A stretch of 64,000 nucleotides of DNA from an uncultured Planctomycetales bacterium (GCA_964354795.1 CAYHBB010000014.1:17249-81248), one strand, 5' to 3'. Positions 1 through 64,000 are shown, counted from the stretch's first letter. Notes: generated by a model from the letters alone, not told the origin. Numbers and translations: made by a program.

Positions 1-850
1 CTGAAGTCATACGCTCAACCACAAAAGCGCGGAAAAAATCTCCAAACAAAGGAAACCCAAAAAGAAAACCCTCAAACTGGCGCTGGCCTTCTTTGGTCGC
101 TATATATTTACGCAATAGCCAAACCGCTACGACCGCTCCGCCGATCATAAACAAAAAGTAGCTTCTCATAAACATACTTACCGTGATAAGCACCTTGGTC
201 AAAGCGGGAAGCTCGACATTAAAACCTTTAAACAGTTCCGCGAAAGTAGGGATAATATTTATGGTCATAAACAATAGCGCTCCAATACAGGCCACAAGCA
301 GAATAACAGGGTATATAAGCGCTGAGATGATCTTGCTTTTGAACGCGGCATCGCGCTCCAGGTACCCGGCTAAGCGGTTTAAGACTACCGCCAGGTTTCC
401 GCTTGCCTCACCGCTCTCCACAAGATTCACCCAAAGCTCAGAAAAGACTTTAGGATGCTTTGACATCGCTTCATGGAAACTTAAGCCCGCCTCCATCTTC
501 TTTTGCAAATCAGCCAGCACCGTATAAAGCTGCTTGCTGGAAACCTGCTGTTTGATAATATCAAGGCTCTTTAAAATGGTTACACCCGCGCCCAGCAATG
601 TCCCCAACTGGCGACAAAAAAGCACCAGGTCATCGCTATTAGCCCTGCCATGTTTAGTTCTTAATTTGGCTTTTACCGCGGTGGCTCCGCTCATTGCCGA
701 AAGGTCTACTTTGGCATCAGTAGTGATACTGATAACCAGGAGATCCTTGGACTGAAGCAAGTTGATCACCTCTTCAGAGGTCGCGCCTTCTTCAAGGCCG
801 CTACGCTTTTCTCCTTTTTTGTCACGGGCAATATAATAGAATTTCGGCAT
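1..850 (-). CDS. pilC: Type IV pilus / T2SS inner-membrane platform protein PilC/GspF. Only the N-terminal part is in the window; the gene starts at 850 and runs off the window start.
   Basis: Manual minus-strand translation from the ATG at 850..848 gives MPKFYYIARDKKGEKRSGLEEGATSEEVINLLQSKDLLVISI...LGAGVTILKSLDIIKQQV, a typical GspF/PilC N-terminus. TAATG overlap with the pilB stop. Not in the ORF track because it exits the window. Confidence 0.8.
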   Translation of the reverse strand, partial: MPKFYYIARDKKGEKRSGLEEGATSEEVINLLQSKDLLVISITTDAKVDLSAMSGATAVKAKLRTKHGRANSDDLVLFCRQLGTLLGAGVTILKSLDIIKQQVSSKQLYTVLADLQKKMEAGLSFHEAMSKHPKVFSELWVNLVESGEASGNLAVVLNRLAGYLERDAAFKSKIISALIYPVILLVACIGALLFMTINIIPTFAELFKGFNVELPALTKVLITVSMFMRSYFLFMIGGAVVAVWLLRKYIATKEGQRQFEGFLFGFPLFGDFFRAFVVERMTS

Positions 851-2568
851 TATTCAGCTCCTATGGTAACAGAAAGCGCTTCTTCTAAAGAGGTAGTGCC
901 CTCTTCCACCTTGCGCAATCCTGATTCATACAATGTCTGCATTCCGGAGGCGCGCGCCACTTCCCTGATCCTCTGGAAAGAAGCCTTCTGGTTGATCAGT
1001 TCCTGTATCTGAGCATTGATCACCATCACCTCGCCTATACAAATCCTCTCCCTGTATCCTAATTGATTACACTTTGGGCAACCTTTGGCCCGATAGATCA
1101 ATTCTGCTTTCAATTTGACATGCTTAAGCTGCTCAGGGGTAGGCTCGTATGCTTCCTTACACTCAGGGCAAAGCTTACGCACCAGACGCTGGGCCACCAC
1201 ACATAATATAGAAGGAGCAAGCATGTAAGACTCGATACCTATATCCATGAGACGGGTGACCGCCGAAGAAGCGTCATTGGTATGCAAAGTACTTAACACC
1301 AAGTGGCCCGTAAGCGCTGAGCGGATACAGATCTGCGCGGTCTCTAAATCGCGCACTTCGCCGACTAGCATGACATCAGGATCCTGGCGCAGGAAGCTGC
1401 GCAAGCACGCTGCAAAAGTAAGGCCTATCTCAGGCTTGATCTGGACCTGGTTTATCCCCTCCAACTTATATTCCACGGGATCCTCGACAGTAATAATATT
1501 TTTCGATGGGCTCTTGATCTCATTAAGCATGGCATAAAGCGTAGTAGTCTTTCCGCTTCCTGTGGGCCCGGTCAAGAACACCAGGCCATAGGGGGCATTG
1601 ATGGATTTACGCATATCCTCTAACTGCTTTGGCTCAAACCCCATCCTGGCTAAATCCAGCACTACCTGGCTGCGGTTCAAAAGGCGCATTACCACTTTCT
1701 CGCCGTAAATTGTCGGAATTGTCGAAACACGGATATCTACGGGAAGGTTTTCCATCTTCACCATAAAAGCGCCGTCCTGAGGAAGGCGCTTTTCCGCTAT
1801 GTCTAATTTGGAAAGGATCTTGATACGCGAGATGATCGCCATATGCATGTGCTTTGCCGGCGGGGGGATCTCATAAAGCTTTCCGTCTATGCGATAGCGT
1901 AAGTTTATCCTGTCCTTAAACGGCTCGATATGAATATCTGACGCGCGTTCGTCAATGGCCTGATGAATAATCAGGTCCACTAATTTTACTACCGGCGCCT
2001 CTTCCGCGCGGGCGATCATTTTATCCAGGCTTAGCTCCTGGCCGGACACCTCCACCTCGGATGAGAACTCAACACCAGTGATATCATAACTGGCATTCAC
2101 CGCATCCTTAAGCATAGCGGACTTACCGTAGAAATCCGTTACCGCCTTTGCAATATCAGACTTGGTGGCCACAACCGCATTTACTTCGCAACCGGTAAGT
2201 TTACGCAGATTATCTATGAGGATCAAATCCAGGGGATCTGCTAATGCAACGGTAAGGGATCTGAGTGTGCGGGACAGCGCAAGGACTGAATTCTTTATGG
2301 CGAATTCCTGAGGGATCAAACGCTCAAGGCCCTGGTCATTGGCGGGCTTAAGCATCCCGGTGCCAAGCGAGAAATATGGAATATTGAGCTGCCGGCCGAG
2401 GACCGCCACCAGCTGGTCTTCTTTTACCAACCCCAACTTCACCACGATTTCACCGAGACGGCCACCCTCCTGCCGCTGCGTGCTTATAGCTTTTTCCAGC
2501 TGGTCCGCGCTGATAAGGCCTTCCTGCACCAGAAGCTCACCCAATCTAAGATACTTCTCTTTGGCCAT
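850..2568 (-). CDS. pilB: Type IV pilus assembly / T2SS ATPase (GspE/PilB family)
   Basis: 572 aa. N-terminal GspE_N-like domain, Walker A LTGPTGSGKTTTLYA, C-terminal CPECK...CPKC zinc motif. Confidence 0.9.
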   Translation of the reverse strand: MAKEKYLRLGELLVQEGLISADQLEKAISTQRQEGGRLGEIVVKLGLVKEDQLVAVLGRQLNIPYFSLGTGMLKPANDQGLERLIPQEFAIKNSVLALSRTLRSLTVALADPLDLILIDNLRKLTGCEVNAVVATKSDIAKAVTDFYGKSAMLKDAVNASYDITGVEFSSEVEVSGQELSLDKMIARAEEAPVVKLVDLIIHQAIDERASDIHIEPFKDRINLRYRIDGKLYEIPPPAKHMHMAIISRIKILSKLDIAEKRLPQDGAFMVKMENLPVDIRVSTIPTIYGEKVVMRLLNRSQVVLDLARMGFEPKQLEDMRKSINAPYGLVFLTGPTGSGKTTTLYAMLNEIKSPSKNIITVEDPVEYKLEGINQVQIKPEIGLTFAACLRSFLRQDPDVMLVGEVRDLETAQICIRSALTGHLVLSTLHTNDASSAVTRLMDIGIESYMLAPSILCVVAQRLVRKLCPECKEAYEPTPEQLKHVKLKAELIYRAKGCPKCNQLGYRERICIGEVMVINAQIQELINQKASFQRIREVARASGMQTLYESGLRKVEEGTTSLEEALSVTIGAE

Positions 2569-2589
2569 AGGAAAGTTTACCGAAGGGCC

Positions 2590-4224
2590 TTATTTCTCGT
2601 AGTTGCTGATATATTTATTTATGGTGGCCTGCCTGTTTACTACAGCAGCGTCACCCTGTTCTCTCTGAGGCATCATCGCTTTTGCCGCTCTCATCGGTTT
2701 AGGCCCCTGTACAATTTCAGAAGGCTTTACGTCACGAATGATGTGCGGCGTGATAAATACCAGCAGCTCGCGCTCTTTGCCGGGGGTCTGGGACTTGTGC
2801 CGGAAAGCTGCGCCAATAAACGGCAAGTCTCCCAGAATGGGAAGCTTACTGACTACGGTGGTGGTATCATTACGGATTAAACCGCCAATAACGATAGTCT
2901 CTCCGTCTTTTAGTTTAACTACCTGCTTGGTGCTTCTTTCTTCCGGGTCTCTAAACTGAAAGGTGCCGCTTGCACCCATTTCAAAAGGCTGGCCTGCCGA
3001 AGCTGTGCTGACTTTCGGATAGACAAAAAGCGTTATTTCTCCTGCATCCACATTGATCTGTGGACTGACCCGAAGAATGACACCGGTCCAAGCACGCTCT
3101 GCCGTATTCGTAGTAGTTCCCGTACCACCTGTTGAGGTGGCAGATGAAGTTAATCCAATAGCTTCATTAGTAGCGATCCTAATCTCTGCGGTCTCATTAT
3201 TCAAGGTCATGATCCGCGGACGAGCCAAAATCTTAGTATCAGTTTGCGTAGTCAGAAAGTCGAAAGTTAATGTGCTTCCAATAAGAGTAAAGATTGAAGG
3301 CCCAAAATGAGCCGCATTCCAAGGAGCGAAATCCCAACCGCCACCGAATTGGTCGGCGGCAGGATCAATCGTCCTGCCTTTGCCACTCGTACCATTGTTG
3401 TCTCCAAAAGGCCATGATGTCTCCCTGGTACCGGAAACAGTTAAGCTTGCTAAAGTTGTCGGCCACTGCACACCCAGCTCATCCACCACGTTCTTAGCCA
3501 CATCCAGCATCTCTACTTCCAGCAATACCTGCGGAATAGCCATGTCCAACGCAGCCACAATCTGAGTGATCACTTCCATACGGCTAGGAATATCGGTAAC
3601 AATAAGGCTGTTGGTGCGGTAATCCTCGATCAACGAGCCATTAGCGGAAAGGATCTTCTTAATGGCATAGGTGATCCCTGACTCATCCTCCACCTTCCAT
3701 TTTCCCTTTTCCGTAGTACTGCTATCTGTCGTTGTACTGGTTGTTGTAGTCTCGCTTCCTGCCATCAACGTTGTGTCGCCGGTCAGATTAGTACTCATCT
3801 CTTCCTTCATGGAGGAAGAAGATACTGATGCGTTCTTAAGGTAAAAAACTTTTGTAACTGTCTCAACTGTCGGCTTTCCCCAGTCCTTTACAATAAAAAT
3901 CTTGGCCTGCTTATCCATATTATAGGAAAGGTTATTGGCCTTAAACAGATTATTCATCGCCTCGCTCAAAGGCACCTTATCCATATAGAGGGTGACTTTC
4001 CTGTCTTGAACCCCTTCTGAAGCAAGGAAATTCATTCCCGACTGGATGGAAAATACTTTCAGGACATCCTTAAGGTTAGCGTCCTGAAAATCCATAGAGA
4101 TAGTCGGCTCAACATCCGGATATGGAAGTGTTGCGTCGGCAGACAGCCTTGATACAGGTATAAACATAGCGAGCAAGAAAATAATTAAGCCTGATCTTAA
4201 ATACGATTTCATATTAACCTCCAC
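2590..4224 (-). CDS. pilQ: Secretin (PilQ/GspD family) with signal peptide. Start may be the internal MKSYLR at 4212.
   Basis: 544 aa. Signal peptide, secretin N-domains, Thr/Ser-rich linker, C-terminal secretin motifs GETIVIGGLI...LPILGDLPFIGAAFR...RELLVFITPHII. Confidence 0.85.
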   Translation of the reverse strand: MEVNMKSYLRSGLIIFLLAMFIPVSRLSADATLPYPDVEPTISMDFQDANLKDVLKVFSIQSGMNFLASEGVQDRKVTLYMDKVPLSEAMNNLFKANNLSYNMDKQAKIFIVKDWGKPTVETVTKVFYLKNASVSSSSMKEEMSTNLTGDTTLMAGSETTTTSTTTDSSTTEKGKWKVEDESGITYAIKKILSANGSLIEDYRTNSLIVTDIPSRMEVITQIVAALDMAIPQVLLEVEMLDVAKNVVDELGVQWPTTLASLTVSGTRETSWPFGDNNGTSGKGRTIDPAADQFGGGWDFAPWNAAHFGPSIFTLIGSTLTFDFLTTQTDTKILARPRIMTLNNETAEIRIATNEAIGLTSSATSTGGTGTTTNTAERAWTGVILRVSPQINVDAGEITLFVYPKVSTASAGQPFEMGASGTFQFRDPEERSTKQVVKLKDGETIVIGGLIRNDTTTVVSKLPILGDLPFIGAAFRHKSQTPGKERELLVFITPHIIRDVKPSEIVQGPKPMRAAKAMMPQREQGDAAVVNRQATINKYISNYEK

Positions 4225-4666
4225 TAGGTTTGGTTCCGGCGCCGGATCCAGCAGCCGGTGATGAGATAGCTGATTCTGACCCTTCGAATAAGACGATTAT
4301 ACCTTCTTTCGCAATAGCCTTTATCTTGACGCCTTCTATAGTATCCCCTACTTTTAAGACCTTATTGTTGATGATCGCCTGCGGGAAATTCCCCCCCCAG
4401 ATGACCCCTTGCACCGTAAGCGCCGGCAAAGGCTTCTTTTCTACGGGGTTGACTTCCTCGCCTGTCCCGGACTGCCCGCCTTTACCCATAAAAGGATCGC
4501 GCAACCCTTGAGCCGAATAATCGACCTTAGGCCGAAGCAACTGATCCGGTGATTGCGCCGAAACAGTTTTTTCAGCACCCACAAAGCTCTGCGCAAAACA
4601 AACCACAGAAAAGACCACACTTAAGACCATCGCCACAGACAACAAACAATATTTTGTTTTTCTCAT
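4214..4666 (-). CDS. PilP-like pilus assembly lipoprotein (secreted, 150 aa)
   Basis: Signal peptide MRKTKYCLLSVAMVLSVVFSVVCFA. C-terminal beta-rich segment VQGVIWGGNFPQAIINNKVLKVGDTIEGVKIKAI resembles the PilP C-domain. Located between pilO and pilQ. Confidence 0.45.
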   Translation of the reverse strand: MRKTKYCLLSVAMVLSVVFSVVCFAQSFVGAEKTVSAQSPDQLLRPKVDYSAQGLRDPFMGKGGQSGTGEEVNPVEKKPLPALTVQGVIWGGNFPQAIINNKVLKVGDTIEGVKIKAIAKEGIIVLFEGSESAISSPAAGSGAGTKPSGG

Positions 4667-4670
4667 AATT

Positions 4671-5183
4671 TTATTCTGCCAGCGCTATGGAGGCGATAGT
4701 CACATTAGCCATAAGCCTGCCGGGCTCTCCCTCTTTGCCTGTTGTGATCTCAACCGAATCCACCACATAAACATCCTGAGCGCTTTCTATTGCGCTGATG
4801 AATTTACCCAACGCATGGTAACTTGGAGGAGCTACCGTTAAAACAAAGGGCATCCTGATGAATTCATTTATTTTTACCTCCGGCACCGGCTTGACAGTGA
4901 CCACCCGAATGCCTAGTTCCTTAGCCATATTAGTGATTGTCGCCATGACCAGGCTGGTATCTTTTTTAGTCAGCAGCTTGCGGTAAGCGGCCATAGTCTT
5001 CTCTGACTGATCAATCTCCTCCAGCTTCTTAGACTTATCCTGCTCATTCTTAATATCGCTTGAAAGCTTTATCTTAGCCTGCTCATTTTTCTGATAAAGT
5101 TGGAAAGCGACAACTCCGGCAATGACAACCACGATAAGATTTAACACTAAGTTCTTCTTTTTATTAGTCTGGTCTGATCCCAT
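4671..5183 (-). CDS. pilO: PilO-like pilus assembly protein (single TM, coiled coil, ferredoxin-like domain)
   Basis: 170 aa. N-terminal TM LVLNLIVVVIAGVVAF, charged coiled coil, then a C-terminal domain. Position between pilMN and pilP. Confidence 0.55.
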   Translation of the reverse strand: MGSDQTNKKKNLVLNLIVVVIAGVVAFQLYQKNEQAKIKLSSDIKNEQDKSKKLEEIDQSEKTMAAYRKLLTKKDTSLVMATITNMAKELGIRVVTVKPVPEVKINEFIRMPFVLTVAPPSYHALGKFISAIESAQDVYVVDSVEITTGKEGEPGRLMANVTIASIALAE

Positions 5184-5196
5184 AGTATTTATCCCT

Positions 5197-6747
5197 TTAA
5201 TTAGTTGTACAAGAGATGGAGAACGTGGTCATATTCACCGCGCCCTCACCCTCTGCACGATCAAGCACCAAAAGTTTAATATTTGTAAAATACTTGGTGA
5301 AGCTCGGGTTCTCTTTAAGGCTGGCAATGAATTTATTGACCGCCTCAAACTCCTTCTCGCCATCACCCATATCTGCTAACCCTTTTAGCTGCAGGTCCCC
5401 ACTATCCTTATCTTTTTTGAAGGTAAAGTTAGTCAGCCATACCCCGTCCGGAATCACCCGCGGTATCACATCAAGCGGCTGAGTCAGATAAAGCTGCTTC
5501 TTTACCAGCCCGTCAAGATAGCTAAGGCGGGTTTTGAAAATGGTATCCACCGTAAGCATCTGATCAAAAGTGGCGCCTGGACTTACCGAAGCCACTTTTA
5601 CCTGCTTACTGATTACCTGAGCCAATTCTTCCTTCAGAGGATTGGTCTGAGTCTGGCCGTAAATGATCACCCCGGCACATATCGCTACCCCCAACACAAC
5701 CGCCAGCGGATTTATTTTAAACCCTTTGAAAAGCGTTGCCACATCTATCTGTCCGGCTTTGGCCGGTCCGACTTGCTTACGCGCGCGAGCCGCCAAAAGG
5801 TTCAACTTAATATCGCTGCGGATCGCAGGCGCAAGAGAAGTAGTAAACCCCTTTACGAAGTTAGAATCAAATTGCACAGGCTTTCCGAAATACTTAGACA
5901 AATCAAGAAACTGCGCTGAAAGGCCGGTATCCATTACTGAGGCCTCCAGCTCAGAGCGATTCTCGGGATTTGAAATAAGGAATAACTTCTGGATGCTCTT
6001 GGCCGGGAACTTACGGTGGTAATAATCCAAAGACACGCGGATCTCGGTCTTAAGCTTTTCCATAGCCATACCTACATCCGACTCAACGCCGCGGCTGAAC
6101 TCATCGGGCCCGCCGGCTAAATTAATATCCCGGCTAAAAACCGGAAAACCGTTCTCGAGCACGGTAAAGTTGACCTCATCTTCGCCTTTAAGATCGGCAC
6201 AGACAATACCGACAATGCCCTTATTGCTGATGCCCGATAGCCCCAGCGCCCGGATGAGGCTGAACGCCGAATACTCTATGGACCGAACCTTGATGCCCAA
6301 CTCGCTAGTTATAGTAAAGTAACGCTCAAGAGTCTCTTTCTTGATGCCCATAAAAAGGACTTGATTCCTCTTGTTGACCTTATCAAACTCTAGCTGATAA
6401 TCAGAAACCAGTTCTTCCATTTTAAAAGGAATATACTTCTTCGCCTCAAAAGTAATGGCACTACCTATCTCCTCACGCGGCAGGACAGGGATATCGAAAT
6501 TACGGATGATCAGATCCTTTCCGCAAAGACTAAGCGTAGCCTCTTTGGCGTTGATCTTATTCCTGCGCAACTCATCCTTAAAGAGAGCTACAATCTCAAT
6601 AGTCTTAAGCTCGGTCGGGACCTTTTCTCCCAGCTCTCCCGTAGCAACTGTCGATTGCAACAGCTGAGTGTTGACAACAAGCTTTTTACCGCTGGTTTCT
6701 ACTACGCTAATAACTTTGGGCCCGAAATAGATGCCTAGTGAACTCAT
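5197..6747 (-). CDS. pilM: PilM-PilN fusion: actin-like ATPase-fold PilM followed by a TM and a PilN-like periplasmic domain
   Basis: 516 aa. N-terminal ~330 aa with a PilM/FtsA-like fold; internal TM PLAVVLGVAICAGVIIYG at about aa 335-355; C-terminal ~160 aa PilN-like. Confidence 0.7.
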   Translation of the reverse strand: MSSLGIYFGPKVISVVETSGKKLVVNTQLLQSTVATGELGEKVPTELKTIEIVALFKDELRRNKINAKEATLSLCGKDLIIRNFDIPVLPREEIGSAITFEAKKYIPFKMEELVSDYQLEFDKVNKRNQVLFMGIKKETLERYFTITSELGIKVRSIEYSAFSLIRALGLSGISNKGIVGIVCADLKGEDEVNFTVLENGFPVFSRDINLAGGPDEFSRGVESDVGMAMEKLKTEIRVSLDYYHRKFPAKSIQKLFLISNPENRSELEASVMDTGLSAQFLDLSKYFGKPVQFDSNFVKGFTTSLAPAIRSDIKLNLLAARARKQVGPAKAGQIDVATLFKGFKINPLAVVLGVAICAGVIIYGQTQTNPLKEELAQVISKQVKVASVSPGATFDQMLTVDTIFKTRLSYLDGLVKKQLYLTQPLDVIPRVIPDGVWLTNFTFKKDKDSGDLQLKGLADMGDGEKEFEAVNKFIASLKENPSFTKYFTNIKLLVLDRAEGEGAVNMTTFSISCTTN

Positions 6748-6944
6748 TGTTTATCTCCAGATTTTTGGTCTTTGGATAAGCGCCTCTTGCTCTTGAGCCA
6801 ATTATCAATTTCCTTATGCTCAAATCTCCAGACGCCTCCGACCTTTATCCCGGTAATCTTGCGTTGATGCAGCCAATTATAAATAGTCTGCTTCTTTAAG
6901 CGAAGATAGTCGGCCAATTCATCTATGTCCATCAGCTTTGCCAT
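6744..6944 (-). CDS. Small excisionase-family (MerR-like HTH_17) DNA-binding protein, first gene of the pilus operon
   Basis: 66 aa, MAKLMDIDELADYLRLKKQTIYNWLHQRKITGIKVGGVWRFEHKEIDNWL. Matches the excisionase-type HTH pattern (..TIY.w...G.lpa.K.Gg.WRf....ld.WL). ATGA overlap with the pilMN start. Confidence 0.6.
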   Translation of the reverse strand: MAKLMDIDELADYLRLKKQTIYNWLHQRKITGIKVGGVWRFEHKEIDNWLKSKRRLSKDQKSGDKQ

Positions 6945-6984
6945 ACAGTTCTTTCCTTATCTACTGTTAACTACTGCGATTTGA

Positions 6985-7013
6985 ATTAAACCACAAAGAA
7001 TCACTTTTGTCAA
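6985..7013 (-). promoter_or_regulatory. Sigma70-like promoter for the HTH-pilMNOPQBC operon: TTGACA, 17-nt spacer, TTTAAT on the minus strand
   Basis: Plus tgtcaa at 7008-7013 is the revcomp of TTGACA; plus attaaa at 6985-6990 is the revcomp of TTTAAT; spacer 17 nt; about 35 nt upstream of the HTH ATG. Confidence 0.35.
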
Positions 7014-7139
7014 GTGTTTTTTTATATAATCTTACTCAAGCTTACTTTAGATGCGAAATCGCCGTCGCAAATGAATACATACAATATTATAATATACTTA
7101 CTCAATCTTAACTAGAATGTGGTTTTATACTGTAGAATA

Positions 7140-7547
7140 CTACGGAGTAGTGTAGGTGTAGGTAGACGTGCAGGTAATGCAGGCAGCCACCCCTGGAGAT
7201 GGACAAGCTGGATCGCTATCAGCTCTGATTATTAAGGAAACGCCAGTTATCGAGGCAGGCTTGAAATCATTGACTAAATCCAAGCTGACATTGGCGGCAT
7301 TGCAAGGCGAAGCAGCTCTGCAATTCGTTCCGGCAACCCAGGTACCTCTCCTTAACTGTTCCTGGGCATAGGTAACCGCTGCCTTAGAGGCGTAATAGGC
7401 TTGTATACGGGACAACTGATGGTGTGTAAGGCGGGACTGGTTAGAGATAAGATTCATGACCGCAGTTGCCAAAAGCACGCTCACCAGGATCGTAGCTAAA
7501 ACAATGACTAAGACTACACCTTTATTATTCTTACTTAGTTCAACCAT
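7140..7547 (-). CDS. PilX/GspK-like minor pseudopilin with a Cys-rich C-terminus
   Basis: 135 aa. KNNKG then a hydrophobic helix VVLVIVLATILVSVLLATAVMNL with no Glu at +5. ISNQSRLTHHQLSRIQAYYASKAAVTYAQEQL resembles the PilX N-terminal domain. Confidence 0.5.
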   Translation of the reverse strand: MVELSKNNKGVVLVIVLATILVSVLLATAVMNLISNQSRLTHHQLSRIQAYYASKAAVTYAQEQLRRGTWVAGTNCRAASPCNAANVSLDLVNDFKPASITGVSLIIRADSDPACPSPGVAACITCTSTYTYTTP

Positions 7548-7746
7548 CTTTCCTTAAGGAAATTCTATAGTCTCCCTGGACCTGTTGCAGGATCACGTGC
7601 CCTTCCCTGGCCAGCCAGCCCAGGCTCATCAGGACATTATCCCGCGGCTTATCGATGCCCTTTACCAATACTGCCAGGGCTACCTCTCCGTGCAAATCCA
7701 AATAATGCCAGATCTCTCCCGCGACAATACCAATTTCTGTTATCAT
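7540..7746 (-). CDS. Small winged-helix protein (DUF2582-like), 68 aa
   Basis: MITEIGIVAGEIWHYLDLHGEVALAVLVKGIDKPRDNVLMSLGWLAREGHVILQQ. wHTH-like small protein pattern. 8-nt overlap with the downstream pseudopilin gene. Confidence 0.4.
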   Translation of the reverse strand: MITEIGIVAGEIWHYLDLHGEVALAVLVKGIDKPRDNVLMSLGWLAREGHVILQQVQGDYRISLRKDG

Positions 7747-7792
7747 GAATTACCTCCAATTTTTATTATACGGAAAATAAAAATTATGTCAA

Positions 7793-8014
7793 TTATTTTT
7801 TGTTATAACTTCCGCAGCGCGGGCAAACCGAGATCTTGTCTTCCTTAGTATTTACATAATTATAAGTGCAGACAGAGCAAAACCATATATACTTAGGGTC
7901 CAGTGTAAGGCCCTTGCTTTTTTCTTTTCTACGCATGACAGAAACGCACATTAAGGTAAATACTATAAATACTATATATATAGCTATTGAGCTAGAGAAA
8001 TCTAAGGTGATCAC
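7793..8014 (-). CDS. Small membrane protein with a C-terminal CxxC...CxxC zinc-ribbon
   Basis: 73 aa. TM helix IAIYIVFIVFTLMCVSV, then CSVCTYNYVNTKEDKISVCPRCGS. 4-nt overlap with the upstream TonB-like gene. Confidence 0.4.
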   Translation of the reverse strand: MITLDFSSSIAIYIVFIVFTLMCVSVMRRKEKSKGLTLDPKYIWFCSVCTYNYVNTKEDKISVCPRCGSYNKK

Positions 8015-8652
8015 TTCTTCTCCGACAGGTCGATCTTGACCGTATGCCAGCTGTTAGGAGAGAAACGGTTCTGCTGGATGAACAGGTAATGACTCATGTA
8101 GCGCATGGTCAAAAGGTCTACCTCGGGGTTGCCCGATGAGATCTTGCGCTTTATGGCGATGGCGTTACCCGTATGCGTGGGAATGATCTTGAACATGACC
8201 TCTACGTGCGCCACGTGCCTGTCCTTAAAATAAAGCGTGAACCCGTAAGGAAGTATAGGATGAAATACGATATTGGGTTCACTACCCTTACGCACAAAGC
8301 GCCCGGGTGCGGACTTTTGAACGTAAACGCTCTTAGAGAAACCGCGCCCGTATTCCAGGGAAGGCTTTATGTAGCCTGGGGAGACGGCGACAGCCTCACT
8401 CTTGGCTCTAGGGGTAGCCGTTAATCCTTGAGGCCGTCTGAAAAAATCGCCGATGACTTTTATATTATTAAGGGAATTGCTGCTGAGCTTGTAACGCGCG
8501 GACATCGGAATATCGCTCCAGAAAGAAACGCGGCCGTAACTTTCAGCGCCAGGAAGTTTTTGCCCAAAGGATACGGCCACAAGGCTTAAAACCGCAAGGT
8601 GCCCGACCGCGGAATATACTAAGCTTTTTCTGGAAAGCGCAAGATTCAGCAT
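8011..8652 (-). CDS. TonB-family energy transducer-like protein
   Basis: 213 aa. N-terminal TM with an S-x-x-x-H motif (YSAVGHLAVLSLVAV) as in the TonB TM. C-terminal region ILPYGF...HVAHVEVMFKIIPTHTGNAIAIKRKISSGNPEVDLLTMRYMSHYLF resembles the TonB C-domain. Directly downstream of exbB-exbD. Confidence 0.5.
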   Translation of the reverse strand: MLNLALSRKSLVYSAVGHLAVLSLVAVSFGQKLPGAESYGRVSFWSDIPMSARYKLSSNSLNNIKVIGDFFRRPQGLTATPRAKSEAVAVSPGYIKPSLEYGRGFSKSVYVQKSAPGRFVRKGSEPNIVFHPILPYGFTLYFKDRHVAHVEVMFKIIPTHTGNAIAIKRKISSGNPEVDLLTMRYMSHYLFIQQNRFSPNSWHTVKIDLSEKK

Positions 8653-8653
8653 C

Positions 8654-9055
8654 CTACTCCTGGTTGGTCGCGATAAACACCCGCGTAATGCCTGCTGAGC
8701 GGGCCATATCCCAGATCTTGGCCGCTCTTCCTAAAGAGCTGCTGCGATCGGCCTTGATCAATATTGCGGCCCTGCCCCTAGAGATCTGCTTGAATGCCGC
8801 CTCAAGCTCGTCATCAGATACTACCCGCCCGTTTAAAGAAGCCACATTCTCGGAGCTGACCAGCACTTCGATATTTTCCCGGCTCACCGCCTCGCTGGTC
8901 ACCGCGCGCGGCAGGTTCACCGGCACCGCCGGCTGAGAGACAAACCCTGAGCCAAGCATCACGAATATCAACAACAGGAATGCCACGTTGACGAGCGGCG
9001 CGATATCCATTGACTTAAGCCCGTGCTCAAATTCCATCCTGCCTTTAAATTTCAT
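8654..9055 (-). CDS. exbD: Biopolymer transport protein ExbD/TolR
   Basis: 133 aa, single TM PLVNVAFLLLIFVMLGS, ExbD-type periplasmic domain. Confidence 0.85.
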   Translation of the reverse strand: MKFKGRMEFEHGLKSMDIAPLVNVAFLLLIFVMLGSGFVSQPAVPVNLPRAVTSEAVSRENIEVLVSSENVASLNGRVVSDDELEAAFKQISRGRAAILIKADRSSSLGRAAKIWDMARSAGITRVFIATNQE

Positions 9056-9062
9056 CCCGCGG

Positions 9063-9701
9063 TTACTCCGTTAAAAAATTAACCAGCTCTGTCGATGCGC
9101 GCTCCATCTCCAGAATATAGCGATTTATACGGCTCACCAGATAATTGTAGGCTATGTACACAGGTATGGCTACCAAAAGCCCGGCAATAGTCACCAGCAA
9201 CGCTTCCCAGATCCCTCCTGCCATATCAGCGCAAAGCACCGGGTATAAGCCTTGAGCCTTTGCCTGAATAGCCTGAAAACACCTGGCCAGGCCTATGACT
9301 GTCCCAAGCAAACCTAAGAGCGGAGAAATATGCGCTATGGTCATAAGTACAGGAAGACTTTTTTCTATACGCGGTATCTCATACAAAGAAGCGTCTTCTA
9401 TGGCTTCGATTATCTGGGCCCGCGGCCGGTCGTATTTCAATATCCCGGCTTTGAGAATATTGGCGATAGGGCTATTGGTATTGTCGCATATCTCTAGCGC
9501 CTCTTTTGTCTCGTGGCGTTTCATCTTCTCCATCAAACTGCTTAGAAACTCCTCGGTATTGATCTTTGCCTTATTGAGGTACAGAAATTTCTCGATCACC
9601 ACCGCCAGAGCCAGTACAGAGCACAGCAGGATCGGCCACATCACCGGACCGCCGGATAAAAACAACTTGACCAAAGATATCTTATCTAAACCCATATTCA
9701 T
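9063..9701 (-). CDS. exbB: MotA/TolQ/ExbB proton channel protein
   Basis: 212 aa, three TM segments, conserved C-terminal TM pair (AGGIWEALLVTIAGLLVAIPVYIAYNYL). Confidence 0.85.
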   Translation of the reverse strand: MNMGLDKISLVKLFLSGGPVMWPILLCSVLALAVVIEKFLYLNKAKINTEEFLSSLMEKMKRHETKEALEICDNTNSPIANILKAGILKYDRPRAQIIEAIEDASLYEIPRIEKSLPVLMTIAHISPLLGLLGTVIGLARCFQAIQAKAQGLYPVLCADMAGGIWEALLVTIAGLLVAIPVYIAYNYLVSRINRYILEMERASTELVNFLTE

Positions 9702-9707
9702 TATCTC

Positions 9708-12188
9708 CTATTTTGTCTTGGAGCCAATGCGGTCTATCTGCTCCTGGGCGAATTTCCCTTCCTCCACATTCATGGAGACCACTTTTGCGTAAATATTCAG
9801 CGCCTCTTTGAATTTATCCCTATCCTCGTAGATCGCTGCCACGCGTAAAAGCGCCTTGACCACCAGCACGGTATCCTCAGGGTATACATAGGTGACCTTA
9901 AGATATTCCCCCACCGCCTCATCAGCCTTGCCCTGCGCCTCGCGGACTTCCGCGATCTTCAGCTGTATGCCAGCCATCTCCCGCACCGGGACCGCATCCA
10001 GGCTCTTACGATAAAATTCCAGAGCATCGTCATACTTGTTCATTTTGTAATACACATCTGCCAGCTTAGGATAGATCAAGTGCGTGAGATTCGGAAATGC
10101 CCGGATAATATCAGAATAGGTCTTTATGGCCATCTCATGCAAATCCCGCTTTACATAAATATCCGCGATTGCCACCACTGCCTGCCCGGTGAGGTCAGAC
10201 TTAGTCAGCTCGATGATGCGCTTGAAATTCTCTAACGCCTCATCATGCCTACTCTCCTCTTCATAGCAGGAGCCTAAAGCATAATAGGCGTCCGGTACCA
10301 GGCTGCTTTTGGAGAAATCATGGATGAGCGTTGAGAAATATTTGCGCGCCAGCTGCAGATCCCCCTGACGGTAATAATACTCTCCCAGCCACCACATGAT
10401 CTCCGCGGTAAGGCTTGAGTCAGGATATTTAGAACGCAGGATCTTAAAGCGGGTAATCGCTTCGTTTTCATTACCCATCTGAGAATAACAGTCCGCGATC
10501 TCGTATTCGGCTTTCTGAGTAAGCTCAGGGTTCTGCGGGTAAGATTTGATGATGTCCTTAAAGACGTCGATTGCCTCCTGGAACCTACCCAGGTTATACA
10601 GGCTTGCGCCCAGAAGATACAGCGCCTGAGAGGCCATACTGCTGGACTTAAATTCGTTCTGGAACTTAACAAACTCCTCGCGGCTGGATTTGTAATCCTG
10701 CTTCTGAAAATACGCCGAGCCCAATGCGTAAGCGGCGTCATCGATCAGCTTTGACTGCGCATAATTCTTTTTTAGCGCCTGAAACGCCAGGATCGCTCCG
10801 TCGTAATTTGAATTCCTAAGCAAGGCCAGGCCAGCCTGATACTGCACGTAATCGCTATAGAAGCTGTCCGGATAATCCTTTAATATAGTGTCGTAGGTCT
10901 CCTGTGCCCGCAGGTAATCTCCTGAGTCCTGATAGGCGTCGCCTATCTGGCAGAGCGCGCTGACCTTGATGATCTTGTCGTCGCTATCCCTGACGATCTT
11001 CTTGAACTCCTGGATCGCGCCCTTGAACTCCCCCTGCTTCAGATACACCCAAGCCAGATTATAATGCAGCTTATCCGCCACTTCTCCCGGCACTGACCCC
11101 GCGCCCAATTTAGAGATCGCCTCTTGATAGACTTTAAGAGACGCATCATACTCGGCAAGGCCGTATAAGACCTCAGCCTTTCCCAGGTACGCCTCCATAG
11201 ACACCAGCGGGTCCTGAGCTGTCTGGGATAATTTATCATAAAGAGCCTTTGCCTCATTCAGGCGGTTGGTCTCAGACATCAGGACCGCCTTGCCTAAAAT
11301 CAGGATATCGGCGCTGCGTTTATCCAGAGCCGCCTCTTTTACCTCAAGGAACGCGTTTTGAGCCTCGGTGTAACGCTTAAGCTTAAGGAGCGACCAGGCT
11401 TTCCCCAGCATGGACAAAGCCTGCAAAGCCTCATCGCGGCTGGACTGGATCACCTTGATATAAGCATCCAACGCCTCATTAAAATTATTCAGATCGTATT
11501 CCGATTCGGCAAGATAAAAATACAGGTAGGCAAGCTTTTCCGGATCTTTTGCGTAAAGCTTAAGGTCAGCTCTTAAGCGCTCCTTCAGCCGGTCATAATC
11601 CTTTAAATTATACAGACACTGAATGATTTTAAAAGGCACATCCTGCATCTGGAGACCTTTAGGATACTTTTCTTCCGCGATCTTAAAATACTTGAGAGCT
11701 TCAGAAAACTTGTTATCCTGGAATAACGACCAGCCCAAAGAATAATACGCCGCCGGGACATAGGAAGATTTAGGAAACTCGTTGATAATTGCCTTGTAAT
11801 ACTGGGCAGCGCGGTCAAAATTATTCCCCCTGAACTGCACCTCCGCGATCCAATAATATACGGCGTCTTTAAGATCCGCGGCTTGAGGAAGGCTCAAAAG
11901 GCTCTCAAATTTATTCAGGGCATCCAGAAAGCGGTTCTGCTGAAAATAGCACTGTCCGATAAGCAGGCTGGCTTCTGCCGCTTCAGGAGAATCAGGATAG
12001 CTCTTTTGGAAACGCTCAAGCAGGCCGAGCGATACATCATAGAACCCGTCGTCAAAAGCTTTTTTCGCCACAAAAATGGCCTCTTCTTCCTTTTGACTGT
12101 CGGCTTGGCTTTCAGCGCAGAATACGCGAGAATTACTGAAGGCAAGGATTAAACTGCAGAGAATAATTACTACGAAGCTCTTCTTCAT
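9708..12188 (-). CDS. Secreted tetratricopeptide-repeat protein (826 aa), YbgF/CpoB-style TPR array
   Basis: Signal peptide. About 20 TPR-like repeats (AxxxY/F..G.Y..A...F..) throughout. Confidence 0.8.
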   Translation of the reverse strand: MKKSFVVIILCSLILAFSNSRVFCAESQADSQKEEEAIFVAKKAFDDGFYDVSLGLLERFQKSYPDSPEAAEASLLIGQCYFQQNRFLDALNKFESLLSLPQAADLKDAVYYWIAEVQFRGNNFDRAAQYYKAIINEFPKSSYVPAAYYSLGWSLFQDNKFSEALKYFKIAEEKYPKGLQMQDVPFKIIQCLYNLKDYDRLKERLRADLKLYAKDPEKLAYLYFYLAESEYDLNNFNEALDAYIKVIQSSRDEALQALSMLGKAWSLLKLKRYTEAQNAFLEVKEAALDKRSADILILGKAVLMSETNRLNEAKALYDKLSQTAQDPLVSMEAYLGKAEVLYGLAEYDASLKVYQEAISKLGAGSVPGEVADKLHYNLAWVYLKQGEFKGAIQEFKKIVRDSDDKIIKVSALCQIGDAYQDSGDYLRAQETYDTILKDYPDSFYSDYVQYQAGLALLRNSNYDGAILAFQALKKNYAQSKLIDDAAYALGSAYFQKQDYKSSREEFVKFQNEFKSSSMASQALYLLGASLYNLGRFQEAIDVFKDIIKSYPQNPELTQKAEYEIADCYSQMGNENEAITRFKILRSKYPDSSLTAEIMWWLGEYYYRQGDLQLARKYFSTLIHDFSKSSLVPDAYYALGSCYEEESRHDEALENFKRIIELTKSDLTGQAVVAIADIYVKRDLHEMAIKTYSDIIRAFPNLTHLIYPKLADVYYKMNKYDDALEFYRKSLDAVPVREMAGIQLKIAEVREAQGKADEAVGEYLKVTYVYPEDTVLVVKALLRVAAIYEDRDKFKEALNIYAKVVSMNVEEGKFAQEQIDRIGSKTK

Positions 12189-12210
12189 TTCTTAGCAATA
12201 TAGCACTACT

Positions 12211-15012
12211 TTATTTGCTATTCAATACCTTTCTCAAGGATGTACCCGTATAGGAAGCGAGGACCTTCACCAGCTGCTCAGGAGCGCAGGCAGCCACCAC
12301 CTTACCACCCTTATCCCCTCCCTCAGGCCCGAGATCAACGATATAGTCAGCGCACTTTATCACTTCCAGATTATGCTCAATGACGATAACCGTATTTCCC
12401 TTATCCACCAGCCTCTGCAAAACCGCGAGAAGCTTGGCCACATCGGCAAAATGCAATCCCGTAGTCGGCTCATCAAGGATATACAGGGTCTTGCCGGTAG
12501 AACGCTTGCTTAATTCCGAAGATAACTTGATACGCTGGGCCTCTCCTCCGGACAAAGTAGTGGCAAATTGCCCAAGCTGTATATAGCCCAGGCCAACATC
12601 AAGACAATAGGTAAGAGTATTTTTGATCTGGGGGATATTGGCAAAAAGCTCCAGCGCTTCCTCAACCGTCATCTCCAGCACCTGGGCAATGGATTTACCT
12701 TTATATTTCACGTCCAAAGTAGCCTCATTAAAGCGCAGGCCGCCGCAGACTTCGCATTTCACGTAGACATCGGGAAGAAAATGCATCTCGATCTTTTTGA
12801 TCCCGTCTCCCCGGCAGGCTTCGCACCTGCCGCCTTTGACATTGAAAGAAAACCTGCCCGGCTTATACCCGCGCATCTTCGATTCCGGAAGCTTGCTGTA
12901 GAAATCCCGGATATGGTTAAACACCCCGGTATAGGTCGCGGGGTTGGAGCGCGGAGTCCTGCCGATGGGAGACTGATCCACCACAATTACTTTATCGATA
13001 AATTCGATTCCCTCGATATTTTTATGCAGGCCGGGTTTTTCTTTTGATTTATAAAGTTTCTGGGCGAGTGAGCGGTATAGGATTTCATCGATCAGCGTAG
13101 ATTTGCCAGATCCGGATACGCCGGTAATACAGATGAAATTGCCCAGAGGAAACTTTACATCGATATTTTTCAGGTTATGCTCGCGCGCGCCCTTTATTTC
13201 CAAAAACCTTTTCTCCTGCGGCTGGCGGCGCCTGGCCGGCACATCGATTTTAAGCTCTCTCCTTAAATACTTGGCGGTAAGAGAGCGGGAATCTTTAAGC
13301 AGCTCATCTTTTGTGCCGGAGAAAACCACTTCACCTCCGTGCCTGCCTGCTCCGGGGCCGAGATCCACGATATAATCCGCATTTCGGATGGTTGCCTCGT
13401 CATGCTCTACTACAATCAAAGTATTTCCCAGGTCTCTTAAAGCTTTAAGAGTAGCCAGCAGCTTATCGTTGTCCCGCTGATGCAGGCCGATACTGGGTTC
13501 ATCCAAAACATATAATACCCCAACCAGGCCTGAGCCTACCTGGGTAGCCAGACGGATCCTCTGGGCCTCTCCGCCGGAAAGCGTGGCACTTTTTCTATCC
13601 AGCGTAAGATAATCCAGGCCCACATCGATGCAAAACTTCAGCTTCTGCTTGATCTCTTTTAAAACCTGATGCGCGATAACCTTTTCTTTGTCATTAAGCT
13701 CTAGGCTGTCGAAAAACTGCTGGGCTGCCTTTATCGACATCTGGGTGGATTCCCAGATATTTTTGCCGTTGATCTTGACCGCCAGGCTTTCTTTTTTAAG
13801 GCGCGCGCCTTTGCAGGCTGGACACGGCAGGCTAGACATGAAACGAGAGATCTCTTCTTTCAGATAATCGCTGTCAGTATCACGGAATAATCTTTCCAGA
13901 TGCGGGATCACCCCTTCAAAAGGCTTTCCGTTGACGTGCACATCGCTTCCGTAAAGTATGGCTTTCTGCGATTCCTTACTCAACTGCTTAAACGGAGTGT
14001 CTAAGTCAAACTTCAGAGCACAGGACGACTCGCGTATCAGCCAGCGATAATACAGGATATACCCTCTTCCTCCTCTTTTCCACGGGGCAAGCGCGCCGTC
14101 GTTAATGGATTTCGTCTTATCCGGGATCACTAAGTCCGGATCAAATTCCAGCTTCATCCCCAAGCCGTTACATTCCAAACAAGCGCCGTAAGGAGAGTTG
14201 AAAGAAAATATCCGCGGCTCCACCTCCGCGTAATTTATCCCGCACTTTGTGCAGGCGTACTGCTCGCTGAATACTTGCTCGGATTTCACAGCAGTGCTGG
14301 TTACCAGGACTATTCCCCCACCCACCTTAAGTGAGGTCTCCACGGAATCCGTAAGCCGACTTTTAATACTGGGCTTAATGGTAAGCCTATCCACCACCAC
14401 CTCAATATTATGGGCTTTATATTTGGCCAGCTTAAGTTTAACAGGCAGCTCATAGACTTTGCCGTCCACCCTGGCGCGGATAAAACCTGATTTCTGGATC
14501 TGGGAAGATATATCCCGGTACTCGCCTTTTCTGCCGCGCACCAGAGGAGCCAGTATCTGGATATCGCTTCCCGCGGGAAGGGACATGATCTTTGCGATGA
14601 TCTCCTGAGAGCTCTGGCGCTCAATAGAATGGCCGCACTGGTAGCAATGGATCTTTCCGATACGGGCAAAAAGCAACCTCAGGTAATCGTAGATCTCGGT
14701 CTGGGTGGCGACGGTCGAACGGGGATTGCCGCCGGCACTCCTTTGCTCGATAGCGATGGTGGGAGAAAGCCCGGAAATATACTCGATATCCGGCTTCTGC
14801 AGCTGCTCTAAAAATTGGCGGGCATAGCTCGAAAGGCTCTCCACAAACCTGCGCTGGCCTTCGGCGTAAATAGTATCGAAGGCAAGGCTGGACTTGCCCG
14901 AGCCAGACAATCCGGTGAATACAATAAGCGAATTGCGCGGAAGCTCGAGGCTGATATTCTTAAGATTATGCTCCCTTGCCCCGCGAATAATGATTGATTC
15001 TTTTTGTTCCAT
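12211..15012 (-). CDS. uvrA: Excinuclease ABC subunit A
   Basis: 933 aa. Two ABC modules ([22 protein letters not shown]; [11 protein letters not shown]), zinc-finger Cys clusters, LSGGEAQRI signatures. Confidence 0.97.
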
Positions 15013-15015
15013 GGA

Positions 15016-16632
15016 TTACTTTCTCTTTAAGACTAAGGTTTTACCAAAAGCAGCGGCTTGAGAGAAATTCCCGCTAAAATAATCATAGACTAAAGGAATG
15101 CGCTCTTCATTAGGTATCTGGCGGTTGCCCATTACACAATAGCTATCTTGGACCATTATAGCATATCTTAATCCACTTTTGGTAAGGCGCGCTACTGTCT
15201 CTTTCTGCAATTTATCTGAGATCCCGGAATCAATAGCGTTGGTGAAAATATCAGCACAGCGCCTCTTAGCCAGAAAATAATACTGCGGCTCATGGGGAAA
15301 AACGTAAATCGGCTCATCCTTGCCGGTATTAGCCTGTATCCACTGAGTAGCTTTAGAAATGATCTCAGCCTGTTCCTGCGGCAACCTGGCATCCCCCAGC
15401 CGCTCAAGCCCCGGGCCCAATACTGCAGGAAATCCGATATCTTTGTATCTTTCACTCATATAAAACATGTAATCCGGCGTGAGCTTTGAGAAAATAAGCC
15501 CGAGAAAAAGCAGTAATAGGCAGAATGACTTTAAGGCTAAGGCACGCGCCCCTTCCCCCTTCTTCTTGACGGGAAAGATCAATTTCTGGACAAAATAAAA
15601 TCCTGTCAACCCGGTACCAAGCAATGCCCAGCGAAACTGCGGCCCGGAAACTACCGGCCCGGTAAAGCCGCGCATCCCGATCATAAACATGGCTATCCCG
15701 AAAACCATCATCAAAAGGAATCCGGCCTCCTGCTTTTTTCTATTTATAAAAAGATATACCACGCTCACAGCATATAGTAGAGCCGAGAAAACGAAATCAA
15801 AGCTTGCCGATTGCAGACAGGCAAGCCAGGCGTCTACTGACACATGAAACGGCCGCAAAAAAGGCAGCAAAGCTATCCTAGAAGGATTATTGTAATAGCT
15901 AAAGAAAGCAAGCGGGCTCTTTAGCGTATTCAGCAATACCATCTCCATGGAGGCACCGCGCAAAATAAGATACAAATAAAAAGCTCCTACTATTGATAAA
16001 AACGGCAGAAAAAATGCCGCTATATCACTAGGCCTCTTTCCTTGAGCTTGCCATATATACGCCATAAACATGACTATGGCGATTACACCGGCCTCCTGAG
16101 TGATAAGAAAACATATACCTGAGGACACGCCGAACCAGATAAACGCTGGAATCCCCCCAGATTTAAGCGCGCGAAACAGAAATAAAGCCGGGGCGACCAT
16201 CGCCAAACAACGCACGCCTCCCCACTTGCTCATCCAAAAAGGTATCACGCAGGCAGAAGCGATAAACCAGCAAAAGAACGCCAGCAGTATCCTGCTTTTA
16301 ATCAGCTGGCGACCAAGAAAATATGCCGCGACCAGACTGGCTAAAGAACCAAAGAACATGAAACTGCGCAGTCCCGCCACCGTATTGCCGAATATCTTTA
16401 AGGCAAGCGCCGTTATGTAGGGGAATGCCGGCCCGAAAGTGACAAAAAAATCCTTAAGCGGCACCTGATGAAACTGGATAGCATTTACCCAGGCAAGCGG
16501 ACTCCCCTCGTCCCAACTCAAGAAAAGACCATGCTTGTAATAAGGATGATACGCTAAAAGGATTATAAATAATGGAAAGAGGATATAATCCAAGGACCAA
16601 TAAATAAACTTCTTTGTGTTCGGATTAGACAT
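15016..16632 (-). CDS. GT-C-fold polytopic membrane protein (glycosyltransferase family 39/83-like). The ORF extends to 16665, but the likely start is at 16632 (TGATG coupling).
   Basis: About 12 TM helices plus a C-terminal soluble domain. Adjacent to an ArnT/PMT-like gene and a GT2 gene. Confidence 0.45.
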   Translation of the reverse strand: MSNPNTKKFIYWSLDYILFPLFIILLAYHPYYKHGLFLSWDEGSPLAWVNAIQFHQVPLKDFFVTFGPAFPYITALALKIFGNTVAGLRSFMFFGSLASLVAAYFLGRQLIKSRILLAFFCWFIASACVIPFWMSKWGGVRCLAMVAPALFLFRALKSGGIPAFIWFGVSSGICFLITQEAGVIAIVMFMAYIWQAQGKRPSDIAAFFLPFLSIVGAFYLYLILRGASMEMVLLNTLKSPLAFFSYYNNPSRIALLPFLRPFHVSVDAWLACLQSASFDFVFSALLYAVSVVYLFINRKKQEAGFLLMMVFGIAMFMIGMRGFTGPVVSGPQFRWALLGTGLTGFYFVQKLIFPVKKKGEGARALALKSFCLLLLFLGLIFSKLTPDYMFYMSERYKDIGFPAVLGPGLERLGDARLPQEQAEIISKATQWIQANTGKDEPIYVFPHEPQYYFLAKRRCADIFTNAIDSGISDKLQKETVARLTKSGLRYAIMVQDSYCVMGNRQIPNEERIPLVYDYFSGNFSQAAAFGKTLVLKRK

Positions 16633-17852
16633 CAGGGGATGAGTTGTTGCGCTTTTAGCAGCCAAAAACTTACCGGGTCATAGATACCCTCTTTTACAAA
16701 AAGGGCGTAAAAATTCAAACAATCAAAAACCGCAAAAACTAACACCAGGGATATCAGAAAGACCGCGTTTTTGGCCGAAGAATATCTTTGAGTTATTTTA
16801 ATAAGCATAAATAAAGCGAATAACCTCAGCGGATAATCCAAAATCATCACATAGCGGACATTTTTAGTAAAGAACTCAAAAAGAAATAACAGCGATACAA
16901 AAACAAGGAGGAAATAGGCCACTGCTTCGCTTTTTTCCCGCTCCCGGCTCACCAAATAATAAAAAATAAAACCTAAGGCCAGTATCAATACAAAAGGCGA
17001 TATTAAGAGATAATCGATGATATAACGAAACCATGGGCCTGATCCGTAAAGAATAGCGTAAGGGTTTGTCGGGGGAGAACTGATGATGATCTGGATCAAA
17101 CGCGGCAGATACGGCAATATTCCAAGGACTGCATAGACAATACCTACCGCGCAAAAAGGAATGACCGACGCCCAGAGAAAATCCATGACCCGCACTTCTT
17201 TCTTATAGATAAACCTTGCGCACAAAAGCCAAGAGATAAAAATGAAGGATAGAAGCACGCTAGTCTCTTTGATCAGTATTGCGCAGGCAAAAGCTGAGGC
17301 AAAAAGCAGCAGCTTGGGATTAGTCCGTTTACTTATATAATCAAAGAAAAGCCACAGCGACAAGAGAGAAAATAAATTAGCGGTGGAGTCCATCAACGCG
17401 CGTCGGGACACTGCCATCATAAGCGGCGAGGACGCCAGGAGTATGGATAATAATAACGCGAAAATATTGCCAAAATATTTCCTGCAGAAATAAAAAGAAA
17501 CTATCAGGAAAAGACAGTAAGAGAAAAGGGACAAATTGGCCAGCCCGGCAAAACCGCACCCAAAGGCCTTAAGCCATAGGCCGGATAAAATAATAAAGCC
17601 CGCGCGCAGCGGATTAGGAAAAACCCAGTTGTGAGGTGCGGTGAGATATTCCCGGCATAGCTCTGGAAATCCCGATATCCCTTTTTCCCCTATCGCGTCG
17701 GCATACTTCAGGTAATAGCCCTCATCTGCGCCTGAGGCAAATTCAATTCGCGACAGACTCATGGAGATAACGCTTACTGCCGCGGAAATGATCAATAACA
17801 GCAGCAACACGCTTATTCTTAATGATCTGTCAACAAATAAGCTTTTTGCCAT
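16632..17852 (-). CDS. ArnT/PMT-like (GT39 family) membrane glycosyltransferase
   Basis: 406 aa, polytopic. N-terminal loop with DEGYY, typical of undecaprenyl/dolichyl-phosphate sugar-utilising GT-C enzymes. Confidence 0.55.
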   Translation of the reverse strand: MAKSLFVDRSLRISVLLLLLIISAAVSVISMSLSRIEFASGADEGYYLKYADAIGEKGISGFPELCREYLTAPHNWVFPNPLRAGFIILSGLWLKAFGCGFAGLANLSLFSYCLFLIVSFYFCRKYFGNIFALLLSILLASSPLMMAVSRRALMDSTANLFSLLSLWLFFDYISKRTNPKLLLFASAFACAILIKETSVLLSFIFISWLLCARFIYKKEVRVMDFLWASVIPFCAVGIVYAVLGILPYLPRLIQIIISSPPTNPYAILYGSGPWFRYIIDYLLISPFVLILALGFIFYYLVSREREKSEAVAYFLLVFVSLLFLFEFFTKNVRYVMILDYPLRLFALFMLIKITQRYSSAKNAVFLISLVLVFAVFDCLNFYALFVKEGIYDPVSFWLLKAQQLIP

Positions 17853-18591
17853 CGGGGTCGAATATTCTGAATTTCATAATACCTGACTTCTGCAGCAGGA
17901 ATTGCAAAGTTGTGCCTATGACGCCAAAACCATAGGTAATACTGCGTAAGAAGGAAATTGAAGATGAGGCGCTGGTATAACGCGAAGGCGCGGTGATCTC
18001 TCCTATGCGGAACTTTCGATAAATAGCCTGCACCAGCATCTGATTATCAAAAACGAAATCATCGGAGTTCTCGGCAAGAGCAAGATCCAAAAGCACCTCC
18101 CGGGAAAACGCGCGGTAGCCGGTATGATACTCGGATATCTTCTGCCTTAGGAATATATTCTCAAAGAAAGTAAGCAGCCTGTTGGCGACATATTTATAGC
18201 CTGGCATACCGCCGCGTAGCGCCATGCCTCCCAATATTCTTGAGCCAAGCACTACATCGAACATCCCGGAAGCGATAAGCCCGACCATGGCGGTGATGAG
18301 CCTAGGAGGATACTGGTAATCCGGATGCAGCATCACCACAATATCCGCTTGGGCCTTAAGCGCCTGGCGATAGCAGGTCTTCTGGTTAGCACCGTATCCC
18401 AAATTTTGCGGGTGGACAAAAAATTTAAGATTCAGCCGGCGGGCGACATCTACGGTGCGGTCGCGGCTTGCGTCATCCACAAGAAGCACCTCATCGACCA
18501 CGCCTTTCGGTATATCGCGATAGGTTTCTTCCAGCGTCTTCTCGGCGTTATATGCCGGCAATACGACTATGACCTTTTTTCCTTCAAGCAT
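17830..18591 (-). CDS. GT2 family polyprenol-phosphate glycosyltransferase (DPM1/ArnC-like)
   Basis: 253 aa. VIVVLPAYNAEKTLEETYRDIP...VLLVDDASRDRT...DADLQ-like GT-A signature. Confidence 0.8.
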   Translation of the reverse strand: MLEGKKVIVVLPAYNAEKTLEETYRDIPKGVVDEVLLVDDASRDRTVDVARRLNLKFFVHPQNLGYGANQKTCYRQALKAQADIVVMLHPDYQYPPRLITAMVGLIASGMFDVVLGSRILGGMALRGGMPGYKYVANRLLTFFENIFLRQKISEYHTGYRAFSREVLLDLALAENSDDFVFDNQMLVQAIYRKFRIGEITAPSRYTSASSSISFLRSITYGFGVIGTTLQFLLQKSGIMKFRIFDPDGKKLIC

Positions 18592-18624
18592 ATTGTTATT
18601 ATACCAAAAATAAGGCCCCTGTAA

Positions 18625-18697
18625 ATTTAAGATAAAGGCATTTTACAGGGGCCATATTTTTAAATTCAGCCATCATCCGCCAAAGAACTTTGGCGGA
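18625..18697 (-). terminator. Two strong hairpins downstream of the small duplicated-protein gene
   Basis: Hairpin 18672-18697: catccgccaaag-aa-ctttggcggatg, perfect 12 bp. Hairpin 18625-18664: ggcccctgtaaa...tttacaggggcc, about 12 bp, followed on the minus strand by UUAUUUUUGG. Confidence 0.45.
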
Positions 18698-18707
18698 TGG
18701 GCCTCAT

Positions 18708-18959
18708 TTATTTTTTTTTCTTCTTACCGCCTCTTTTCATCTTGGCGCAGGAAACATCCCCCTGCTTGTCCAAGAAATACAGGTAACCTTCTTTGCGCTT
18801 GATACCGCATTTGGCCACCTTTTTACGCATACCGCCCTTCTTCGTGCCACGTGCCATCTTGGCGCAGGAAACATCACCCTGCTTGTCGATGAAGTAAAGG
18901 TATCCTTTTTCTCTCTTGACGCCAACCTTCATTTCTTTATGTGCCATTGTCCGAATCAC
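18708..18959 (-). CDS. Small, highly basic protein made of two tandem 28-aa repeats, with a poly-Lys tail
   Basis: 83 aa. KVGVKREKGYLYFIDKQGDVSCAKMARG and KCGIKRKEGYLYFLDKQGDVSCAKMKRG. Strong SD GGAGGGAGGTG 8 nt upstream. Terminator hairpins downstream. Confidence 0.6.
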   Translation of the reverse strand: MIRTMAHKEMKVGVKREKGYLYFIDKQGDVSCAKMARGTKKGGMRKKVAKCGIKRKEGYLYFLDKQGDVSCAKMKRGGKKKKK

Positions 18960-18984
18960 CTCCCTCCTTTGAAAATTTTCTTAA

Positions 18985-19797
18985 CTACGTGCCGATACTT
19001 ACCGGCCTTACTATTGCTTTAAGCGTCGCGATCGCGGATAACACCGCCAAATAACTGGTCTTGGGGTTATCCGGATGCAAAACATTTTCCGTGCGCGTAA
19101 AGACTCTTCCCGCGTCTGATACGATCTCTATCTCATGGATATTTCTTTTAACTGACGGCGACGCAATGATACGCACCTGCGTCTTAAGGCTACCTATCCC
19201 GGCCAGGCTCAAAACTGCCGCCACATTGATATTCTGGGGGAAATATTTCACCGCGTCCTTTGCCGGCCCCGAGAATAAAACCGTATCTTTGCGGATTTTT
19301 TCCGGCCGCAGGCCCTTAACTTTAAGATATTCCACGCCCTGAAAAGAAAGCGGATGCTTACGCGTAGTGATCATAACTTTACTAATCTTGCCTACCCCGG
19401 AAGCTTTTAAAGCATCCACCCCGGATATGGCACCGCTTGGAATATAAACTCTGGCATTATGCTTTGATGCCAGGCGCGAAAGTTCTCTGGCGTGATCAAG
19501 CACGCCACCGACGCTCATGATCATCACATCGCGCCCCTTCTCCAAAGCTTTCCTTGCCACCATCCAGGAACACTTTGCCGATGCCGCTTCAATGACTAGA
19601 TCCGACTTCCTGATCAGCGCGTCAAACCCGCAGGATATATTTTTAACCGTAGCCTCCGACAATTTACGCGCCTTGTTCTCGTCTATATCATAAAGAGCGC
19701 AAAGTGCCGCCTCAGACTTTAAATCCCTTGCCACTACTTTGGCAAGCGAGCAACCGATAGCGCCGCACCCTACAATCCCGATCTTCAATTTCTTCAT
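18985..19797 (-). CDS. nadX: L-aspartate dehydrogenase (NadX family)
   Basis: 270 aa. N-terminal Rossmann motif KIGIVGCGAIG, overall similarity to the Thermotoga-type aspartate dehydrogenase family, typical length. Confidence 0.7.
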   Translation of the reverse strand: MKKLKIGIVGCGAIGCSLAKVVARDLKSEAALCALYDIDENKARKLSEATVKNISCGFDALIRKSDLVIEAASAKCSWMVARKALEKGRDVMIMSVGGVLDHARELSRLASKHNARVYIPSGAISGVDALKASGVGKISKVMITTRKHPLSFQGVEYLKVKGLRPEKIRKDTVLFSGPAKDAVKYFPQNINVAAVLSLAGIGSLKTQVRIIASPSVKRNIHEIEIVSDAGRVFTRTENVLHPDNPKTSYLAVLSAIATLKAIVRPVSIGT

Positions 19798-20660
19798 CTG
19801 TTTTCTTTCCCCAAAGGAACCTTAACCACGACGTTATCGATAAGCCGAGTCCTACCGATACGCACGGCTAAGACGATCAGACACTCTCCACAAATCTTCT
19901 TAAGAGGATTAAGCGTTGAGACATCGACAATCGAGATATAATCGATCTTCGCCGACCGCTTCTTACGGATAAGCTGCTTCATGGCGCTTATCACTCTCTC
20001 CGCGTCTTTGAGCCCGTTTTTGATCAGATACTCGGCGAAACTTAATGCCCGCGATAAAATCAGCGCATCCTTGGTTTCATTTACGCTCAAATAAACATTA
20101 CGCGAGCTTAAAGCCAGGCCGCTTCCCTCGCGCGCCGTAGGCACTACCCTGATTTCAACCGGGATATTTAAATCTTGGATCATCTTCCTAATGATCACTG
20201 ACTGCTGGGCATCCTTTGCCCCAAAGTAAGCCGTATCCGGCTGCACGATGTTAAAAAGCTTAGCCACTATGGTTGCCACGCCCTTAAAATGCCCGGGACG
20301 GGATTTTCCGCACAGGCAATCGCTTAATTGCTCTACTGAAACATACGTACGGTAGCCTTCAGGATACATTTGAGCTGCGCTGGGATAAAATATGACGTCC
20401 ACCCCGCTATTCTTACATAGCCTTGCATCACGGCTAAATGTCCGCGGGTATTTGTGAAAATCCTCTTTCGGCCCAAACTGCGCTGGATTGACAAAGATAC
20501 TCACCGCCACCAGATGATTATCTCTACGCGCACGACGGATAAGGCTTAGATGGCCTTCATGTAAAGCTCCCATCGTCGGCACAAAACCTATGCGCCTTCC
20601 CCTGATCCGCGCCTTACGCGAATAATCAGACATCTGCTTTATACCGCGGATAATTATCAA
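19794..20660 (-). CDS. panC: Pantoate--beta-alanine ligase
   Basis: 288 aa. FVPTMGALHEGHLSLIRRAR, HxGH motif, class I aminoacyl-tRNA synthetase-like. Confidence 0.9.
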   Translation of the reverse strand: MIIIRGIKQMSDYSRKARIRGRRIGFVPTMGALHEGHLSLIRRARRDNHLVAVSIFVNPAQFGPKEDFHKYPRTFSRDARLCKNSGVDVIFYPSAAQMYPEGYRTYVSVEQLSDCLCGKSRPGHFKGVATIVAKLFNIVQPDTAYFGAKDAQQSVIIRKMIQDLNIPVEIRVVPTAREGSGLALSSRNVYLSVNETKDALILSRALSFAEYLIKNGLKDAERVISAMKQLIRKKRSAKIDYISIVDVSTLNPLKKICGECLIVLAVRIGRTRLIDNVVVKVPLGKENR

Positions 20661-21064
20661 AGAATCTCCCTCAAGGGCTTCAGAACAAATTGCCGTTCAA
20701 AAACTCTTGGGTGCGGAATGATCAGCTTCTTTGTATCGACCACTGAATCCCCAAAGAACAGAATATCCAGATCTATTGTGCGCGGCCCAAAACGGAGATG
20801 CTTCCTGGGCCGGCCAAGCTGAATTTCAATATCTTGCAGTTTCTTAAGAAGTGTGTGGGGAGTGAATCTGGTGTCGATTTTAAGGCAGGCATTGAGATAA
20901 TTCGGCTGCCCGCAGGGGCCGCCGACAGGTTTGGTTTCAATGATCTTCGATACCTTTAATACTTTAGTGTCCTTCAACTCTTCGATCTTTTTCAAGGCTG
21001 TCCTGATATTTAATTTCTTGTTGCCGAGATTCGAGCCTATTCCTAAATAACAAACCGCCATCAT
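20657..21064 (-). CDS. folK: 2-amino-4-hydroxy-6-hydroxymethyldihydropteridine diphosphokinase (HPPK)
   Basis: 135 aa. VCYLGIGSNLG start, RFGPRTIDLDILFFGD motif. Confidence 0.85.
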   Translation of the reverse strand: MMAVCYLGIGSNLGNKKLNIRTALKKIEELKDTKVLKVSKIIETKPVGGPCGQPNYLNACLKIDTRFTPHTLLKKLQDIEIQLGRPRKHLRFGPRTIDLDILFFGDSVVDTKKLIIPHPRVFERQFVLKPLREIL

Positions 21065-22221
21065 GCTACTTTCTTAAGCCTTTTAATCGCCTCATGTATC
21101 CGCTCTTTAGGCACGGTAAGCGCCATGCGGATATACCCTTCCCCGCTTTTTCCGAAACCGACTCCGGGAGTGGCGATAAGGTTTGCTTTCTCCAGTAGCG
21201 AAGCGCAGAACGCTATAGATGAGGCTTTATTAGGTATTTTAATCCAGGCATAAAATGTAGCTTTGGGGACTTGAGCCTTCCAGCCAAGCGAGCGCAATCC
21301 CGACATCAAGACATCCCTACGCTCCTGATACATTGCGCACATTGAGCTGATATGATCCTGCGGTCCCTCAAGGGAAGCCACAGCAGCCACCTGTATGGCT
21401 GAGAATATTCCGGAATCAACATTGCTCTTGACCTTGGCCAGGGCAGATACTGCCTGCTCGTTTCCGCAGGCCCAACCCACGCGCCAGCCGGTCATATTGT
21501 AAGTCTTAGACAGAGAATGAAACTCTATTGCTACATCCCTTGCTCCGTCAACCTCCAGTATACTCATCGGCTTATAGCCGTCATAGGCCATCTCGGAATA
21601 CGCAATATCGGAGATCACGATCAATTTATTCTTACGGGCAAATTCCACCACCTCTTCATAAAAATACTTCTCGGCTGTGGCTGAGGTGGGATTATTGGGA
21701 TAATTTATGTAGATGATCTTTGATTTTCTGCGCACGCTTAAGGGGATTCTTTTCAGATCCGGCAGAAATCCGTTTGACTCTAGTAAAGGCATAAGATAAG
21801 GCTTGCCTCCGGCCAGAATCGTGCCGCCCTTATACGGCGGGTAACAGGGATCGGGCACCAACGAATAATCACCTTCATTGATAAAAGCCAGGGGAAAATG
21901 GGCAATGCCTTCTTTGGAGCCGATCAGAGGAAGGATCTCCGAATCCGGATTAAGATCGACATCAAATCTCCTCTTATACCAACCTCCAATGGCGCGGCGC
22001 AATGCCGGCATCCCCTGATCAAGCGCGTAACGGTGATTCACCGGATCTTGTGCGGCCTGATACAACGCCTCAATAATATATCTAGGAGTAGGCTGATCCG
22101 GGTCTCCTATGCCTAAATCAATGATATCCCGACCCTCGGCGCGGGCTTTTCTTTTTGCCTTATCGATCTCTAAAAATAAATAAAGCGGTAAAGCGTTGAG
22201 CTTCTTTGAAAGTTTGAACAT
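21061..22221 (-). CDS. dapL: LL-diaminopimelate aminotransferase (DapL-type class I aminotransferase)
   Basis: 386 aa. LPLYLFLEIDKAK...IDLGIGDPDQPTP...PDPCYPPY...NGFLPDL...YPNNPT...SLSKTYNMTGWRVGW; motif-by-motif resemblance to AGD2/DapL. Sits inside a dap operon. Confidence 0.8.
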   Translation of the reverse strand: MFKLSKKLNALPLYLFLEIDKAKRKARAEGRDIIDLGIGDPDQPTPRYIIEALYQAAQDPVNHRYALDQGMPALRRAIGGWYKRRFDVDLNPDSEILPLIGSKEGIAHFPLAFINEGDYSLVPDPCYPPYKGGTILAGGKPYLMPLLESNGFLPDLKRIPLSVRRKSKIIYINYPNNPTSATAEKYFYEEVVEFARKNKLIVISDIAYSEMAYDGYKPMSILEVDGARDVAIEFHSLSKTYNMTGWRVGWACGNEQAVSALAKVKSNVDSGIFSAIQVAAVASLEGPQDHISSMCAMYQERRDVLMSGLRSLGWKAQVPKATFYAWIKIPNKASSIAFCASLLEKANLIATPGVGFGKSGEGYIRMALTVPKERIHEAIKRLKKVA

Positions 22222-22224
22222 TAT

Positions 22225-22335
22225 CTTTCTCCGTTATTTCAGCACAATTCTTTTAGGGACACCCTTGAAATCAAAGCTAAAGGTGTCCCCTTGTTAGGGA
22301 CACCTTTCCGATTGGATTAAAGGGTGTCCCTACTT
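22225..22335 (-). promoter_or_regulatory. Four copies of GGGACACC(Y) in alternating orientation between dapB and dapL, forming mutually exclusive hairpins
   Basis: Plus gggacaccc (22244), ggtgtcccc (22279), gggacacct (22294), gggtgtccc (22324). 1:2 and 3:4, or 2:3 and 1:4, pairings are possible. Confidence 0.35.
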
Positions 22336-23039
22336 AAAACGTCCTGCATCGAATAAAACCCTGCCGGTTTATTGAAAACCCATTTCGCGGCTTTCAGCGC
22401 GCCGACGGCAAATAAATCGCGGGAATGCGCCTGATGCTTGATCTCAATGCGCTCGGAATTACCGCAGAATATCACCGTATGGTCGCCTACAATGTCACCT
22501 AAGCGAATGGCATGTGTAGGTATCTCTTTGCCCGTCGCATTGGTTAGAACCTCTTTTAACTTCTTGGCTGTTCCAGAAGGCGCGTCTTTCTTGGCTTTAT
22601 GATGCGCCTCGACTATCTCAATATTGTAGTCGGGGCCGAGCTTCCTGGCTAATTCCGGTAAAATTAAAAACAGGGCATTCACGCCGATAGACATGTTGGG
22701 CGAAAAAACCACCGGCACAACACCGGAAACCTCTTCCACCTTCTTAAGCTGCGCATCAGTCAATCCGGTAGTGCCCAAAACCAGCGCTTTCCTATATTTA
22801 GCCACATAATCCAGGTGCTCTTCCACCGCCTCAGGAAGAGTAAAATCAATAAGCACATCCGTAAGAAACAATCCGTCCGGACTGGATGAGACTTTGATCC
22901 TGCCCATATCTTTTCCGATCAGGGGAGTGCCTTTCTTCTCAAGGGCAAGAGTGATGTCAAAATCCTTATCCTGCTGCGCCAGTTCAAATATACGCCTGCC
23001 CATCCTTCCGCAGGCTCCCGCTATACCTAGTTTAATCAT
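22317..23039 (-). CDS. dapB: 4-hydroxy-tetrahydrodipicolinate reductase. The ORF extends to 23102, but the likely start is MIKLGIAG at 23039.
   Basis: IKLGIAGACGRMGRRI Rossmann motif, HHKAKKDAPSGTA catalytic motif. Confidence 0.9.
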   Translation of the reverse strand: MIKLGIAGACGRMGRRIFELAQQDKDFDITLALEKKGTPLIGKDMGRIKVSSSPDGLFLTDVLIDFTLPEAVEEHLDYVAKYRKALVLGTTGLTDAQLKKVEEVSGVVPVVFSPNMSIGVNALFLILPELARKLGPDYNIEIVEAHHKAKKDAPSGTAKKLKEVLTNATGKEIPTHAIRLGDIVGDHTVIFCGNSERIEIKHQAHSRDLFAVGALKAAKWVFNKPAGFYSMQDVLSRDTL

Positions 23040-23111
23040 TTTCCCTCCGAAATCTTCAATAAGTATAGGTCGTGTGGATGGGGTATGTGTACTCACAACC
23101 AACCCTCACCC

Positions 23112-23987
23112 CTATATTAATCCGTAATCCTTAAGCTCTTTCTTCAGCTTCTCTAAATTATCCGGCGACATCGGACACATCGGCAAACGCAGATCCGGCT
23201 CGCACAGCCCCATCAACCCCATAGCGGTTTTTACGGGGATCGGGTTTGTCTCGATAAATATCGCCTTGATCAAAGGCAGCATTTTGTAATGCAGGCTTTG
23301 GGCCTTCTTAATGTCGCCTTTTTCAAAAGCCGCCACCATATCAGCCATATCTTTAGGAATGATGTTCGACACTACAGAGATGATCCCTGTCCCACCGATG
23401 CTTAATACCGGCAAAGTCAGGCTATCATCTCCGGAAATCAACTCAAAGCTATCCGGGCACAGCGTCTTCACCCGCGACATCTGATCCAGGCTTCCCGAAG
23501 CCTCTTTGACCGCCACTATATTTTTGCAGTCCTTAGCTAACTGGGCGATAGTCTCCGGCTCAATATTCACTCCGGTGCGCGAGGCGATATTGTATAGAAT
23601 GATCGGTATATCCACGGCATCCGCTATGGCCTTAAAATGCAAATATAGGCCTTTTTGCGTGGGGCGATTGTAATAAGGAGAGACCTGCAAAGAAGCATCT
23701 GCTCCGGCCTTGGCCGCGTGCTTTGTAAGCATGATCGCTTCCTCGGTGGAATTGGACCCTGTGCCAGCAATCACCGGCACTCTCTTTTTAACCTGTTCGA
23801 TAGCGATCTCGATCACGCAGTCATGCTCTTCAAAATTCAAGGTAGCGGATTCCCCGGTTGTGCCGCAGGGGACAATCCCGGATGTGCCGTGCTTGATCTG
23901 GAACTCGATCAGCTCCCTGAATTTCCTTTCATCAACCTGGCCGTTTTTAAAAGGCGTGACAATTGCGGTAATAGAACCTTTAAACAT
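23112..23987 (-). CDS. dapA: 4-hydroxy-tetrahydrodipicolinate synthase
   Basis: 291 aa. GSITAIVTPF...GTTGES...Schiff-base Lys region in a TIM barrel, DapA family. Confidence 0.9.
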   Translation of the reverse strand: MFKGSITAIVTPFKNGQVDERKFRELIEFQIKHGTSGIVPCGTTGESATLNFEEHDCVIEIAIEQVKKRVPVIAGTGSNSTEEAIMLTKHAAKAGADASLQVSPYYNRPTQKGLYLHFKAIADAVDIPIILYNIASRTGVNIEPETIAQLAKDCKNIVAVKEASGSLDQMSRVKTLCPDSFELISGDDSLTLPVLSIGGTGIISVVSNIIPKDMADMVAAFEKGDIKKAQSLHYKMLPLIKAIFIETNPIPVKTAMGLMGLCEPDLRLPMCPMSPDNLEKLKKELKDYGLI

Positions 23988-24010
23988 TATAAGCTCCTTT
24001 AATGAGCAGA

Positions 24011-24128
24011 TAATTTACGGAAGCTCCGAAGGAGCAACGTAAATTATAGGCCATGGATAAAATGACTAGGCCGTCTGCGAATTAACCCCGCAGCCTGCCC
24101 CAAAAATATCGAAGAGATTTTTGGGGGC
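24011..24128 (-). promoter_or_regulatory. Two strong hairpins in the dapF-dapA intercistronic space
   Basis: 24011-24046: taatttacg...cgtaaatta (9 bp) enclosing gctcc-gaa-ggagc. 24097-24128: gccccaaaaat-atcgaagag-atttttgggggc (11 bp, one bulge). Confidence 0.3.
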
Positions 24129-24130
24129 GC

Positions 24131-24931
24131 TTAGGCAAGGGGTCTATATTTCCCTTCATAAACTATACTTGCTTTCCCCTCCAGCCACACATCGCTGAAT
24201 TTATTGTCTGTTCTATTAAAATACACCTTCAATACCTCGCCGCTTCTGGTATGAACAAATACATATTTATTGATCCCCGCCCTCAAAGCAAAAACAAGCG
24301 CCGAAGCAGTGCTGCCAGTGCCACAGGCAAGCGTCTCAGCCTCTACCCCTCTTTCGTAAGTCCTTATCGCGATAGAGTCATTATCCAGCACTTCAATAAA
24401 ATTCACGTTCGTGCCTTTTGGGGAAAACTCCTTGTGATTCCGGATATGCCGGCCAAGACTATGCACATCGATATTCTCTAAGCCGTCTACAAAAATGACC
24501 GCGTGCGGCACGCCGGTATTAATAAAATTAACCCATAAAGACCTGCTGCCTACTTTGACCGGCAAATCTAATTTAAGGCTATGCGGATCGGTAAGTTTTA
24601 TTTTTACTGAATCTCTGCTGACTATTGCCTCAATAATCCCGGCCAAAGTTTCAAGGCGCACATTCTTCTTACCTGTATATAGCGCGGCGCACCGCGCGCC
24701 GTTTCCGCACATCTCTGCCTCTGACCCATCGGCATTGAATATACTCATACGTATGTCGGATTTCTGGGACTTCCCGATCACCAACAGACCATCTGCTCCG
24801 ACGCCGAACTTCCTATCGCACATACTCCTGGCAAGACTTTGATACCCTGACACCTTGACACTTTGACACCCATCTATTACTACAAAGTCATTGCCCGATG
24901 CCACCATTTTGGTAAAACGTAATTTTCTCAT
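24131..24931 (-). CDS. dapF: Diaminopimelate epimerase
   Basis: 266 aa. FTKMVASGNDFVVID...two catalytic Cys regions (NADGSEAEMCGNG; TLACGTGS). Confidence 0.9.
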   Translation of the reverse strand: MRKLRFTKMVASGNDFVVIDGCQSVKVSGYQSLARSMCDRKFGVGADGLLVIGKSQKSDIRMSIFNADGSEAEMCGNGARCAALYTGKKNVRLETLAGIIEAIVSRDSVKIKLTDPHSLKLDLPVKVGSRSLWVNFINTGVPHAVIFVDGLENIDVHSLGRHIRNHKEFSPKGTNVNFIEVLDNDSIAIRTYERGVEAETLACGTGSTASALVFALRAGINKYVFVHTRSGEVLKVYFNRTDNKFSDVWLEGKASIVYEGKYRPLA

Positions 24932-24932
24932 G

Positions 24933-26195
24933 CTAGAATCCGAATTTAAACACGGGGATCACCTCATTACGAATAAGGTCATCAAAAGTCTCTCGTTTCC
25001 TGATCACATAAACTCTATCTTTATCCACCATCACTTCCTGGGCACGTCTACGGGAATTATAGTTGCTGGACATGCTAAAACCATACGCCCCCGCGCTCAT
25101 CACCGCGATATATTCCCCCTCTTTAAGCTTAGGCAACTTTCTTTCTTTAGCGAAGAAATCACCACTCTCGCAAATGGGCCCTACCACATCCACTTTCTCT
25201 AATGGCCTGGCGCTTGCCTTAAGCGGCACAATATTATGATACGCCTCATATAGAGCCGGACGGATCAAATCATTCATCCCACCATCAACGATCACAAACC
25301 TCTTCTTCGGCGTCGATTTGATATACAATACTTTCGCAACCAGTATCCCGGCATTGCCCACAATGAACCTACCCGGCTCCATGATCACTTTAAGCCCGGT
25401 CTTCTTTAGCAAAGGAAGTACTTTCCCGGCATATTTCTCGGCAGTCTGAGGAGTCTCCTTGTTATAGATTATCCCCAAACCTCCGCCGATGTTCAAATAC
25501 TTGATGACCACACCGCTTTTATCTAAAAGTTTGATAAACACGACCATTTTTCTTATAGCCGCCACATAAGGGTCACTTTCGGTTATCTGCGAGCCAATAT
25601 GAATATGCAGTCCAGAGATCCTGACATAATCCAGAGCTTTACGCAAAAGCAGTATCTGGCGGGCGCTTTTTAAGTCAATACCGAATTTATTGGTCAGCTT
25701 ACCCGTGGTGATATATTTATGGGTCTTAGGTTCGACATCCGGATTGATACGGATAGCTACATTAGTGACTTTATTGAGCCTTTTAGCAATACGGTTGATG
25801 TTCTCCAACTCCGGGACGGATTCCACGTTAAAGAACAATATGCCCCTGCGTATCGCCTCTTCTATTTCTCCGTCAGTCTTGCCGACAGAAGCATAAACTA
25901 TTCTTTTTGCTGGGCACCCGACTTTGAGAGCCCGGAATAATTCACCACCCGATACGATATCCAGGCCAGCGCCCTTATCCACCAAAGCTTTCAGCAATGC
26001 CAGATTGGAATTGGCCTTGACTGAGTAGCAGATAAGCGGCCGTATCTTTCGAAATGCGTGCTTGAGCTTCAGGAAATGATCGATTAAAGTCCCGTAACTA
26101 TAAACATACAGCGGCGTACCGTATTTCTCCGCCAAAGCCTGAACACTTACCTGCTCGCAAAACAGCCGATCGCTTTTATACTTAAATTCATGCAT
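24933..26195 (-). CDS. lysA: Diaminopimelate decarboxylase
   Basis: 420 aa. PLP-dependent fold-III decarboxylase (YSVKAN, GGGLGI, EPGR motifs). Confidence 0.9.
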   Translation of the reverse strand: MHEFKYKSDRLFCEQVSVQALAEKYGTPLYVYSYGTLIDHFLKLKHAFRKIRPLICYSVKANSNLALLKALVDKGAGLDIVSGGELFRALKVGCPAKRIVYASVGKTDGEIEEAIRRGILFFNVESVPELENINRIAKRLNKVTNVAIRINPDVEPKTHKYITTGKLTNKFGIDLKSARQILLLRKALDYVRISGLHIHIGSQITESDPYVAAIRKMVVFIKLLDKSGVVIKYLNIGGGLGIIYNKETPQTAEKYAGKVLPLLKKTGLKVIMEPGRFIVGNAGILVAKVLYIKSTPKKRFVIVDGGMNDLIRPALYEAYHNIVPLKASARPLEKVDVVGPICESGDFFAKERKLPKLKEGEYIAVMSAGAYGFSMSSNYNSRRRAQEVMVDKDRVYVIRKRETFDDLIRNEVIPVFKFGF

Positions 26196-27567
26196 GCAGT
26201 TTCTTACTCCATTTAATAAGCTGTACCGCTACAAGTTTGGGATTTGTGCTGCCGTAAGATTTCTTTAAATTTAAAGATTCCCCAGCGCTCAATATCTTCT
26301 TAACATCGCTACCAAGCTCGGAAGAATATCTTTTTAGCTCCTGTGGGCTTAAGGCGGAGATCTTCTTGCCCTTGTCCAGACAACCCCGGACAAGCCTGCC
26401 GACAATATCATGGGCCCCCCTATAGGACACGCCCTTTTTGATCAGGTATTCTACAATATCCACCGAGAACATCGACTCATCCGTCAATTTCGCGGCAACC
26501 GCCTCTTTCTCGATAACGATATTCTCAAACAGCGCCTCAAATATCTCGAGGATATTCTTGGCTGTATCGATGGCGTTAAATACCGGCGGCTTATCCAGCT
26601 GCATATCCCGATTGTAAGACAACGGCAGGCCTTTCATCAGGATCAGCACACTTGAGAGTTCTCCATTTATCTTACCCACCGAGCCCCTGATCAATTCCAG
26701 GACGTCGGGATTTTTCTTATGCGGCATGATGCTTGAGCCGGTACAAAACGAAAAATCAATATCGATAAAAGAGAACTCCTTAGTCGACCAAAGTATCAGG
26801 TCCTCGGCCATCCTGGATAAGTGCACGGACAGTATCGCCAGGTCCGCCAGGATCTCGATGATATAATCCCTGTCGCTGACGCTGTCAATACTATTCTCTG
26901 TCACCTTAGAAAATCCCAATTGCTTAGCAACAAACGTCCGGTCAATAGGTAACCCTGTTCCGGAAAGGGCACATGCCCCCAGCGGCATAATATCTATCCT
27001 TTTAGCCGCGTCCTGTATCCTTTCCTTATCCCTCTCCAAAGCTTCCACATATGCCAGCAGATGGTGCGCCAGTAAAACGCACTGCGCAACCTGCAAATGC
27101 GTGTAGCTTGGGATGATCACCTTGGCGTTAGACTTGGCAAACCTAAGAATAGATTTCTGCAGCAAAGATATAAACTCAACTAATTCCTTAGCCTCTTCCT
27201 TTAAATACATCTTTATATCCAAAGCGATCTGGTCGTTCCTGGAGCGAGCAGTATGCAGCTTAAGTGCGGCTCTGCCAACTTTCTTAAGAAGCAGGTCCTG
27301 AATATTAGAATGAATATCCTCAGCAGTAGGATCAAACTTAAATTTACCGGTTGTCACATCTTTAAGGATAAATCTCAGCCCCCTGACAATTTTCGCCGCA
27401 TCAGCCGACGGAATGATCTTCTTTTTTCCCAGCATCGTGGCATGGGCTATGCTGCCTAAAACATCATACTTCGCCAGTCTTTGATCATAAGAAATGCTTG
27501 AGGTGAATTTATCCACCATCGCGTTAGTCTTTTTCGAAAACCTTGATCCCCACAATTTCTTTGCCAT
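26188..27567 (-). CDS. argH: Argininosuccinate lyase
   Basis: 459 aa. WGSRF..., GSSIMPHKKNPD fumarase/lyase signature. Confidence 0.95.
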   Translation of the reverse strand: MAKKLWGSRFSKKTNAMVDKFTSSISYDQRLAKYDVLGSIAHATMLGKKKIIPSADAAKIVRGLRFILKDVTTGKFKFDPTAEDIHSNIQDLLLKKVGRAALKLHTARSRNDQIALDIKMYLKEEAKELVEFISLLQKSILRFAKSNAKVIIPSYTHLQVAQCVLLAHHLLAYVEALERDKERIQDAAKRIDIMPLGACALSGTGLPIDRTFVAKQLGFSKVTENSIDSVSDRDYIIEILADLAILSVHLSRMAEDLILWSTKEFSFIDIDFSFCTGSSIMPHKKNPDVLELIRGSVGKINGELSSVLILMKGLPLSYNRDMQLDKPPVFNAIDTAKNILEIFEALFENIVIEKEAVAAKLTDESMFSVDIVEYLIKKGVSYRGAHDIVGRLVRGCLDKGKKISALSPQELKRYSSELGSDVKKILSAGESLNLKKSYGSTNPKLVAVQLIKWSKKLHA

Positions 27568-27621
27568 TATTTACTCCTTGCGCAGAAGCGCACACCGGCC
27601 TTTCCTATAAGGCCGGGTGCA

Positions 27622-28803
27622 CTATCTTTTATAAGGCATTCCCCAGATCCTAATAAACCCTTCCGCTAGCTTCTGGTTAAACTTATCTTCCTTACCGTAA
27701 GTGCTAAGCTCTTTTTTATACAGAGAATTCGCCGATTTCCTAGCCACAGCCACACAGCTCCCCTTGAATAATTTGAGCTTAACGCTCCCAGTGACATACT
27801 GCTGCGTAGAATTTACAAATCCATCCAGCGCTTTCTTGAGATCCGAATACCAGAGCCCGTTATAGATCAGGTCGGAATATTTTAAAGATACTATATCCTT
27901 AAAGTGCATGAGCTCTCTGTCCAGCACCACGCTCTCCAGCTCCTTATGCGCGTTGTAAATGATAGTCGCGCCTGGCGCTTCATATATTTCCCGGGATTTT
28001 ATCCCTACCAGCCTGTTCTCGACCAGATCCACCCTGCCCACGCCATGCTGGCCGCCGACTTTATTAAGATAGCTGATGAGGCTCTTTAGCTTCATAGGCT
28101 TGCCGTCGATTTTCTTAGGTATACCCTTCTCAAAATAAATCTCGATATACTTTGCGGTCCCAGGCTGCTTGGCCGGGCCATTAGTGATCATATACGCGTC
28201 TTCCGGCGGCTCCTGCTCGAGGTCTTCCAGAATTCCCGCCTCAATGCTGATGCCCCAAATATTCCTGTCAATACTGTAAGGCTTTTTCTTAGTCACATCA
28301 ATGGGGATCTTATGCCTCCTGGCGTACTCAATCTCTTCTTCCCTGGATTTAAATTCCCACTCCCTAACCGGAGCAAGGATATCAAGCTTAGAATCCAGGA
28401 TCCCTGCAGTAACTTCCAACCTTACCTGATCATTGCCTTTTCCTGTGCAGCCATGGGCCACAGCATCGGCTTTTTCCTTATGCGCGATTTGCACTAGGTA
28501 TTTAGCGATCAACGGCCTGCCCAGCGCGGTGGCTAATAAATACTTACCTTCATATATGGCGTTGGCCTTGATAGCCGGGACAATAAAATCCTCTACAAAC
28601 TCATCCTGCAGGTTCCTGATGTATACTTTAGAGGCGCCCGCAGCCAGGGCTCTGCGTTCAATTGCCGCCAGGTCCTCACCGCTTCCCAATCCCTGCCCAA
28701 GGTCAGCGCAAAAACAAATCACCTCATAGCCCCGCTCTCTAAGCCACTTCACGATGCAGGAAGTATCCAGCCCACCCGAATATGCTAAAACTACTTTTTT
28801 CAT
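27622..28803 (-). CDS. argG: Argininosuccinate synthase
   Basis: 393 aa. AYSGGLDTS PP-loop. Confidence 0.95.
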   Translation of the reverse strand: MKKVVLAYSGGLDTSCIVKWLRERGYEVICFCADLGQGLGSGEDLAAIERRALAAGASKVYIRNLQDEFVEDFIVPAIKANAIYEGKYLLATALGRPLIAKYLVQIAHKEKADAVAHGCTGKGNDQVRLEVTAGILDSKLDILAPVREWEFKSREEEIEYARRHKIPIDVTKKKPYSIDRNIWGISIEAGILEDLEQEPPEDAYMITNGPAKQPGTAKYIEIYFEKGIPKKIDGKPMKLKSLISYLNKVGGQHGVGRVDLVENRLVGIKSREIYEAPGATIIYNAHKELESVVLDRELMHFKDIVSLKYSDLIYNGLWYSDLKKALDGFVNSTQQYVTGSVKLKLFKGSCVAVARKSANSLYKKELSTYGKEDKFNQKLAEGFIRIWGMPYKR

Positions 28804-29723
28804 TATTCCGCTCCCAATAATTTTATCAGTATCGCTTTTTGCACATGCATCCTGTTCTCCGCCTCATCAAAGACCACCGAATTAGGGCTGTCCATAGCCT
28901 CATCGGATATCTCTTCACCCCTGTGCGCGGGCAGGCAATGCATGATCAGACAGTTTTTCTTGGCCAGCTTCATCAAAGTACTGTTAACCTGATAATCCTT
29001 GAATATTTCCTTCCTCTCCTTTGCTTCTTGTTCCTGGCCCATACTGGCCCAGACATCGGTATACAAGATATCGGCATCTTTCACCGCCTGCAAAGGATCG
29101 TTAAAAAGTTCGACCTTGACGCCAAATTTTGCGGCAATAGCCTTGGCGTCGCTCAACACGCCGCTATCCGGCTCATATCCTTTAGGACAACCCACATGCA
29201 TATTCATGCCCGCCTTAGCGCAGGCAAACAATAATGAATTACAGACATTGTTGCCGTCGCCAACGTAGGCCAGAGTTATGCCTTTCAATTTCTTAAACTT
29301 TTCCTTTACGGTATAAACATCTGCCAGGGCCTGGCAGGGATGCGAAAAATCCGACAATCCGTTTATCACCGGGACAGTGGCGAATTTAGCCAGCTCCACC
29401 ACATTTTTATGCTCAAAAGTCCTTAAGACTATTCCATCGACATAACGCGAAAGAGTCTTAGCCACATCCTCGACTGTCTCCCTCACTCCCAGGTTGATCT
29501 CATTAGGAGCCAGGTATATGGAATTACCTCCCAGCTGATACATGCCGACAGAAAAAGACACCCGCGTCCTGTTGGAAGGCTTCTGAAAGATCAAAGCCAA
29601 TGTCTTTCCGGCCAACACCTTGCTGAACTTGGCCTTATTATCTTTAAGCTTATCAGTCAGGCTGAAAATATCTTCGATTTCCTTGGAACTTAAGTCTTTG
29701 ATAGTCACTAAGTCTTTTTTCAT
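28803..29723 (-). CDS. argF: Ornithine carbamoyltransferase
   Basis: 306 aa. SNRTRVSF (STRTR-type) carbamoyl-phosphate motif, HCLP motif MHCLPAHRGEE. Confidence 0.9.
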   Translation of the reverse strand: MKKDLVTIKDLSSKEIEDIFSLTDKLKDNKAKFSKVLAGKTLALIFQKPSNRTRVSFSVGMYQLGGNSIYLAPNEINLGVRETVEDVAKTLSRYVDGIVLRTFEHKNVVELAKFATVPVINGLSDFSHPCQALADVYTVKEKFKKLKGITLAYVGDGNNVCNSLLFACAKAGMNMHVGCPKGYEPDSGVLSDAKAIAAKFGVKVELFNDPLQAVKDADILYTDVWASMGQEQEAKERKEIFKDYQVNSTLMKLAKKNCLIMHCLPAHRGEEISDEAMDSPNSVVFDEAENRMHVQKAILIKLLGAE

Positions 29724-30916
29724 ATGTCCTTTAATACCTCATCCAGTAAATTTATCGCCTTATCGATATCTTTCTTAGTGATATTCAGCGCCGGCATCAG
29801 CCTTAAGACCGTATCATGGGTGCAATTGATCAAAAGGCCCTTCTCCACACACTTCTCAACAATCATTTTTCCCGGCATATTCAATTCCACACCGATCATC
29901 AGGCCCAGGCCCCTCACTTCTTTGATCACGCTGAATTTATTTTTTAGGCCATTTAGCTTGGCAAATAAATACTCGCCCATCTTAGTGGCGTTAGCCAAGA
30001 GTTTTTCTTTCTGAATAGCCACCAGCACAGCAAGCGCTGCCCGAGAGATAACCAGCCCTCCGCCGAAAGTAGAAGCGTGTGTACCCGGCTGCAAGGTGTC
30101 GGCTATCTCTTTTTTGACCACCATCATGCCTATCGGCAATCCGCCGCCCAATGCCTTAGCCAAAGTCATAATATCCGGAATGATCCCGTAGTGCTGATAG
30201 CAAAAAAGCTTTCCTGTCCTGCCTATTCCGGTCTGCACCTCATCAACGATCAAGAGCATCTTCCTCTCATCGCAGATCGACCTTAGCTCCTGCACAAAGC
30301 TCTTATCCGCGACATTGATCCCGCCCTCCCCCTGGATCAATTCCAGCATTATCGCCACTGTCTTATCGTTAATGGCGGCCTTAACCGCCAAAATGTCATT
30401 GAATTTCACCGTCTTGAACCCTTCAACCAAAGGCGCGAACCCCTCCTGATATTTCTTCTGGCCTGTCGCGGTCAGCGTAGCCAAAGTCCTGCCGTGAAAG
30501 GAATTATCAAAAGTGATTATCTCAAATCTTCCCTGCCCGAACTTCCGGGATAATTTGATCGCGCCCTCATTAGCTTCGGCCCCGGAGTTACAAAAGAAGA
30601 CTTTAGCAGGATATGTCCAGTAAACCATTTCCCGGGCAAGCTTCGCCTGGGGGATCTGATAATAGTTATTCGGGATGAATATAAGTTTGTCAACCTGATC
30701 CCTGACTGCCTGCATCACTTTCGGATGGCAATGGCCGAGATTACCCACTCCCCAGCCAGGGAAGAAATCAAGGTAAGCTTTGCTATGAATATCCCAAAGC
30801 TTTGAGCCCTTACCCTTGACAAACACCAGAGGCACCTTGGTGTAAGTAGGCATTATATTTTCGCTATAAGACTCCAGTATTTCTTCTTTAGTCATCTCAA
30901 ATAAATTACCAATCAC
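29720..30916 (-). CDS. argD: Acetylornithine aminotransferase
   Basis: 398 aa. Class III aminotransferase, DEVQTGIGRTG PLP-Lys region. Confidence 0.9.
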   Translation of the reverse strand: MIGNLFEMTKEEILESYSENIMPTYTKVPLVFVKGKGSKLWDIHSKAYLDFFPGWGVGNLGHCHPKVMQAVRDQVDKLIFIPNNYYQIPQAKLAREMVYWTYPAKVFFCNSGAEANEGAIKLSRKFGQGRFEIITFDNSFHGRTLATLTATGQKKYQEGFAPLVEGFKTVKFNDILAVKAAINDKTVAIMLELIQGEGGINVADKSFVQELRSICDERKMLLIVDEVQTGIGRTGKLFCYQHYGIIPDIMTLAKALGGGLPIGMMVVKKEIADTLQPGTHASTFGGGLVISRAALAVLVAIQKEKLLANATKMGEYLFAKLNGLKNKFSVIKEVRGLGLMIGVELNMPGKMIVEKCVEKGLLINCTHDTVLRLMPALNITKKDIDKAINLLDEVLKDI

Positions 30917-30926
30917 TAGTTACCAG

Positions 30927-31781
30927 TTACTTAACTATTTCCGTACCCACGCCCTGGTTGGTGAATATTTCAAGCAATAATCCGTGCGGCGTGCGAGCGT
31001 CTACCACGTGCGTCTTGCCTACCCCCCCCTCAAGCGCGTCAATACAAGCCTTGACCTTGGGGATCATCCCCTGCTGCACTACCTTATTCTCCATCAGTCC
31101 GTTTGCTTCTTTGGTAGTCAGCGTGGAAAGAAATGAATTCGGATCATCGGGATTACGCATGATCCCTTTTACATTGGTCAACAAAACAAATTTCTCCGCC
31201 TTTAATGCCACGGCAATATGCGAAGCTGCCTCATCCGCATTGACGTTATAGGTCAACTTGTCCTTACCTACACCCATGGGAAGCACGACGGGGATCCTGT
31301 CGCTCTTAAGCTCATTTAGAATAGGCTCAGGATTGATGCCGGAAATCTGCCCTACCAGCCCAAGGTCCACCTTGCCCTTCTTCTTATCAGCCTGCACCAG
31401 CTGATGCTCCTTGCCATTTAATCCCACAGCCTTTGCCCCCAGCTCATTTAATTCTTTAACGATCAGATCATTGAGGCTCTTAAGCTCCTCCTCGACCACC
31501 ACCAGTGTCTCCTCGTCAGTAACGCGCATCCCGTCCACAAAATCCGTTTTCTTGCCGCTCTGACGCATGCGGTCGCTTATGTTTGGCCCGCCGCCGTGGA
31601 CCAACACCGGCTCTAAGCCCATGAAATTAAGAAAAACTATGTCTTCGAGAACACTCCGGCGGATCTTCTCATCACCCAAAATACTACCGCCATACTTGAT
31701 CACAACGACCTTCTTATGGAATTTCTTTATATAAGGTAACGCCTCGATTAAAACTTCCGCCTTCTTGATCGCTTCTTCCAT
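30927..31781 (-). CDS. argB: Acetylglutamate kinase
   Basis: 284 aa. VIKYGGS...VHGGGP amino-acid kinase motifs. Confidence 0.9.
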   Translation of the reverse strand: MEEAIKKAEVLIEALPYIKKFHKKVVVIKYGGSILGDEKIRRSVLEDIVFLNFMGLEPVLVHGGGPNISDRMRQSGKKTDFVDGMRVTDEETLVVVEEELKSLNDLIVKELNELGAKAVGLNGKEHQLVQADKKKGKVDLGLVGQISGINPEPILNELKSDRIPVVLPMGVGKDKLTYNVNADEAASHIAVALKAEKFVLLTNVKGIMRNPDDPNSFLSTLTTKEANGLMENKVVQQGMIPKVKACIDALEGGVGKTHVVDARTPHGLLLEIFTNQGVGTEIVK

Positions 31782-31791
31782 CTTTTCCTCT

Positions 31792-32928
31792 CTAATTATA
31801 CTCCGCGTTGATCTTTATATACTCCGGAGTCAGATCCGACGTGTATACGGTCGCTTTAGCGCTGCCCGTATTTAAGAATACCTCTACAAAAATGTCCCTT
31901 TTCTTAAGGGGGCTTACTTTTATCCTGAACAAATCTTCCTTCATATCCACTCTACTTGCTCCTACTGCCGCGACGATCCTGCCGAAATTCGGATTCTCTC
32001 CGTAAATAGCGGTCTTGAAAAGGTTGGAGTTAGCTATGGCCAAAGCAGCTGTCTTAGCCTGGGCCGCGCTCTTTGCCTTATTCACAGTGATCTGAATAAA
32101 TTTAGTAGTTCCCTCGCCATCCCTGACGATCATCTTAGCCAGCTCAAGGCAGACGATATTAAGCGCCTTGGTAAAACCGACAAGATCTTTACCGCTATTG
32201 ATCAATTTATTTTCACTTGAGCCGTTCGCCAGGATCATCACGCTATCGTTAGTACTCATGCAACCATCCACCGTGATGCAGTTAAAACTCACCGACACGC
32301 ATAAATCCAAAGCCTTATCTAAAGCGGCCTGCGAAATATTCGCATCGGTAAATATAAAAGCGAACATCGTGGCCATATTCGGCGCGATCATTCCCGCGCC
32401 CTTTGCCACGCCACAGACAGTCACAACTTTACCGCCGAGGGAAAGCTTAACAGAGATTTCCTTGGCAAAAAGGTCGGTGGTCATGATCGCCTTTTTTGCC
32501 CTGTCTATCCCCCGCTGGGAAAGCCCGCTGACTAGCTGCGGGATACCGTCAATGATCTTTGAAACCTGGAGTCTCTTGCCGATAACGCCGGTAGAGTTGA
32601 TCAATACCCGCTCTTTTTTTATCCCTAGAGCCTTGGAAACAGCTTTCGTGGTGTCCATTGCGTCCTTTAGCCCGGCAGCCCCGGTAAAGCAATTAGCGTT
32701 CCCGGAGTTTGCGATCACCGCCTGAAACACTTTGCTTTTGGCAAGGTGCTGCTTGCTTATCTTAAGGGGCGAAGCCTGAACAGTATTAGTAGTAAACTTG
32801 CAGGAGGCTTTGGCAGGGATCTCGGAATAAAACAACGCCAGGTCGGGCTTGCCGGATTTCTTCAGGCCGCAGGCGATTCCGTTTGCCTTGAACCTCTTGG
32901 GAAGCAGAGCTTTAATAAATACCTTCAT
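31792..32928 (-). CDS. argJ: Bifunctional glutamate N-acetyltransferase / amino-acid acetyltransferase
   Basis: 378 aa. ArgJ family with autoproteolytic-site region ...PNMATMFAFIFTDA. Confidence 0.9.
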   Translation of the reverse strand: MKVFIKALLPKRFKANGIACGLKKSGKPDLALFYSEIPAKASCKFTTNTVQASPLKISKQHLAKSKVFQAVIANSGNANCFTGAAGLKDAMDTTKAVSKALGIKKERVLINSTGVIGKRLQVSKIIDGIPQLVSGLSQRGIDRAKKAIMTTDLFAKEISVKLSLGGKVVTVCGVAKGAGMIAPNMATMFAFIFTDANISQAALDKALDLCVSVSFNCITVDGCMSTNDSVMILANGSSENKLINSGKDLVGFTKALNIVCLELAKMIVRDGEGTTKFIQITVNKAKSAAQAKTAALAIANSNLFKTAIYGENPNFGRIVAAVGASRVDMKEDLFRIKVSPLKKRDIFVEVFLNTGSAKATVYTSDLTPEYIKINAEYN

Positions 32929-33942
32929 TTACAGCAACGCTGTGGTCTCAGGGAACTTGTACATGATGTTCATATTCTGTACAGCCTGTCCCGACGCGCC
33001 TTTCAGTAAGTTGTCGATCGCAGAGATCACTATCACGCTCTTCGCGTCTTCCTTGATCCCGATATCGCAGAAATTCGTGCCCACAACATCCTTGAGCCTG
33101 GGAAACTCCCCCTCACTCTTTATCCGAACGAATGGCTCTAACTTGTAGAATCTTTTATAAAGATTAGTCAAATTCTGCGTCCTGCCTGTTTTCCTGACAT
33201 AAATAGTGCTCAGGAGGCCTTTTTGCAGGGGCAAAATATGCGGCACAAAAGTAACACTGACACTTTTACCGGCAAGCCTGGTAAGAATAGAGTTTATCTC
33301 GGGCATGTGCTGATGGGCATTTACTTTATACGCCCTGAAATCCTCATTCACCTCTAAGAACATCAGCCCCTTCTCAAGTTTCTTTCCCGCGCCAGACACG
33401 CCGGACTTAGCGTCGATAATGATCGATTCCTTATCGATCAAACCAAGGGCGACGAGCGGCGCAAGCGCCAAAATCGCTGAAGTCGGGTAACACCCCGGAT
33501 TGGCCACAAGCTTCGCTTTCTTGATATTCACCCTGTAAAGCTCCGGCAAACCGTAAACCGCATTCCTAAGATTAGCCGCGTCTTTATGTTTAGCATGATA
33601 AAACTTCTCGAATACTTTTATGTTCTTCAGCCGGTAATCAGCGCTCAGGTCAATGACTTTCTTGCCAAGCTTGAGGATCTTGGGCGCGAAATTCATGGAA
33701 ACAGTATGCGGCAAGGCCAGGAATACGAGGTCGCAATGATTTGCGATATCCTTCATATCCGGCTTTGTGCAGGTAAGCTCACACCTTCCTTTGAATTGAG
33801 GAAAAACATCTGAGATCTTCTGGGGCTCATCACTTGTGTTATAAAGCCTAGAGATGCGCACATCAGGATGCTTAAGAAGAACGACTATCAGTTCTTCTCC
33901 TGTATGCCCCGTCGCCCCGATTATCCCTACATTTATTGTCAT
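32929..33942 (-). CDS. argC: N-acetyl-gamma-glutamyl-phosphate reductase
   Basis: 337 aa. VGIIGATGHTGEEL...catalytic Cys in NPGCYPTS. Confidence 0.9.
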   Translation of the reverse strand: MTINVGIIGATGHTGEELIVVLLKHPDVRISRLYNTSDEPQKISDVFPQFKGRCELTCTKPDMKDIANHCDLVFLALPHTVSMNFAPKILKLGKKVIDLSADYRLKNIKVFEKFYHAKHKDAANLRNAVYGLPELYRVNIKKAKLVANPGCYPTSAILALAPLVALGLIDKESIIIDAKSGVSGAGKKLEKGLMFLEVNEDFRAYKVNAHQHMPEINSILTRLAGKSVSVTFVPHILPLQKGLLSTIYVRKTGRTQNLTNLYKRFYKLEPFVRIKSEGEFPRLKDVVGTNFCDIGIKEDAKSVIVISAIDNLLKGASGQAVQNMNIMYKFPETTALL

Positions 33943-34002
33943 ATTTTGCTCCTTAAATTTTCCTGCATTTTACTGCCGGAAAATTACCCCGAAGCCTGCG
34001 CA

Positions 34003-34023
34003 GTCAATTTCGAAGAAATTGAC
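34003..34023. promoter_or_regulatory. Perfect palindrome GTCAATTTC-gaa-GAAATTGAC in the argC leader; candidate ArgR-type operator
   Basis: gtcaatttcgaagaaattgac, 9/9 inverted repeat around a 3-nt centre. Lies between the arg promoter and the argC ATG. TCAAT...ATTGA half-sites are reminiscent of ARG boxes. Confidence 0.35.
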
Positions 34024-34058
34024 AAGCGCCTAGGCGAGGGGTTAAATACATATCGTCC

Positions 34059-34087
34059 ATAATAGTGTAAAATCCGTCGGTAGTCAA
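34059..34087 (-). promoter_or_regulatory. Sigma70-like promoter of the arg-lys-dap superoperon (TTGACT-17-TATTAT)
   Basis: Plus agtcaa 34082-34087 and ataata 34059-34064; 17-nt spacer; about 115 nt upstream of the argC ATG. Confidence 0.4.
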
Positions 34088-34099
34088 GTATTTTCTCGT

Positions 34100-34480
34100 C
34101 GATAATACCAACTAAATATTACTACACAGCGTCTCGCTAAACACTCATGGCGGGTTGGCTTGTCTTGTTTCTCGCTGACTAGGGTTATCGCCTGCCTTGT
34201 CCTGTTTCTCGCGGGGGCGCTCGTTTTGCCCCTGCGAGGCAAAACTTCGCTCGGCCTGCGGACCTCGCTCTCACCTGCAAGTGATAGCGGGTGATCCATG
34301 CCCGCTCGGTTCCTCGGACGCCCCGCTCGAAATCAGGCCAAGTCAGCCGCTAACAACAAGCTTGCTGATAAATGGTAGGTTTAGCGGGTGGCTTGGCTTG
34401 ATCCGAGCACGGCCATAAGCCGCGCGCAGGACAAGCCAAGACAGGACCCGCTAAACCCTAGAGTCGCCCCAGCTTTTTAT
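34100..34480. other. GC-rich, hairpin- and repeat-dense intergenic element of about 380 nt; candidate structured ncRNA of unassigned family
   Basis: GC well above the flanks. Long hairpin 34376-34462 (ggtttagcgggtggcttggcttg...caagccaagacaggacccgctaaacc). Hairpins gttttgcc/ggcaaaac and agcggg/cccgct. Repeated motifs CGCTAAAC (x4), CTTGTCYTGTTTCTCGC (x2), CGCTCG (x5). Bounded by the bidirectional terminator at 34491-34524. Confidence 0.3.
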
Positions 34481-34490
34481 AGAACCGTCC

Positions 34491-34524
34491 AAATAAAAAA
34501 CCCCGCTTTCCAGCGGAGTTTTTG
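34491..34524 (-). terminator. Rho-independent (bidirectional) terminator downstream of rpsI
   Basis: aaaaaaccccgc-tttcca-gcgg-ag-tttttg: hairpin flanked by an A-run and a T-run, 40 nt after the rpsI stop. Confidence 0.55.
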
Positions 34525-34565
34525 TTGTAATCTACTTTTTCTGACGCTACGTCTTTAATTCTCCT

Positions 34566-34961
34566 TTAACGTTTCGTCCACTGGAAGCGTTTGCGAGCGC
34601 CTTTCTGCCCGTACTTTTTGCGCTCTTTTGCGCGCGGGTCGCGGGTCAAATAGCCATTCTTACGCAGCATATCCTTTAGCTCAGAATCAGCCATGACCAA
34701 TGCGCGGGATATCCCCAAACGAATTGCCCCGGCCTGGCCGGTAAGGCCACCACCGTTAAGATTAGCTATCACATCAAACTTAGCCGTGGTATTGGTCAAT
34801 ACCAAAGGCTGCGTGACAATGATCCTGTCAGTTTCCCTCAGGAAATATTTGTTGTACGGCAAAGAATTGACCGTGATAGTGCCTTTGCCGTGCAAAAGCT
34901 GCACCCGCGCCACTGATTCCTTACGTCTTCCGATTGCCGAGAATTTTGTTGCCTGTTCCAT
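34566..34961 (-). CDS. rpsI: 30S ribosomal protein S9
   Basis: 131 aa. ...[12 protein letters not shown]...[19 protein letters not shown]...[17 protein letters not shown]. Confidence 0.95.
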
Positions 34962-35004
34962 AAATTATTTGGCCCTTTCTTTATAGGATAGAAAGGCCAG
35001 CCCT

Positions 35005-35442
35005 TTAGGGCTTGACCTCCAGAACTACCGGATTCTGCGCCACCTGCTGGTGCTTATCATCCGCGTAGATTTTCAATTTTTTCAGTAACTGCCTGCCCAG
35101 CGGCCCGCCGGGAAGCATGCGCCTGATTGCCAACCTCATCACTGTCGCCGGCTTCTTGGCTAAAAGCGTTTCCAGAGTGACTTCACGCAAGCCGCCCGGA
35201 TAACCCGAATAGCGGCGATAAACCTTTTGGGACATCTTTCGGCCGGTGACCTTGATCTTGGCGGCGTTTATGATCACTACGCCGTCTCCGGTATCAAGAT
35301 GCGGGCTGAATATCGGCTTATGCTTTCCGCGCAAGATTACTGCTACTTTAGCTGCAACTCTGCCCAGAATCTTATCCTTAGCGTCAATTATGAACCACTC
35401 TCTCTTGATATCACCTTTTTTAGCAACGTATGTCTTATTCAT
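35005..35442 (-). CDS. rplM: 50S ribosomal protein L13
   Basis: 145 aa. KREWFIIDAKDKILGRVAAKVAVILRGKHKP... Confidence 0.95.
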   Translation of the reverse strand: MNKTYVAKKGDIKREWFIIDAKDKILGRVAAKVAVILRGKHKPIFSPHLDTGDGVVIINAAKIKVTGRKMSQKVYRRYSGYPGGLREVTLETLLAKKPATVMRLAIRRMLPGGPLGRQLLKKLKIYADDKHQQVAQNPVVLEVKP

Positions 35443-35524
35443 TTTTACATTCCTACCTTATAAATAAAGCTCACCAGACATTCTTTGCCCCTCTGATCAG
35501 CCTGTCTAGAACAATAGGTGGTAA

Positions 35525-35552
35525 AGTATAACACAATTAATACCTTAGTCAA
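35525..35552 (-). promoter_or_regulatory. Sigma70-like promoter for rplM-rpsI (TTGACT-16-TATACT)
   Basis: Minus-strand ttgactaaggtattaattgtgttatact, about 75 nt upstream of the rplM ATG. Confidence 0.45.
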
Positions 35553-35638
35553 ATAAAATCTTTATAATTCTTTTTAGGCCGACTAGACCTTTCTGGGCTA
35601 GACCTTTTTTATAGGATAAAAAGTCTGCCCTTTCTGGG

Positions 35639-36418
35639 CTATACCCTTAGATACTTACGGGACATGCCGACAATGAATAGCGGGGTAATAAAAACTCCGC
35701 AAAACGCCTCAATCATGGCAAGAGCCCTGGTAAGGCCTATTGGGTTGATATCCCCATAACCTACAGTTGTAAAAGTTATAGCGCTGAAATACATCGCGCT
35801 GAAAATGTTGGGCCGGAACACCTCATTATCAGCCTCAAGCCTGCCAAACGTATACAAAAACGCCATTGCAAAGATTATCAAGATGGCGAATAAAAACGTC
35901 CTCAGCGGCCGCTCTCCGTAACCCCAGAGCATCGCGGCAAAAGTAAGGCCCAGCCAGTGATATGTTCGCTTTAATATCTCATGCGTCCACTTCTGACCCT
36001 TGCCTGTGCTGATATTATGGATCCTCTTAGGATTAAAAATACTAAACATCAGGTACCTGCGCTGCGACTCCTTGGAAGCGTAAAAACAATCCGAATATTT
36101 CATAAACTCCATATCTTTTTCATAATTGATCGCGGCATACCTGTAGAGCAATGCGGCATACTCATAGTCCCCCGCTTTCTCCGCCTCGGATGCCGCCGAT
36201 TCGTAGGAGATAGCCGCGTTCTGGAGCGCCTTCTCCCCCTGCCTCAGCGCCCAACAGCTTGCCGCGGAAGAGAAGCATAACGACGACTCTTTATGACTGC
36301 CTGCCGCGCTGTAAAGATCACCTGCCTCGCGGAAAGCGTGAAAGGCATCCTCGTATTTTGTCTCGACTAATAAATCGTAAGCCTTCTTTTCAAATACGCG
36401 CGGGTCCTTCTTTTCCAT
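35639..36418 (-). CDS. Potassium channel family protein (2-TM pore domain with TVGYGD filter) with an N-terminal cytoplasmic helical domain
   Basis: 259 aa. C-terminal M1-pore-M2 with FSAITFTTVGYGDINP selectivity filter; N-terminal ~150 aa is helical and soluble. Confidence 0.7.
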   Translation of the reverse strand: MEKKDPRVFEKKAYDLLVETKYEDAFHAFREAGDLYSAAGSHKESSLCFSSAASCWALRQGEKALQNAAISYESAASEAEKAGDYEYAALLYRYAAINYEKDMEFMKYSDCFYASKESQRRYLMFSIFNPKRIHNISTGKGQKWTHEILKRTYHWLGLTFAAMLWGYGERPLRTFLFAILIIFAMAFLYTFGRLEADNEVFRPNIFSAMYFSAITFTTVGYGDINPIGLTRALAMIEAFCGVFITPLFIVGMSRKYLRV

Positions 36419-36421
36419 CGC

Positions 36422-38341
36422 TTAACTTTTCCTTAGGTTCGCCAACACGATAATAGTGATATCGTCATGCTGCGGCGCGCCGGCTGCAAAACGGCCGAGC
36501 TCTTCCTTTGTCATTCCCAATATTCTATCAGAAGTAGCGTTTCCGTGCTCGAAAATTATTCTTTTTACGTTCTCAGATCCAAACTCCTGGGCCTGACGGT
36601 TGCGCGCCTCGGAAAGGCCATCTGTATAAACCATTACCTTGTCGTTGGGACTTAAATCAAATGAAGCGTCAACATATTCCGTTTCATCCATTACCCCCAA
36701 AGGCATCCCGGCACCCAGCTCAATCTCCAAAACTGCGTTGCCGCCCTTACGGTAAACCAGAACCGGAGAATGTCCGGCCGAGGAGACCTGCACCTTACCT
36801 GCCTGCGGGTCGATGATCATATAAAGACAGGTGACGAACCTTCCCTCGAACTTCCCGCATAATTCTTTATTCAGACGCTCCAGCACTTCATGCGCGAAAT
36901 CATACTGAATGGCGAATACTCGAAATAGCGAAATGCTCTGGGCCATGATCAATGACGCCGGCACACCTTTGCCCGAAACGTCTCCGATAAGCACCCCCAA
37001 CTTGTTATCTTTAAGCGACAGGATATCGTACAGGTCTCCGGCAACGAATTTCGCCGGCTGCATAAAACTGGACACGGATATTCCGGAAACCTCTTTTACA
37101 TCCTTAGGAAGGAAGCTCTTCTGAATAGCCCGCGCGATATCCAGCTCTTTCTCCAAAAGCTGGCGCTTCTTGGTTTCGTTAAAAAAGCGGTAAAAAGTCG
37201 AACCGATGTAGGTAAGCGCGGTGATAAAAAGTGGCAAGAACAGGTCTACCCAGAAGCCGAAAAACACAAAAACAGCGACTGCAAAAATAAAATAGGCGCT
37301 GCCTAAGATAATGCTTGAGCCAAAAGCTCTTAAGGGCGTGAAACGCAGGCAAATAAAGAGGCTTAATGCAAAAATCAACAGATTGATAAGCGTATTCAGC
37401 AATAATCCCGCAGGCGTGATAAACCTTCCGGTCAAAAAGCTGTTTAAAACGCTTGCCTGCAGCCCAATCATGGGATAGAGATTCTCCAGCGGGGTGGGCC
37501 GGATATCGAAAGTGCCTGTAGCGGTAAGGCCGATAAAACAAACTTTATCTTTAAGGATAGATAAATCAAGCTGCGGCTTGATACCCTGCTTCTCGTCAGT
37601 ATAAGCCTTAAGAATCCCAATATACGAAAGATGCTTAAAAGATTCTCTCCATGTGCCGGGATAATTGACCATAAAGGAGCCATCCGGCAACGCCGGAAGG
37701 GAATAATTTCCGCCGATAATGATCCTGCCTCTTTTATAGACCGCGCTATTCAAGTCAAGGCCCAGCCGATCCCCGGCCACCTTAAGCGCAAGCTGCGGAT
37801 AAAGCCTGTCTTCGCATTTTATGAAAAGCGGTATCTTGCGAGCCTTGCCGTCGGGATCGACATCCGCGTTAATATAACCCACTCCCGCGCAGGATCCCTT
37901 AAAGATATCGCGCAAGTCCGCGATGACCGCGCTACTCTTTAAAGGAAAACTTCTGCCTTGCGGATTTTCAAGCGCCACCGCCATGTACACATTCCCGGCA
38001 TCTTTAATGGATTTTACAAGAGCATCGTCATAAACGGCAGGCTCGCTGAAAAGCAGGTCAAGAACAATCATTTTCACGCCTTTTTCTTTTAAAACGTCAA
38101 TAAGGCTGGCGTGAAAATCGCGCGATATCGGCCACTCCCCTAAGCTCTTAAGAGTATCGTCAGAGATCTCGACAATTACGATATCGGGGCTGGCCTTAAA
38201 AGCCGGCCTAAGCTTTAGGCGCAGGTCATAAGATATGGACTCGTAATTGTCAAAGACCCTGACCCATGAAAAAAAGAAAATCATCAGCACTGAAGCGCTG
38301 ATGACCCAGATCTTTAAAGGAATGTTTTCTAGGAATTTCAT
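36422..38341 (-). CDS. CHASE2-domain membrane sensor fused to a PP2C-type (SpoIIE/RsbU-like) serine phosphatase
   Basis: 639 aa. N-terminal TM plus periplasmic CHASE2-like domain (DIVIVEISDDTLKSLGEWPISRDFHASLIDVLKEKGVKMIVLDLLFSEP), a 4-TM region, and a C-terminal PP2C domain (GDVSGKGVPASLIMAQ...VYTDGLSEARN...). Confidence 0.8.
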   Translation of the reverse strand: MKFLENIPLKIWVISASVLMIFFFSWVRVFDNYESISYDLRLKLRPAFKASPDIVIVEISDDTLKSLGEWPISRDFHASLIDVLKEKGVKMIVLDLLFSEPAVYDDALVKSIKDAGNVYMAVALENPQGRSFPLKSSAVIADLRDIFKGSCAGVGYINADVDPDGKARKIPLFIKCEDRLYPQLALKVAGDRLGLDLNSAVYKRGRIIIGGNYSLPALPDGSFMVNYPGTWRESFKHLSYIGILKAYTDEKQGIKPQLDLSILKDKVCFIGLTATGTFDIRPTPLENLYPMIGLQASVLNSFLTGRFITPAGLLLNTLINLLIFALSLFICLRFTPLRAFGSSIILGSAYFIFAVAVFVFFGFWVDLFLPLFITALTYIGSTFYRFFNETKKRQLLEKELDIARAIQKSFLPKDVKEVSGISVSSFMQPAKFVAGDLYDILSLKDNKLGVLIGDVSGKGVPASLIMAQSISLFRVFAIQYDFAHEVLERLNKELCGKFEGRFVTCLYMIIDPQAGKVQVSSAGHSPVLVYRKGGNAVLEIELGAGMPLGVMDETEYVDASFDLSPNDKVMVYTDGLSEARNRQAQEFGSENVKRIIFEHGNATSDRILGMTKEELGRFAAGAPQHDDITIIVLANLRKS

Positions 38342-38344
38342 CGG

Positions 38345-39358
38345 TTAGAAAATATACTGCCAACCGCAGTTGACCATACTTTCTGAATACAGCTCGAAAA
38401 GATCATTAGAGGCGTTTTGCCGGTAGGTGTAATAGACAGTCAGAAGATTATGCTTATTCAACTTCTGAGTAATACCAATATTACCCGAGTATAAACCGTC
38501 AACTTCCTTATAATCACCGTTGGTGATCAGGCGGGTAGTATAGAGCTTTCTCATATAGGAGAAGTCAGTGAAGAATAAAGTATTTTTGAGTAGCTTATAT
38601 TCCGCGCGCGCGGTCTGGGTATAGGATTTATAATCATAAAAATCCTGATACTTGGCATTTGAGTTATTGATAGCGAAACTGGATCTTGAGGAAAGCTTTA
38701 ATTTCTTGGTCAGTTGGCTTGAGATCTTATACTCTACGTCAAACCTGCGGTCAGCGCGGGTCTTATCCTGAAGGCTGCCGAGAGTATCCCCCATGGCCAA
38801 ACCATCAGTAAAATCCTTGTATCCGTAATAAAACTGCAGGCGATGATAGGTACGCTTGCTTATGTCCTGCGTCAGGAAGATGTAGCCTTTATGGAAGAGA
38901 AATGTGCTGTCTTCGTTTTTCGGGTAATAGAAAATACCCAGGTCGTAGCCGGTGCCGAGAGTGAATTTACCAAACTTCTTGGTTGGCCCAAGGCGGAAAT
39001 GATTCAGAATATTGGAGGCGTCGGTAATACGGTTGTAATTGAGGGCGTCCAGGTCGTAATCAAAAGTAAACTTAAAGCCGTCGCCCATCGGCTTGGCAAC
39101 GCTTAAGGAAAACATCATCTCCTCAAAGGTATCGCCTTTTCTATTGCTGGTGAGCTTGACGTTGCTGTCATAGCCGCCGAATGTAGCGGCAGTAGCGTAG
39201 ATTTTAAAGCCAGGCTGTGGCTTATACAGTTTTTTTGATTCTAAGAGGGTTTTTTCCTCTACTGCATCCTTTAGCTGAGACTGGGCAAAGGCGCTGCCAG
39301 CAAAAAGAAAAGAAATTATCAGAAAAAAGCTTAAAGATTTAATGATATTCTCGCGCAA
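38345..39358 (-). CDS. Putative outer-membrane beta-barrel protein
   Basis: 337 aa. Signal peptide, alternating-hydrophobic beta-strand pattern, aromatic C-terminus ...GWQYIF typical of OMPs. Confidence 0.45.
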   Translation of the reverse strand: MRENIIKSLSFFLIISFLFAGSAFAQSQLKDAVEEKTLLESKKLYKPQPGFKIYATAATFGGYDSNVKLTSNRKGDTFEEMMFSLSVAKPMGDGFKFTFDYDLDALNYNRITDASNILNHFRLGPTKKFGKFTLGTGYDLGIFYYPKNEDSTFLFHKGYIFLTQDISKRTYHRLQFYYGYKDFTDGLAMGDTLGSLQDKTRADRRFDVEYKISSQLTKKLKLSSRSSFAINNSNAKYQDFYDYKSYTQTARAEYKLLKNTLFFTDFSYMRKLYTTRLITNGDYKEVDGLYSGNIGITQKLNKHNLLTVYYTYRQNASNDLFELYSESMVNCGWQYIF

Positions 39359-39370
39359 CTTTAATCCTCC

Positions 39371-40189
39371 TTATGGTAATTTGGTGACAGAATAACCTTC
39401 AGTCTCCGTGCCGCCGACTGACTCTTGGGTGGTTTCCTCTCTGGTTTCCTGATTTTCCTCACGCTGCTCCTGAGCGATCTCTTCGCGATAATTCTCTCTT
39501 CCCTCATCGCGCAGATCCTGCAAAGCCCCGCGCTCGCCGGCACCATCCCCTTGATCCACTACATCCCCTCCGAGATCTCCGACATTATTCGTAAAATCAT
39601 TCCACTCGGCGCGAGCATCATCGCCAAGCTCAAAAGTATCACCAAGTCTTCCTCCGGCACCTACCTCCAGGCCAAACCCGCTGTCCAGGTCCTCTTCATC
39701 GGTAATATTTCCGTTAGCATCCAGGCCCTGCACATACACCGTATCCTCAAAACAAGAAACCGAAGAATCTCCGTTATTATTGCCCGTCTCCCATCCCGTG
39801 GCCCGCGCTCCGGCAACCGCTGTCGGAGTCTTGATCTGGAACTTCTCCACCTGTTTTAAGTTTTTGATAAGAGTAAAAACTCTGCCCTGCGCAAGATTTA
39901 CTATTCCCGGCTTAAGGCTATCAATACGTATCTGAGAATTTTCCTTCACCGTCACGATATTTTTAAGATCCTCGTCAAATGCCAGAGTACATTCCGCGCC
40001 AGCTTTAGTCTGGACTTGCGCAGCCTTATCCAGGGTGAGATTCTTTTTGGCGTCCTGCCAGTCGCTAACAGCGTTCTTCTTCACCATGACTTCACCCTTA
40101 AAGTCAATGATCTTAGCTGTCTGAGCAAAGACACATACTGGAAAAAGTAATAATAAAGCTAAAATTAAAATTAGAAAATATTTCTTCAT
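39371..40189 (-). CDS. Secreted FecR-domain-like protein with an acidic Asp/Glu/Gly-rich low-complexity C-terminal tail
   Basis: 272 aa. Signal peptide. IIDFKGEVMVKKNAVSDWQDAKKNLTLDKAAQVQTKAGAECTLAFDEDLKNIVTVKENSQIRI resembles the FecR/LipL45 beta-sandwich. C-terminal ~100 aa are D/E/G-rich. Confidence 0.4.
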   Translation of the reverse strand: MKKYFLILILALLLLFPVCVFAQTAKIIDFKGEVMVKKNAVSDWQDAKKNLTLDKAAQVQTKAGAECTLAFDEDLKNIVTVKENSQIRIDSLKPGIVNLAQGRVFTLIKNLKQVEKFQIKTPTAVAGARATGWETGNNNGDSSVSCFEDTVYVQGLDANGNITDEEDLDSGFGLEVGAGGRLGDTFELGDDARAEWNDFTNNVGDLGGDVVDQGDGAGERGALQDLRDEGRENYREEIAQEQREENQETREETTQESVGGTETEGYSVTKLP

Positions 40190-40234
40190 CGTAGACCTCC
40201 CTAATTACTCCGCGAAGGCGGAGGAATCAACCTA

Positions 40235-40879
40235 TTATTTCTTCGCCGGCGGCTTTTCCTTGGTCTTGATCAGGACCTTCCATGGATGCCGCTTTATATC
40301 GTCACTGAATTCTTCGAAATTCTTTGAGGTGGCCTCAAGATTCTTAACTATCTGAGACACGCTGCCCTTATTATCCTCAACAGTGCTATTTAAGTTGATC
40401 ACCAGTTTATTCACCTGAGTCGAGATATCCCTGGTCATGATCTGAGCCTGCTCCAAAAGCGCGTCAATATCCATGTAAGGCTTGCCCTTCAATGTCGCGC
40501 CGGGCTTTAAAAATTCCTTATTGCCAACAGAGGATATCTGGATGAATTTCTCACCCATTAAGCCAAGAGTCTTAATGGAAGCTATCCCGTCCTCACGCAC
40601 CTTAGCTTTATCATCCAACCACAGCTTAAGGGTGATAGCGGTGCCGGCGTCGTCATAAAGGATATCAATGTCGTCGACTTTGCCCACTTCAAGACCGTTA
40701 AGCATCACCGGAGCCTTTTCCTCAAGTCCGGCGATATCATTAAATACAACATAGATATTATAGCCGCCTTTTTTCATGTTGGACTTATTGCTTGAAAATA
40801 TCAGATACCCAAGGCCAAGCAGGCACAATACCACAAACAACCCCACTTTAAACTCATTATTGAAATTCATCTTTTTCAT
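40235..40879 (-). CDS. mlaD: MCE-domain protein MlaD
   Basis: 214 aa. N-terminal TM, MCE domain (YNIYVVFNDIAGLEEKAPVMLNGLEVGKVDDI). Confidence 0.8.
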   Translation of the reverse strand: MKKMNFNNEFKVGLFVVLCLLGLGYLIFSSNKSNMKKGGYNIYVVFNDIAGLEEKAPVMLNGLEVGKVDDIDILYDDAGTAITLKLWLDDKAKVREDGIASIKTLGLMGEKFIQISSVGNKEFLKPGATLKGKPYMDIDALLEQAQIMTRDISTQVNKLVINLNSTVEDNKGSVSQIVKNLEATSKNFEEFSDDIKRHPWKVLIKTKEKPPAKK

Positions 40880-40924
40880 ATTGATCCTTTCTCAATTCCT
40901 CGCTTTTCCAATCCGGGGCAAATA

Positions 40925-41734
40925 TTATAGCCCAAGGGCCTGAATAATGCCTATATCTTCTTTAAAGAAATCTATCGGGCCTTCCGGCTTGCCGTTGATG
41001 AACTGCTGAATGTAAAGATTCTTAGAATTACGGATCTCATCCGGTGTGCCCACCTCGACGATCTTGCCCTTATGCACCATGGCGATCCTGTCGCTAATGG
41101 CGAATACGCTTTGCATATCGTGAGTCACCACCACAGAAGTGATGCAAAGCTTGACGCTCAAGTCTTTGATCAGATGGTCGATCACGCCGCCTACTACCGG
41201 ATCAAGCCCCGAAGTCGGCTCATCGTAAAATACTATATCAGGGTCCAATGCAATGGCACGCGCCAGGCCGACACGCTTTCTCATACCGCCTGATATCTGT
41301 GAAGGAAAATACTTCTCGTATCCGCGTAAACCCACCAGAGAAAGCTTCATCTTAATAATGATATCGATGATCTCATCGGCTAATTTAGTGTGCTCTTTGA
41401 TGGGAAGGGCAACGTTATCTTCTACGGAAAGCGAATCCAGAAGCGCTGAATACTGGAAGGTCATGCCAAAACCTTTCTTTACCTCATCCAGCTGGGCCTC
41501 GGAAATGCTTGCGATATCCTTGCCCTTGATCAGGACGCTGCCCTCTTCCGGACGCAAAGCGCCGGTCATCAGGCGTAGCAGCGTGCTCTTGCCCGAGCCG
41601 GAACAGCCCATAATGACAAATGTCTCTCCGGAATAAATATCCAGGTTGACGTTATCAATGATCTTATTCCCCTGGAAGGACTTGGAAACGTTGCGCAAAG
41701 ATATAATAGGATCGATTTTAATGGCTTCGCTCAT
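40925..41734 (-). CDS. mlaF: ABC transporter ATP-binding protein MlaF. The ORF extends to 41770, but the likely start is at 41734 (ATGA coupling with mlaE).
   Basis: Walker A GCSGSGKST, signature ISGGMRKRVGLARA, Walker B IVFYDEPTSGLD. Confidence 0.9.
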   Translation of the reverse strand: MSEAIKIDPIISLRNVSKSFQGNKIIDNVNLDIYSGETFVIMGCSGSGKSTLLRLMTGALRPEEGSVLIKGKDIASISEAQLDEVKKGFGMTFQYSALLDSLSVEDNVALPIKEHTKLADEIIDIIIKMKLSLVGLRGYEKYFPSQISGGMRKRVGLARAIALDPDIVFYDEPTSGLDPVVGGVIDHLIKDLSVKLCITSVVVTHDMQSVFAISDRIAMVHKGKIVEVGTPDEIRNSKNLYIQQFINGKPEGPIDFFKEDIGIIQALGL

Positions 41735-42522
41735 ACTTTTGAGAAATAGAAAAACGCGGTTAAAATACAATCGGCCAGGATTATCAGGATAAAACTGATG
41801 ACCACGCTTCGGGTGGTCGCCCTTCCCACGCCCTCTGCTCCGCCGCGGGTATTGAGGCCCTCGAAACAGCCGATAAGCGCGATGATCACCGCGAACACCC
41901 CTGACTTGATCAAACCCGTATAGATATCTTTACACTTAAGATATTTGAATGTGGTCTGGAAATACAGATCGGTATTGATATGCAGGGTGCCGTTTCCGAC
42001 TATGTATCCTCCGATGATGCCTGCGATATCTCCGAGAATTGTTAGACACGGCAACATCAGCAATAAAGCAAGGAACCTGGGGACAGCCAGGAACCTCACC
42101 GGGTTGATGGCCATGGTGTCGAGTGCTTCGATCTGCTCGCTGACTTTCATGGTGCCCAGCTCCGCGGCGATCGCCGAGCCCACGCGGCCGGCCACCACCA
42201 ACGCGGTCAAGACCGGGCTGAGCTCACGGCACAAGGCGATGGCAACAAGCGCTGCCACGTAAATGCCCGCGCCCATCTTCTCAAATTGATACGCGGTCTG
42301 CATGGCGATAACGATACCGGTGAATATATCTACAAAGAAAACGATGATGATGGAGCGCACGCCCACAAAACTCATCTGGTAGAAGATTGCCTCACGGTGC
42401 GCGGCCTTTCCCTTAAACGGGCCGATAAAGGTCCAGTAAAGGATGTCCATGAAAAGGATGATCACGCCCTTTACCCACTTCATATAATCTATGACGAATT
42501 TTCCCAGCGAGTTGATCATCAA
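41731..42522 (-). CDS. mlaE: ABC transporter permease MlaE
   Basis: 263 aa, 5-6 TM helices, MlaE/Ttg2B family features (QTAYQFEKMGAGIYVAALVAIALCRELSPVLTALVVAGRVGSAIAAELGTMKVSEQIEAL). Confidence 0.9.
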   Translation of the reverse strand: MMINSLGKFVIDYMKWVKGVIILFMDILYWTFIGPFKGKAAHREAIFYQMSFVGVRSIIIVFFVDIFTGIVIAMQTAYQFEKMGAGIYVAALVAIALCRELSPVLTALVVAGRVGSAIAAELGTMKVSEQIEALDTMAINPVRFLAVPRFLALLLMLPCLTILGDIAGIIGGYIVGNGTLHINTDLYFQTTFKYLKCKDIYTGLIKSGVFAVIIALIGCFEGLNTRGGAEGVGRATTRSVVISFILIILADCILTAFFYFSKV

Positions 42523-42851
42523 AAATCCTTTAACGCGTTCTCCTGCGTATCGAATATCTCAAATAGCTTGTGCAACTTAGTGATCTCAAATACGTTCTTG
42601 ATTTTCTGCTCCATGCTGCAAAAACGCAAGCGCCCGCCGATCTTTTTCAGGCGCTGAAACATCTCTATCAGCGTAGCCAGGCCGGAGCTGTCGATATAGG
42701 TGACTCCTGAAAAGTTCACCGCCAGTTTCTTCTCGTTCTTAGCAATGATCCCATCAAAAGCTTTACGCAACTCAGGAGAATTATTTATATTGACCTCGCC
42801 TTCCAGAAAACAGACTACCGCGCCACCGATCCGCTCTTCTCTGATCTTCAC
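42519..42851 (-). CDS. STAS-domain anti-sigma-factor antagonist (SpoIIAA/RsbV-like; possible MlaB-equivalent)
   Basis: 110 aa. LAVNFSGVTYIDSSGLATLIEMFQRL with the DSSGL phosphorylatable-Ser motif. 4-nt overlaps with both neighbours. Confidence 0.85.
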   Translation of the reverse strand: MKIREERIGGAVVCFLEGEVNINNSPELRKAFDGIIAKNEKKLAVNFSGVTYIDSSGLATLIEMFQRLKKIGGRLRFCSMEQKIKNVFEITKLHKLFEIFDTQENALKDF

Positions 42852-43261
42852 TTTTTACCCCCGTTTTTTAGGAATTTAACCATCTTTATGGTGCGGCCAC
42901 AATCGGAATGTTCAACTTTATCCATCAGCGTTTTGATCAAAAATACCCCCCGGCCATGATTCTTCTCCAAGTTGCTCTTCTCGGTAGGGTTAGGTATCTT
43001 GGTATAATCATATCCCTGGCCCCGGTCCCTTACCTGGATGATCAAACTGTCGCCGGTTATCTCAGCCTCTACCTCTATATGGTGCTCCAGGCTGAATTTA
43101 TTGCCGTGCTTGATGGCGTTAATCAGCGCTTCGTCAAGGCACAGTTTAATGTCAAACAGCTCTTCCTTTGAAAGCCCGGATTTTTCTAATTTTTCTATTA
43201 CCTCCAGGACAAACTGTGGGATCATCTCCAGGCGGGAAGGCAATTTTTCAAAAATATGCAT
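42848..43261 (-). CDS. Anti-sigma regulatory factor-type Ser/Thr kinase (RsbW/SpoIIAB-like HATPase_c)
   Basis: 137 aa. N-box LDEALINAIKHG, G1 RDRGQGYD, G2 HGRGVFLIKTLMD. Confidence 0.8.
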   Translation of the reverse strand: MHIFEKLPSRLEMIPQFVLEVIEKLEKSGLSKEELFDIKLCLDEALINAIKHGNKFSLEHHIEVEAEITGDSLIIQVRDRGQGYDYTKIPNPTEKSNLEKNHGRGVFLIKTLMDKVEHSDCGRTIKMVKFLKNGGKK

Positions 43262-43267
43262 TATGTT

Positions 43268-43471
43268 TTATTTCTTATCAGTCAACTTCTCAGCGATGAT
43301 AGCCAACAGATATAGCGCTATGCCGCAAAATAAACCCTTGGCCAGAAAATACCAGGGGATAGGCTCATTCTCAAACTTACCCTCAAACACTCCATTTCCT
43401 AAAAGAAATGAATAAACACAGATAAGAAAAATAATAATCGAAGCGAAAGAAGCAATTTTTGTGATTTTCAT
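43268..43471 (-). CDS. Small two-TM membrane protein
   Basis: 67 aa, two hydrophobic helices; no recognisable family. Confidence 0.3.
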   Translation of the reverse strand: MKITKIASFASIIIFLICVYSFLLGNGVFEGKFENEPIPWYFLAKGLFCGIALYLLAIIAEKLTDKK

Positions 43472-43546
43472 TTTTACCTCCCTTTAATTTTTGGTTGGTA
43501 TATTATACCACAAATTCATACAGAGAAATATATTTTCGACCCCAAT

Positions 43547-44506
43547 CTATTGCTTACTCCAAATCCTCGTATTAAGATTAAGGTCATCGACTACCCCGAG
43601 AGCCAGCTCTAGGTCATTGAAATATTCCTGGGCAGGACGGATATCCAAAAGCGTCTTAAAAACGCGCGGCTCAAACAAGTTCTTAGGATACGATATGGCT
43701 ACGTAAATCCTTGAACCCACAAAAGACAAGTATATCTGCTTGCCGCTTTTGTTCTTAAAATCCACGATCCTTTTCATCAGGCTGGTAGAGAGGATATACC
43801 GCGCCTCTACCTGATTATCGCCGTAAACCGCGAACAGCTTCTCGAACTCCGGGTCCTCCAGCTGTATCAACTGCCCGCGCATCAGGTTCCAGGATTGCAG
43901 CATCTTTCCGAAATTGCCGAATAGCCGTTCTGCGGTATCAGGCAGGACCACGGTTTTCCCGTCAAAATTCTTATTGAAATCCGCGATCACGAACAACCCC
44001 TTAAATATGGTATTCCAATGGGTCTGCCTGTGGCCGTCTTTGTCTGTGGTCTCGGTTTTATATTCGGCGTGAAGTTCTGAAAACGCGACTTGAGTCTTGC
44101 CCACGATGCCGGATATAAAATCATCCCCGCTGTAGCGATCAGGATGCATCTTGAATATTTCACTGCTCATGAAAATATCCATCGGGATAAAGCCGTCGCT
44201 TCGATAATTAAGGTTGGGGTCGATAAAAACCACTATAGAACGGATGACTTTATCCTTAAACTCCTGGACGTAATCTTTGGTGCAGCCGAATCGGACGATT
44301 AAAAAAACGATCAGTGCGGCAATTGGAAAGATTAACAGCGCGGCGGGGCCGATAAATATGGAAAGAAAACTTAATACCGCAAGAGTGACCAGCAAAGACA
44401 TCCAGACATTGAAAACTATCAGCTTTCTTTTCTGCTCAAGCTCGGCAAGCGGGCCCTGAAGGGAAGCCTCAAAGAATTTATGGAATTCTTCGGCTGACTT
44501 CATCAT
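43547..44506 (-). CDS. Membrane-anchored protein of unknown function (DUF3137-like, LemA-associated)
   Basis: 319 aa. Two TM helices after an N-terminal helix. Gene immediately follows lemA (shared coordinate 44506). Confidence 0.4.
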   Translation of the reverse strand: MMKSAEEFHKFFEASLQGPLAELEQKRKLIVFNVWMSLLVTLAVLSFLSIFIGPAALLIFPIAALIVFLIVRFGCTKDYVQEFKDKVIRSIVVFIDPNLNYRSDGFIPMDIFMSSEIFKMHPDRYSGDDFISGIVGKTQVAFSELHAEYKTETTDKDGHRQTHWNTIFKGLFVIADFNKNFDGKTVVLPDTAERLFGNFGKMLQSWNLMRGQLIQLEDPEFEKLFAVYGDNQVEARYILSTSLMKRIVDFKNKSGKQIYLSFVGSRIYVAISYPKNLFEPRVFKTLLDIRPAQEYFNDLELALGVVDDLNLNTRIWSKQ

Positions 44507-45069
44507 TATTTCTTAAACAGCTCTCCCACGTTTACATTTTTGCGCTCTTCCTCGGGCACCTCAAAGACTTTTTTCTGGGCAAGCCCCATGGAAGAAGCGA
44601 TCATGTTGGTGGGAAACATCTCGACAGCGTTATTATAATCAGTGACCGAGGCGTTATAGGCGCGCCGGGCAGCGGAGATCTGCTCTTCAATTTCATTGAG
44701 TGCAGCCTGCAATTGCAAAAAGTTTTGGCTGGCCTTAAGGTCAGGGTAGTTCTCAAAAGCGATCTTTATTCCACCTAAAAGCTTGGTCATCTGGTTCTCC
44801 AAGCCAACCTTTTCGTCATCAGAAAGCTTTCCGGAAATAGCCTTAGTACGCAGCTCGGTGATCTGAGTAAGCGTGCCTGATTCATATTTCATGTAGGTTT
44901 GGCAGGCTGAAATCAGGTTAGGGATCAGATCAAAACGCTTTTTCAAAAGAGCATCGATAGTCGCGAATACATTAGTGACCTGATTCTTCTTTGAGATCAT
45001 GGTGTTGTAGAGCGCCAGGTACATAAGCACCAGCACAACCACTAGAATTCCTATGCCGATTAATATCAT
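44506..45069 (-). CDS. lemA: LemA family protein
   Basis: 187 aa. N-terminal TM ILIGIGILVVVLVLMYLALYN. LemA-type motifs NQVTNVFATIDALLKKRFDLIPNL...RRAYNASVTDYNNAVEMFP. Confidence 0.85.
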   Translation of the reverse strand: MILIGIGILVVVLVLMYLALYNTMISKKNQVTNVFATIDALLKKRFDLIPNLISACQTYMKYESGTLTQITELRTKAISGKLSDDEKVGLENQMTKLLGGIKIAFENYPDLKASQNFLQLQAALNEIEEQISAARRAYNASVTDYNNAVEMFPTNMIASSMGLAQKKVFEVPEEERKNVNVGELFKK

Positions 45070-45111
45070 CTGCTGCCTCCTTGTTTTACTGCGTTACGGT
45101 GATCGTGGCCC

Positions 45112-45888
45112 TTAATGCACTTTCATGAAGTACTCTTTATGGTCGTTGTTTTCCAGGCGCTTGGTGCGGGCAGTAATGCCCATGAGAACAGGGCTGGAAT
45201 CGCTATAACGGCGCCAGATCTCAAGCTTGGCGTCCCAGAGAGCCTTGCCCATCTTCTCAGAGAACACATCCAGCTCGATTATATCCGTAGGCGGATACTT
45301 GCGGTATTCGCGGACTTTCATCTGCAGCTCCTGGTCAATATTGATCACGTAATAAAACTTTGGCTTGTAGCTCAAAGAGTAATACGCCTCGCCCACCAGC
45401 TTTGAGACCATCTTGTGGTTGTGGTTACCATCATAACCGGCAGGAGAAAATGTGACGATAATATCCGGTTTTTTGTCCTCTATGGTCTCGATAAGCTTAG
45501 GCCTAATGGCCATAAGCATTTTCGGGGTAATAGAGGTGAAGTTGTTATCCAGAAAGATGTAATCGCGCAGATACGTCTTGGTCAGCCAGCGGATAGCCTG
45601 AAGCCTTGAGGGAACGTCGATATTCTCCGCCCTGACATTTGCCACCGAACCCAGACAGCACACATAACAGAAGGTGCTCTTATCCCCCGCGACCAAAACA
45701 AGGGCCCCGGCAACCCAGGCCTCGTCATCCGGATGAGGAAAGATGAACATCACGGTCTTGCCGCTATCTATATCTTTCTGCAATTCTCCGGTGTTCCTGA
45801 ATGTCAACGGCGCCTGTCTAGCAAATGCGCTAGTCATAAATAAACCACTCACTAAGACGCCGATCAACAACAATCTAATTTTATTCAT
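45112..45888 (-). CDS. PIG-L/LmbE family N-acetylglucosaminyl deacetylase (secreted)
   Basis: 258 aa. Signal peptide. MFIFPHPDDEAW zinc-binding motif. ...DGNHNHKMVS second His motif. Confidence 0.75.
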   Translation of the reverse strand: MNKIRLLLIGVLVSGLFMTSAFARQAPLTFRNTGELQKDIDSGKTVMFIFPHPDDEAWVAGALVLVAGDKSTFCYVCCLGSVANVRAENIDVPSRLQAIRWLTKTYLRDYIFLDNNFTSITPKMLMAIRPKLIETIEDKKPDIIVTFSPAGYDGNHNHKMVSKLVGEAYYSLSYKPKFYYVINIDQELQMKVREYRKYPPTDIIELDVFSEKMGKALWDAKLEIWRRYSDSSPVLMGITARTKRLENNDHKEYFMKVH

Positions 45889-45891
45889 GTT

Positions 45892-46665
45892 TTATTTGAT
45901 CACTCCCTTCTCAACCTCCGGAATCACAACTTTTAACGCCGCAACGCGGTCTTCAACATACGGATGGGTCCTGAAATACCCCATCACTTTCCAGTTAGGC
46001 CCCTCTTCTGTCTTGATCTTCTCAAGCGCGGTAAGCGAACTCCAAGGATTAAATCCTGATTTGAAAGAATATTTGGCGCCCAGACGGTCTGCCTCATACT
46101 CGTCTTTACGGCTATAACTAAGTGAGACGAGATTATAAACCGCATCCACTCCCTGCGCTACATTGGAAGCGCTGCCCCCGGAGCTATCCCCAAAGCTGGC
46201 AAAAGCAACGCCCAACAACAACTGATAAGCCATATTCGCCTGCAATTTCTTGGCGATATGCCGGGCAGCCACATGTCCCACCTCATGCCCCACGACATAA
46301 GCCAACTCATCGTCGTTAAGGATCTTCATCAGCCCCTGATTAACGTAAACAAGGCCTCCGGGCAAGGTCATAGCATTAAGCTCTAAATCCTTCAGCACGT
46401 AAAATTTGTAAAGGATATCCTGACGGTCAGAGGCATTAGCCAACCTGCCACCAACTCCACGCAGCCGTTCATTTAAAACCGGGTCATTGGAAAGAGGATG
46501 CTTGCTTAAGAATTCTGGGATGACGCTTTCGCCGATAGAAACTTCTGTCTGGCTGTTAAGAAAGATCATTTCCTTTCTTCCGGTGGCAGGATTATACAGG
46601 GTGGCGCACCCGGATAAAACCAGAAGAAAAATAAGAAGTGTGATGCCCCTAAGCGGCTTTACCAT
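45892..46665 (-). CDS. M48 family zinc metallopeptidase (lipoprotein)
   Basis: 257 aa. Lipobox LVLSGC. HEVGHVAARH zinc motif. ...EADRLGAKY third-ligand region. Confidence 0.8.
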   Translation of the reverse strand: MVKPLRGITLLIFLLVLSGCATLYNPATGRKEMIFLNSQTEVSIGESVIPEFLSKHPLSNDPVLNERLRGVGGRLANASDRQDILYKFYVLKDLELNAMTLPGGLVYVNQGLMKILNDDELAYVVGHEVGHVAARHIAKKLQANMAYQLLLGVAFASFGDSSGGSASNVAQGVDAVYNLVSLSYSRKDEYEADRLGAKYSFKSGFNPWSSLTALEKIKTEEGPNWKVMGYFRTHPYVEDRVAALKVVIPEVEKGVIK

Positions 46666-47009
46666 ACAAGCTGCAGAATAGTCTTTCCTTTTTCGGCGAA
46701 TATCTTGACTGTGAACATCGAACTATCTTTCTTTACTGAAGCGTTAAATCCGGAAGAATCTTCTCCGCCGATGATCAAAAATCCGTTATTCTTAAAATAT
46801 GCCGAATAAAACGCCACAACTTCAGCCAAAGGTTTACTAATAGCAAAGGTCTCTACGCTCGCGTTATCTATCCCCATATCCCCGGAATGCACCGCCCCAT
46901 CGATAAGAGGAAGACCCACTCCAGAAACATTAACTGATTCCGCGGCAAGAACTTTTGACCCAACTATCAAAATCATAACAACACAAATAAATACTGCTCT
47001 TCTGATCAT
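46659..47009 (-). CDS. Small secreted hypothetical protein
   Basis: 116 aa, signal peptide, no recognisable domain. Confidence 0.3.
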   Translation of the reverse strand: MIRRAVFICVVMILIVGSKVLAAESVNVSGVGLPLIDGAVHSGDMGIDNASVETFAISKPLAEVVAFYSAYFKNNGFLIIGGEDSSGFNASVKKDSSMFTVKIFAEKGKTILQLVW

Positions 47010-47016
47010 AGCGAAA

Positions 47017-48102
47017 TCACTCCTGCTGAATCCTGGCCTTTGCTACTTCCTCTTTTATGGAATCAGTGGCATTGGTGATCTGGGTTATCGCGGTCCTGAT
47101 GGTATCGGCCTTAGAGTTAATTTTCTCAAGTATCTGAAATAGCGACTTTATCAAAAGCTTATACTTGCCGACATCCCCCTCTTCTTTTAGGCGGGCGTAC
47201 TGCTCCTGCAAAACATGGGCTATCGGAAAAACATCCTTATAAGTGCAGACAAACACATTGGATTCATTACCTATACTGATGATCTCAGGAGCGATCTCTA
47301 CTGCCGCGGGCGGCGCCACCAGCATACAGTTATCTATGGTGTTGCTGAGATTCTGGTACTTCTGCACACTCTTGATCTCTTTTTTGATCTTTTCAACTAT
47401 TTCTTTTTTGTAAGCCTTCTGCTGATCAAGGTCTAAAGCGGCGTTATATTTTTCCACCAGCTCAAATACATCCGGAAGCTTGGCATCAATGGGGATATAC
47501 TTATTGGCATCCAGCTTCCAGGCAAACTCCACTTCTCCGTTATCAGTCCGAAGATTAGTGACTACTACGCCTGCCTGAATAGAATTATGCAAAACATCCC
47601 GCAGGATCTCTTCACCCACCATGCCGCGCGTCTTGGTTCCGGAAACCGTGCGGGTAAAATTCTGGATCAGGGCCCTCATATCGTCAAGTTGCGCGTTTCT
47701 CTGCCGCTCAACTTCCTGCTGGCCCCTGCCCTGCTCCTGCAGGAATTTCTCAGTAGAGCCCTTCTGCTCATCAAAGAACTTTCTGGTGGTACTCATCAGC
47801 TCCTGAATGCGCTTTTCCTTCTCACCGGCAGAAATCTCGTTTTTCTCGGTTATTTCCTTAAATATCCGGTTATTACTCTCCATCCACTCTTTGATCCTAA
47901 GCTCCCTTTCCTTCTCAAAAGCAGACCTAGAATTCTCCATCTCAGAGAACTTGGCCTTAAACTCCGCTAACTGCATCCCAAGATTAGTTATTGAAGATAT
48001 GTCAACAGGCTGGGCCTGCTTTGCCTTGGCAAAGAAGTACCCCGCGATAAATCCGATAACCGCTCCCGCGACAATTCCAATGATCAAAACAGTGATTTCC
48101 AT
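47017..48102 (-). CDS. rmuC: DNA recombination protein RmuC
   Basis: 361 aa. N-terminal TM, long coiled coil, C-terminal RmuC-type nuclease-like domain (NLRTDNGEVEFAWKLDANKYIPIDAK...). Confidence 0.8.
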   Translation of the reverse strand: MEITVLIIGIVAGAVIGFIAGYFFAKAKQAQPVDISSITNLGMQLAEFKAKFSEMENSRSAFEKERELRIKEWMESNNRIFKEITEKNEISAGEKEKRIQELMSTTRKFFDEQKGSTEKFLQEQGRGQQEVERQRNAQLDDMRALIQNFTRTVSGTKTRGMVGEEILRDVLHNSIQAGVVVTNLRTDNGEVEFAWKLDANKYIPIDAKLPDVFELVEKYNAALDLDQQKAYKKEIVEKIKKEIKSVQKYQNLSNTIDNCMLVAPPAAVEIAPEIISIGNESNVFVCTYKDVFPIAHVLQEQYARLKEEGDVGKYKLLIKSLFQILEKINSKADTIRTAITQITNATDSIKEEVAKARIQQE

Positions 48103-48227
48103 ATAAAGAATTATACCTCTAAATACCTAAATCCCCAAGCGAAATCAGAGGGAAATTTTCTATTTACTAATATAGTATTGGATATATAATGTTATCCTGA
48201 TTTAGCGAAAACTTACAAGGAGAAATT

Positions 48228-48983
48228 ATGGGAAATATCAAGTTGGTACTCTTAAGGCACGGAGAAAGCACCTGGAATAAAGAAAACCGGTTCACCGGCT
48301 GGACGGATGTGGACTTATCGGAAAAAGGCCTACAGGAAGCCTCTGAAGGCGGAGAAGCCTTGAAAAAAGAAGGCTTTGTCTTTGACATCGCTTACACTTC
48401 GGTATTAAAAAGAGCTATCCGCACCCTTTGGATCACCCTGGACAAAATGGACCAAATGTGGATACCAGTATATAATTCCTGGCGCCTGAATGAGCGGCAT
48501 TACGGCGCTTTGCAGGGCTTGAACAAATCCGAAACCGCCCAGAAATTCAGCGAGGAACAGGTACTGGTATGGCGCAGAAGTTACGATACCCCACCTCCGC
48601 CCTTAGAGAAAACTGACTCCCGCTGGCCGGGCAATGATCCGCGTTACAGGGATCTTGCTCCCAAAGATGTACCGCTTACAGAATGCCTCAAAGACACAGT
48701 AGCCAGATTTCTTCCTTACTGGCATGAGACTATCGCGCCTTCCATCAAATCCGGTAAAAAGGTATTAATCGCCGCTCACGGCAACAGCCTTCGGGCACTG
48801 GTAAAATACCTGGATAATGTTTCCGATGAGGAGATCGTAGGACTGAATATTCCAACCGGCATTCCGCTGGTTTATGAGCTGGATCAGAATCTTAAACCCA
48901 TAAAACACTATTATCTTGCCGACCCTGAGAAATTAAACAGCGCTATCGCTTCAGTTGCCAATCAGGGTAAATCCAAAAAATAA
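48228..48983 (+). CDS. gpmA: 2,3-bisphosphoglycerate-dependent phosphoglycerate mutase
   Basis: 251 aa. [29 protein letters not shown]; catalytic His at RHG. Confidence 0.95.
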
Positions 48984-48990
48984 CAATTGA

Positions 48991-50487
48991 TCAATAGCCG
49001 GGAAGGTCTTTTAAAAGCTGCGGCAGGAGCCGATGATAGAGATCTGCTTTGCCGTGACTGTGGCAAAAGTATTTTAGAAACTCTGGGGACCTTTTGTTAA
49101 GCTCATCAAGGTATTTCGGGCCACGGATTTTCTGCCTGGCTTCCCAAACTAACCAATCCTCGAAGATCTGCGAGATCTTTACCCCCGCCTTATCCCGCAA
49201 CGCGTAAAGCGTATTTCCAAACACCTGGCTGTCGTAAAGCCTCTCCATGGCAAACTGAATCTTTCCTACTCTTTTTAGATCCGCCTCAGACATAACGCTA
49301 CTCTTAATCGCCCGATAAGGCGCTTGAGGATGATACTTAATGCCGAATCTAGCAGCGCGCTGGCGTAAAACTGTCCCCGGCAGCAAATTCAAACGAAAAA
49401 TACTCACCTTCGCCGGATGTAAATCGTAAAGCCAATCCAAAGATTTCTTCAGGCCGCTAAAACTCTGAAAAGGCAGGGCATCGATGAGCTGGATCTCATA
49501 AAAAAGCTTGTATTTATTCAGCAGCTGAATGCCCTGAACAAACTTATTAATATTCAGCGGCCGGTTGACAGCTTTTAAAGTCCTGGGATTCGTGCTTTGA
49601 ATGCCGATCTCTATATTGTAGGCGTTTGCCCGATATAAAAGCCTGGCCATCTCTGAATCCACCAGCTCCGCCCTCAGCTCCACATGAAGATTGGTGCCCT
49701 GGTTATGCCTGATAAACAGCTTCAGGATCCGTTTAGCCCTTTTGGAACAGGAATTAAATGTAGCGTCCATCAGATAGACCTCGCGCGGCTTGCGGGAAAG
49801 GATCATCTTAAACTCTTTCTGGACCCGGGAAAGCGGCATAAATCTTAAACCCAGAAACTCCTTATGATAATAACAGTAGTCGCAGCTGAAAGAACACCCG
49901 CGCGTGGTTTCCAAAGGCACATCCACGATATTTTTGTCTTTAAGATTTACTAAGCCCGTTAGATACGGCGAAGGAATAACGGAGATATCCGCCAAGTGCG
50001 GCCTGTCGGAATTGCTGATCACGCATTTTCCCCGGCGAAAAGATATCCCCTTAACCGGGGACAAGTCCGGGTTTTCGGCAGTCAAGCTATTAGCCAATTG
50101 CGCAAAAGCAACTTCTCCCTCTCCCCTTACCACTACATCGATAAATTTGTTTTTCTTAAGTAACTCTTCCGCGCGGGGGCTCGCTTCCGGCCCTCCCAAA
50201 ACTATCCTTATCGAATCGTCCTGGCGTTTTAACTGACGGCAGGCCTGCAGAGTCTTACGGATATTCCAAAGATAGCAGGAAAATCCTACCAGGTCCGGAT
50301 TACAGCTTAAAATCTGTTTAACGATGTCAGGGATGCTTTGATTTTCGTTGAAGACTTTGATTTGTACTTTTAGGGCGGGGCGATGTGGGAATGACTGCTT
50401 TAAAAGAAAACCTTTGAGATAATAGAGTGCCAGCTGTATATCTGTGCCGGTCTCAAGGCATATCGAGCTTAATAAAATTCTCAACAC
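48991..50487 (-). CDS. B12-binding-domain radical SAM protein
   Basis: 498 aa. N-terminal cobalamin-binding-like domain. CSFSCDYCYY (CxxxCxxC) radical SAM cluster motif. Confidence 0.8.
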   Translation of the reverse strand: MLRILLSSICLETGTDIQLALYYLKGFLLKQSFPHRPALKVQIKVFNENQSIPDIVKQILSCNPDLVGFSCYLWNIRKTLQACRQLKRQDDSIRIVLGGPEASPRAEELLKKNKFIDVVVRGEGEVAFAQLANSLTAENPDLSPVKGISFRRGKCVISNSDRPHLADISVIPSPYLTGLVNLKDKNIVDVPLETTRGCSFSCDYCYYHKEFLGLRFMPLSRVQKEFKMILSRKPREVYLMDATFNSCSKRAKRILKLFIRHNQGTNLHVELRAELVDSEMARLLYRANAYNIEIGIQSTNPRTLKAVNRPLNINKFVQGIQLLNKYKLFYEIQLIDALPFQSFSGLKKSLDWLYDLHPAKVSIFRLNLLPGTVLRQRAARFGIKYHPQAPYRAIKSSVMSEADLKRVGKIQFAMERLYDSQVFGNTLYALRDKAGVKISQIFEDWLVWEARQKIRGPKYLDELNKRSPEFLKYFCHSHGKADLYHRLLPQLLKDLPGY

Positions 50488-50488
50488 T

Positions 50489-50983
50489 CTAGCGGTAATT
50501 GCAGAAACTAAGCGGTATAGGAAACTCCAGGGTCCTTAGATGCGCAATCACTGCCTGCAGATCATCCTTTTTCGCGGAGGAGACCTTGATCTTTTCTCCC
50601 TCGATCTGAGCCTGCGCTTTCAGGCCCAGCTCCTTTATAATACCAGTGAGCTTTTTAGCGTTTTCCTTGTCAATACCCATGCAAATCTCGACTTTCTGAC
50701 GCAGATACCCTTCAAAGGCCTTTTCCGGATCATTGAATTTAAGGGACTTAACGGATATACCGCGCTTAGCCATGCGGCCGACCAACATATCGGTAAGGGC
50801 GCGCAGTTTAAAATCGTCATCGGCGATCAGGGTGACCAGCTTTTCCGTACGGTCATAGGCGATCGAGGATTTACTGTTCTTGAAATCATATCTCTGGGCC
50901 AGCTCCTTATTCGCCTGGTTCACCGCGTTATCCATCTCCTGCAGGTCAACCTCGGAAACTACATCAAACGAAAAGTTAGGCAT
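50489..50983 (-). CDS. yajQ: YajQ family (UPF0234) nucleotide/c-di-GMP-binding protein
   Basis: 164 aa. MPNFSFDVVSEVDLQEMDNAVNQANKELAQRYDFKNS... Confidence 0.85.
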   Translation of the reverse strand: MPNFSFDVVSEVDLQEMDNAVNQANKELAQRYDFKNSKSSIAYDRTEKLVTLIADDDFKLRALTDMLVGRMAKRGISVKSLKFNDPEKAFEGYLRQKVEICMGIDKENAKKLTGIIKELGLKAQAQIEGEKIKVSSAKKDDLQAVIAHLRTLEFPIPLSFCNYR

Positions 50984-51170
50984 TCTTTTTTCCCTTCTTC
51001 AATAACAGGCGTACCCCGATAATTATCAGGATACCGCAAAATACCAACGCTGCAATGGATTTTGGTCCCGTGATGTCGTTTACCGGCTTCCCGAAGATAA
51101 TATCAAAAGTACAAACAAATATCGCCCCCAGAATACCGAGCACGATTAAAACAAGAGCTTTTGCCTTCAT
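50976..51170 (-). CDS. Small two-TM membrane protein
   Basis: 64 aa, two hydrophobic helices. SD aaggggg upstream. Confidence 0.3.
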   Translation of the reverse strand: MKAKALVLIVLGILGAIFVCTFDIIFGKPVNDITGPKSIAALVFCGILIIIGVRLLLKKGKKNA

Positions 51171-51187
51171 ATTGCCCCCTTTCAGTA

Positions 51188-51222
51188 AAAAGCTGCACCC
51201 CAGCTTAAAGGTATGCTGGGTG
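51188..51222 (-). terminator. Intrinsic terminator-like hairpin between the pyruvate kinase gene and the small membrane protein gene
   Basis: gcaccccagc-ttaaaggtat-gctgggtgc (9 bp, one bulge), followed on the minus strand by UUUUUU. A T-run also follows on the plus strand. Confidence 0.4.
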
Positions 51223-51300
51223 CGTTCTTTTTAGAACGGAACACTGGCCTATCCTATAACCCCACAGGGGTAGCCCTTCCTATACCTTTTAAGGAAGGGG

Positions 51301-52320
51301 CTAAGGCCAGGTGTATTGCTCTGTAAACTTAATTATCTTATTCATCATATCCACGCACTGCGCAGGATGCGCGCCTACCGCGGTCTCAGCTGAAAGCATC
51401 ACATAATCCGACCCGTCAATAATGGCATTGGCCACATCTGAAACCTCTGCTCTGGTAGGCCTGAGATTCTCAGTCATGCTCTCCAACATCTGAGTGGCGG
51501 TGATCACGAACTTCTTCGCCCGGTTGCACTTTCTGATTATCGACTTCTGTATCAAAGGCACCTCGTATATAGGCAGGGAGACTCCCATATCACCCCTTGC
51601 GACCATGATCCCATCGCAGACCCTGATTATCTCATCGATATTTCTTATACCATCCCTATTTTCAATCTTAGCGATTATCTTAGGTTTATACACAGAATCA
51701 CTGAAGTATTTTTTGATGGCCTGAATATCATCTTTATTCCTCACGAAAGACTGAGCGATATAATCGATTTTCCGCTCCATGCAGAAATCAAGGCCTTCCT
51801 TGTCTTTTGTCGTCAGCCCTTTAAAGCTAAAATTTACCCCCGGCATATTGATGCCCTTACGCTCCTTGATCACGCCCCCAACCACTACCCTGGCCTTTAA
51901 ACCTTTCTTTTCGCGCCCTTCCACGATAAGAGCGATATTCCCGTCATCAATATAAATATGCTGGCCTTTTTTGATCAATGCCAGCGAACCTGCGTAATCA
52001 AAAGGAATGACGCTTCCTTCTCCTAAGATATTTTTCTGAGTGAGCCAGAGCGCCTGCCTTTTCCTGACCTCAATAGGCTTGCCATTTTCAAGCCTGCCTA
52101 TCCTAATACGGTAGCCTTCCAAGTCTCCCAATATCCTTATGTGCCGCCGATATTTCTTATTTAACCCCCTCACAATATTTATCTTCTCATGGTGCTCTTT
52201 AAAGCTTCCGTGTGAGAAATTCAATCTTACCACATCCATACCGCGTCGCATCATCTCAAGCAATACGCCTGCCCTGTCTGACGCAGGGCCCAAGGTACAG
52301 ATTATCTTAGTTCTTGGCAT
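51301..52320 (-). CDS. pyk: Pyruvate kinase, short form (barrel domain only; the C-terminal alpha/beta domain is absent)
   Basis: 339 aa. MPRTKIICTLGPAS...MVARGDMGV...ITATQMLESM...SAETA, then ends about 30 aa later. Confidence 0.8.
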   Translation of the reverse strand: MPRTKIICTLGPASDRAGVLLEMMRRGMDVVRLNFSHGSFKEHHEKINIVRGLNKKYRRHIRILGDLEGYRIRIGRLENGKPIEVRKRQALWLTQKNILGEGSVIPFDYAGSLALIKKGQHIYIDDGNIALIVEGREKKGLKARVVVGGVIKERKGINMPGVNFSFKGLTTKDKEGLDFCMERKIDYIAQSFVRNKDDIQAIKKYFSDSVYKPKIIAKIENRDGIRNIDEIIRVCDGIMVARGDMGVSLPIYEVPLIQKSIIRKCNRAKKFVITATQMLESMTENLRPTRAEVSDVANAIIDGSDYVMLSAETAVGAHPAQCVDMMNKIIKFTEQYTWP

Positions 52321-52325
52321 CTTTA

Positions 52326-55300
52326 TTAAGCGGGAATCTTACGCGAATCTTTAACTTCTAGCATCTTGTGATATTCCTGCAGCGATTTGGGCAAATCATG
52401 CTTTTTCTTCACTGAATCGATCCCGTCCACCGTTGCCCGGGCCGCGGCCATAGTAGTCACGTAGGGGATCTTATGCTGGATAGCAAGCATGCGGATATAG
52501 CTGTCGTCATGGACGCTCATCCTGCCGATAGGAGTATTAATGATCAGGTTGATCTCCTTATTCTTTATGGTATCGGAGATATTCGGCCTGCCCTCGTGCA
52601 ACTTCTTGACCAGAGTGGAATCCACTCCCTTTTCCTTAAGGTATCGATGAGTGTTTTCCGTAGTAAAGATCTTAAATCCCAATTGCACTAACTTTGAGGC
52701 TATCGGGAAAAGATTCTGCTTGTCCTTATCCGCTACCGTGATCAAAACATTTCCCTCAAGGGGAAGTTTGGTGCCCACTGACTCTTGAGCCTTATAAAAC
52801 GCCACCCCGAAATCCTCGCCTATGCCCATCACCTCTCCGGTTGCCCGCATCTCGGGGCCCAAAATCGGATCGACTTCCGGGAACATGTTGAAAGGAAACA
52901 CCGCTTCTTTAACCGTGACATATGGGATCTTACGCGAAATCAGCTCCGTAAAGTCGCTGATCTTTTTGCCCAGTATAAGTTGAGTGGCAATGCGCGCCAG
53001 CGGGATACCCATGGTTTTCGCCACCAGCGGCACAGTGCGGGAAGCGCGCGGATTGGCTTCCAGTATATAAACCTGATCATCGCAAATGGCGTATTGAATA
53101 TTGATCAGGCCCACCACTTTTAACTCCACCGCGATTTTTTTCGTCCACTCGTCAATGGTCTTTAAGTGCTCTTGCTTGATGCTGCGCGAAGGAATAGTAC
53201 AGGCAGAATCCCCGGAGTGGATCCCCGCGTGCTCAATATGCTCCATCACCGCGGCCACAAACGTATCTTTGCCGTCGCAAAGCGCATCCACCTCGCATTC
53301 AATAGCATTATCCAGGAAACGGTCGATCAGCATAGGATACTCGGGTGAGACCTGTATCGCCTCTTTGGCGTATTTGGTGAGCATCTTCTCATCGTAAATC
53401 ACTTCCATACCGCGGCCGCCCAAAACAAACGAAGGCCTGACCATCGCCGGATAGCCAATTCTACCGGCAATAGCAATCGCCTCATCCAGGGAGCCCGCCG
53501 TGCCTCCTTCGGTCTGTCGGATGCCCAACGCTATCATCTTCTGCCTGAACAACTCGCGGTCCTCAGCAAAAGCGATTGATTTAGTGCTTGTGCCGATGAT
53601 CTTCACTCCGTTTTTCTCAAGCTCCGCGGCGATATTCAAAGGCGTCTGGCCGCCGAACTGCACGATCGCCCCAATCGGCTTTTCCTTTTCCCATATCGTT
53701 AGGACATCCTCAACCGTCAATGGCTCAAAATAAAGCTTATTTGACGTATCGTAATCAGTCGAGACTGTCTCAGGGTTACAGTTGATCATGATGGTTTCCA
53801 ACCCCGCATCACGCAGGGCAAAAGCCGCATGCACACAGGTATAATCAAACTCAATACCTTGTCCGATACGATTCGGCCCGCCGCCCAAGATCAATATTTT
53901 CTTATTACCGGAAACCGGGACCAGGTCCTCACCCGAAGTATAAGTGGAATAATAATACGCGGCATCTTTCACGCCGCTGACCGGCACAGGTTCAAAACGA
54001 GCGTTGCCCATCAGCTTCTTCCTTCGGCCGCGCACATCCGCCTCTTTTACCTTAAATATCTTGGACAAATATCTGTCGCTGAAGCCCCACTCCTTGGCTT
54101 TACGCAAACTCGCATCCGACAGCCCCTGCCACCCGGTGGCCAGCATATCCTGTTCAAACTCCACCATCTCTTTCATTTCTTTGATAAACCACTTACCGAT
54201 AAAGGTAAGACTGTAAAGCTCCTCTACGCTAGCGCCCTTGCGCAGCGCTTCATACATCAGGAACACGCGCTCGCTGGATGGATTTACCAGCCGAGACTTC
54301 AGCTCTTCCAAAGACAGACTGTTGAAATCTTTGGCAAACCCCAAACCATATCTTCCGGTCTCAAGCGAGCGGATAGATTTCTGGAACGCTTCCTTGAATG
54401 ACTTGGAAATGCTCATCACCTCACCCACTGCCTTCATCTGCGTGCCCAGGACATCTTTTGCCTGGCGGAATTTCTCAAAGGCCCAGCGCGCGAATTTGAT
54501 CACTACATACTCACCCCACGGCTCGTATTTCTCTAAGGTCCCTTTTCTCCAGTAAGGCATTTCATCGAGGGTAAGGCCCGCGGCTAATTTCGTGGAGACG
54601 CGAGCAATGGGAAAACCCGTGGCCTTGGAAGCCAAAGCCGAAGAGCGCGAAGTGCGGGGATTTATTTCTATAGCCACCACGCGGTCATCCTTAAGATTAT
54701 GCGCGAACTGAATATTTGTCCCCCCCACCACACCGATAGCATCCACGACCTTGTAGGAATAATCCTGCAGTCTTTTCTGCAACTCCTGAGGCACGGTAAG
54801 CATGGGAGCAACGCAAAAACTGTCTCCGGTATGCACGCCCATGGCGTCGATATTCTCGATAAAACAGACGGTGATCTTCTGGTTCTTCTCGTCGCGCACC
54901 ACCTCAAGCTCCAACTCCTCCCAGCCGATGACCGCTTCTTCGATCAGCACCTGATGTATAATGCTGGCGTTGAGCCCGCGGTTGACAAGAGTAGAGAAAT
55001 CTTCGTTATTATAGGCGATACCTCCACCGGTCCCGCCCATCGTATAAGCCGGACGGATGACCACCGGATAGCCCAGTTCCTGCGCCGCCTTCTGGGCCTC
55101 CTCTAAAGTATTGCAGGTCTGCGAGCGCGGCACAGGGATACCCAGTTTTTTCATGGTATCCTTGAACGCCTCGCGGTCTTCTCCTCTTTCAATGGCATCA
55201 GCTTTTACGCCGATGATCTTGACCCCGAATTTATCCAACACTCCCGTCTTATGCAAAGCAGAAGACAGGTTCAATCCGGTCTGGCCGCCCAAATTAGGCA

Positions 55301-55559
55301 GTAGCGCATCCGGCCGCTCTTTCTCGATTATCTTAGTCAGGCTCTCAACGGTAAGCGGCTCAATATAGGTGTTATCCGCCATACCTGGATCGGTCATAAT
55401 GGTCGCGGGATTGGAATTCACCAACACGATCTCATACCCCTCCTCACGCAGCGCCTTACAAGCCTGGGTACCGGAATAATCGAATTCACAGGCCTGCCCT
55501 ATGATGATGGGGCCTGAGCCGATGATTATTACTTTTTTGATGTCTGTACGTTTCGGCAT
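52326..55559 (-). CDS. carB: Carbamoyl-phosphate synthase large subunit
   Basis: 1077 aa. Two ATP-grasp halves, oligomerisation domain, MGS-like C-terminal domain. Confidence 0.97.
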   Translation of the reverse strand: MPKRTDIKKVIIIGSGPIIIGQACEFDYSGTQACKALREEGYEIVLVNSNPATIMTDPGMADNTYIEPLTVESLTKIIEKERPDALLPNLGGQTGLNLSSALHKTGVLDKFGVKIIGVKADAIERGEDREAFKDTMKKLGIPVPRSQTCNTLEEAQKAAQELGYPVVIRPAYTMGGTGGGIAYNNEDFSTLVNRGLNASIIHQVLIEEAVIGWEELELEVVRDEKNQKITVCFIENIDAMGVHTGDSFCVAPMLTVPQELQKRLQDYSYKVVDAIGVVGGTNIQFAHNLKDDRVVAIEINPRTSRSSALASKATGFPIARVSTKLAAGLTLDEMPYWRKGTLEKYEPWGEYVVIKFARWAFEKFRQAKDVLGTQMKAVGEVMSISKSFKEAFQKSIRSLETGRYGLGFAKDFNSLSLEELKSRLVNPSSERVFLMYEALRKGASVEELYSLTFIGKWFIKEMKEMVEFEQDMLATGWQGLSDASLRKAKEWGFSDRYLSKIFKVKEADVRGRRKKLMGNARFEPVPVSGVKDAAYYYSTYTSGEDLVPVSGNKKILILGGGPNRIGQGIEFDYTCVHAAFALRDAGLETIMINCNPETVSTDYDTSNKLYFEPLTVEDVLTIWEKEKPIGAIVQFGGQTPLNIAAELEKNGVKIIGTSTKSIAFAEDRELFRQKMIALGIRQTEGGTAGSLDEAIAIAGRIGYPAMVRPSFVLGGRGMEVIYDEKMLTKYAKEAIQVSPEYPMLIDRFLDNAIECEVDALCDGKDTFVAAVMEHIEHAGIHSGDSACTIPSRSIKQEHLKTIDEWTKKIAVELKVVGLINIQYAICDDQVYILEANPRASRTVPLVAKTMGIPLARIATQLILGKKISDFTELISRKIPYVTVKEAVFPFNMFPEVDPILGPEMRATGEVMGIGEDFGVAFYKAQESVGTKLPLEGNVLITVADKDKQNLFPIASKLVQLGFKIFTTENTHRYLKEKGVDSTLVKKLHEGRPNISDTIKNKEINLIINTPIGRMSVHDDSYIRMLAIQHKIPYVTTMAAARATVDGIDSVKKKHDLPKSLQEYHKMLEVKDSRKIPA

Positions 55560-55570
55560 GAGTGACCTCC

Positions 55571-55611
55571 CTGTAAAAAAATAAGCAACCCTCTAAATTC
55601 TCGAGAGTTGC
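55571..55611 (-). promoter_or_regulatory. Terminator-like hairpin plus U7 tract in the carB 5' leader, abutting the SD
   Basis: Minus-strand GCAACUCUC-GAGAAUUUA-GAGGGUUGC, then UUAUUUUUUUACAGGGAGGUCACUCAUG. An upstream promoter TTGACT-17-TACAAT sits at about 55690-55720. Confidence 0.35.
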
Positions 55612-55744
55612 CTAAAAGATTTCTGGTGTGGTTTTACCGCTAAAAGCATCGAGCCCTAACCTTTGTAACTGATTTTAATGTTTGTCCTATTGTATTCAGC
55701 TAAGCCCTGTCAGTCAAGGAAAATAAAGGGGACGGTTCTAATTT

Positions 55745-56152
55745 TCAAACCTCTCCCGGCTGCACTCTGGCCCTAAGAGATTTTTTCTGTGAATGCCGGC
55801 GCTTTGCCTCTAAGATCTTCAGCTTGGCCCGGCGGGATCTCTTACGCTTCTGCCGGCGGATCTTCTCGATACGCTTTCTTTCCGCGGAAAGCCTGCCCAG
55901 GATACTAGATTCGATCTTGCTCAACAAAATCCGCCTGGCCAAAAAGCGGTTCTGCGCCTGCGAGCGTTCCTGCTGACATTTTACCTCTATGCCGGTGGGC
56001 AGATGGTGCAAATACACGCAGGTCGAGACCTTGTTCACGTTCATACCGCCCGGGCCCTGAGAGCGGATAAACTTTTCTTCTATATCCTCTTCCCGCACCC
56101 CGAGCCGCGACATCAGTTCATACAATGACTTTTCTTTATCAATACTAACCAT
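55745..56152 (-). CDS. ArfB/YaeJ-like peptidyl-tRNA hydrolase-domain protein with GGM in place of the catalytic GGQ
   Basis: 135 aa. RSQGPGGMNVNKVSTCVYLHH..., then a basic C-terminal tail, as in ArfB. The Q-to-M change was verified from the DNA (ggc ggt atg aac). Confidence 0.7.
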   Translation of the reverse strand: MVSIDKEKSLYELMSRLGVREEDIEEKFIRSQGPGGMNVNKVSTCVYLHHLPTGIEVKCQQERSQAQNRFLARRILLSKIESSILGRLSAERKRIEKIRRQKRKRSRRAKLKILEAKRRHSQKKSLRARVQPGEV

Positions 56153-56165
56153 CTTAAATGCGTAT

Positions 56166-56636
56166 TTACCTTACTTCCCAATGTGCGGGGACCCATTTTC
56201 CGGAGGCATTACGATGCCCGGAAATCCAGACTCGCGACTTGCTTTCTTTGATTTCTCCACCTTTCCAATGGCTGGGAATCCACTTACCATTTCTCCAATG
56301 TCCAGAGACCCAGGTCTTTCCCTCCACTACCCTTACATTCTTCCAGTATCCGTGAACCCATTTCTCATTCGCGCCCCAGTGAGCAGGTACCCACTCCACT
56401 GCCTCAACAGAAGAGCACTCCACCTGCTTCCAGTGGCCGGATATCCATTTACTATTATTGCTCCAGTGTCCAGGAACCCACTCCCATGGAGAATTGCTGT
56501 CCGGAAGCTCTACCTTTACCCATACTCCATTGACATAGTTCCCTGGCCCATCAGGGACAGAATCAGCGAAAACAGGCACATACAACAGAAACGAAAATAC
56601 AACCAGCAATAGCACCATCTTCACAACTTTTTTCAT
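56166..56636 (-). CDS. Secreted WxxGxW-repeat protein
   Basis: 156 aa. Signal peptide. At least 8 tandem copies of W(V/I)xGHW about every 12 aa. Confidence 0.6.
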   Translation of the reverse strand: MKKVVKMVLLLVVFSFLLYVPVFADSVPDGPGNYVNGVWVKVELPDSNSPWEWVPGHWSNNSKWISGHWKQVECSSVEAVEWVPAHWGANEKWVHGYWKNVRVVEGKTWVSGHWRNGKWIPSHWKGGEIKESKSRVWISGHRNASGKWVPAHWEVR

Positions 56637-56661
56637 CTTACCCTCCTTCTAGAGTTGATCC

Positions 56662-57105
56662 CTAAAACCAAATCCGCCTTTTTAAAATAAGGACAAGGCA
56701 ACCAATCACGATCTGAATCACGGCAAAGATCTTCAGGTGTTTTATAGGCACCTTGGCGAACCACTCAACAAACTTATTATACAGCTTTTTCTTAAATACT
56801 AAGTAAGCCTTGATAGAACCAAAAATAATCACTAACATCAAAACAATAGCCAAAATACCGCTCAATTTCCCAGCCAAGCCAGTCAGGATCCCGACAATGT
56901 AGATCACCGCCAGAAGCAGCATAAACTTAGCAGGCCCAAAACCCATGCCAGTAAGTTTCCTACGCGCCCGCTCCGGCTTCCACAGAAAAAACGCTCCGGT
57001 AATGATCAAAAACCAGGCCAGGATAGTGATAAAAAACACCGTCTTGCCCAGCAAAAAATTGAGTAGCTTTAAAAACAGGCTTTTAACGTACAAAATCACG
57101 GTCAT
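56662..57105 (-). CDS. Integral membrane protein, four TM segments
   Basis: 147 aa, hydrophobic helices; no recognisable family. Confidence 0.35.
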   Translation of the reverse strand: MTVILYVKSLFLKLLNFLLGKTVFFITILAWFLIITGAFFLWKPERARRKLTGMGFGPAKFMLLLAVIYIVGILTGLAGKLSGILAIVLMLVIIFGSIKAYLVFKKKLYNKFVEWFAKVPIKHLKIFAVIQIVIGCLVLILKRRIWF

Positions 57106-57734
57106 GGATATCCCACTGTCTGCGTAAGTATGATTTTCTGCGTAGGCTTAAGGTTCATCTCTGCACCAAGTACCTTCTCATCAAACCACCCCCGCACTAC
57201 TGTGGCCAAGCCAGCAGAAGCGCAGTATAAATACACATTTTCACTGATATATCCTGTGTCTGCTGCCGAATAAAACTCGAACTGATCGCCAGAATCTTTC
57301 GCGCGAAGGGAATCTGCCACGTATATGAGGTTTACCGGAGCCTTCGCCACAAAATCCTGTTTACCTGTTACAGCACGGATATCTTTGGCAATGACCGGCT
57401 CAAGAATGTTTTTAAACGCGTCATACAAATACAACCCTGACTCCATAGCCACATAGATATCTATCTCCTGGCAGTTATGCGCAGTAGGGGAAGTCCTTTG
57501 TTTTGATTCCGGCCTGTTCACTCCCGCTGCTGCCCACAGTAGATCCGAAAGCACCTGTATAGGCAAAGGCTTACCGCTAAATTCCCGGGAAGATTTTCTA
57601 TCCTTCAATGCCTGCATCAAAGGCTTCCCCCCGCTCATATCCGGCTTGGGTAGCTGGATAGTCTTTGCTTCTTGCGCAAATGCCGTTACTGTCAACAGTA
57701 CCGCCGCAATAATAATAGGAATCGTTTTTTTCAT
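57102..57734 (-). CDS. Secreted nitroreductase-fold (SagB-type dehydrogenase-like) protein. The ORF extends to 57791, but the likely start is MKKTIPIII at 57734.
   Basis: Signal peptide. LSDLLWAAAGVNR...nitroreductase-fold motifs. Confidence 0.55.
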   Translation of the reverse strand: MKKTIPIIIAAVLLTVTAFAQEAKTIQLPKPDMSGGKPLMQALKDRKSSREFSGKPLPIQVLSDLLWAAAGVNRPESKQRTSPTAHNCQEIDIYVAMESGLYLYDAFKNILEPVIAKDIRAVTGKQDFVAKAPVNLIYVADSLRAKDSGDQFEFYSAADTGYISENVYLYCASAGLATVVRGWFDEKVLGAEMNLKPTQKIILTQTVGYP

Positions 57735-57750
57735 CACTTTATCTCTCCTC

Positions 57751-60700
57751 CTACTTCCCTTTATGCGATAGGCAAGTATTGATTTTCTCAATGTAGAGAA
57801 GTATTTCTTTTCGGGCTAGCCCATAAATTTTCTGGTCAAGCAGGCTTGTCAAAAACTCACTCATCTCTTTTCTATTCCCATACACCCCCATATCTATGAC
57901 AATATCCCGCTGTGTCTCGGGATCCTGTCCGGGAAACAATCTTTTTAGCATTGAAAAAGCGCTTTCTGTATTCATCTGGATAAGCGATTGAAAATAACTT
58001 CTTTTGATCTCCCGGTCATTGTTTTGAATAGCTTTTTCATAAAGAGGAAGCTGCTGTTCATCTTTTATCCTTTTCATTATATCCAAGGCAAGCAATACCC
58101 TCTTCTGTGCCCCTGAATCAATAAGCATTTCTATGAAAGGCGCGGTTTCGGTTTTAAATTCCTTAAGTATATCCAGCAATTCCAGGTTCTGCAGGTACCA
58201 TTCGAAAAGCAGCGAGCTCGATTGCCTTGTTTCCAATGTCTCAATAAAATAAAGGATCCCTTCCGGCATCATCTTTTTAAAGAGGGAGATGACTAAAGCA
58301 TTCTTGCTGGCATCAAAGGCGACTTCATCAAGAATACTTGCTAGTTGAGCGCATAGAGAAAATATGTCTATGCCTTTCAGGGCTTCTTTAGCCGGTTGCC
58401 TCCTCCAGATAAACCCTCCCGAAGCGTTAAGGTCTTCTTTTAGCGTAGAGATGACCCTATAGATATCCCAATAATTGCTGAGTTCCTGTAAGCGAGAAAT
58501 AATTGCCCCCGCATCCATTGCAAGCGATTCATAAGCTTGCTGATCATTTTCAACATGGAGCGCCTGAAGAAAAAGAGCAGTGATTCTTTTCATGTAAAAA
58601 TCCGCAAGGTGCGCGGGAATGATCTTTATGATCTCCGACAAGGTAACGGCCGTATATATCTTTGCTTCCAGCTCGCTGCTTTGTAAATTCAAAAGATATT
58701 TATCCAAAATCTGCTCTGCAAGAGCGCTTTCATTTATTACAAAAAGTTCATTAAGGGTGGGTTTAAGATTTTCTATGACCCCCATAGCCAGAATGGTCCG
58801 GGGATCAGCGTTCAGGTATGTGTTGGCTCTCTTGATCACAGGATAGCGCAGAAAATCATGGGAATCGATAAGCCACGTAAAGCAGACATCCGACATCCCC
58901 AAATTTATCAGGGCATCTTTCAATTTTACGGCGATTGTTTCTTTTTGTTGGGAATCTTTCAGGCATACCTTGACCATTTCCCTAATATCCAAGATCGCTG
59001 TTATATGGCGGCGGTATTCATCAGTAATTACCTCCACCAGCACGTCCGGCGAGAAATGGGAGATCGATTTGGCAAAAAGATCTGTTTCCGCTTCATCGAA
59101 AACCTTTAATTTTTTGATGACCTTGGTCTCTTCTTTCTCGTCACCAACCTTAGCGCCACCTTCCTTCGGCAGGGGAATAGCCTCTCCGATAGCTCTTTTT
59201 ATCATGAATTCCTTGATGAATTCCTTATGCAGCTGCCTCTTTTCTTCTTCGGAATAGACTTTTTTGTAGAGCACCTCATCGATATTTATGGCGTTGATCT
59301 TATGATCAAGGAGGATCTTTTTCCATTGTTCCTTTTTTTCCATCGATAGTTTGGGATTAGAAAGAAGGCCGATAAATGCCTTGATCTCATCAGCCAAGAC
59401 AGTACGATGAAAAGTAATGCTTCCGATATTAGCCATGCTCATAATGGCAAGGATAGTCTTTGTAAGTATATCTTCCGACTGGAATGACCGATGGAGTTCC
59501 TGCCCGTTTATCAAAAGCTTGATATCTCCGGATGGACAGCTAAAGGTAAGTATATGGTGGGCCGTAAAAAATTCTTTAAAGCATCTGGCCAAACTATAGA
59601 CCATCTTAGTGGTGATCTCATTAGGCATCTGGTACATCTGCATACTTTTTATCGCTGAATTAAAAGAGCTGATGATCTCCATTATCAGCGGCCAGGTCTC
59701 TTTTTTTATCGGCTCATGGCGCTCCTTCTCTTCCCGGTCGTTAATGGCATTTTCGATGACCTTTTCCGCCTCCACGCTTGAAAAAAGGTTTTCGATATAG
59801 ACGACCGCCTGATGGGCATAGTTTTTTGTCTTAGCTTCAAGATTTGCCTTGTTGAAATGGAAGGCTAGCTCCGAGCTTATCTCTTCGGTATTATTCTTGA
59901 ATTCATGCTCAAGGGTGGTAGCGATATCAAGGTGGATCTTTTTTTTCTGCTCGGTATCGATGCTCTCATAAAGAACCGAACGCAGGGAATCGTTATTGAA
60001 GAAAACCTCGTCTTCGGCCTGATTTTCTCCGAGCTTTAGGATATTTTTTTCTGAGACGCGGGAAAGGATATCCTGCAGGTGCCCGTGGTTTATTTTTTTA
60101 AGCTTAGAAAGAAAATCAAACTTAAGGTTACTCCCTATGCCGGAAACAGCCAAAAGCAATTCTTTTTCTTCGGCCCCTAGGTTTTGCAACTTGCTGATAA
60201 GCAGCTCCCTTAAGTCTCTTGGAAGCCGGCCTGTGTCAATTTGGAATACCCAATGAGGATATTGTAGATAAATGTTTTTCCTGTCCCAAAGGTATTGTAT
60301 TAACTCGACAATGAAAAGGGGGCTGCCTTCGGTAGCGCCGAAGAGTTCGCTGGTGAATCTTTCAGGGATATCATGGCCGCTAAAAATTCCCTTTATGACT
60401 TCTCTGGTCTCTGCCTGGTCAAAAAACGGCAGGGTTATGTGGGGCACGATCTCAAACTCCGAGATCTCCGACAGCAGCGAATCAAGAGCTGAATCGCTAT
60501 CGTGCGTTTTTGAAGACGGGTGGCTGGTGCTTCCTAATAGGACAAAAGGAGTCTGTTTTTTAGACAGGATTATGAAACTAAATATTTCTGAGCTTGCGGT
60601 ATCGATCCAATCAAGATTGTCCACGATAATAAGCGGATTTATCTGGGTGAATATGCTTTCGCAAAGGTCCGCAAGCCCGTGGAATAGATTGAGCCTCACC

Positions 60701-61638
60701 TCGGCATCCCAATGGTTCACGTGAAGATGAGGCACAAATAATCTTTTTAATTTCGGCAACGCGGAGAGCGCGGTTTTTAATTTCGGCGAAAGTTCCGATA
60801 CCGCCTTTTGGCATATTTCGACATGCTCGTATGCAAGGCTGCATATGATATCTTCCAACAGGCTGTAAGGTTTTTCTTTCTGCTGTTCGCCGCAGACAAG
60901 AAGGAATGTTTTTAAGTCCTTCACCTTTGCCCGGATGGATATCTCCTGGAGCATGCGGCTTTTGCCGCAGCCCACCACTCCATTTATGATAATAAGCTTA
61001 TAGCTTTTCCCTCCAAAAAGAAACTTCTGGATCTGTGCTAATTCGTTTGCTCGGTCGACAAATGGCGCCTCAGCAATATTCTTTTGGATCCTTTTTTCTT
61101 CCCTGGTCTGGGCAAGGATCTCGTTGGCAAAGGTGAGCTTGTTTTTACCGAGCCTCTTTGATGAATACAGGGCTTCATCGGCTTTTCCTAACAGTTCTTC
61201 CTGGGTTAACCCGTCATGAGGGAATTCCACGATCCCTATACTCATGGTCAGGCTTAGGCTCTGCCTGGAACCAGGGAGGATGAATTCATAATTAGCGACA
61301 TCCTGTCGTATCTTGTCCCATATGACGCCCACATTTTGCCTGTCGCAGTTTTTTAGGATCACCACAAATTCATCGCCGCCGTAGCGGGCAATTACCGCTT
61401 CGGTATTCTGCAATCCGCGCTCCAAAATCACCGCGAATTCCTTAAGCACGAAGTCTCCGCTTAAATGGCCGTAGGTGTCATTAATATCTTTAAAATGGTC
61501 TAAATCGGTAAGGATAAGATAAAAAGGGCTGGCGGCGCTATGGGAAAGCGAGAGTATCTGTCCGATACTCTCGCGAAAACCCCTGCGGTTATAATGCCCG
61601 GTTAATTCGTCAACTAAAATCAAATCTTTGATAATCAT
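57751..61638 (-). CDS. Giant multidomain signalling protein: N-terminal GGDEF diguanylate cyclase, STAND/AAA_16-type P-loop NTPase, and about 900 aa of helical (HEAT/TPR-like) repeats
   Basis: 1295 aa. GGDEF domain with an intact RYGGDEFVVIL and DLDHFKDINDTYGH. Walker A IINGVVGCGKSRMLQEI at about aa 215. The remainder is alpha-helical repeats. Confidence 0.8.
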   Translation of the reverse strand: MIIKDLILVDELTGHYNRRGFRESIGQILSLSHSAASPFYLILTDLDHFKDINDTYGHLSGDFVLKEFAVILERGLQNTEAVIARYGGDEFVVILKNCDRQNVGVIWDKIRQDVANYEFILPGSRQSLSLTMSIGIVEFPHDGLTQEELLGKADEALYSSKRLGKNKLTFANEILAQTREEKRIQKNIAEAPFVDRANELAQIQKFLFGGKSYKLIIINGVVGCGKSRMLQEISIRAKVKDLKTFLLVCGEQQKEKPYSLLEDIICSLAYEHVEICQKAVSELSPKLKTALSALPKLKRLFVPHLHVNHWDAEVRLNLFHGLADLCESIFTQINPLIIVDNLDWIDTASSEIFSFIILSKKQTPFVLLGSTSHPSSKTHDSDSALDSLLSEISEFEIVPHITLPFFDQAETREVIKGIFSGHDIPERFTSELFGATEGSPLFIVELIQYLWDRKNIYLQYPHWVFQIDTGRLPRDLRELLISKLQNLGAEEKELLLAVSGIGSNLKFDFLSKLKKINHGHLQDILSRVSEKNILKLGENQAEDEVFFNNDSLRSVLYESIDTEQKKKIHLDIATTLEHEFKNNTEEISSELAFHFNKANLEAKTKNYAHQAVVYIENLFSSVEAEKVIENAINDREEKERHEPIKKETWPLIMEIISSFNSAIKSMQMYQMPNEITTKMVYSLARCFKEFFTAHHILTFSCPSGDIKLLINGQELHRSFQSEDILTKTILAIMSMANIGSITFHRTVLADEIKAFIGLLSNPKLSMEKKEQWKKILLDHKINAINIDEVLYKKVYSEEEKRQLHKEFIKEFMIKRAIGEAIPLPKEGGAKVGDEKEETKVIKKLKVFDEAETDLFAKSISHFSPDVLVEVITDEYRRHITAILDIREMVKVCLKDSQQKETIAVKLKDALINLGMSDVCFTWLIDSHDFLRYPVIKRANTYLNADPRTILAMGVIENLKPTLNELFVINESALAEQILDKYLLNLQSSELEAKIYTAVTLSEIIKIIPAHLADFYMKRITALFLQALHVENDQQAYESLAMDAGAIISRLQELSNYWDIYRVISTLKEDLNASGGFIWRRQPAKEALKGIDIFSLCAQLASILDEVAFDASKNALVISLFKKMMPEGILYFIETLETRQSSSLLFEWYLQNLELLDILKEFKTETAPFIEMLIDSGAQKRVLLALDIMKRIKDEQQLPLYEKAIQNNDREIKRSYFQSLIQMNTESAFSMLKRLFPGQDPETQRDIVIDMGVYGNRKEMSEFLTSLLDQKIYGLARKEILLYIEKINTCLSHKGK

Positions 61639-61692
61639 ATTTTATTTACGAGTACGAGGATTTTAAGAAGATTCCCAGATCTCCGGCTACCT

Positions 61693-62496
61693 TTAATCAA
61701 CAATTTTAGCGGTCAGAAACATCTCCACTTTCTTATTCTCCCCGCTGGATTTTCCTGACAAAAGCCCCTTCTTGGAGCGCCCCTTCTGGACCTGGGCTCC
61801 CCCTATAGCGACAGTATCTCCGTCATTAAGCATTACCTGAGTTATTATCGACCTCTCAGAAGGAGTGCCGGGTTTTTCCATACTGCTAACCGTTGGCCTT
61901 AAGACCACATTGATCGAGCCGTCATTATTTACGGTGGGCAAAACTTCTAACATACTGCCTATCGGCTCTCTTACGGGTGTTATGATCTCCGTGCCATTGC
62001 TGAATATTACGAATTCGGTACCGATCACCTCGTCAGTAGTGACCTGCAACGCTGCCGGACGATTGCTCAAAGTCCGCACCATCATGCTGGTGCGGGTGCT
62101 GGCCTCTTTGCTTTCCTTGATCAGCTCCACTATCGCCATAAACTTTCCCTGAGGGATGATGACCTGGTTGTAACTGACGCCGATATCCCGCAAGAATTTT
62201 TCGCTAGCCTCTATGACCAGAACTTTGATCTCTACCTGTTTCTCCCGGATATCTATGCCCTTGATCACCTGGGCAATGCGCTCGATATTCTCCGGACAAT
62301 CAAACACGATCAGGCTGTTAGAGTTCTGATCAAAACTTACCTTGCCTTGCTCGCTTTTTAAGCTGTCCGCCACCTCAAACAGGGATTGCGCGCTTCCGTG
62401 CTCGATCTTGAGCACCTTGAGCTCAGGCTCGCAGGCATGACAAAGAATTACCGTAAAAGAAATTACCAATACGATAAAGCTAATTATTCTTCGCAC
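61693..62496 (-). CDS. Minimal secretin-family protein (secretin N-domain plus compact secretin domain)
   Basis: 267 aa. Signal/TM. N-domain (...NSNSLIVFDCPENIERIAQVIKGID). Secretin domain start QVEIKVLVIEASEKFLRDIGVSY; LEVLPTVNNDGSINVVLRPTVSS; ITQVMLNDGDTVAIGG; terminal VEMFLTAKIV. The VPxLGDIPxLG motif is degenerate. Confidence 0.5.
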   Translation of the reverse strand: MRRIISFIVLVISFTVILCHACEPELKVLKIEHGSAQSLFEVADSLKSEQGKVSFDQNSNSLIVFDCPENIERIAQVIKGIDIREKQVEIKVLVIEASEKFLRDIGVSYNQVIIPQGKFMAIVELIKESKEASTRTSMMVRTLSNRPAALQVTTDEVIGTEFVIFSNGTEIITPVREPIGSMLEVLPTVNNDGSINVVLRPTVSSMEKPGTPSERSIITQVMLNDGDTVAIGGAQVQKGRSKKGLLSGKSSGENKKVEMFLTAKIVD

Positions 62497-62505
62497 GCAT
62501 CCCCC

Positions 62506-63261
62506 TCATTCCCCCTTATGGATCTCCACACGATCCCTACCAGCTGCTTTGGCCCGATAAAGCGCGGCGTCTGAAATCCTGATCAGATCTTCTTTAACAA
62601 AATCTTTGCTGTTGCCGTCAAAACACCCAATGCCGATACTTATGGTGACCACGCCCTTACTGGGATTGACCTTCTTTGCGTGACTGAGCAATTTCTCAGC
62701 CAGAACTTTTGCGTTTTCTTTACGCGTATCCGGAAGCAGAATAACAAACTCTTCTCCTCCATAGCGAGCAGCCAGATCGACTTCTCTAGGAACACGCTTG
62801 AATACATCCGCAAGCCCCGTCAAAATCATATCGCCCTCGAGGTGACCAAAAGTATCGTTAAATTTCTTAAAATAATCGATATCTATCATCAAAAGCGAAA
62901 GCGGACTTAAATTCTTTTTAGAACGTTCTATCTCTTCTTCGAGCTTTTGCATAAAATATTTATGGCCAAACAAACCGGTCAGGCCATCGCGGATCGCCTC
63001 ATCCAATAGCGTTTTATAATGCCGCTTATCTTTAAAATAGACAAAATTAACGATTTGACGCTCCAGCGGTTTGCTGAACTTTATGGCGGCATAGAAGAAA
63101 ACAAGGATAGTGATACCGGATACGCAGGAAGCATTATAATAGTCAAGGCGCATTAGGCCTTGATACATCCTAACCAAAAAAATATGTAATGCCAGGATCA
63201 GTCCTACAAATACAAGTGCTATAAGTATAATTTTATCTGTTGCCTTATTCTCTTTTTCCAT
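62506..63261 (-). CDS. Membrane-anchored GGDEF diguanylate cyclase
   Basis: 251 aa. Two N-terminal TM helices. GGDEF domain with RYGGEEFVILL. Confidence 0.85.
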   Translation of the reverse strand: MEKENKATDKIILIALVFVGLILALHIFLVRMYQGLMRLDYYNASCVSGITILVFFYAAIKFSKPLERQIVNFVYFKDKRHYKTLLDEAIRDGLTGLFGHKYFMQKLEEEIERSKKNLSPLSLLMIDIDYFKKFNDTFGHLEGDMILTGLADVFKRVPREVDLAARYGGEEFVILLPDTRKENAKVLAEKLLSHAKKVNPSKGVVTISIGIGCFDGNSKDFVKEDLIRISDAALYRAKAAGRDRVEIHKGE

Positions 63262-63763
63262 TTTTCAATTTCTCCCAATGGATCACTTCTTTCAAGCCTC
63301 TCTTCTGCGCGACATGGAAACTTTCTTTGGACTTAGGGTAGCCTAAAGCAACCAGGCTCACTAATCTATATGCGGCAGGTACATTTAATAATTCAGCTAC
63401 TTCAGCGCAGTATGGTTTCTTGTCTCCGGCAACCCAGCAGGAACCGATGCCTAAGGAAGTCGCGGCAAGCAAGATGTTGCAGGTAGCGGCGCATCCGTCT
63501 TCCAGATAATATTTTGTATCGGCGCAGAATACCGCGATACAGGCTTTTGCCTGGGCCAGGAACCTTGCGTTCTCCGCTAAATCACCTAGTTCTTTTAAGG
63601 TAAGCGCCTGGGTAATTACAATAAACTCCCACGGCTGGACATTCCTAGCGGTGGGGGAAAACCTGGCCGCATCAACAATCTTTTCCAAAACATCTTTTGA
63701 TATCTGCTCGTCTAAATATTGCCTGACACTTCTTCTTGTTTTAAGGATTTCTAAAGGATCCAT
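63245..63763 (-). CDS. Nitroreductase family protein
   Basis: 172 aa. LEILKTRRSVRQY...PTARNVQPWEFIVI nitroreductase signature. Confidence 0.85.
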   Translation of the reverse strand: MDPLEILKTRRSVRQYLDEQISKDVLEKIVDAARFSPTARNVQPWEFIVITQALTLKELGDLAENARFLAQAKACIAVFCADTKYYLEDGCAATCNILLAATSLGIGSCWVAGDKKPYCAEVAELLNVPAAYRLVSLVALGYPKSKESFHVAQKRGLKEVIHWEKLKNGKRE

Positions 63764-63792
63764 CTCATTCGCTCCTTTTCCAGAACGTCCCC

Positions 63793-63999
63793 TTATTCCT
63801 TCAATTTAAATTCGAACGGTTTTGAGAAGACGAGCTCCGGGACGCCGGTCGCCGAATCGATTTTCCCATCCCGCAGATAAAACTTTACCGATATTGCGCG
63901 TTCATCAATATCGACTACCGCGGTATAAAGCGTCCTTAGCGGCAGGGCGTGATACCCCCCTTCAGTCGCTTCGTTGACACAGCCATACACCAGGCTCAT
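63793..63999 (-). CDS. Hypothetical protein. The gene may extend beyond the window end; the candidate start is 1 nt from the edge.
   Basis: 68-aa ORF MSLVYGCVNEATEGGYHALPL...; no recognisable family; truncated by the window boundary. Confidence 0.2.
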   Translation of the reverse strand: MSLVYGCVNEATEGGYHALPLRTLYTAVVDIDERAISVKFYLRDGKIDSATGVPELVFSKPFEFKLKE

Positions 64000-64000
64000 A

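Follow-up and report, generated by a model that had tools for sequence, protein, structure and literature searches.

On balance, we favor the view that the gene at positions 57751..61638 (minus strand) of the window, the whole 64,000-nucleotide stretch analyzed here, from a record labeled as an uncultured Planctomycetales bacterium, encodes a diguanylate cyclase gated by a STAND-type ATPase switch. The open reading frame (ORF) is real, intact, and conserved: in the ORF list it starts with ATG, it is translated without interruption into 1295 aa, and it has at least 12 full-length orthologs (identity range, 35 to 93%). The closest of these, P0001, is 93% identical, and eleven others, down to 35% identity, have equal length and motifs. 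All of the full-length orthologs with a named phylum are Candidatus Omnitrophota, and we ascribe the window protein, too, to an uncultured Omnitrophota bacterium. From N to C terminus, the protein consists of a GGDEF domain, a STAND NTPase module, a domain that we call DX, and a HEAT/ARM-like arm. A previous sequence-only reading of this DNA had proposed an intact GGDEF domain fused to a STAND/AAA_16 P-loop and C-terminal repeats, and the domain matches, motifs, and orthologs bear this out.

The GGDEF-STAND-DX-HEAT family is widespread yet unstudied. Clustering at 50% identity places the architecture in at least 40 clusters, with named examples from Omnitrophota and Planctomycetota, and cousins with a GGDEF-AAA_16-TPR architecture are present in WOR-3. 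A literature search found no paper on GGDEF-STAND-DX-HEAT, GGDEF-AAA_16-TPR, or DX-HEAT proteins. The sequence-only reading had called the architecture unusual and had allowed that it might belong to a characterized family under another name. No such family was found in profile and literature searches, and the architecture is unstudied but not rare. These dozens of clusters make the family experimentally tractable.

The GGDEF diguanylate cyclase domain spans residues 9 to 167 (61138..61614, minus strand; Pfam GGDEF, E = 1.7e-40; TIGR00254, E = 1.6e-41) and scores above the curated thresholds of both models (PF00990, 138.9 bits versus 23.8; TIGR00254, 141.8 versus 37.4). Its motifs are DELTG (residues 10 to 14), DHFKDIND (47 to 54), and RYGGDEF (85 to 91), and the GG[DE]EF loop (G87 to F91), the metal-binding Asp, and the substrate-binding Asn and Asp are all present. 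D45, D47, N53, D54, D62, and R85 to F91 are invariant in the alignment of 12 orthologs, and the K/R of SSKRLG also belongs to the invariant catalytic set; D62 occupies the canonical guanine-specifying Asp position. On these residues, the domain is predicted to be catalytically competent. An RxxD I-site five residues before GGDEF is absent (residues 78 to 81 are NTEA), and the ortholog consensus at this position is KxxD. The domain lies at the extreme N terminus (from about residue 5), with no stalk helix and nothing upstream, so any regulatory input has to reach it from parts C-terminal to it.

Residues ∼190 to 615 (59794..61071, minus strand) form a STAND nucleotide-binding oligomerization module of the AAA_16 type, recognized by weak Pfam matches to AAA_16, NACHT, and NB-ARC, by TIGR03903, and by a table of motifs in 91 relatives. 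Its sequence suggests a P-loop NTPase, a helical GxP domain, a winged helix, and a first helical arm. The AAA_16 match (residues 193 to 363; E = 5e-7) reaches 30.7 bits, just below the gathering score of 32.6; relatives of the same architecture reach 47 to 63 bits, above it. TIGR03903, a model of kinase/cyclase-AAA_16 fusions, aligns to residues 189 to 613 (E = 2e-22), and a profile search with the module picked up Pkinase-, Guanylate_cyc-, and SARP-AAA_16 proteins, all of which are STAND proteins with an N-terminal effector. Comparison of the module with solved structures found no close relative and no sequence-detectable match to any solved member.

The ortholog alignment and the motif table locate the nucleotide-binding signatures on the minus strand. 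In Walker A (GVVGCGKS, residues 220 to 227; 60958..60981), G223, G225, and K226 are invariant in orthologs, and every relative whose alignment covers this motif retains GxGK[ST], barring a lineage-specific GKER in P0193. In the Walker B region (LIIVDNLDWID, residues 336 to 346; 60601..60633), D340 is invariant, D343 and D346 are conserved, and the second acidic position is N341. This "DN" is common to the clade of the window protein and to most GGDEF-AAA_16-TPR proteins, while most other relatives have "DD" or "DE." The presumed sensor-1 Arg lies in SDSRP in most orthologs and is replaced by His (STSHP) in the window protein, in a region where the alignment is uncertain. Given N341 and this His, the module could bind nucleotide without cycling. 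In the GxP signature of the STAND helical domain (TEGSPLFIVEL, residues 436 to 446; 60301..60333), T436, G438, F442, E445, and L446 are invariant in orthologs, and GNP[LF]F..E is kept in most relatives. A putative winged-helix signature (EEKELLLAVSGIGSNLKFDFLSKL) after the GxP domain is likewise conserved. The sequence-only reading would have been undermined by a GGDEF domain degenerate in orthologs or by a central region lacking a Walker B or sensor motif; instead, GGDEF is intact in every ortholog, and the Walker B Asp and the GxP and winged-helix signatures are present.

Residues 640 to 802 (59233..59721, minus strand) constitute DX, an α/β domain of ∼160 aa that folds compactly in the structure model. 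The model predicts two long helices, short strands (LTFS, LLINGQEL, IGSITF, and INID), and packing helices. No relatives of DX were found in Pfam or the PDB, and DX is a previously undescribed domain with a predicted fold. It is followed by a variable, charged linker (residues ∼809 to 847; 59098..59214, minus strand) that is modeled with low confidence (pLDDT, <50) and is gapped and unconserved in the alignment, and then by a HEAT/ARM-like α-solenoid of ∼450 aa and about 26 helices (residues ∼849 to 1295; 57754..59094, minus strand). The AF2 model of the solenoid has a pLDDT of mostly 85 to 95, and the models of the C-terminal arm are confident (pLDDT, 81 and 92). Foldseek matched the solenoid to PP2A-A, beta-catenin, and importin-alpha with a probability of 1.00 for most top matches and low TM-scores (0.2 to 0.3); low TM-scores are usual for flexible solenoids. 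The HEAT_2 match is weak in the window protein and strong in relatives. What had been described as ∼900 aa of HEAT/TPR-like helices after the P-loop is therefore a STAND module extending to residue ∼615, DX, a disordered linker, and a solenoid only from ∼849 to 1295; that description made no mention of DX.

DX-HEAT is a mobile module: it is also found alone or joined to Ser/Thr kinases, as one would expect if it served as a sensor or adaptor. With a high-confidence model, no Pfam or PDB relative, and a presence on kinases as well, DX is a new domain to characterize, and its binding partner, once found, would annotate hundreds of hypothetical proteins now called "HEAT repeat."

GGDEF domains work as dimers, and c-di-GMP synthesis requires two GTP-loaded GGDEF domains face to face. 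MalT, APAF-1, and other STAND proteins switch via nucleotide-dependent oligomerization. By analogy, the window protein most likely follows the same logic as the cyclase-, kinase-, and SARP-AAA_16 proteins. We propose that its resting state would be a closed, nucleotide-bound monomer, in which GGDEF would be idle because it lacks a facing partner. Binding of a ligand or partner protein by the DX-HEAT arm would open the STAND module, ATP binding by the opened module would lead to oligomerization, and the oligomer would pair the N-terminal GGDEF domains by induced proximity, with c-di-GMP made until the nucleotide is hydrolyzed or exchanged. The Asn at the second Walker B acidic position and the lack of an I-site may together make the ON state long-lived. 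The output would probably be control of envelope or pilus functions, with a type II secretion/type IV pilus (T2SS/T4P)-like machine and possibly YajQ as candidates. To our knowledge, almost every diguanylate cyclase studied so far is controlled by a sensor at its N terminus that acts via a helical stalk. A STAND-gated cyclase would bring into c-di-GMP signaling the ATP-dependent, induced-proximity mechanism by which apoptosomes, plant NLRs, and Avs proteins work, and such gating would yield a threshold-like and possibly persistent ON state.

The genes around the cyclase bear on this possible output. A gene for a secretin-like protein of 267 aa with an N-terminal hydrophobic signal (61693..62496, minus strand; Pfam Secretin_N and Secretin) sits 54 nt upstream, and the two genes are probably cotranscribed. 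The secretin-like gene also adjoins P0001 (92% identical) and lies 4 kb from the L096 ortholog (72 to 75% identical in two tblastn runs). Separated from the secretin-like gene by 9 nt, and on the same strand, is a gene for a membrane-anchored GGDEF protein of 251 aa with a GGEEF motif and an REVD I-site (62506..63261, minus strand; Pfam GGDEF, E = 3.8e-41). A YajQ/DUF520 nucleotide-binding protein (50489..50983, minus strand; Pfam DUF520, E = 4e-59), which we take to be a possible c-di-GMP effector, is encoded 6.8 kb from the GGDEF-STAND gene; in L096, YajQ/DUF520 is directly downstream of the 91.5%-identical ortholog. The neighborhood had been called c-di-GMP rich, and the second GGDEF gene and YajQ are indeed there, but conservation of this setting is not supported: a second GGDEF gene is nearby in 2 of 12 family contexts versus 8 of 80 control loci, and YajQ proximity is limited to the closest relatives. 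Most flanking genes are housekeeping genes (carB, pyruvate kinase, arfB-like, dnaG-rpoD, and smpB), along with nitroreductases and pilus genes, and no conserved gene neighborhood was found across orthologs.

The window also encodes a T2SSE/PilB-type ATPase (850..2568, minus strand; Pfam T2SSE and MshEN) in which a motif scan, using the definition in PMC5013675, found two 24-residue MshEN c-di-GMP-binding motifs. Motif 1 (residues 8 to 31) fits the relaxed motif and departs from the strict form only by a single I for L, motif 2 (residues 37 to 60) fits the strict motif, and the two are separated by the canonical 5-residue spacer. This ATPase is thus a candidate receptor of the c-di-GMP product; in the T2SSE ATPases directly adjoining relatives, the scan found no match to even the relaxed motif. 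T2SS/T4P genes occur in the flanks of 4 of 12 independent family contexts versus 1 of 80 generic GGDEF loci (Fisher P = 8e-4), a control that was not phylum matched, and pilus genes may just be abundant in Omnitrophota. In three contexts (the window and L007; L002-L006; L094), these genes are directly adjacent. The recurrent association did not figure in the sequence-only reading.

The association with pilus and secretion genes hints at how Omnitrophota, many of them believed to be ultra-small cells attached to hosts, might use c-di-GMP to control attachment to surfaces or hosts. As a tentative extension, to which we give considerably less credence than to STAND gating itself, the protein could act as a "c-di-GMP signalosome," in which DX-HEAT would catch a partner or ligand and an ATP-dependent STAND oligomer would build active GGDEF dimers beside a T4P/T2SS-like machine, a new form of c-di-GMP control. 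If true, contact or machine state would be coupled to pilus or secretion activity in Omnitrophota.

Parts of the same evidence could be read as a localized, essentially constitutive cyclase, in which the NTPase-like module would bind nucleotide but serve as a static scaffold, with DX-HEAT as a tether to, for example, a secretion or pilus machine. Such a protein would supply c-di-GMP locally with no ATP switch. The "DN" rather than "DD" in Walker B, the His at the sensor-1 position of the window protein, and the subthreshold AAA_16 score are consistent with this, as are the typical role of HEAT solenoids as protein-protein scaffolds, the existence of DX-HEAT without an NTPase, and the secretin or T2SSE genes that adjoin the gene in several lineages. 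However, the Walker A Lys, Walker B Asp, GxP, and winged helix are strongly conserved in orthologs at 35 to 93% identity and in distant relatives, which is unexpected for a decayed module, and a lone GGDEF domain without a dimerizing element would be poorly active unless two copies were brought together. We regard a constitutive cyclase as possible but rather doubtful.

Two further readings seem very improbable to us. Some GGDEF domains are receptors and some are promiscuous, and this one might accordingly be a nucleotide receptor or make another dinucleotide, as a Hypr-type cGAMP synthase does; yet the full catalytic set (GGDEF, D45, N53, and K/R of SSKRLG) is invariant, the residue at the specificity position is the Asp (D62) of c-di-GMP-specific enzymes and not the Ser of Hypr enzymes, and the I-site used by receptor-type GGDEF domains is absent. 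Equally slim is the chance that the protein is an Avs-like anti-phage STAND, with a C-terminal arm that senses a phage protein and a GGDEF domain that raises an alarm by making c-di-GMP or a related nucleotide. The effector/NTPase/repeat-sensor layout resembles that of Avs and other defense STANDs, the STAND module profile matches Avs4 weakly (E = 6e-5, P-loop region only), and ORF6N and SprT-like genes lie 4 to 9 kb away on the P0001 contig. The likeness to defense NTPases drawn in the sequence-only reading is nevertheless not supported as a defense role: PADLOC gave no significant match (the sole match was PDC-M16A; E = 0.016, 11 bits), the immediate neighbors are mostly housekeeping genes and not a defense or mobile island, and no associated c-di-GMP-activated killing effector was found. 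In addition, the STAND module groups with signaling AAA_16 proteins, and the retention of ortholog length and motifs over 35 to 93% identity is consistent with stable maintenance of the gene rather than with the fast turnover of a defense gene.

The window protein shares its catalytic domain and residues with PleD, WspR, DgcZ, and other sensor diguanylate cyclases, and NF007135 (PleD type) aligns to that domain only. In those enzymes the sensor is N-terminal and acts via a helical stalk, and most have an RxxD I-site, whereas here GGDEF is at the extreme N terminus, every candidate regulatory part follows it, and there is no I-site. With Avs1-4 and their relatives it has in common the tripartite effector/STAND/repeat-sensor logic and a weak, P-loop-level match to Avs4, but its effector is a signaling enzyme, not a nuclease, protease, or similar, and its context is no defense island. 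MalT, AfsR (a large SARP), and PknK have the same order of effector, NTPase module, and repeat sensor and the same Walker A, hhhhD, GxP, and winged-helix signatures, and SARP- and Pkinase-AAA_16 proteins are among the best matches of the STAND module profile. MalT is activated by ligand-dependent, ATP-dependent oligomerization. Unlike these proteins, the window protein has a second-messenger enzyme as effector instead of a DNA-binding domain or kinase, DX-HEAT as sensor arm instead of TPR or SUPR, and, in its clade, Asn as the second Walker B acid.

P0018-P0037 are GGDEF-AAA_16-TPR proteins of ∼1070 aa from candidate division WOR-3 and from other uncultured bacteria, and their annotation is "tetratricopeptide repeat protein." They also have an N-terminal GGDEF domain and an AAA_16 module with mostly "DN" Walker B, and are 25 to 29% identical to the window protein over the first ∼600 residues. 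They differ in their C-terminal arm, a canonical TPR without DX or a HEAT solenoid, and are themselves uncharacterized. The class III adenylate/guanylate cyclase-AAA_16-TPR/LuxR proteins (Mycobacterium tuberculosis Rv0386 type; TIGR03903 TOMM kinase/cyclase fusions) likewise combine an N-terminal cyclase that needs dimerization, an AAA_16 STAND module, and C-terminal helical repeats. With a whole-protein TIGR03903 score of 78.8 against a cutoff of 705.75, the window protein is not a member of that family; its predicted output is c-di-GMP made by GGDEF, not cAMP or cGMP, and its C-terminal part is DX and HEAT, not TPR or a LuxR HTH. The GGDEF domain and the class III cyclase domain have a common fold (Pei and Grishin 2001, as cited in PMC7159879).

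The open reading frame (ORF) at window positions 57751-61638 (minus strand) starts with ATG and runs uninterrupted for 1,295 residues, as seen in both the ORF list and the translation. Its closest database match, P0001 from a Candidatus Omnitrophica, is 93% identical and annotated as a diguanylate cyclase, and 11 further full-length relatives (1,177 to 1,296 residues) aligned with it end to end at 35 to 82% identity; it is therefore not a chance ORF. On the strength of these matches, the window is assigned to an uncultured Omnitrophota bacterium. The intact GGDEF domain claimed in the sequence-only reading was recovered at full length at residues 9 to 167 (Pfam, E = 1.7e-40; TIGRFAM, E = 1.6e-41). 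In an alignment of 12 ortholog sequences, the numbering of which is the true residue number minus one, the DxLT turn, D45, D47, F49, K50, N53, D54, G61, D62, and R85-Y-G-G-D-E-F91 were unchanged, and the SSK..G.N phosphate-binding stretch was likewise invariant. We take D62 to be the guanine-specifying position, which is Ser in the cGAMP-making Hypr enzymes. All of the features that define a GGDEF domain were found except the optional RxxD I-site; at its position, nine residues ahead of the first Gly in the GGDEF motif, the target has NTEA and the ortholog consensus is KxxD. Because the domain starts at residue 5, it has no N-terminal sensor or stalk helix. From these residues, we predict a catalytically intact domain of the c-di-GMP type at the extreme N-terminus.

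The STAND/AAA_16-type P-loop proposed earlier also held up: GVVGCGKS lies at residues 220 to 227, within a weak AAA_16 match (193 to 363; E = 5e-7) that scored 30.7 bits, just under the gathering score of 32.6. Matches to AAA_22, NACHT, NB-ARC, and nSTAND over the same stretch were weaker still. By its signatures, the central module is predicted to be a conserved STAND NTPase of the AAA_16 clade. These signatures include a Walker A motif with G223, G225, and K226 invariant in the 12 orthologs, a Walker B motif (LIIVD340), a GxP helical-domain motif (T436-E-G-S-P-L-F-I-V-E-L), a winged-helix-like segment (EEKELLLAxxGxGxxFxFDFLSKL), and the first helices of the arm that follows (LHxxIA...ELAFHF). 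Most STAND features are thus present, with Walker B and sensor-1 atypical and the AAA_16 score just below threshold. At the second acidic position of Walker B, the clade of the target has Asn ("DN"), as does most of the GGDEF-AAA_16-TPR clade, against "DD" or "DE" in the majority of other relatives. Where most orthologs carry the presumed sensor-1 Arg (SDSRP), the window protein has His. A profile of the module built from 13 diverse relatives matched Ser/Thr-kinase-AAA_16, class III cyclase-AAA_16, SARP-AAA_16, and AAA_16-TPR proteins. TIGR03903, the NCBIfam family of kinase/cyclase-AAA_16-TPR fusions, aligned to residues 189 to 613 (E = 2e-22), and we rejected membership in that family on a score far under its full-length cutoff. 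In PDB sequence searches, the single module sequence had no match, and the profile had only generic P-loop matches (ClpC, ClpB, and, weakly, Avs4).

The roughly 900 residues of HEAT/TPR-like helices described in the first reading were borne out only in part. The C-terminal 675 residues, modeled from a 10-sequence alignment (pLDDT, 81; pTM, 0.67), comprise a compact alpha/beta domain that we call DX (residues ∼640 to 802), a disordered and poorly conserved linker (∼809 to 847), and an all-helical solenoid (∼849 to 1295), so that the description stands for the solenoid and not for the first two. In Foldseek searches the solenoid resembled PP2A-A, beta-catenin, and importin-alpha, and it is therefore of the HEAT/ARM fold. 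DX remodeled alone from 34 diverse sequences gave a pLDDT of 92.4 and a pTM of 0.87. Its consensus is AIxNxxLYPxxS...LTxSExEGxLLINGxxL...IxSITFxxG....EL..F...LS...W..L....I..I.IDE..Y. No consistent Pfam family emerged for any of these 34 sequences, a PDB sequence search returned no meaningful match, the best Foldseek E-value was 0.2, and a word-index search with the DX alignment returned two short fragments only. DX is an undescribed domain with no detectable relative in Pfam, PDB sequence, or Foldseek searches. In many relatives of ∼1,400 residues (P0014 to P0017, P0155, and similar proteins), DX occurs twice in tandem, placed after the STAND module and before the HEAT arm, and DX-DX-HEAT also occurs in some stand-alone proteins; thus, DX duplicates as a unit. 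DX-HEAT is a mobile arm.

We ran a DX-HEAT profile against a set of 1.84 billion sequences representing clusters at 50% identity; 2,088 proteins matched at E ≤ 1e-3, of which 351 reached E ≤ 1e-10. Local HMMs were used to assign architectures to 146 of the 150 best matches. Of these 146, 42 were GGDEF-STAND-DX(-DX)-HEAT, about 52 were DX-HEAT without the N-terminal parts, and about 12 were STAND-DX proteins without GGDEF; some of the GGDEF-less proteins may be fragments. The architecture, earlier called unusual, is therefore not rare, only unstudied. Named examples came from Omnitrophota, Planctomycetota, Elusimicrobiota, and Deltaproteobacteria, and a sister group lacking DX (GGDEF-AAA_16-TPR) was found in candidate division WOR-3 and elsewhere. 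Full-text literature searches returned no paper describing a GGDEF-STAND architecture; the only paper with both terms treats GGDEF in vWA-MoxR systems. The DX-HEAT group contains stand-alone "HEAT repeat domain-containing" proteins of ∼720 to 750 residues as well as Ser/Thr protein kinase fusions such as P0125 and P0146 (1,145 residues; Candidatus Omnitrophota). One stand-alone protein, P0160, was considered as a clue to function and set aside, its context being purely housekeeping.

All window genes between 63763 and 50489 are on the minus strand, separated by short gaps. Listed from 63763 downward, they encode a nitroreductase (63245-63763), a GGDEF protein (two TM segments; GGEEF motif; I-site, REVD), a 267-residue secretin-like protein directly upstream of the target (61693-62496), the target, a second nitroreductase (57102-57791), two small membrane or secreted ORFs (56166-57105), an RF-1-domain (ArfB-like) protein, CarB, a pyruvate kinase barrel domain, and, past ∼300 nt in which no ORF of 80 residues or more is listed, YajQ (50489-50983). 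A promoter and terminator scan around the operon gave counts equal to the shuffled expectation. The half-size secretin has a Secretin_N domain, a truncated Secretin domain, and a hydrophobic N-terminus ending in a Cys-containing stretch. It is kept in two close relatives, at 92% identity in L007 (the contig of P0001) and at 72 to 75%, in a different position, in the contig L096. L007 has the gene order of the window minus the two small ORFs, a 147-residue multipass membrane protein and a 156-residue secreted protein with Trp-rich repeats (..GHW.., ..W[VI]..HW..). A marked GC-skew and AT-skew excursion covers 56166-57105, and this stretch may be a small insertion. L096, whose ortholog is 91.5% identical, is rearranged: its YajQ/DUF520 gene (10221-10715; 86% identical to that of the window) lies 48 nt downstream of the ortholog, compared with 6.8 kb in the window, with the short secretin 4 kb beyond it. 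YajQ-family proteins are reported c-di-GMP effectors in Xanthomonas. The two nitroreductase paralogs flank the GGDEF/secretin/GGDEF-STAND block, and the 46%-identical ortholog P0003 has a nitroreductase (31% identity; L001, 7062-7562) immediately upstream, which may mean either a recurring neighbor or a coincidence. A further signaling gene, for a CHASE2-SpoIIE (PP2C phosphatase) sensor protein, lies at 36422-38341 (minus strand).

Around more distant relatives, the neighbors varied: P0002 lies beside a response regulator and an unknown gene, P0003 beside a nitroreductase and smpB, and P0009 beside dnaG-rpoD, with a secretin homolog located by tblastn 5.7 kb upstream; the genes around P0013, P0014, and P0136 are unrelated. 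A conserved upstream partner was rejected, as the 373- and 366-residue upstream genes of P0002 and P0013 are homologous neither to each other nor to the short secretin. Type II secretion (T2SS) or type IV pilus (T4P) operons directly adjoin the gene in two lineages. In P0010/P0011 (39% identity), the order is target, T2SSE, T2SSF, pseudopilins, and PilM/N; in the distant member P0126, genes for HAMP-GAF-GGDEF and a PilT-like ATPase precede the target, and a 161-residue MshEN-family protein, two T2SSE genes, T2SSF, and a pilin follow. By tblastn, 4 of 12 independent family contexts had a T2SS/T4P component in the flanks, compared with 1 of 80 generic GGDEF loci (Fisher P = 8e-4), an enrichment that is suggestive only because the control, drawn from a contig scan with full-length alignment and GGDEF motifs as patterns, was not phylum matched. 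The neighborhood link of the family to T2SS/T4P machinery is accordingly suggestive. A second GGDEF gene, part of the c-di-GMP-rich neighborhood described earlier, was not enriched (2 of 12 contexts versus 8 of 80 control loci).

The window itself holds a T4P/T2SS-like cluster ∼50 kb from the target (850-9700, minus strand), with a T2SSE ATPase (850-2568), a full-length secretin (2590-4224), a PilM-PilN fusion (5197-6747), and small ORFs. The window also has genes for an 826-residue TPR protein (9708-12188) and UvrA (12211-15012) and a 549-residue ORF with no Pfam match (15016-16665). Under the published definition of the MshEN c-di-GMP-binding motif (PMC5013675), the window T2SSE has both 24-residue motifs (residues 8 to 31 and 37 to 60) with the canonical 5-residue spacer, which makes it a credible candidate c-di-GMP receptor in this genome. 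The T2SSE/"MshEN" ATPases adjoining the relatives were rejected as receptors, since their N-termini fail even the relaxed motif; in L002, L004, and L094, H, Q, or L replaces the motif Arg and the RLG of the second motif is missing. The kinase fusion P0146 carries an extra C-terminal Pfam "MshEN" (T2SSE N-terminal) domain that also fails the relaxed form. A PF05157 match thus does not imply c-di-GMP binding, and what the neighborhood therefore connects with the family is the machinery itself rather than c-di-GMP sensing by those ATPases in particular. The P0146 fusion suggests that DX-HEAT modules dock onto T2SSE-type machinery.

Beyond the anatomy of the protein, its mode of action is what we infer. 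GGDEF domains are active only as dimers, and in STAND proteins, MalT and APAF-1 among them, engagement of the sensor arm turns closed monomers into ATP-bound oligomers. By analogy, engagement of the arm would convert the target to an ATP-bound oligomer, whereupon the united N-terminal GGDEF domains would begin synthesis. On balance, we lean toward such control of GGDEF synthesis by a STAND switch through induced proximity. With no I-site and with DN in Walker B, the protein would probably be under weak negative feedback and slow to reset. DN in Walker B and the His at the presumed sensor-1 position also make a fully cycling ATPase less likely. The main rival, a static scaffold that merely localizes the cyclase, strikes us as rather unlikely. 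That the GGDEF domain, with its invariant residues and its absent I-site, is not a cyclase is poorly supported and very improbable. The defense-NTPase role raised by the sequence-only reading is equally improbable and poorly supported, since none of the defense-family features looked for was found in the target.

Control by a STAND switch would be a new way of regulating c-di-GMP synthesis, in a clean, testable architecture. The type of switch and the output domain are known, their combination is uncharacterized, and DX is new. The target would work like the cyclase-, kinase-, and SARP-AAA_16 STAND signal integrators, and the induced-proximity logic proposed for it must apply equally to its relatives in which a class III cyclase or a kinase is joined to AAA_16; the class III cyclase counterpart has been known for two decades.
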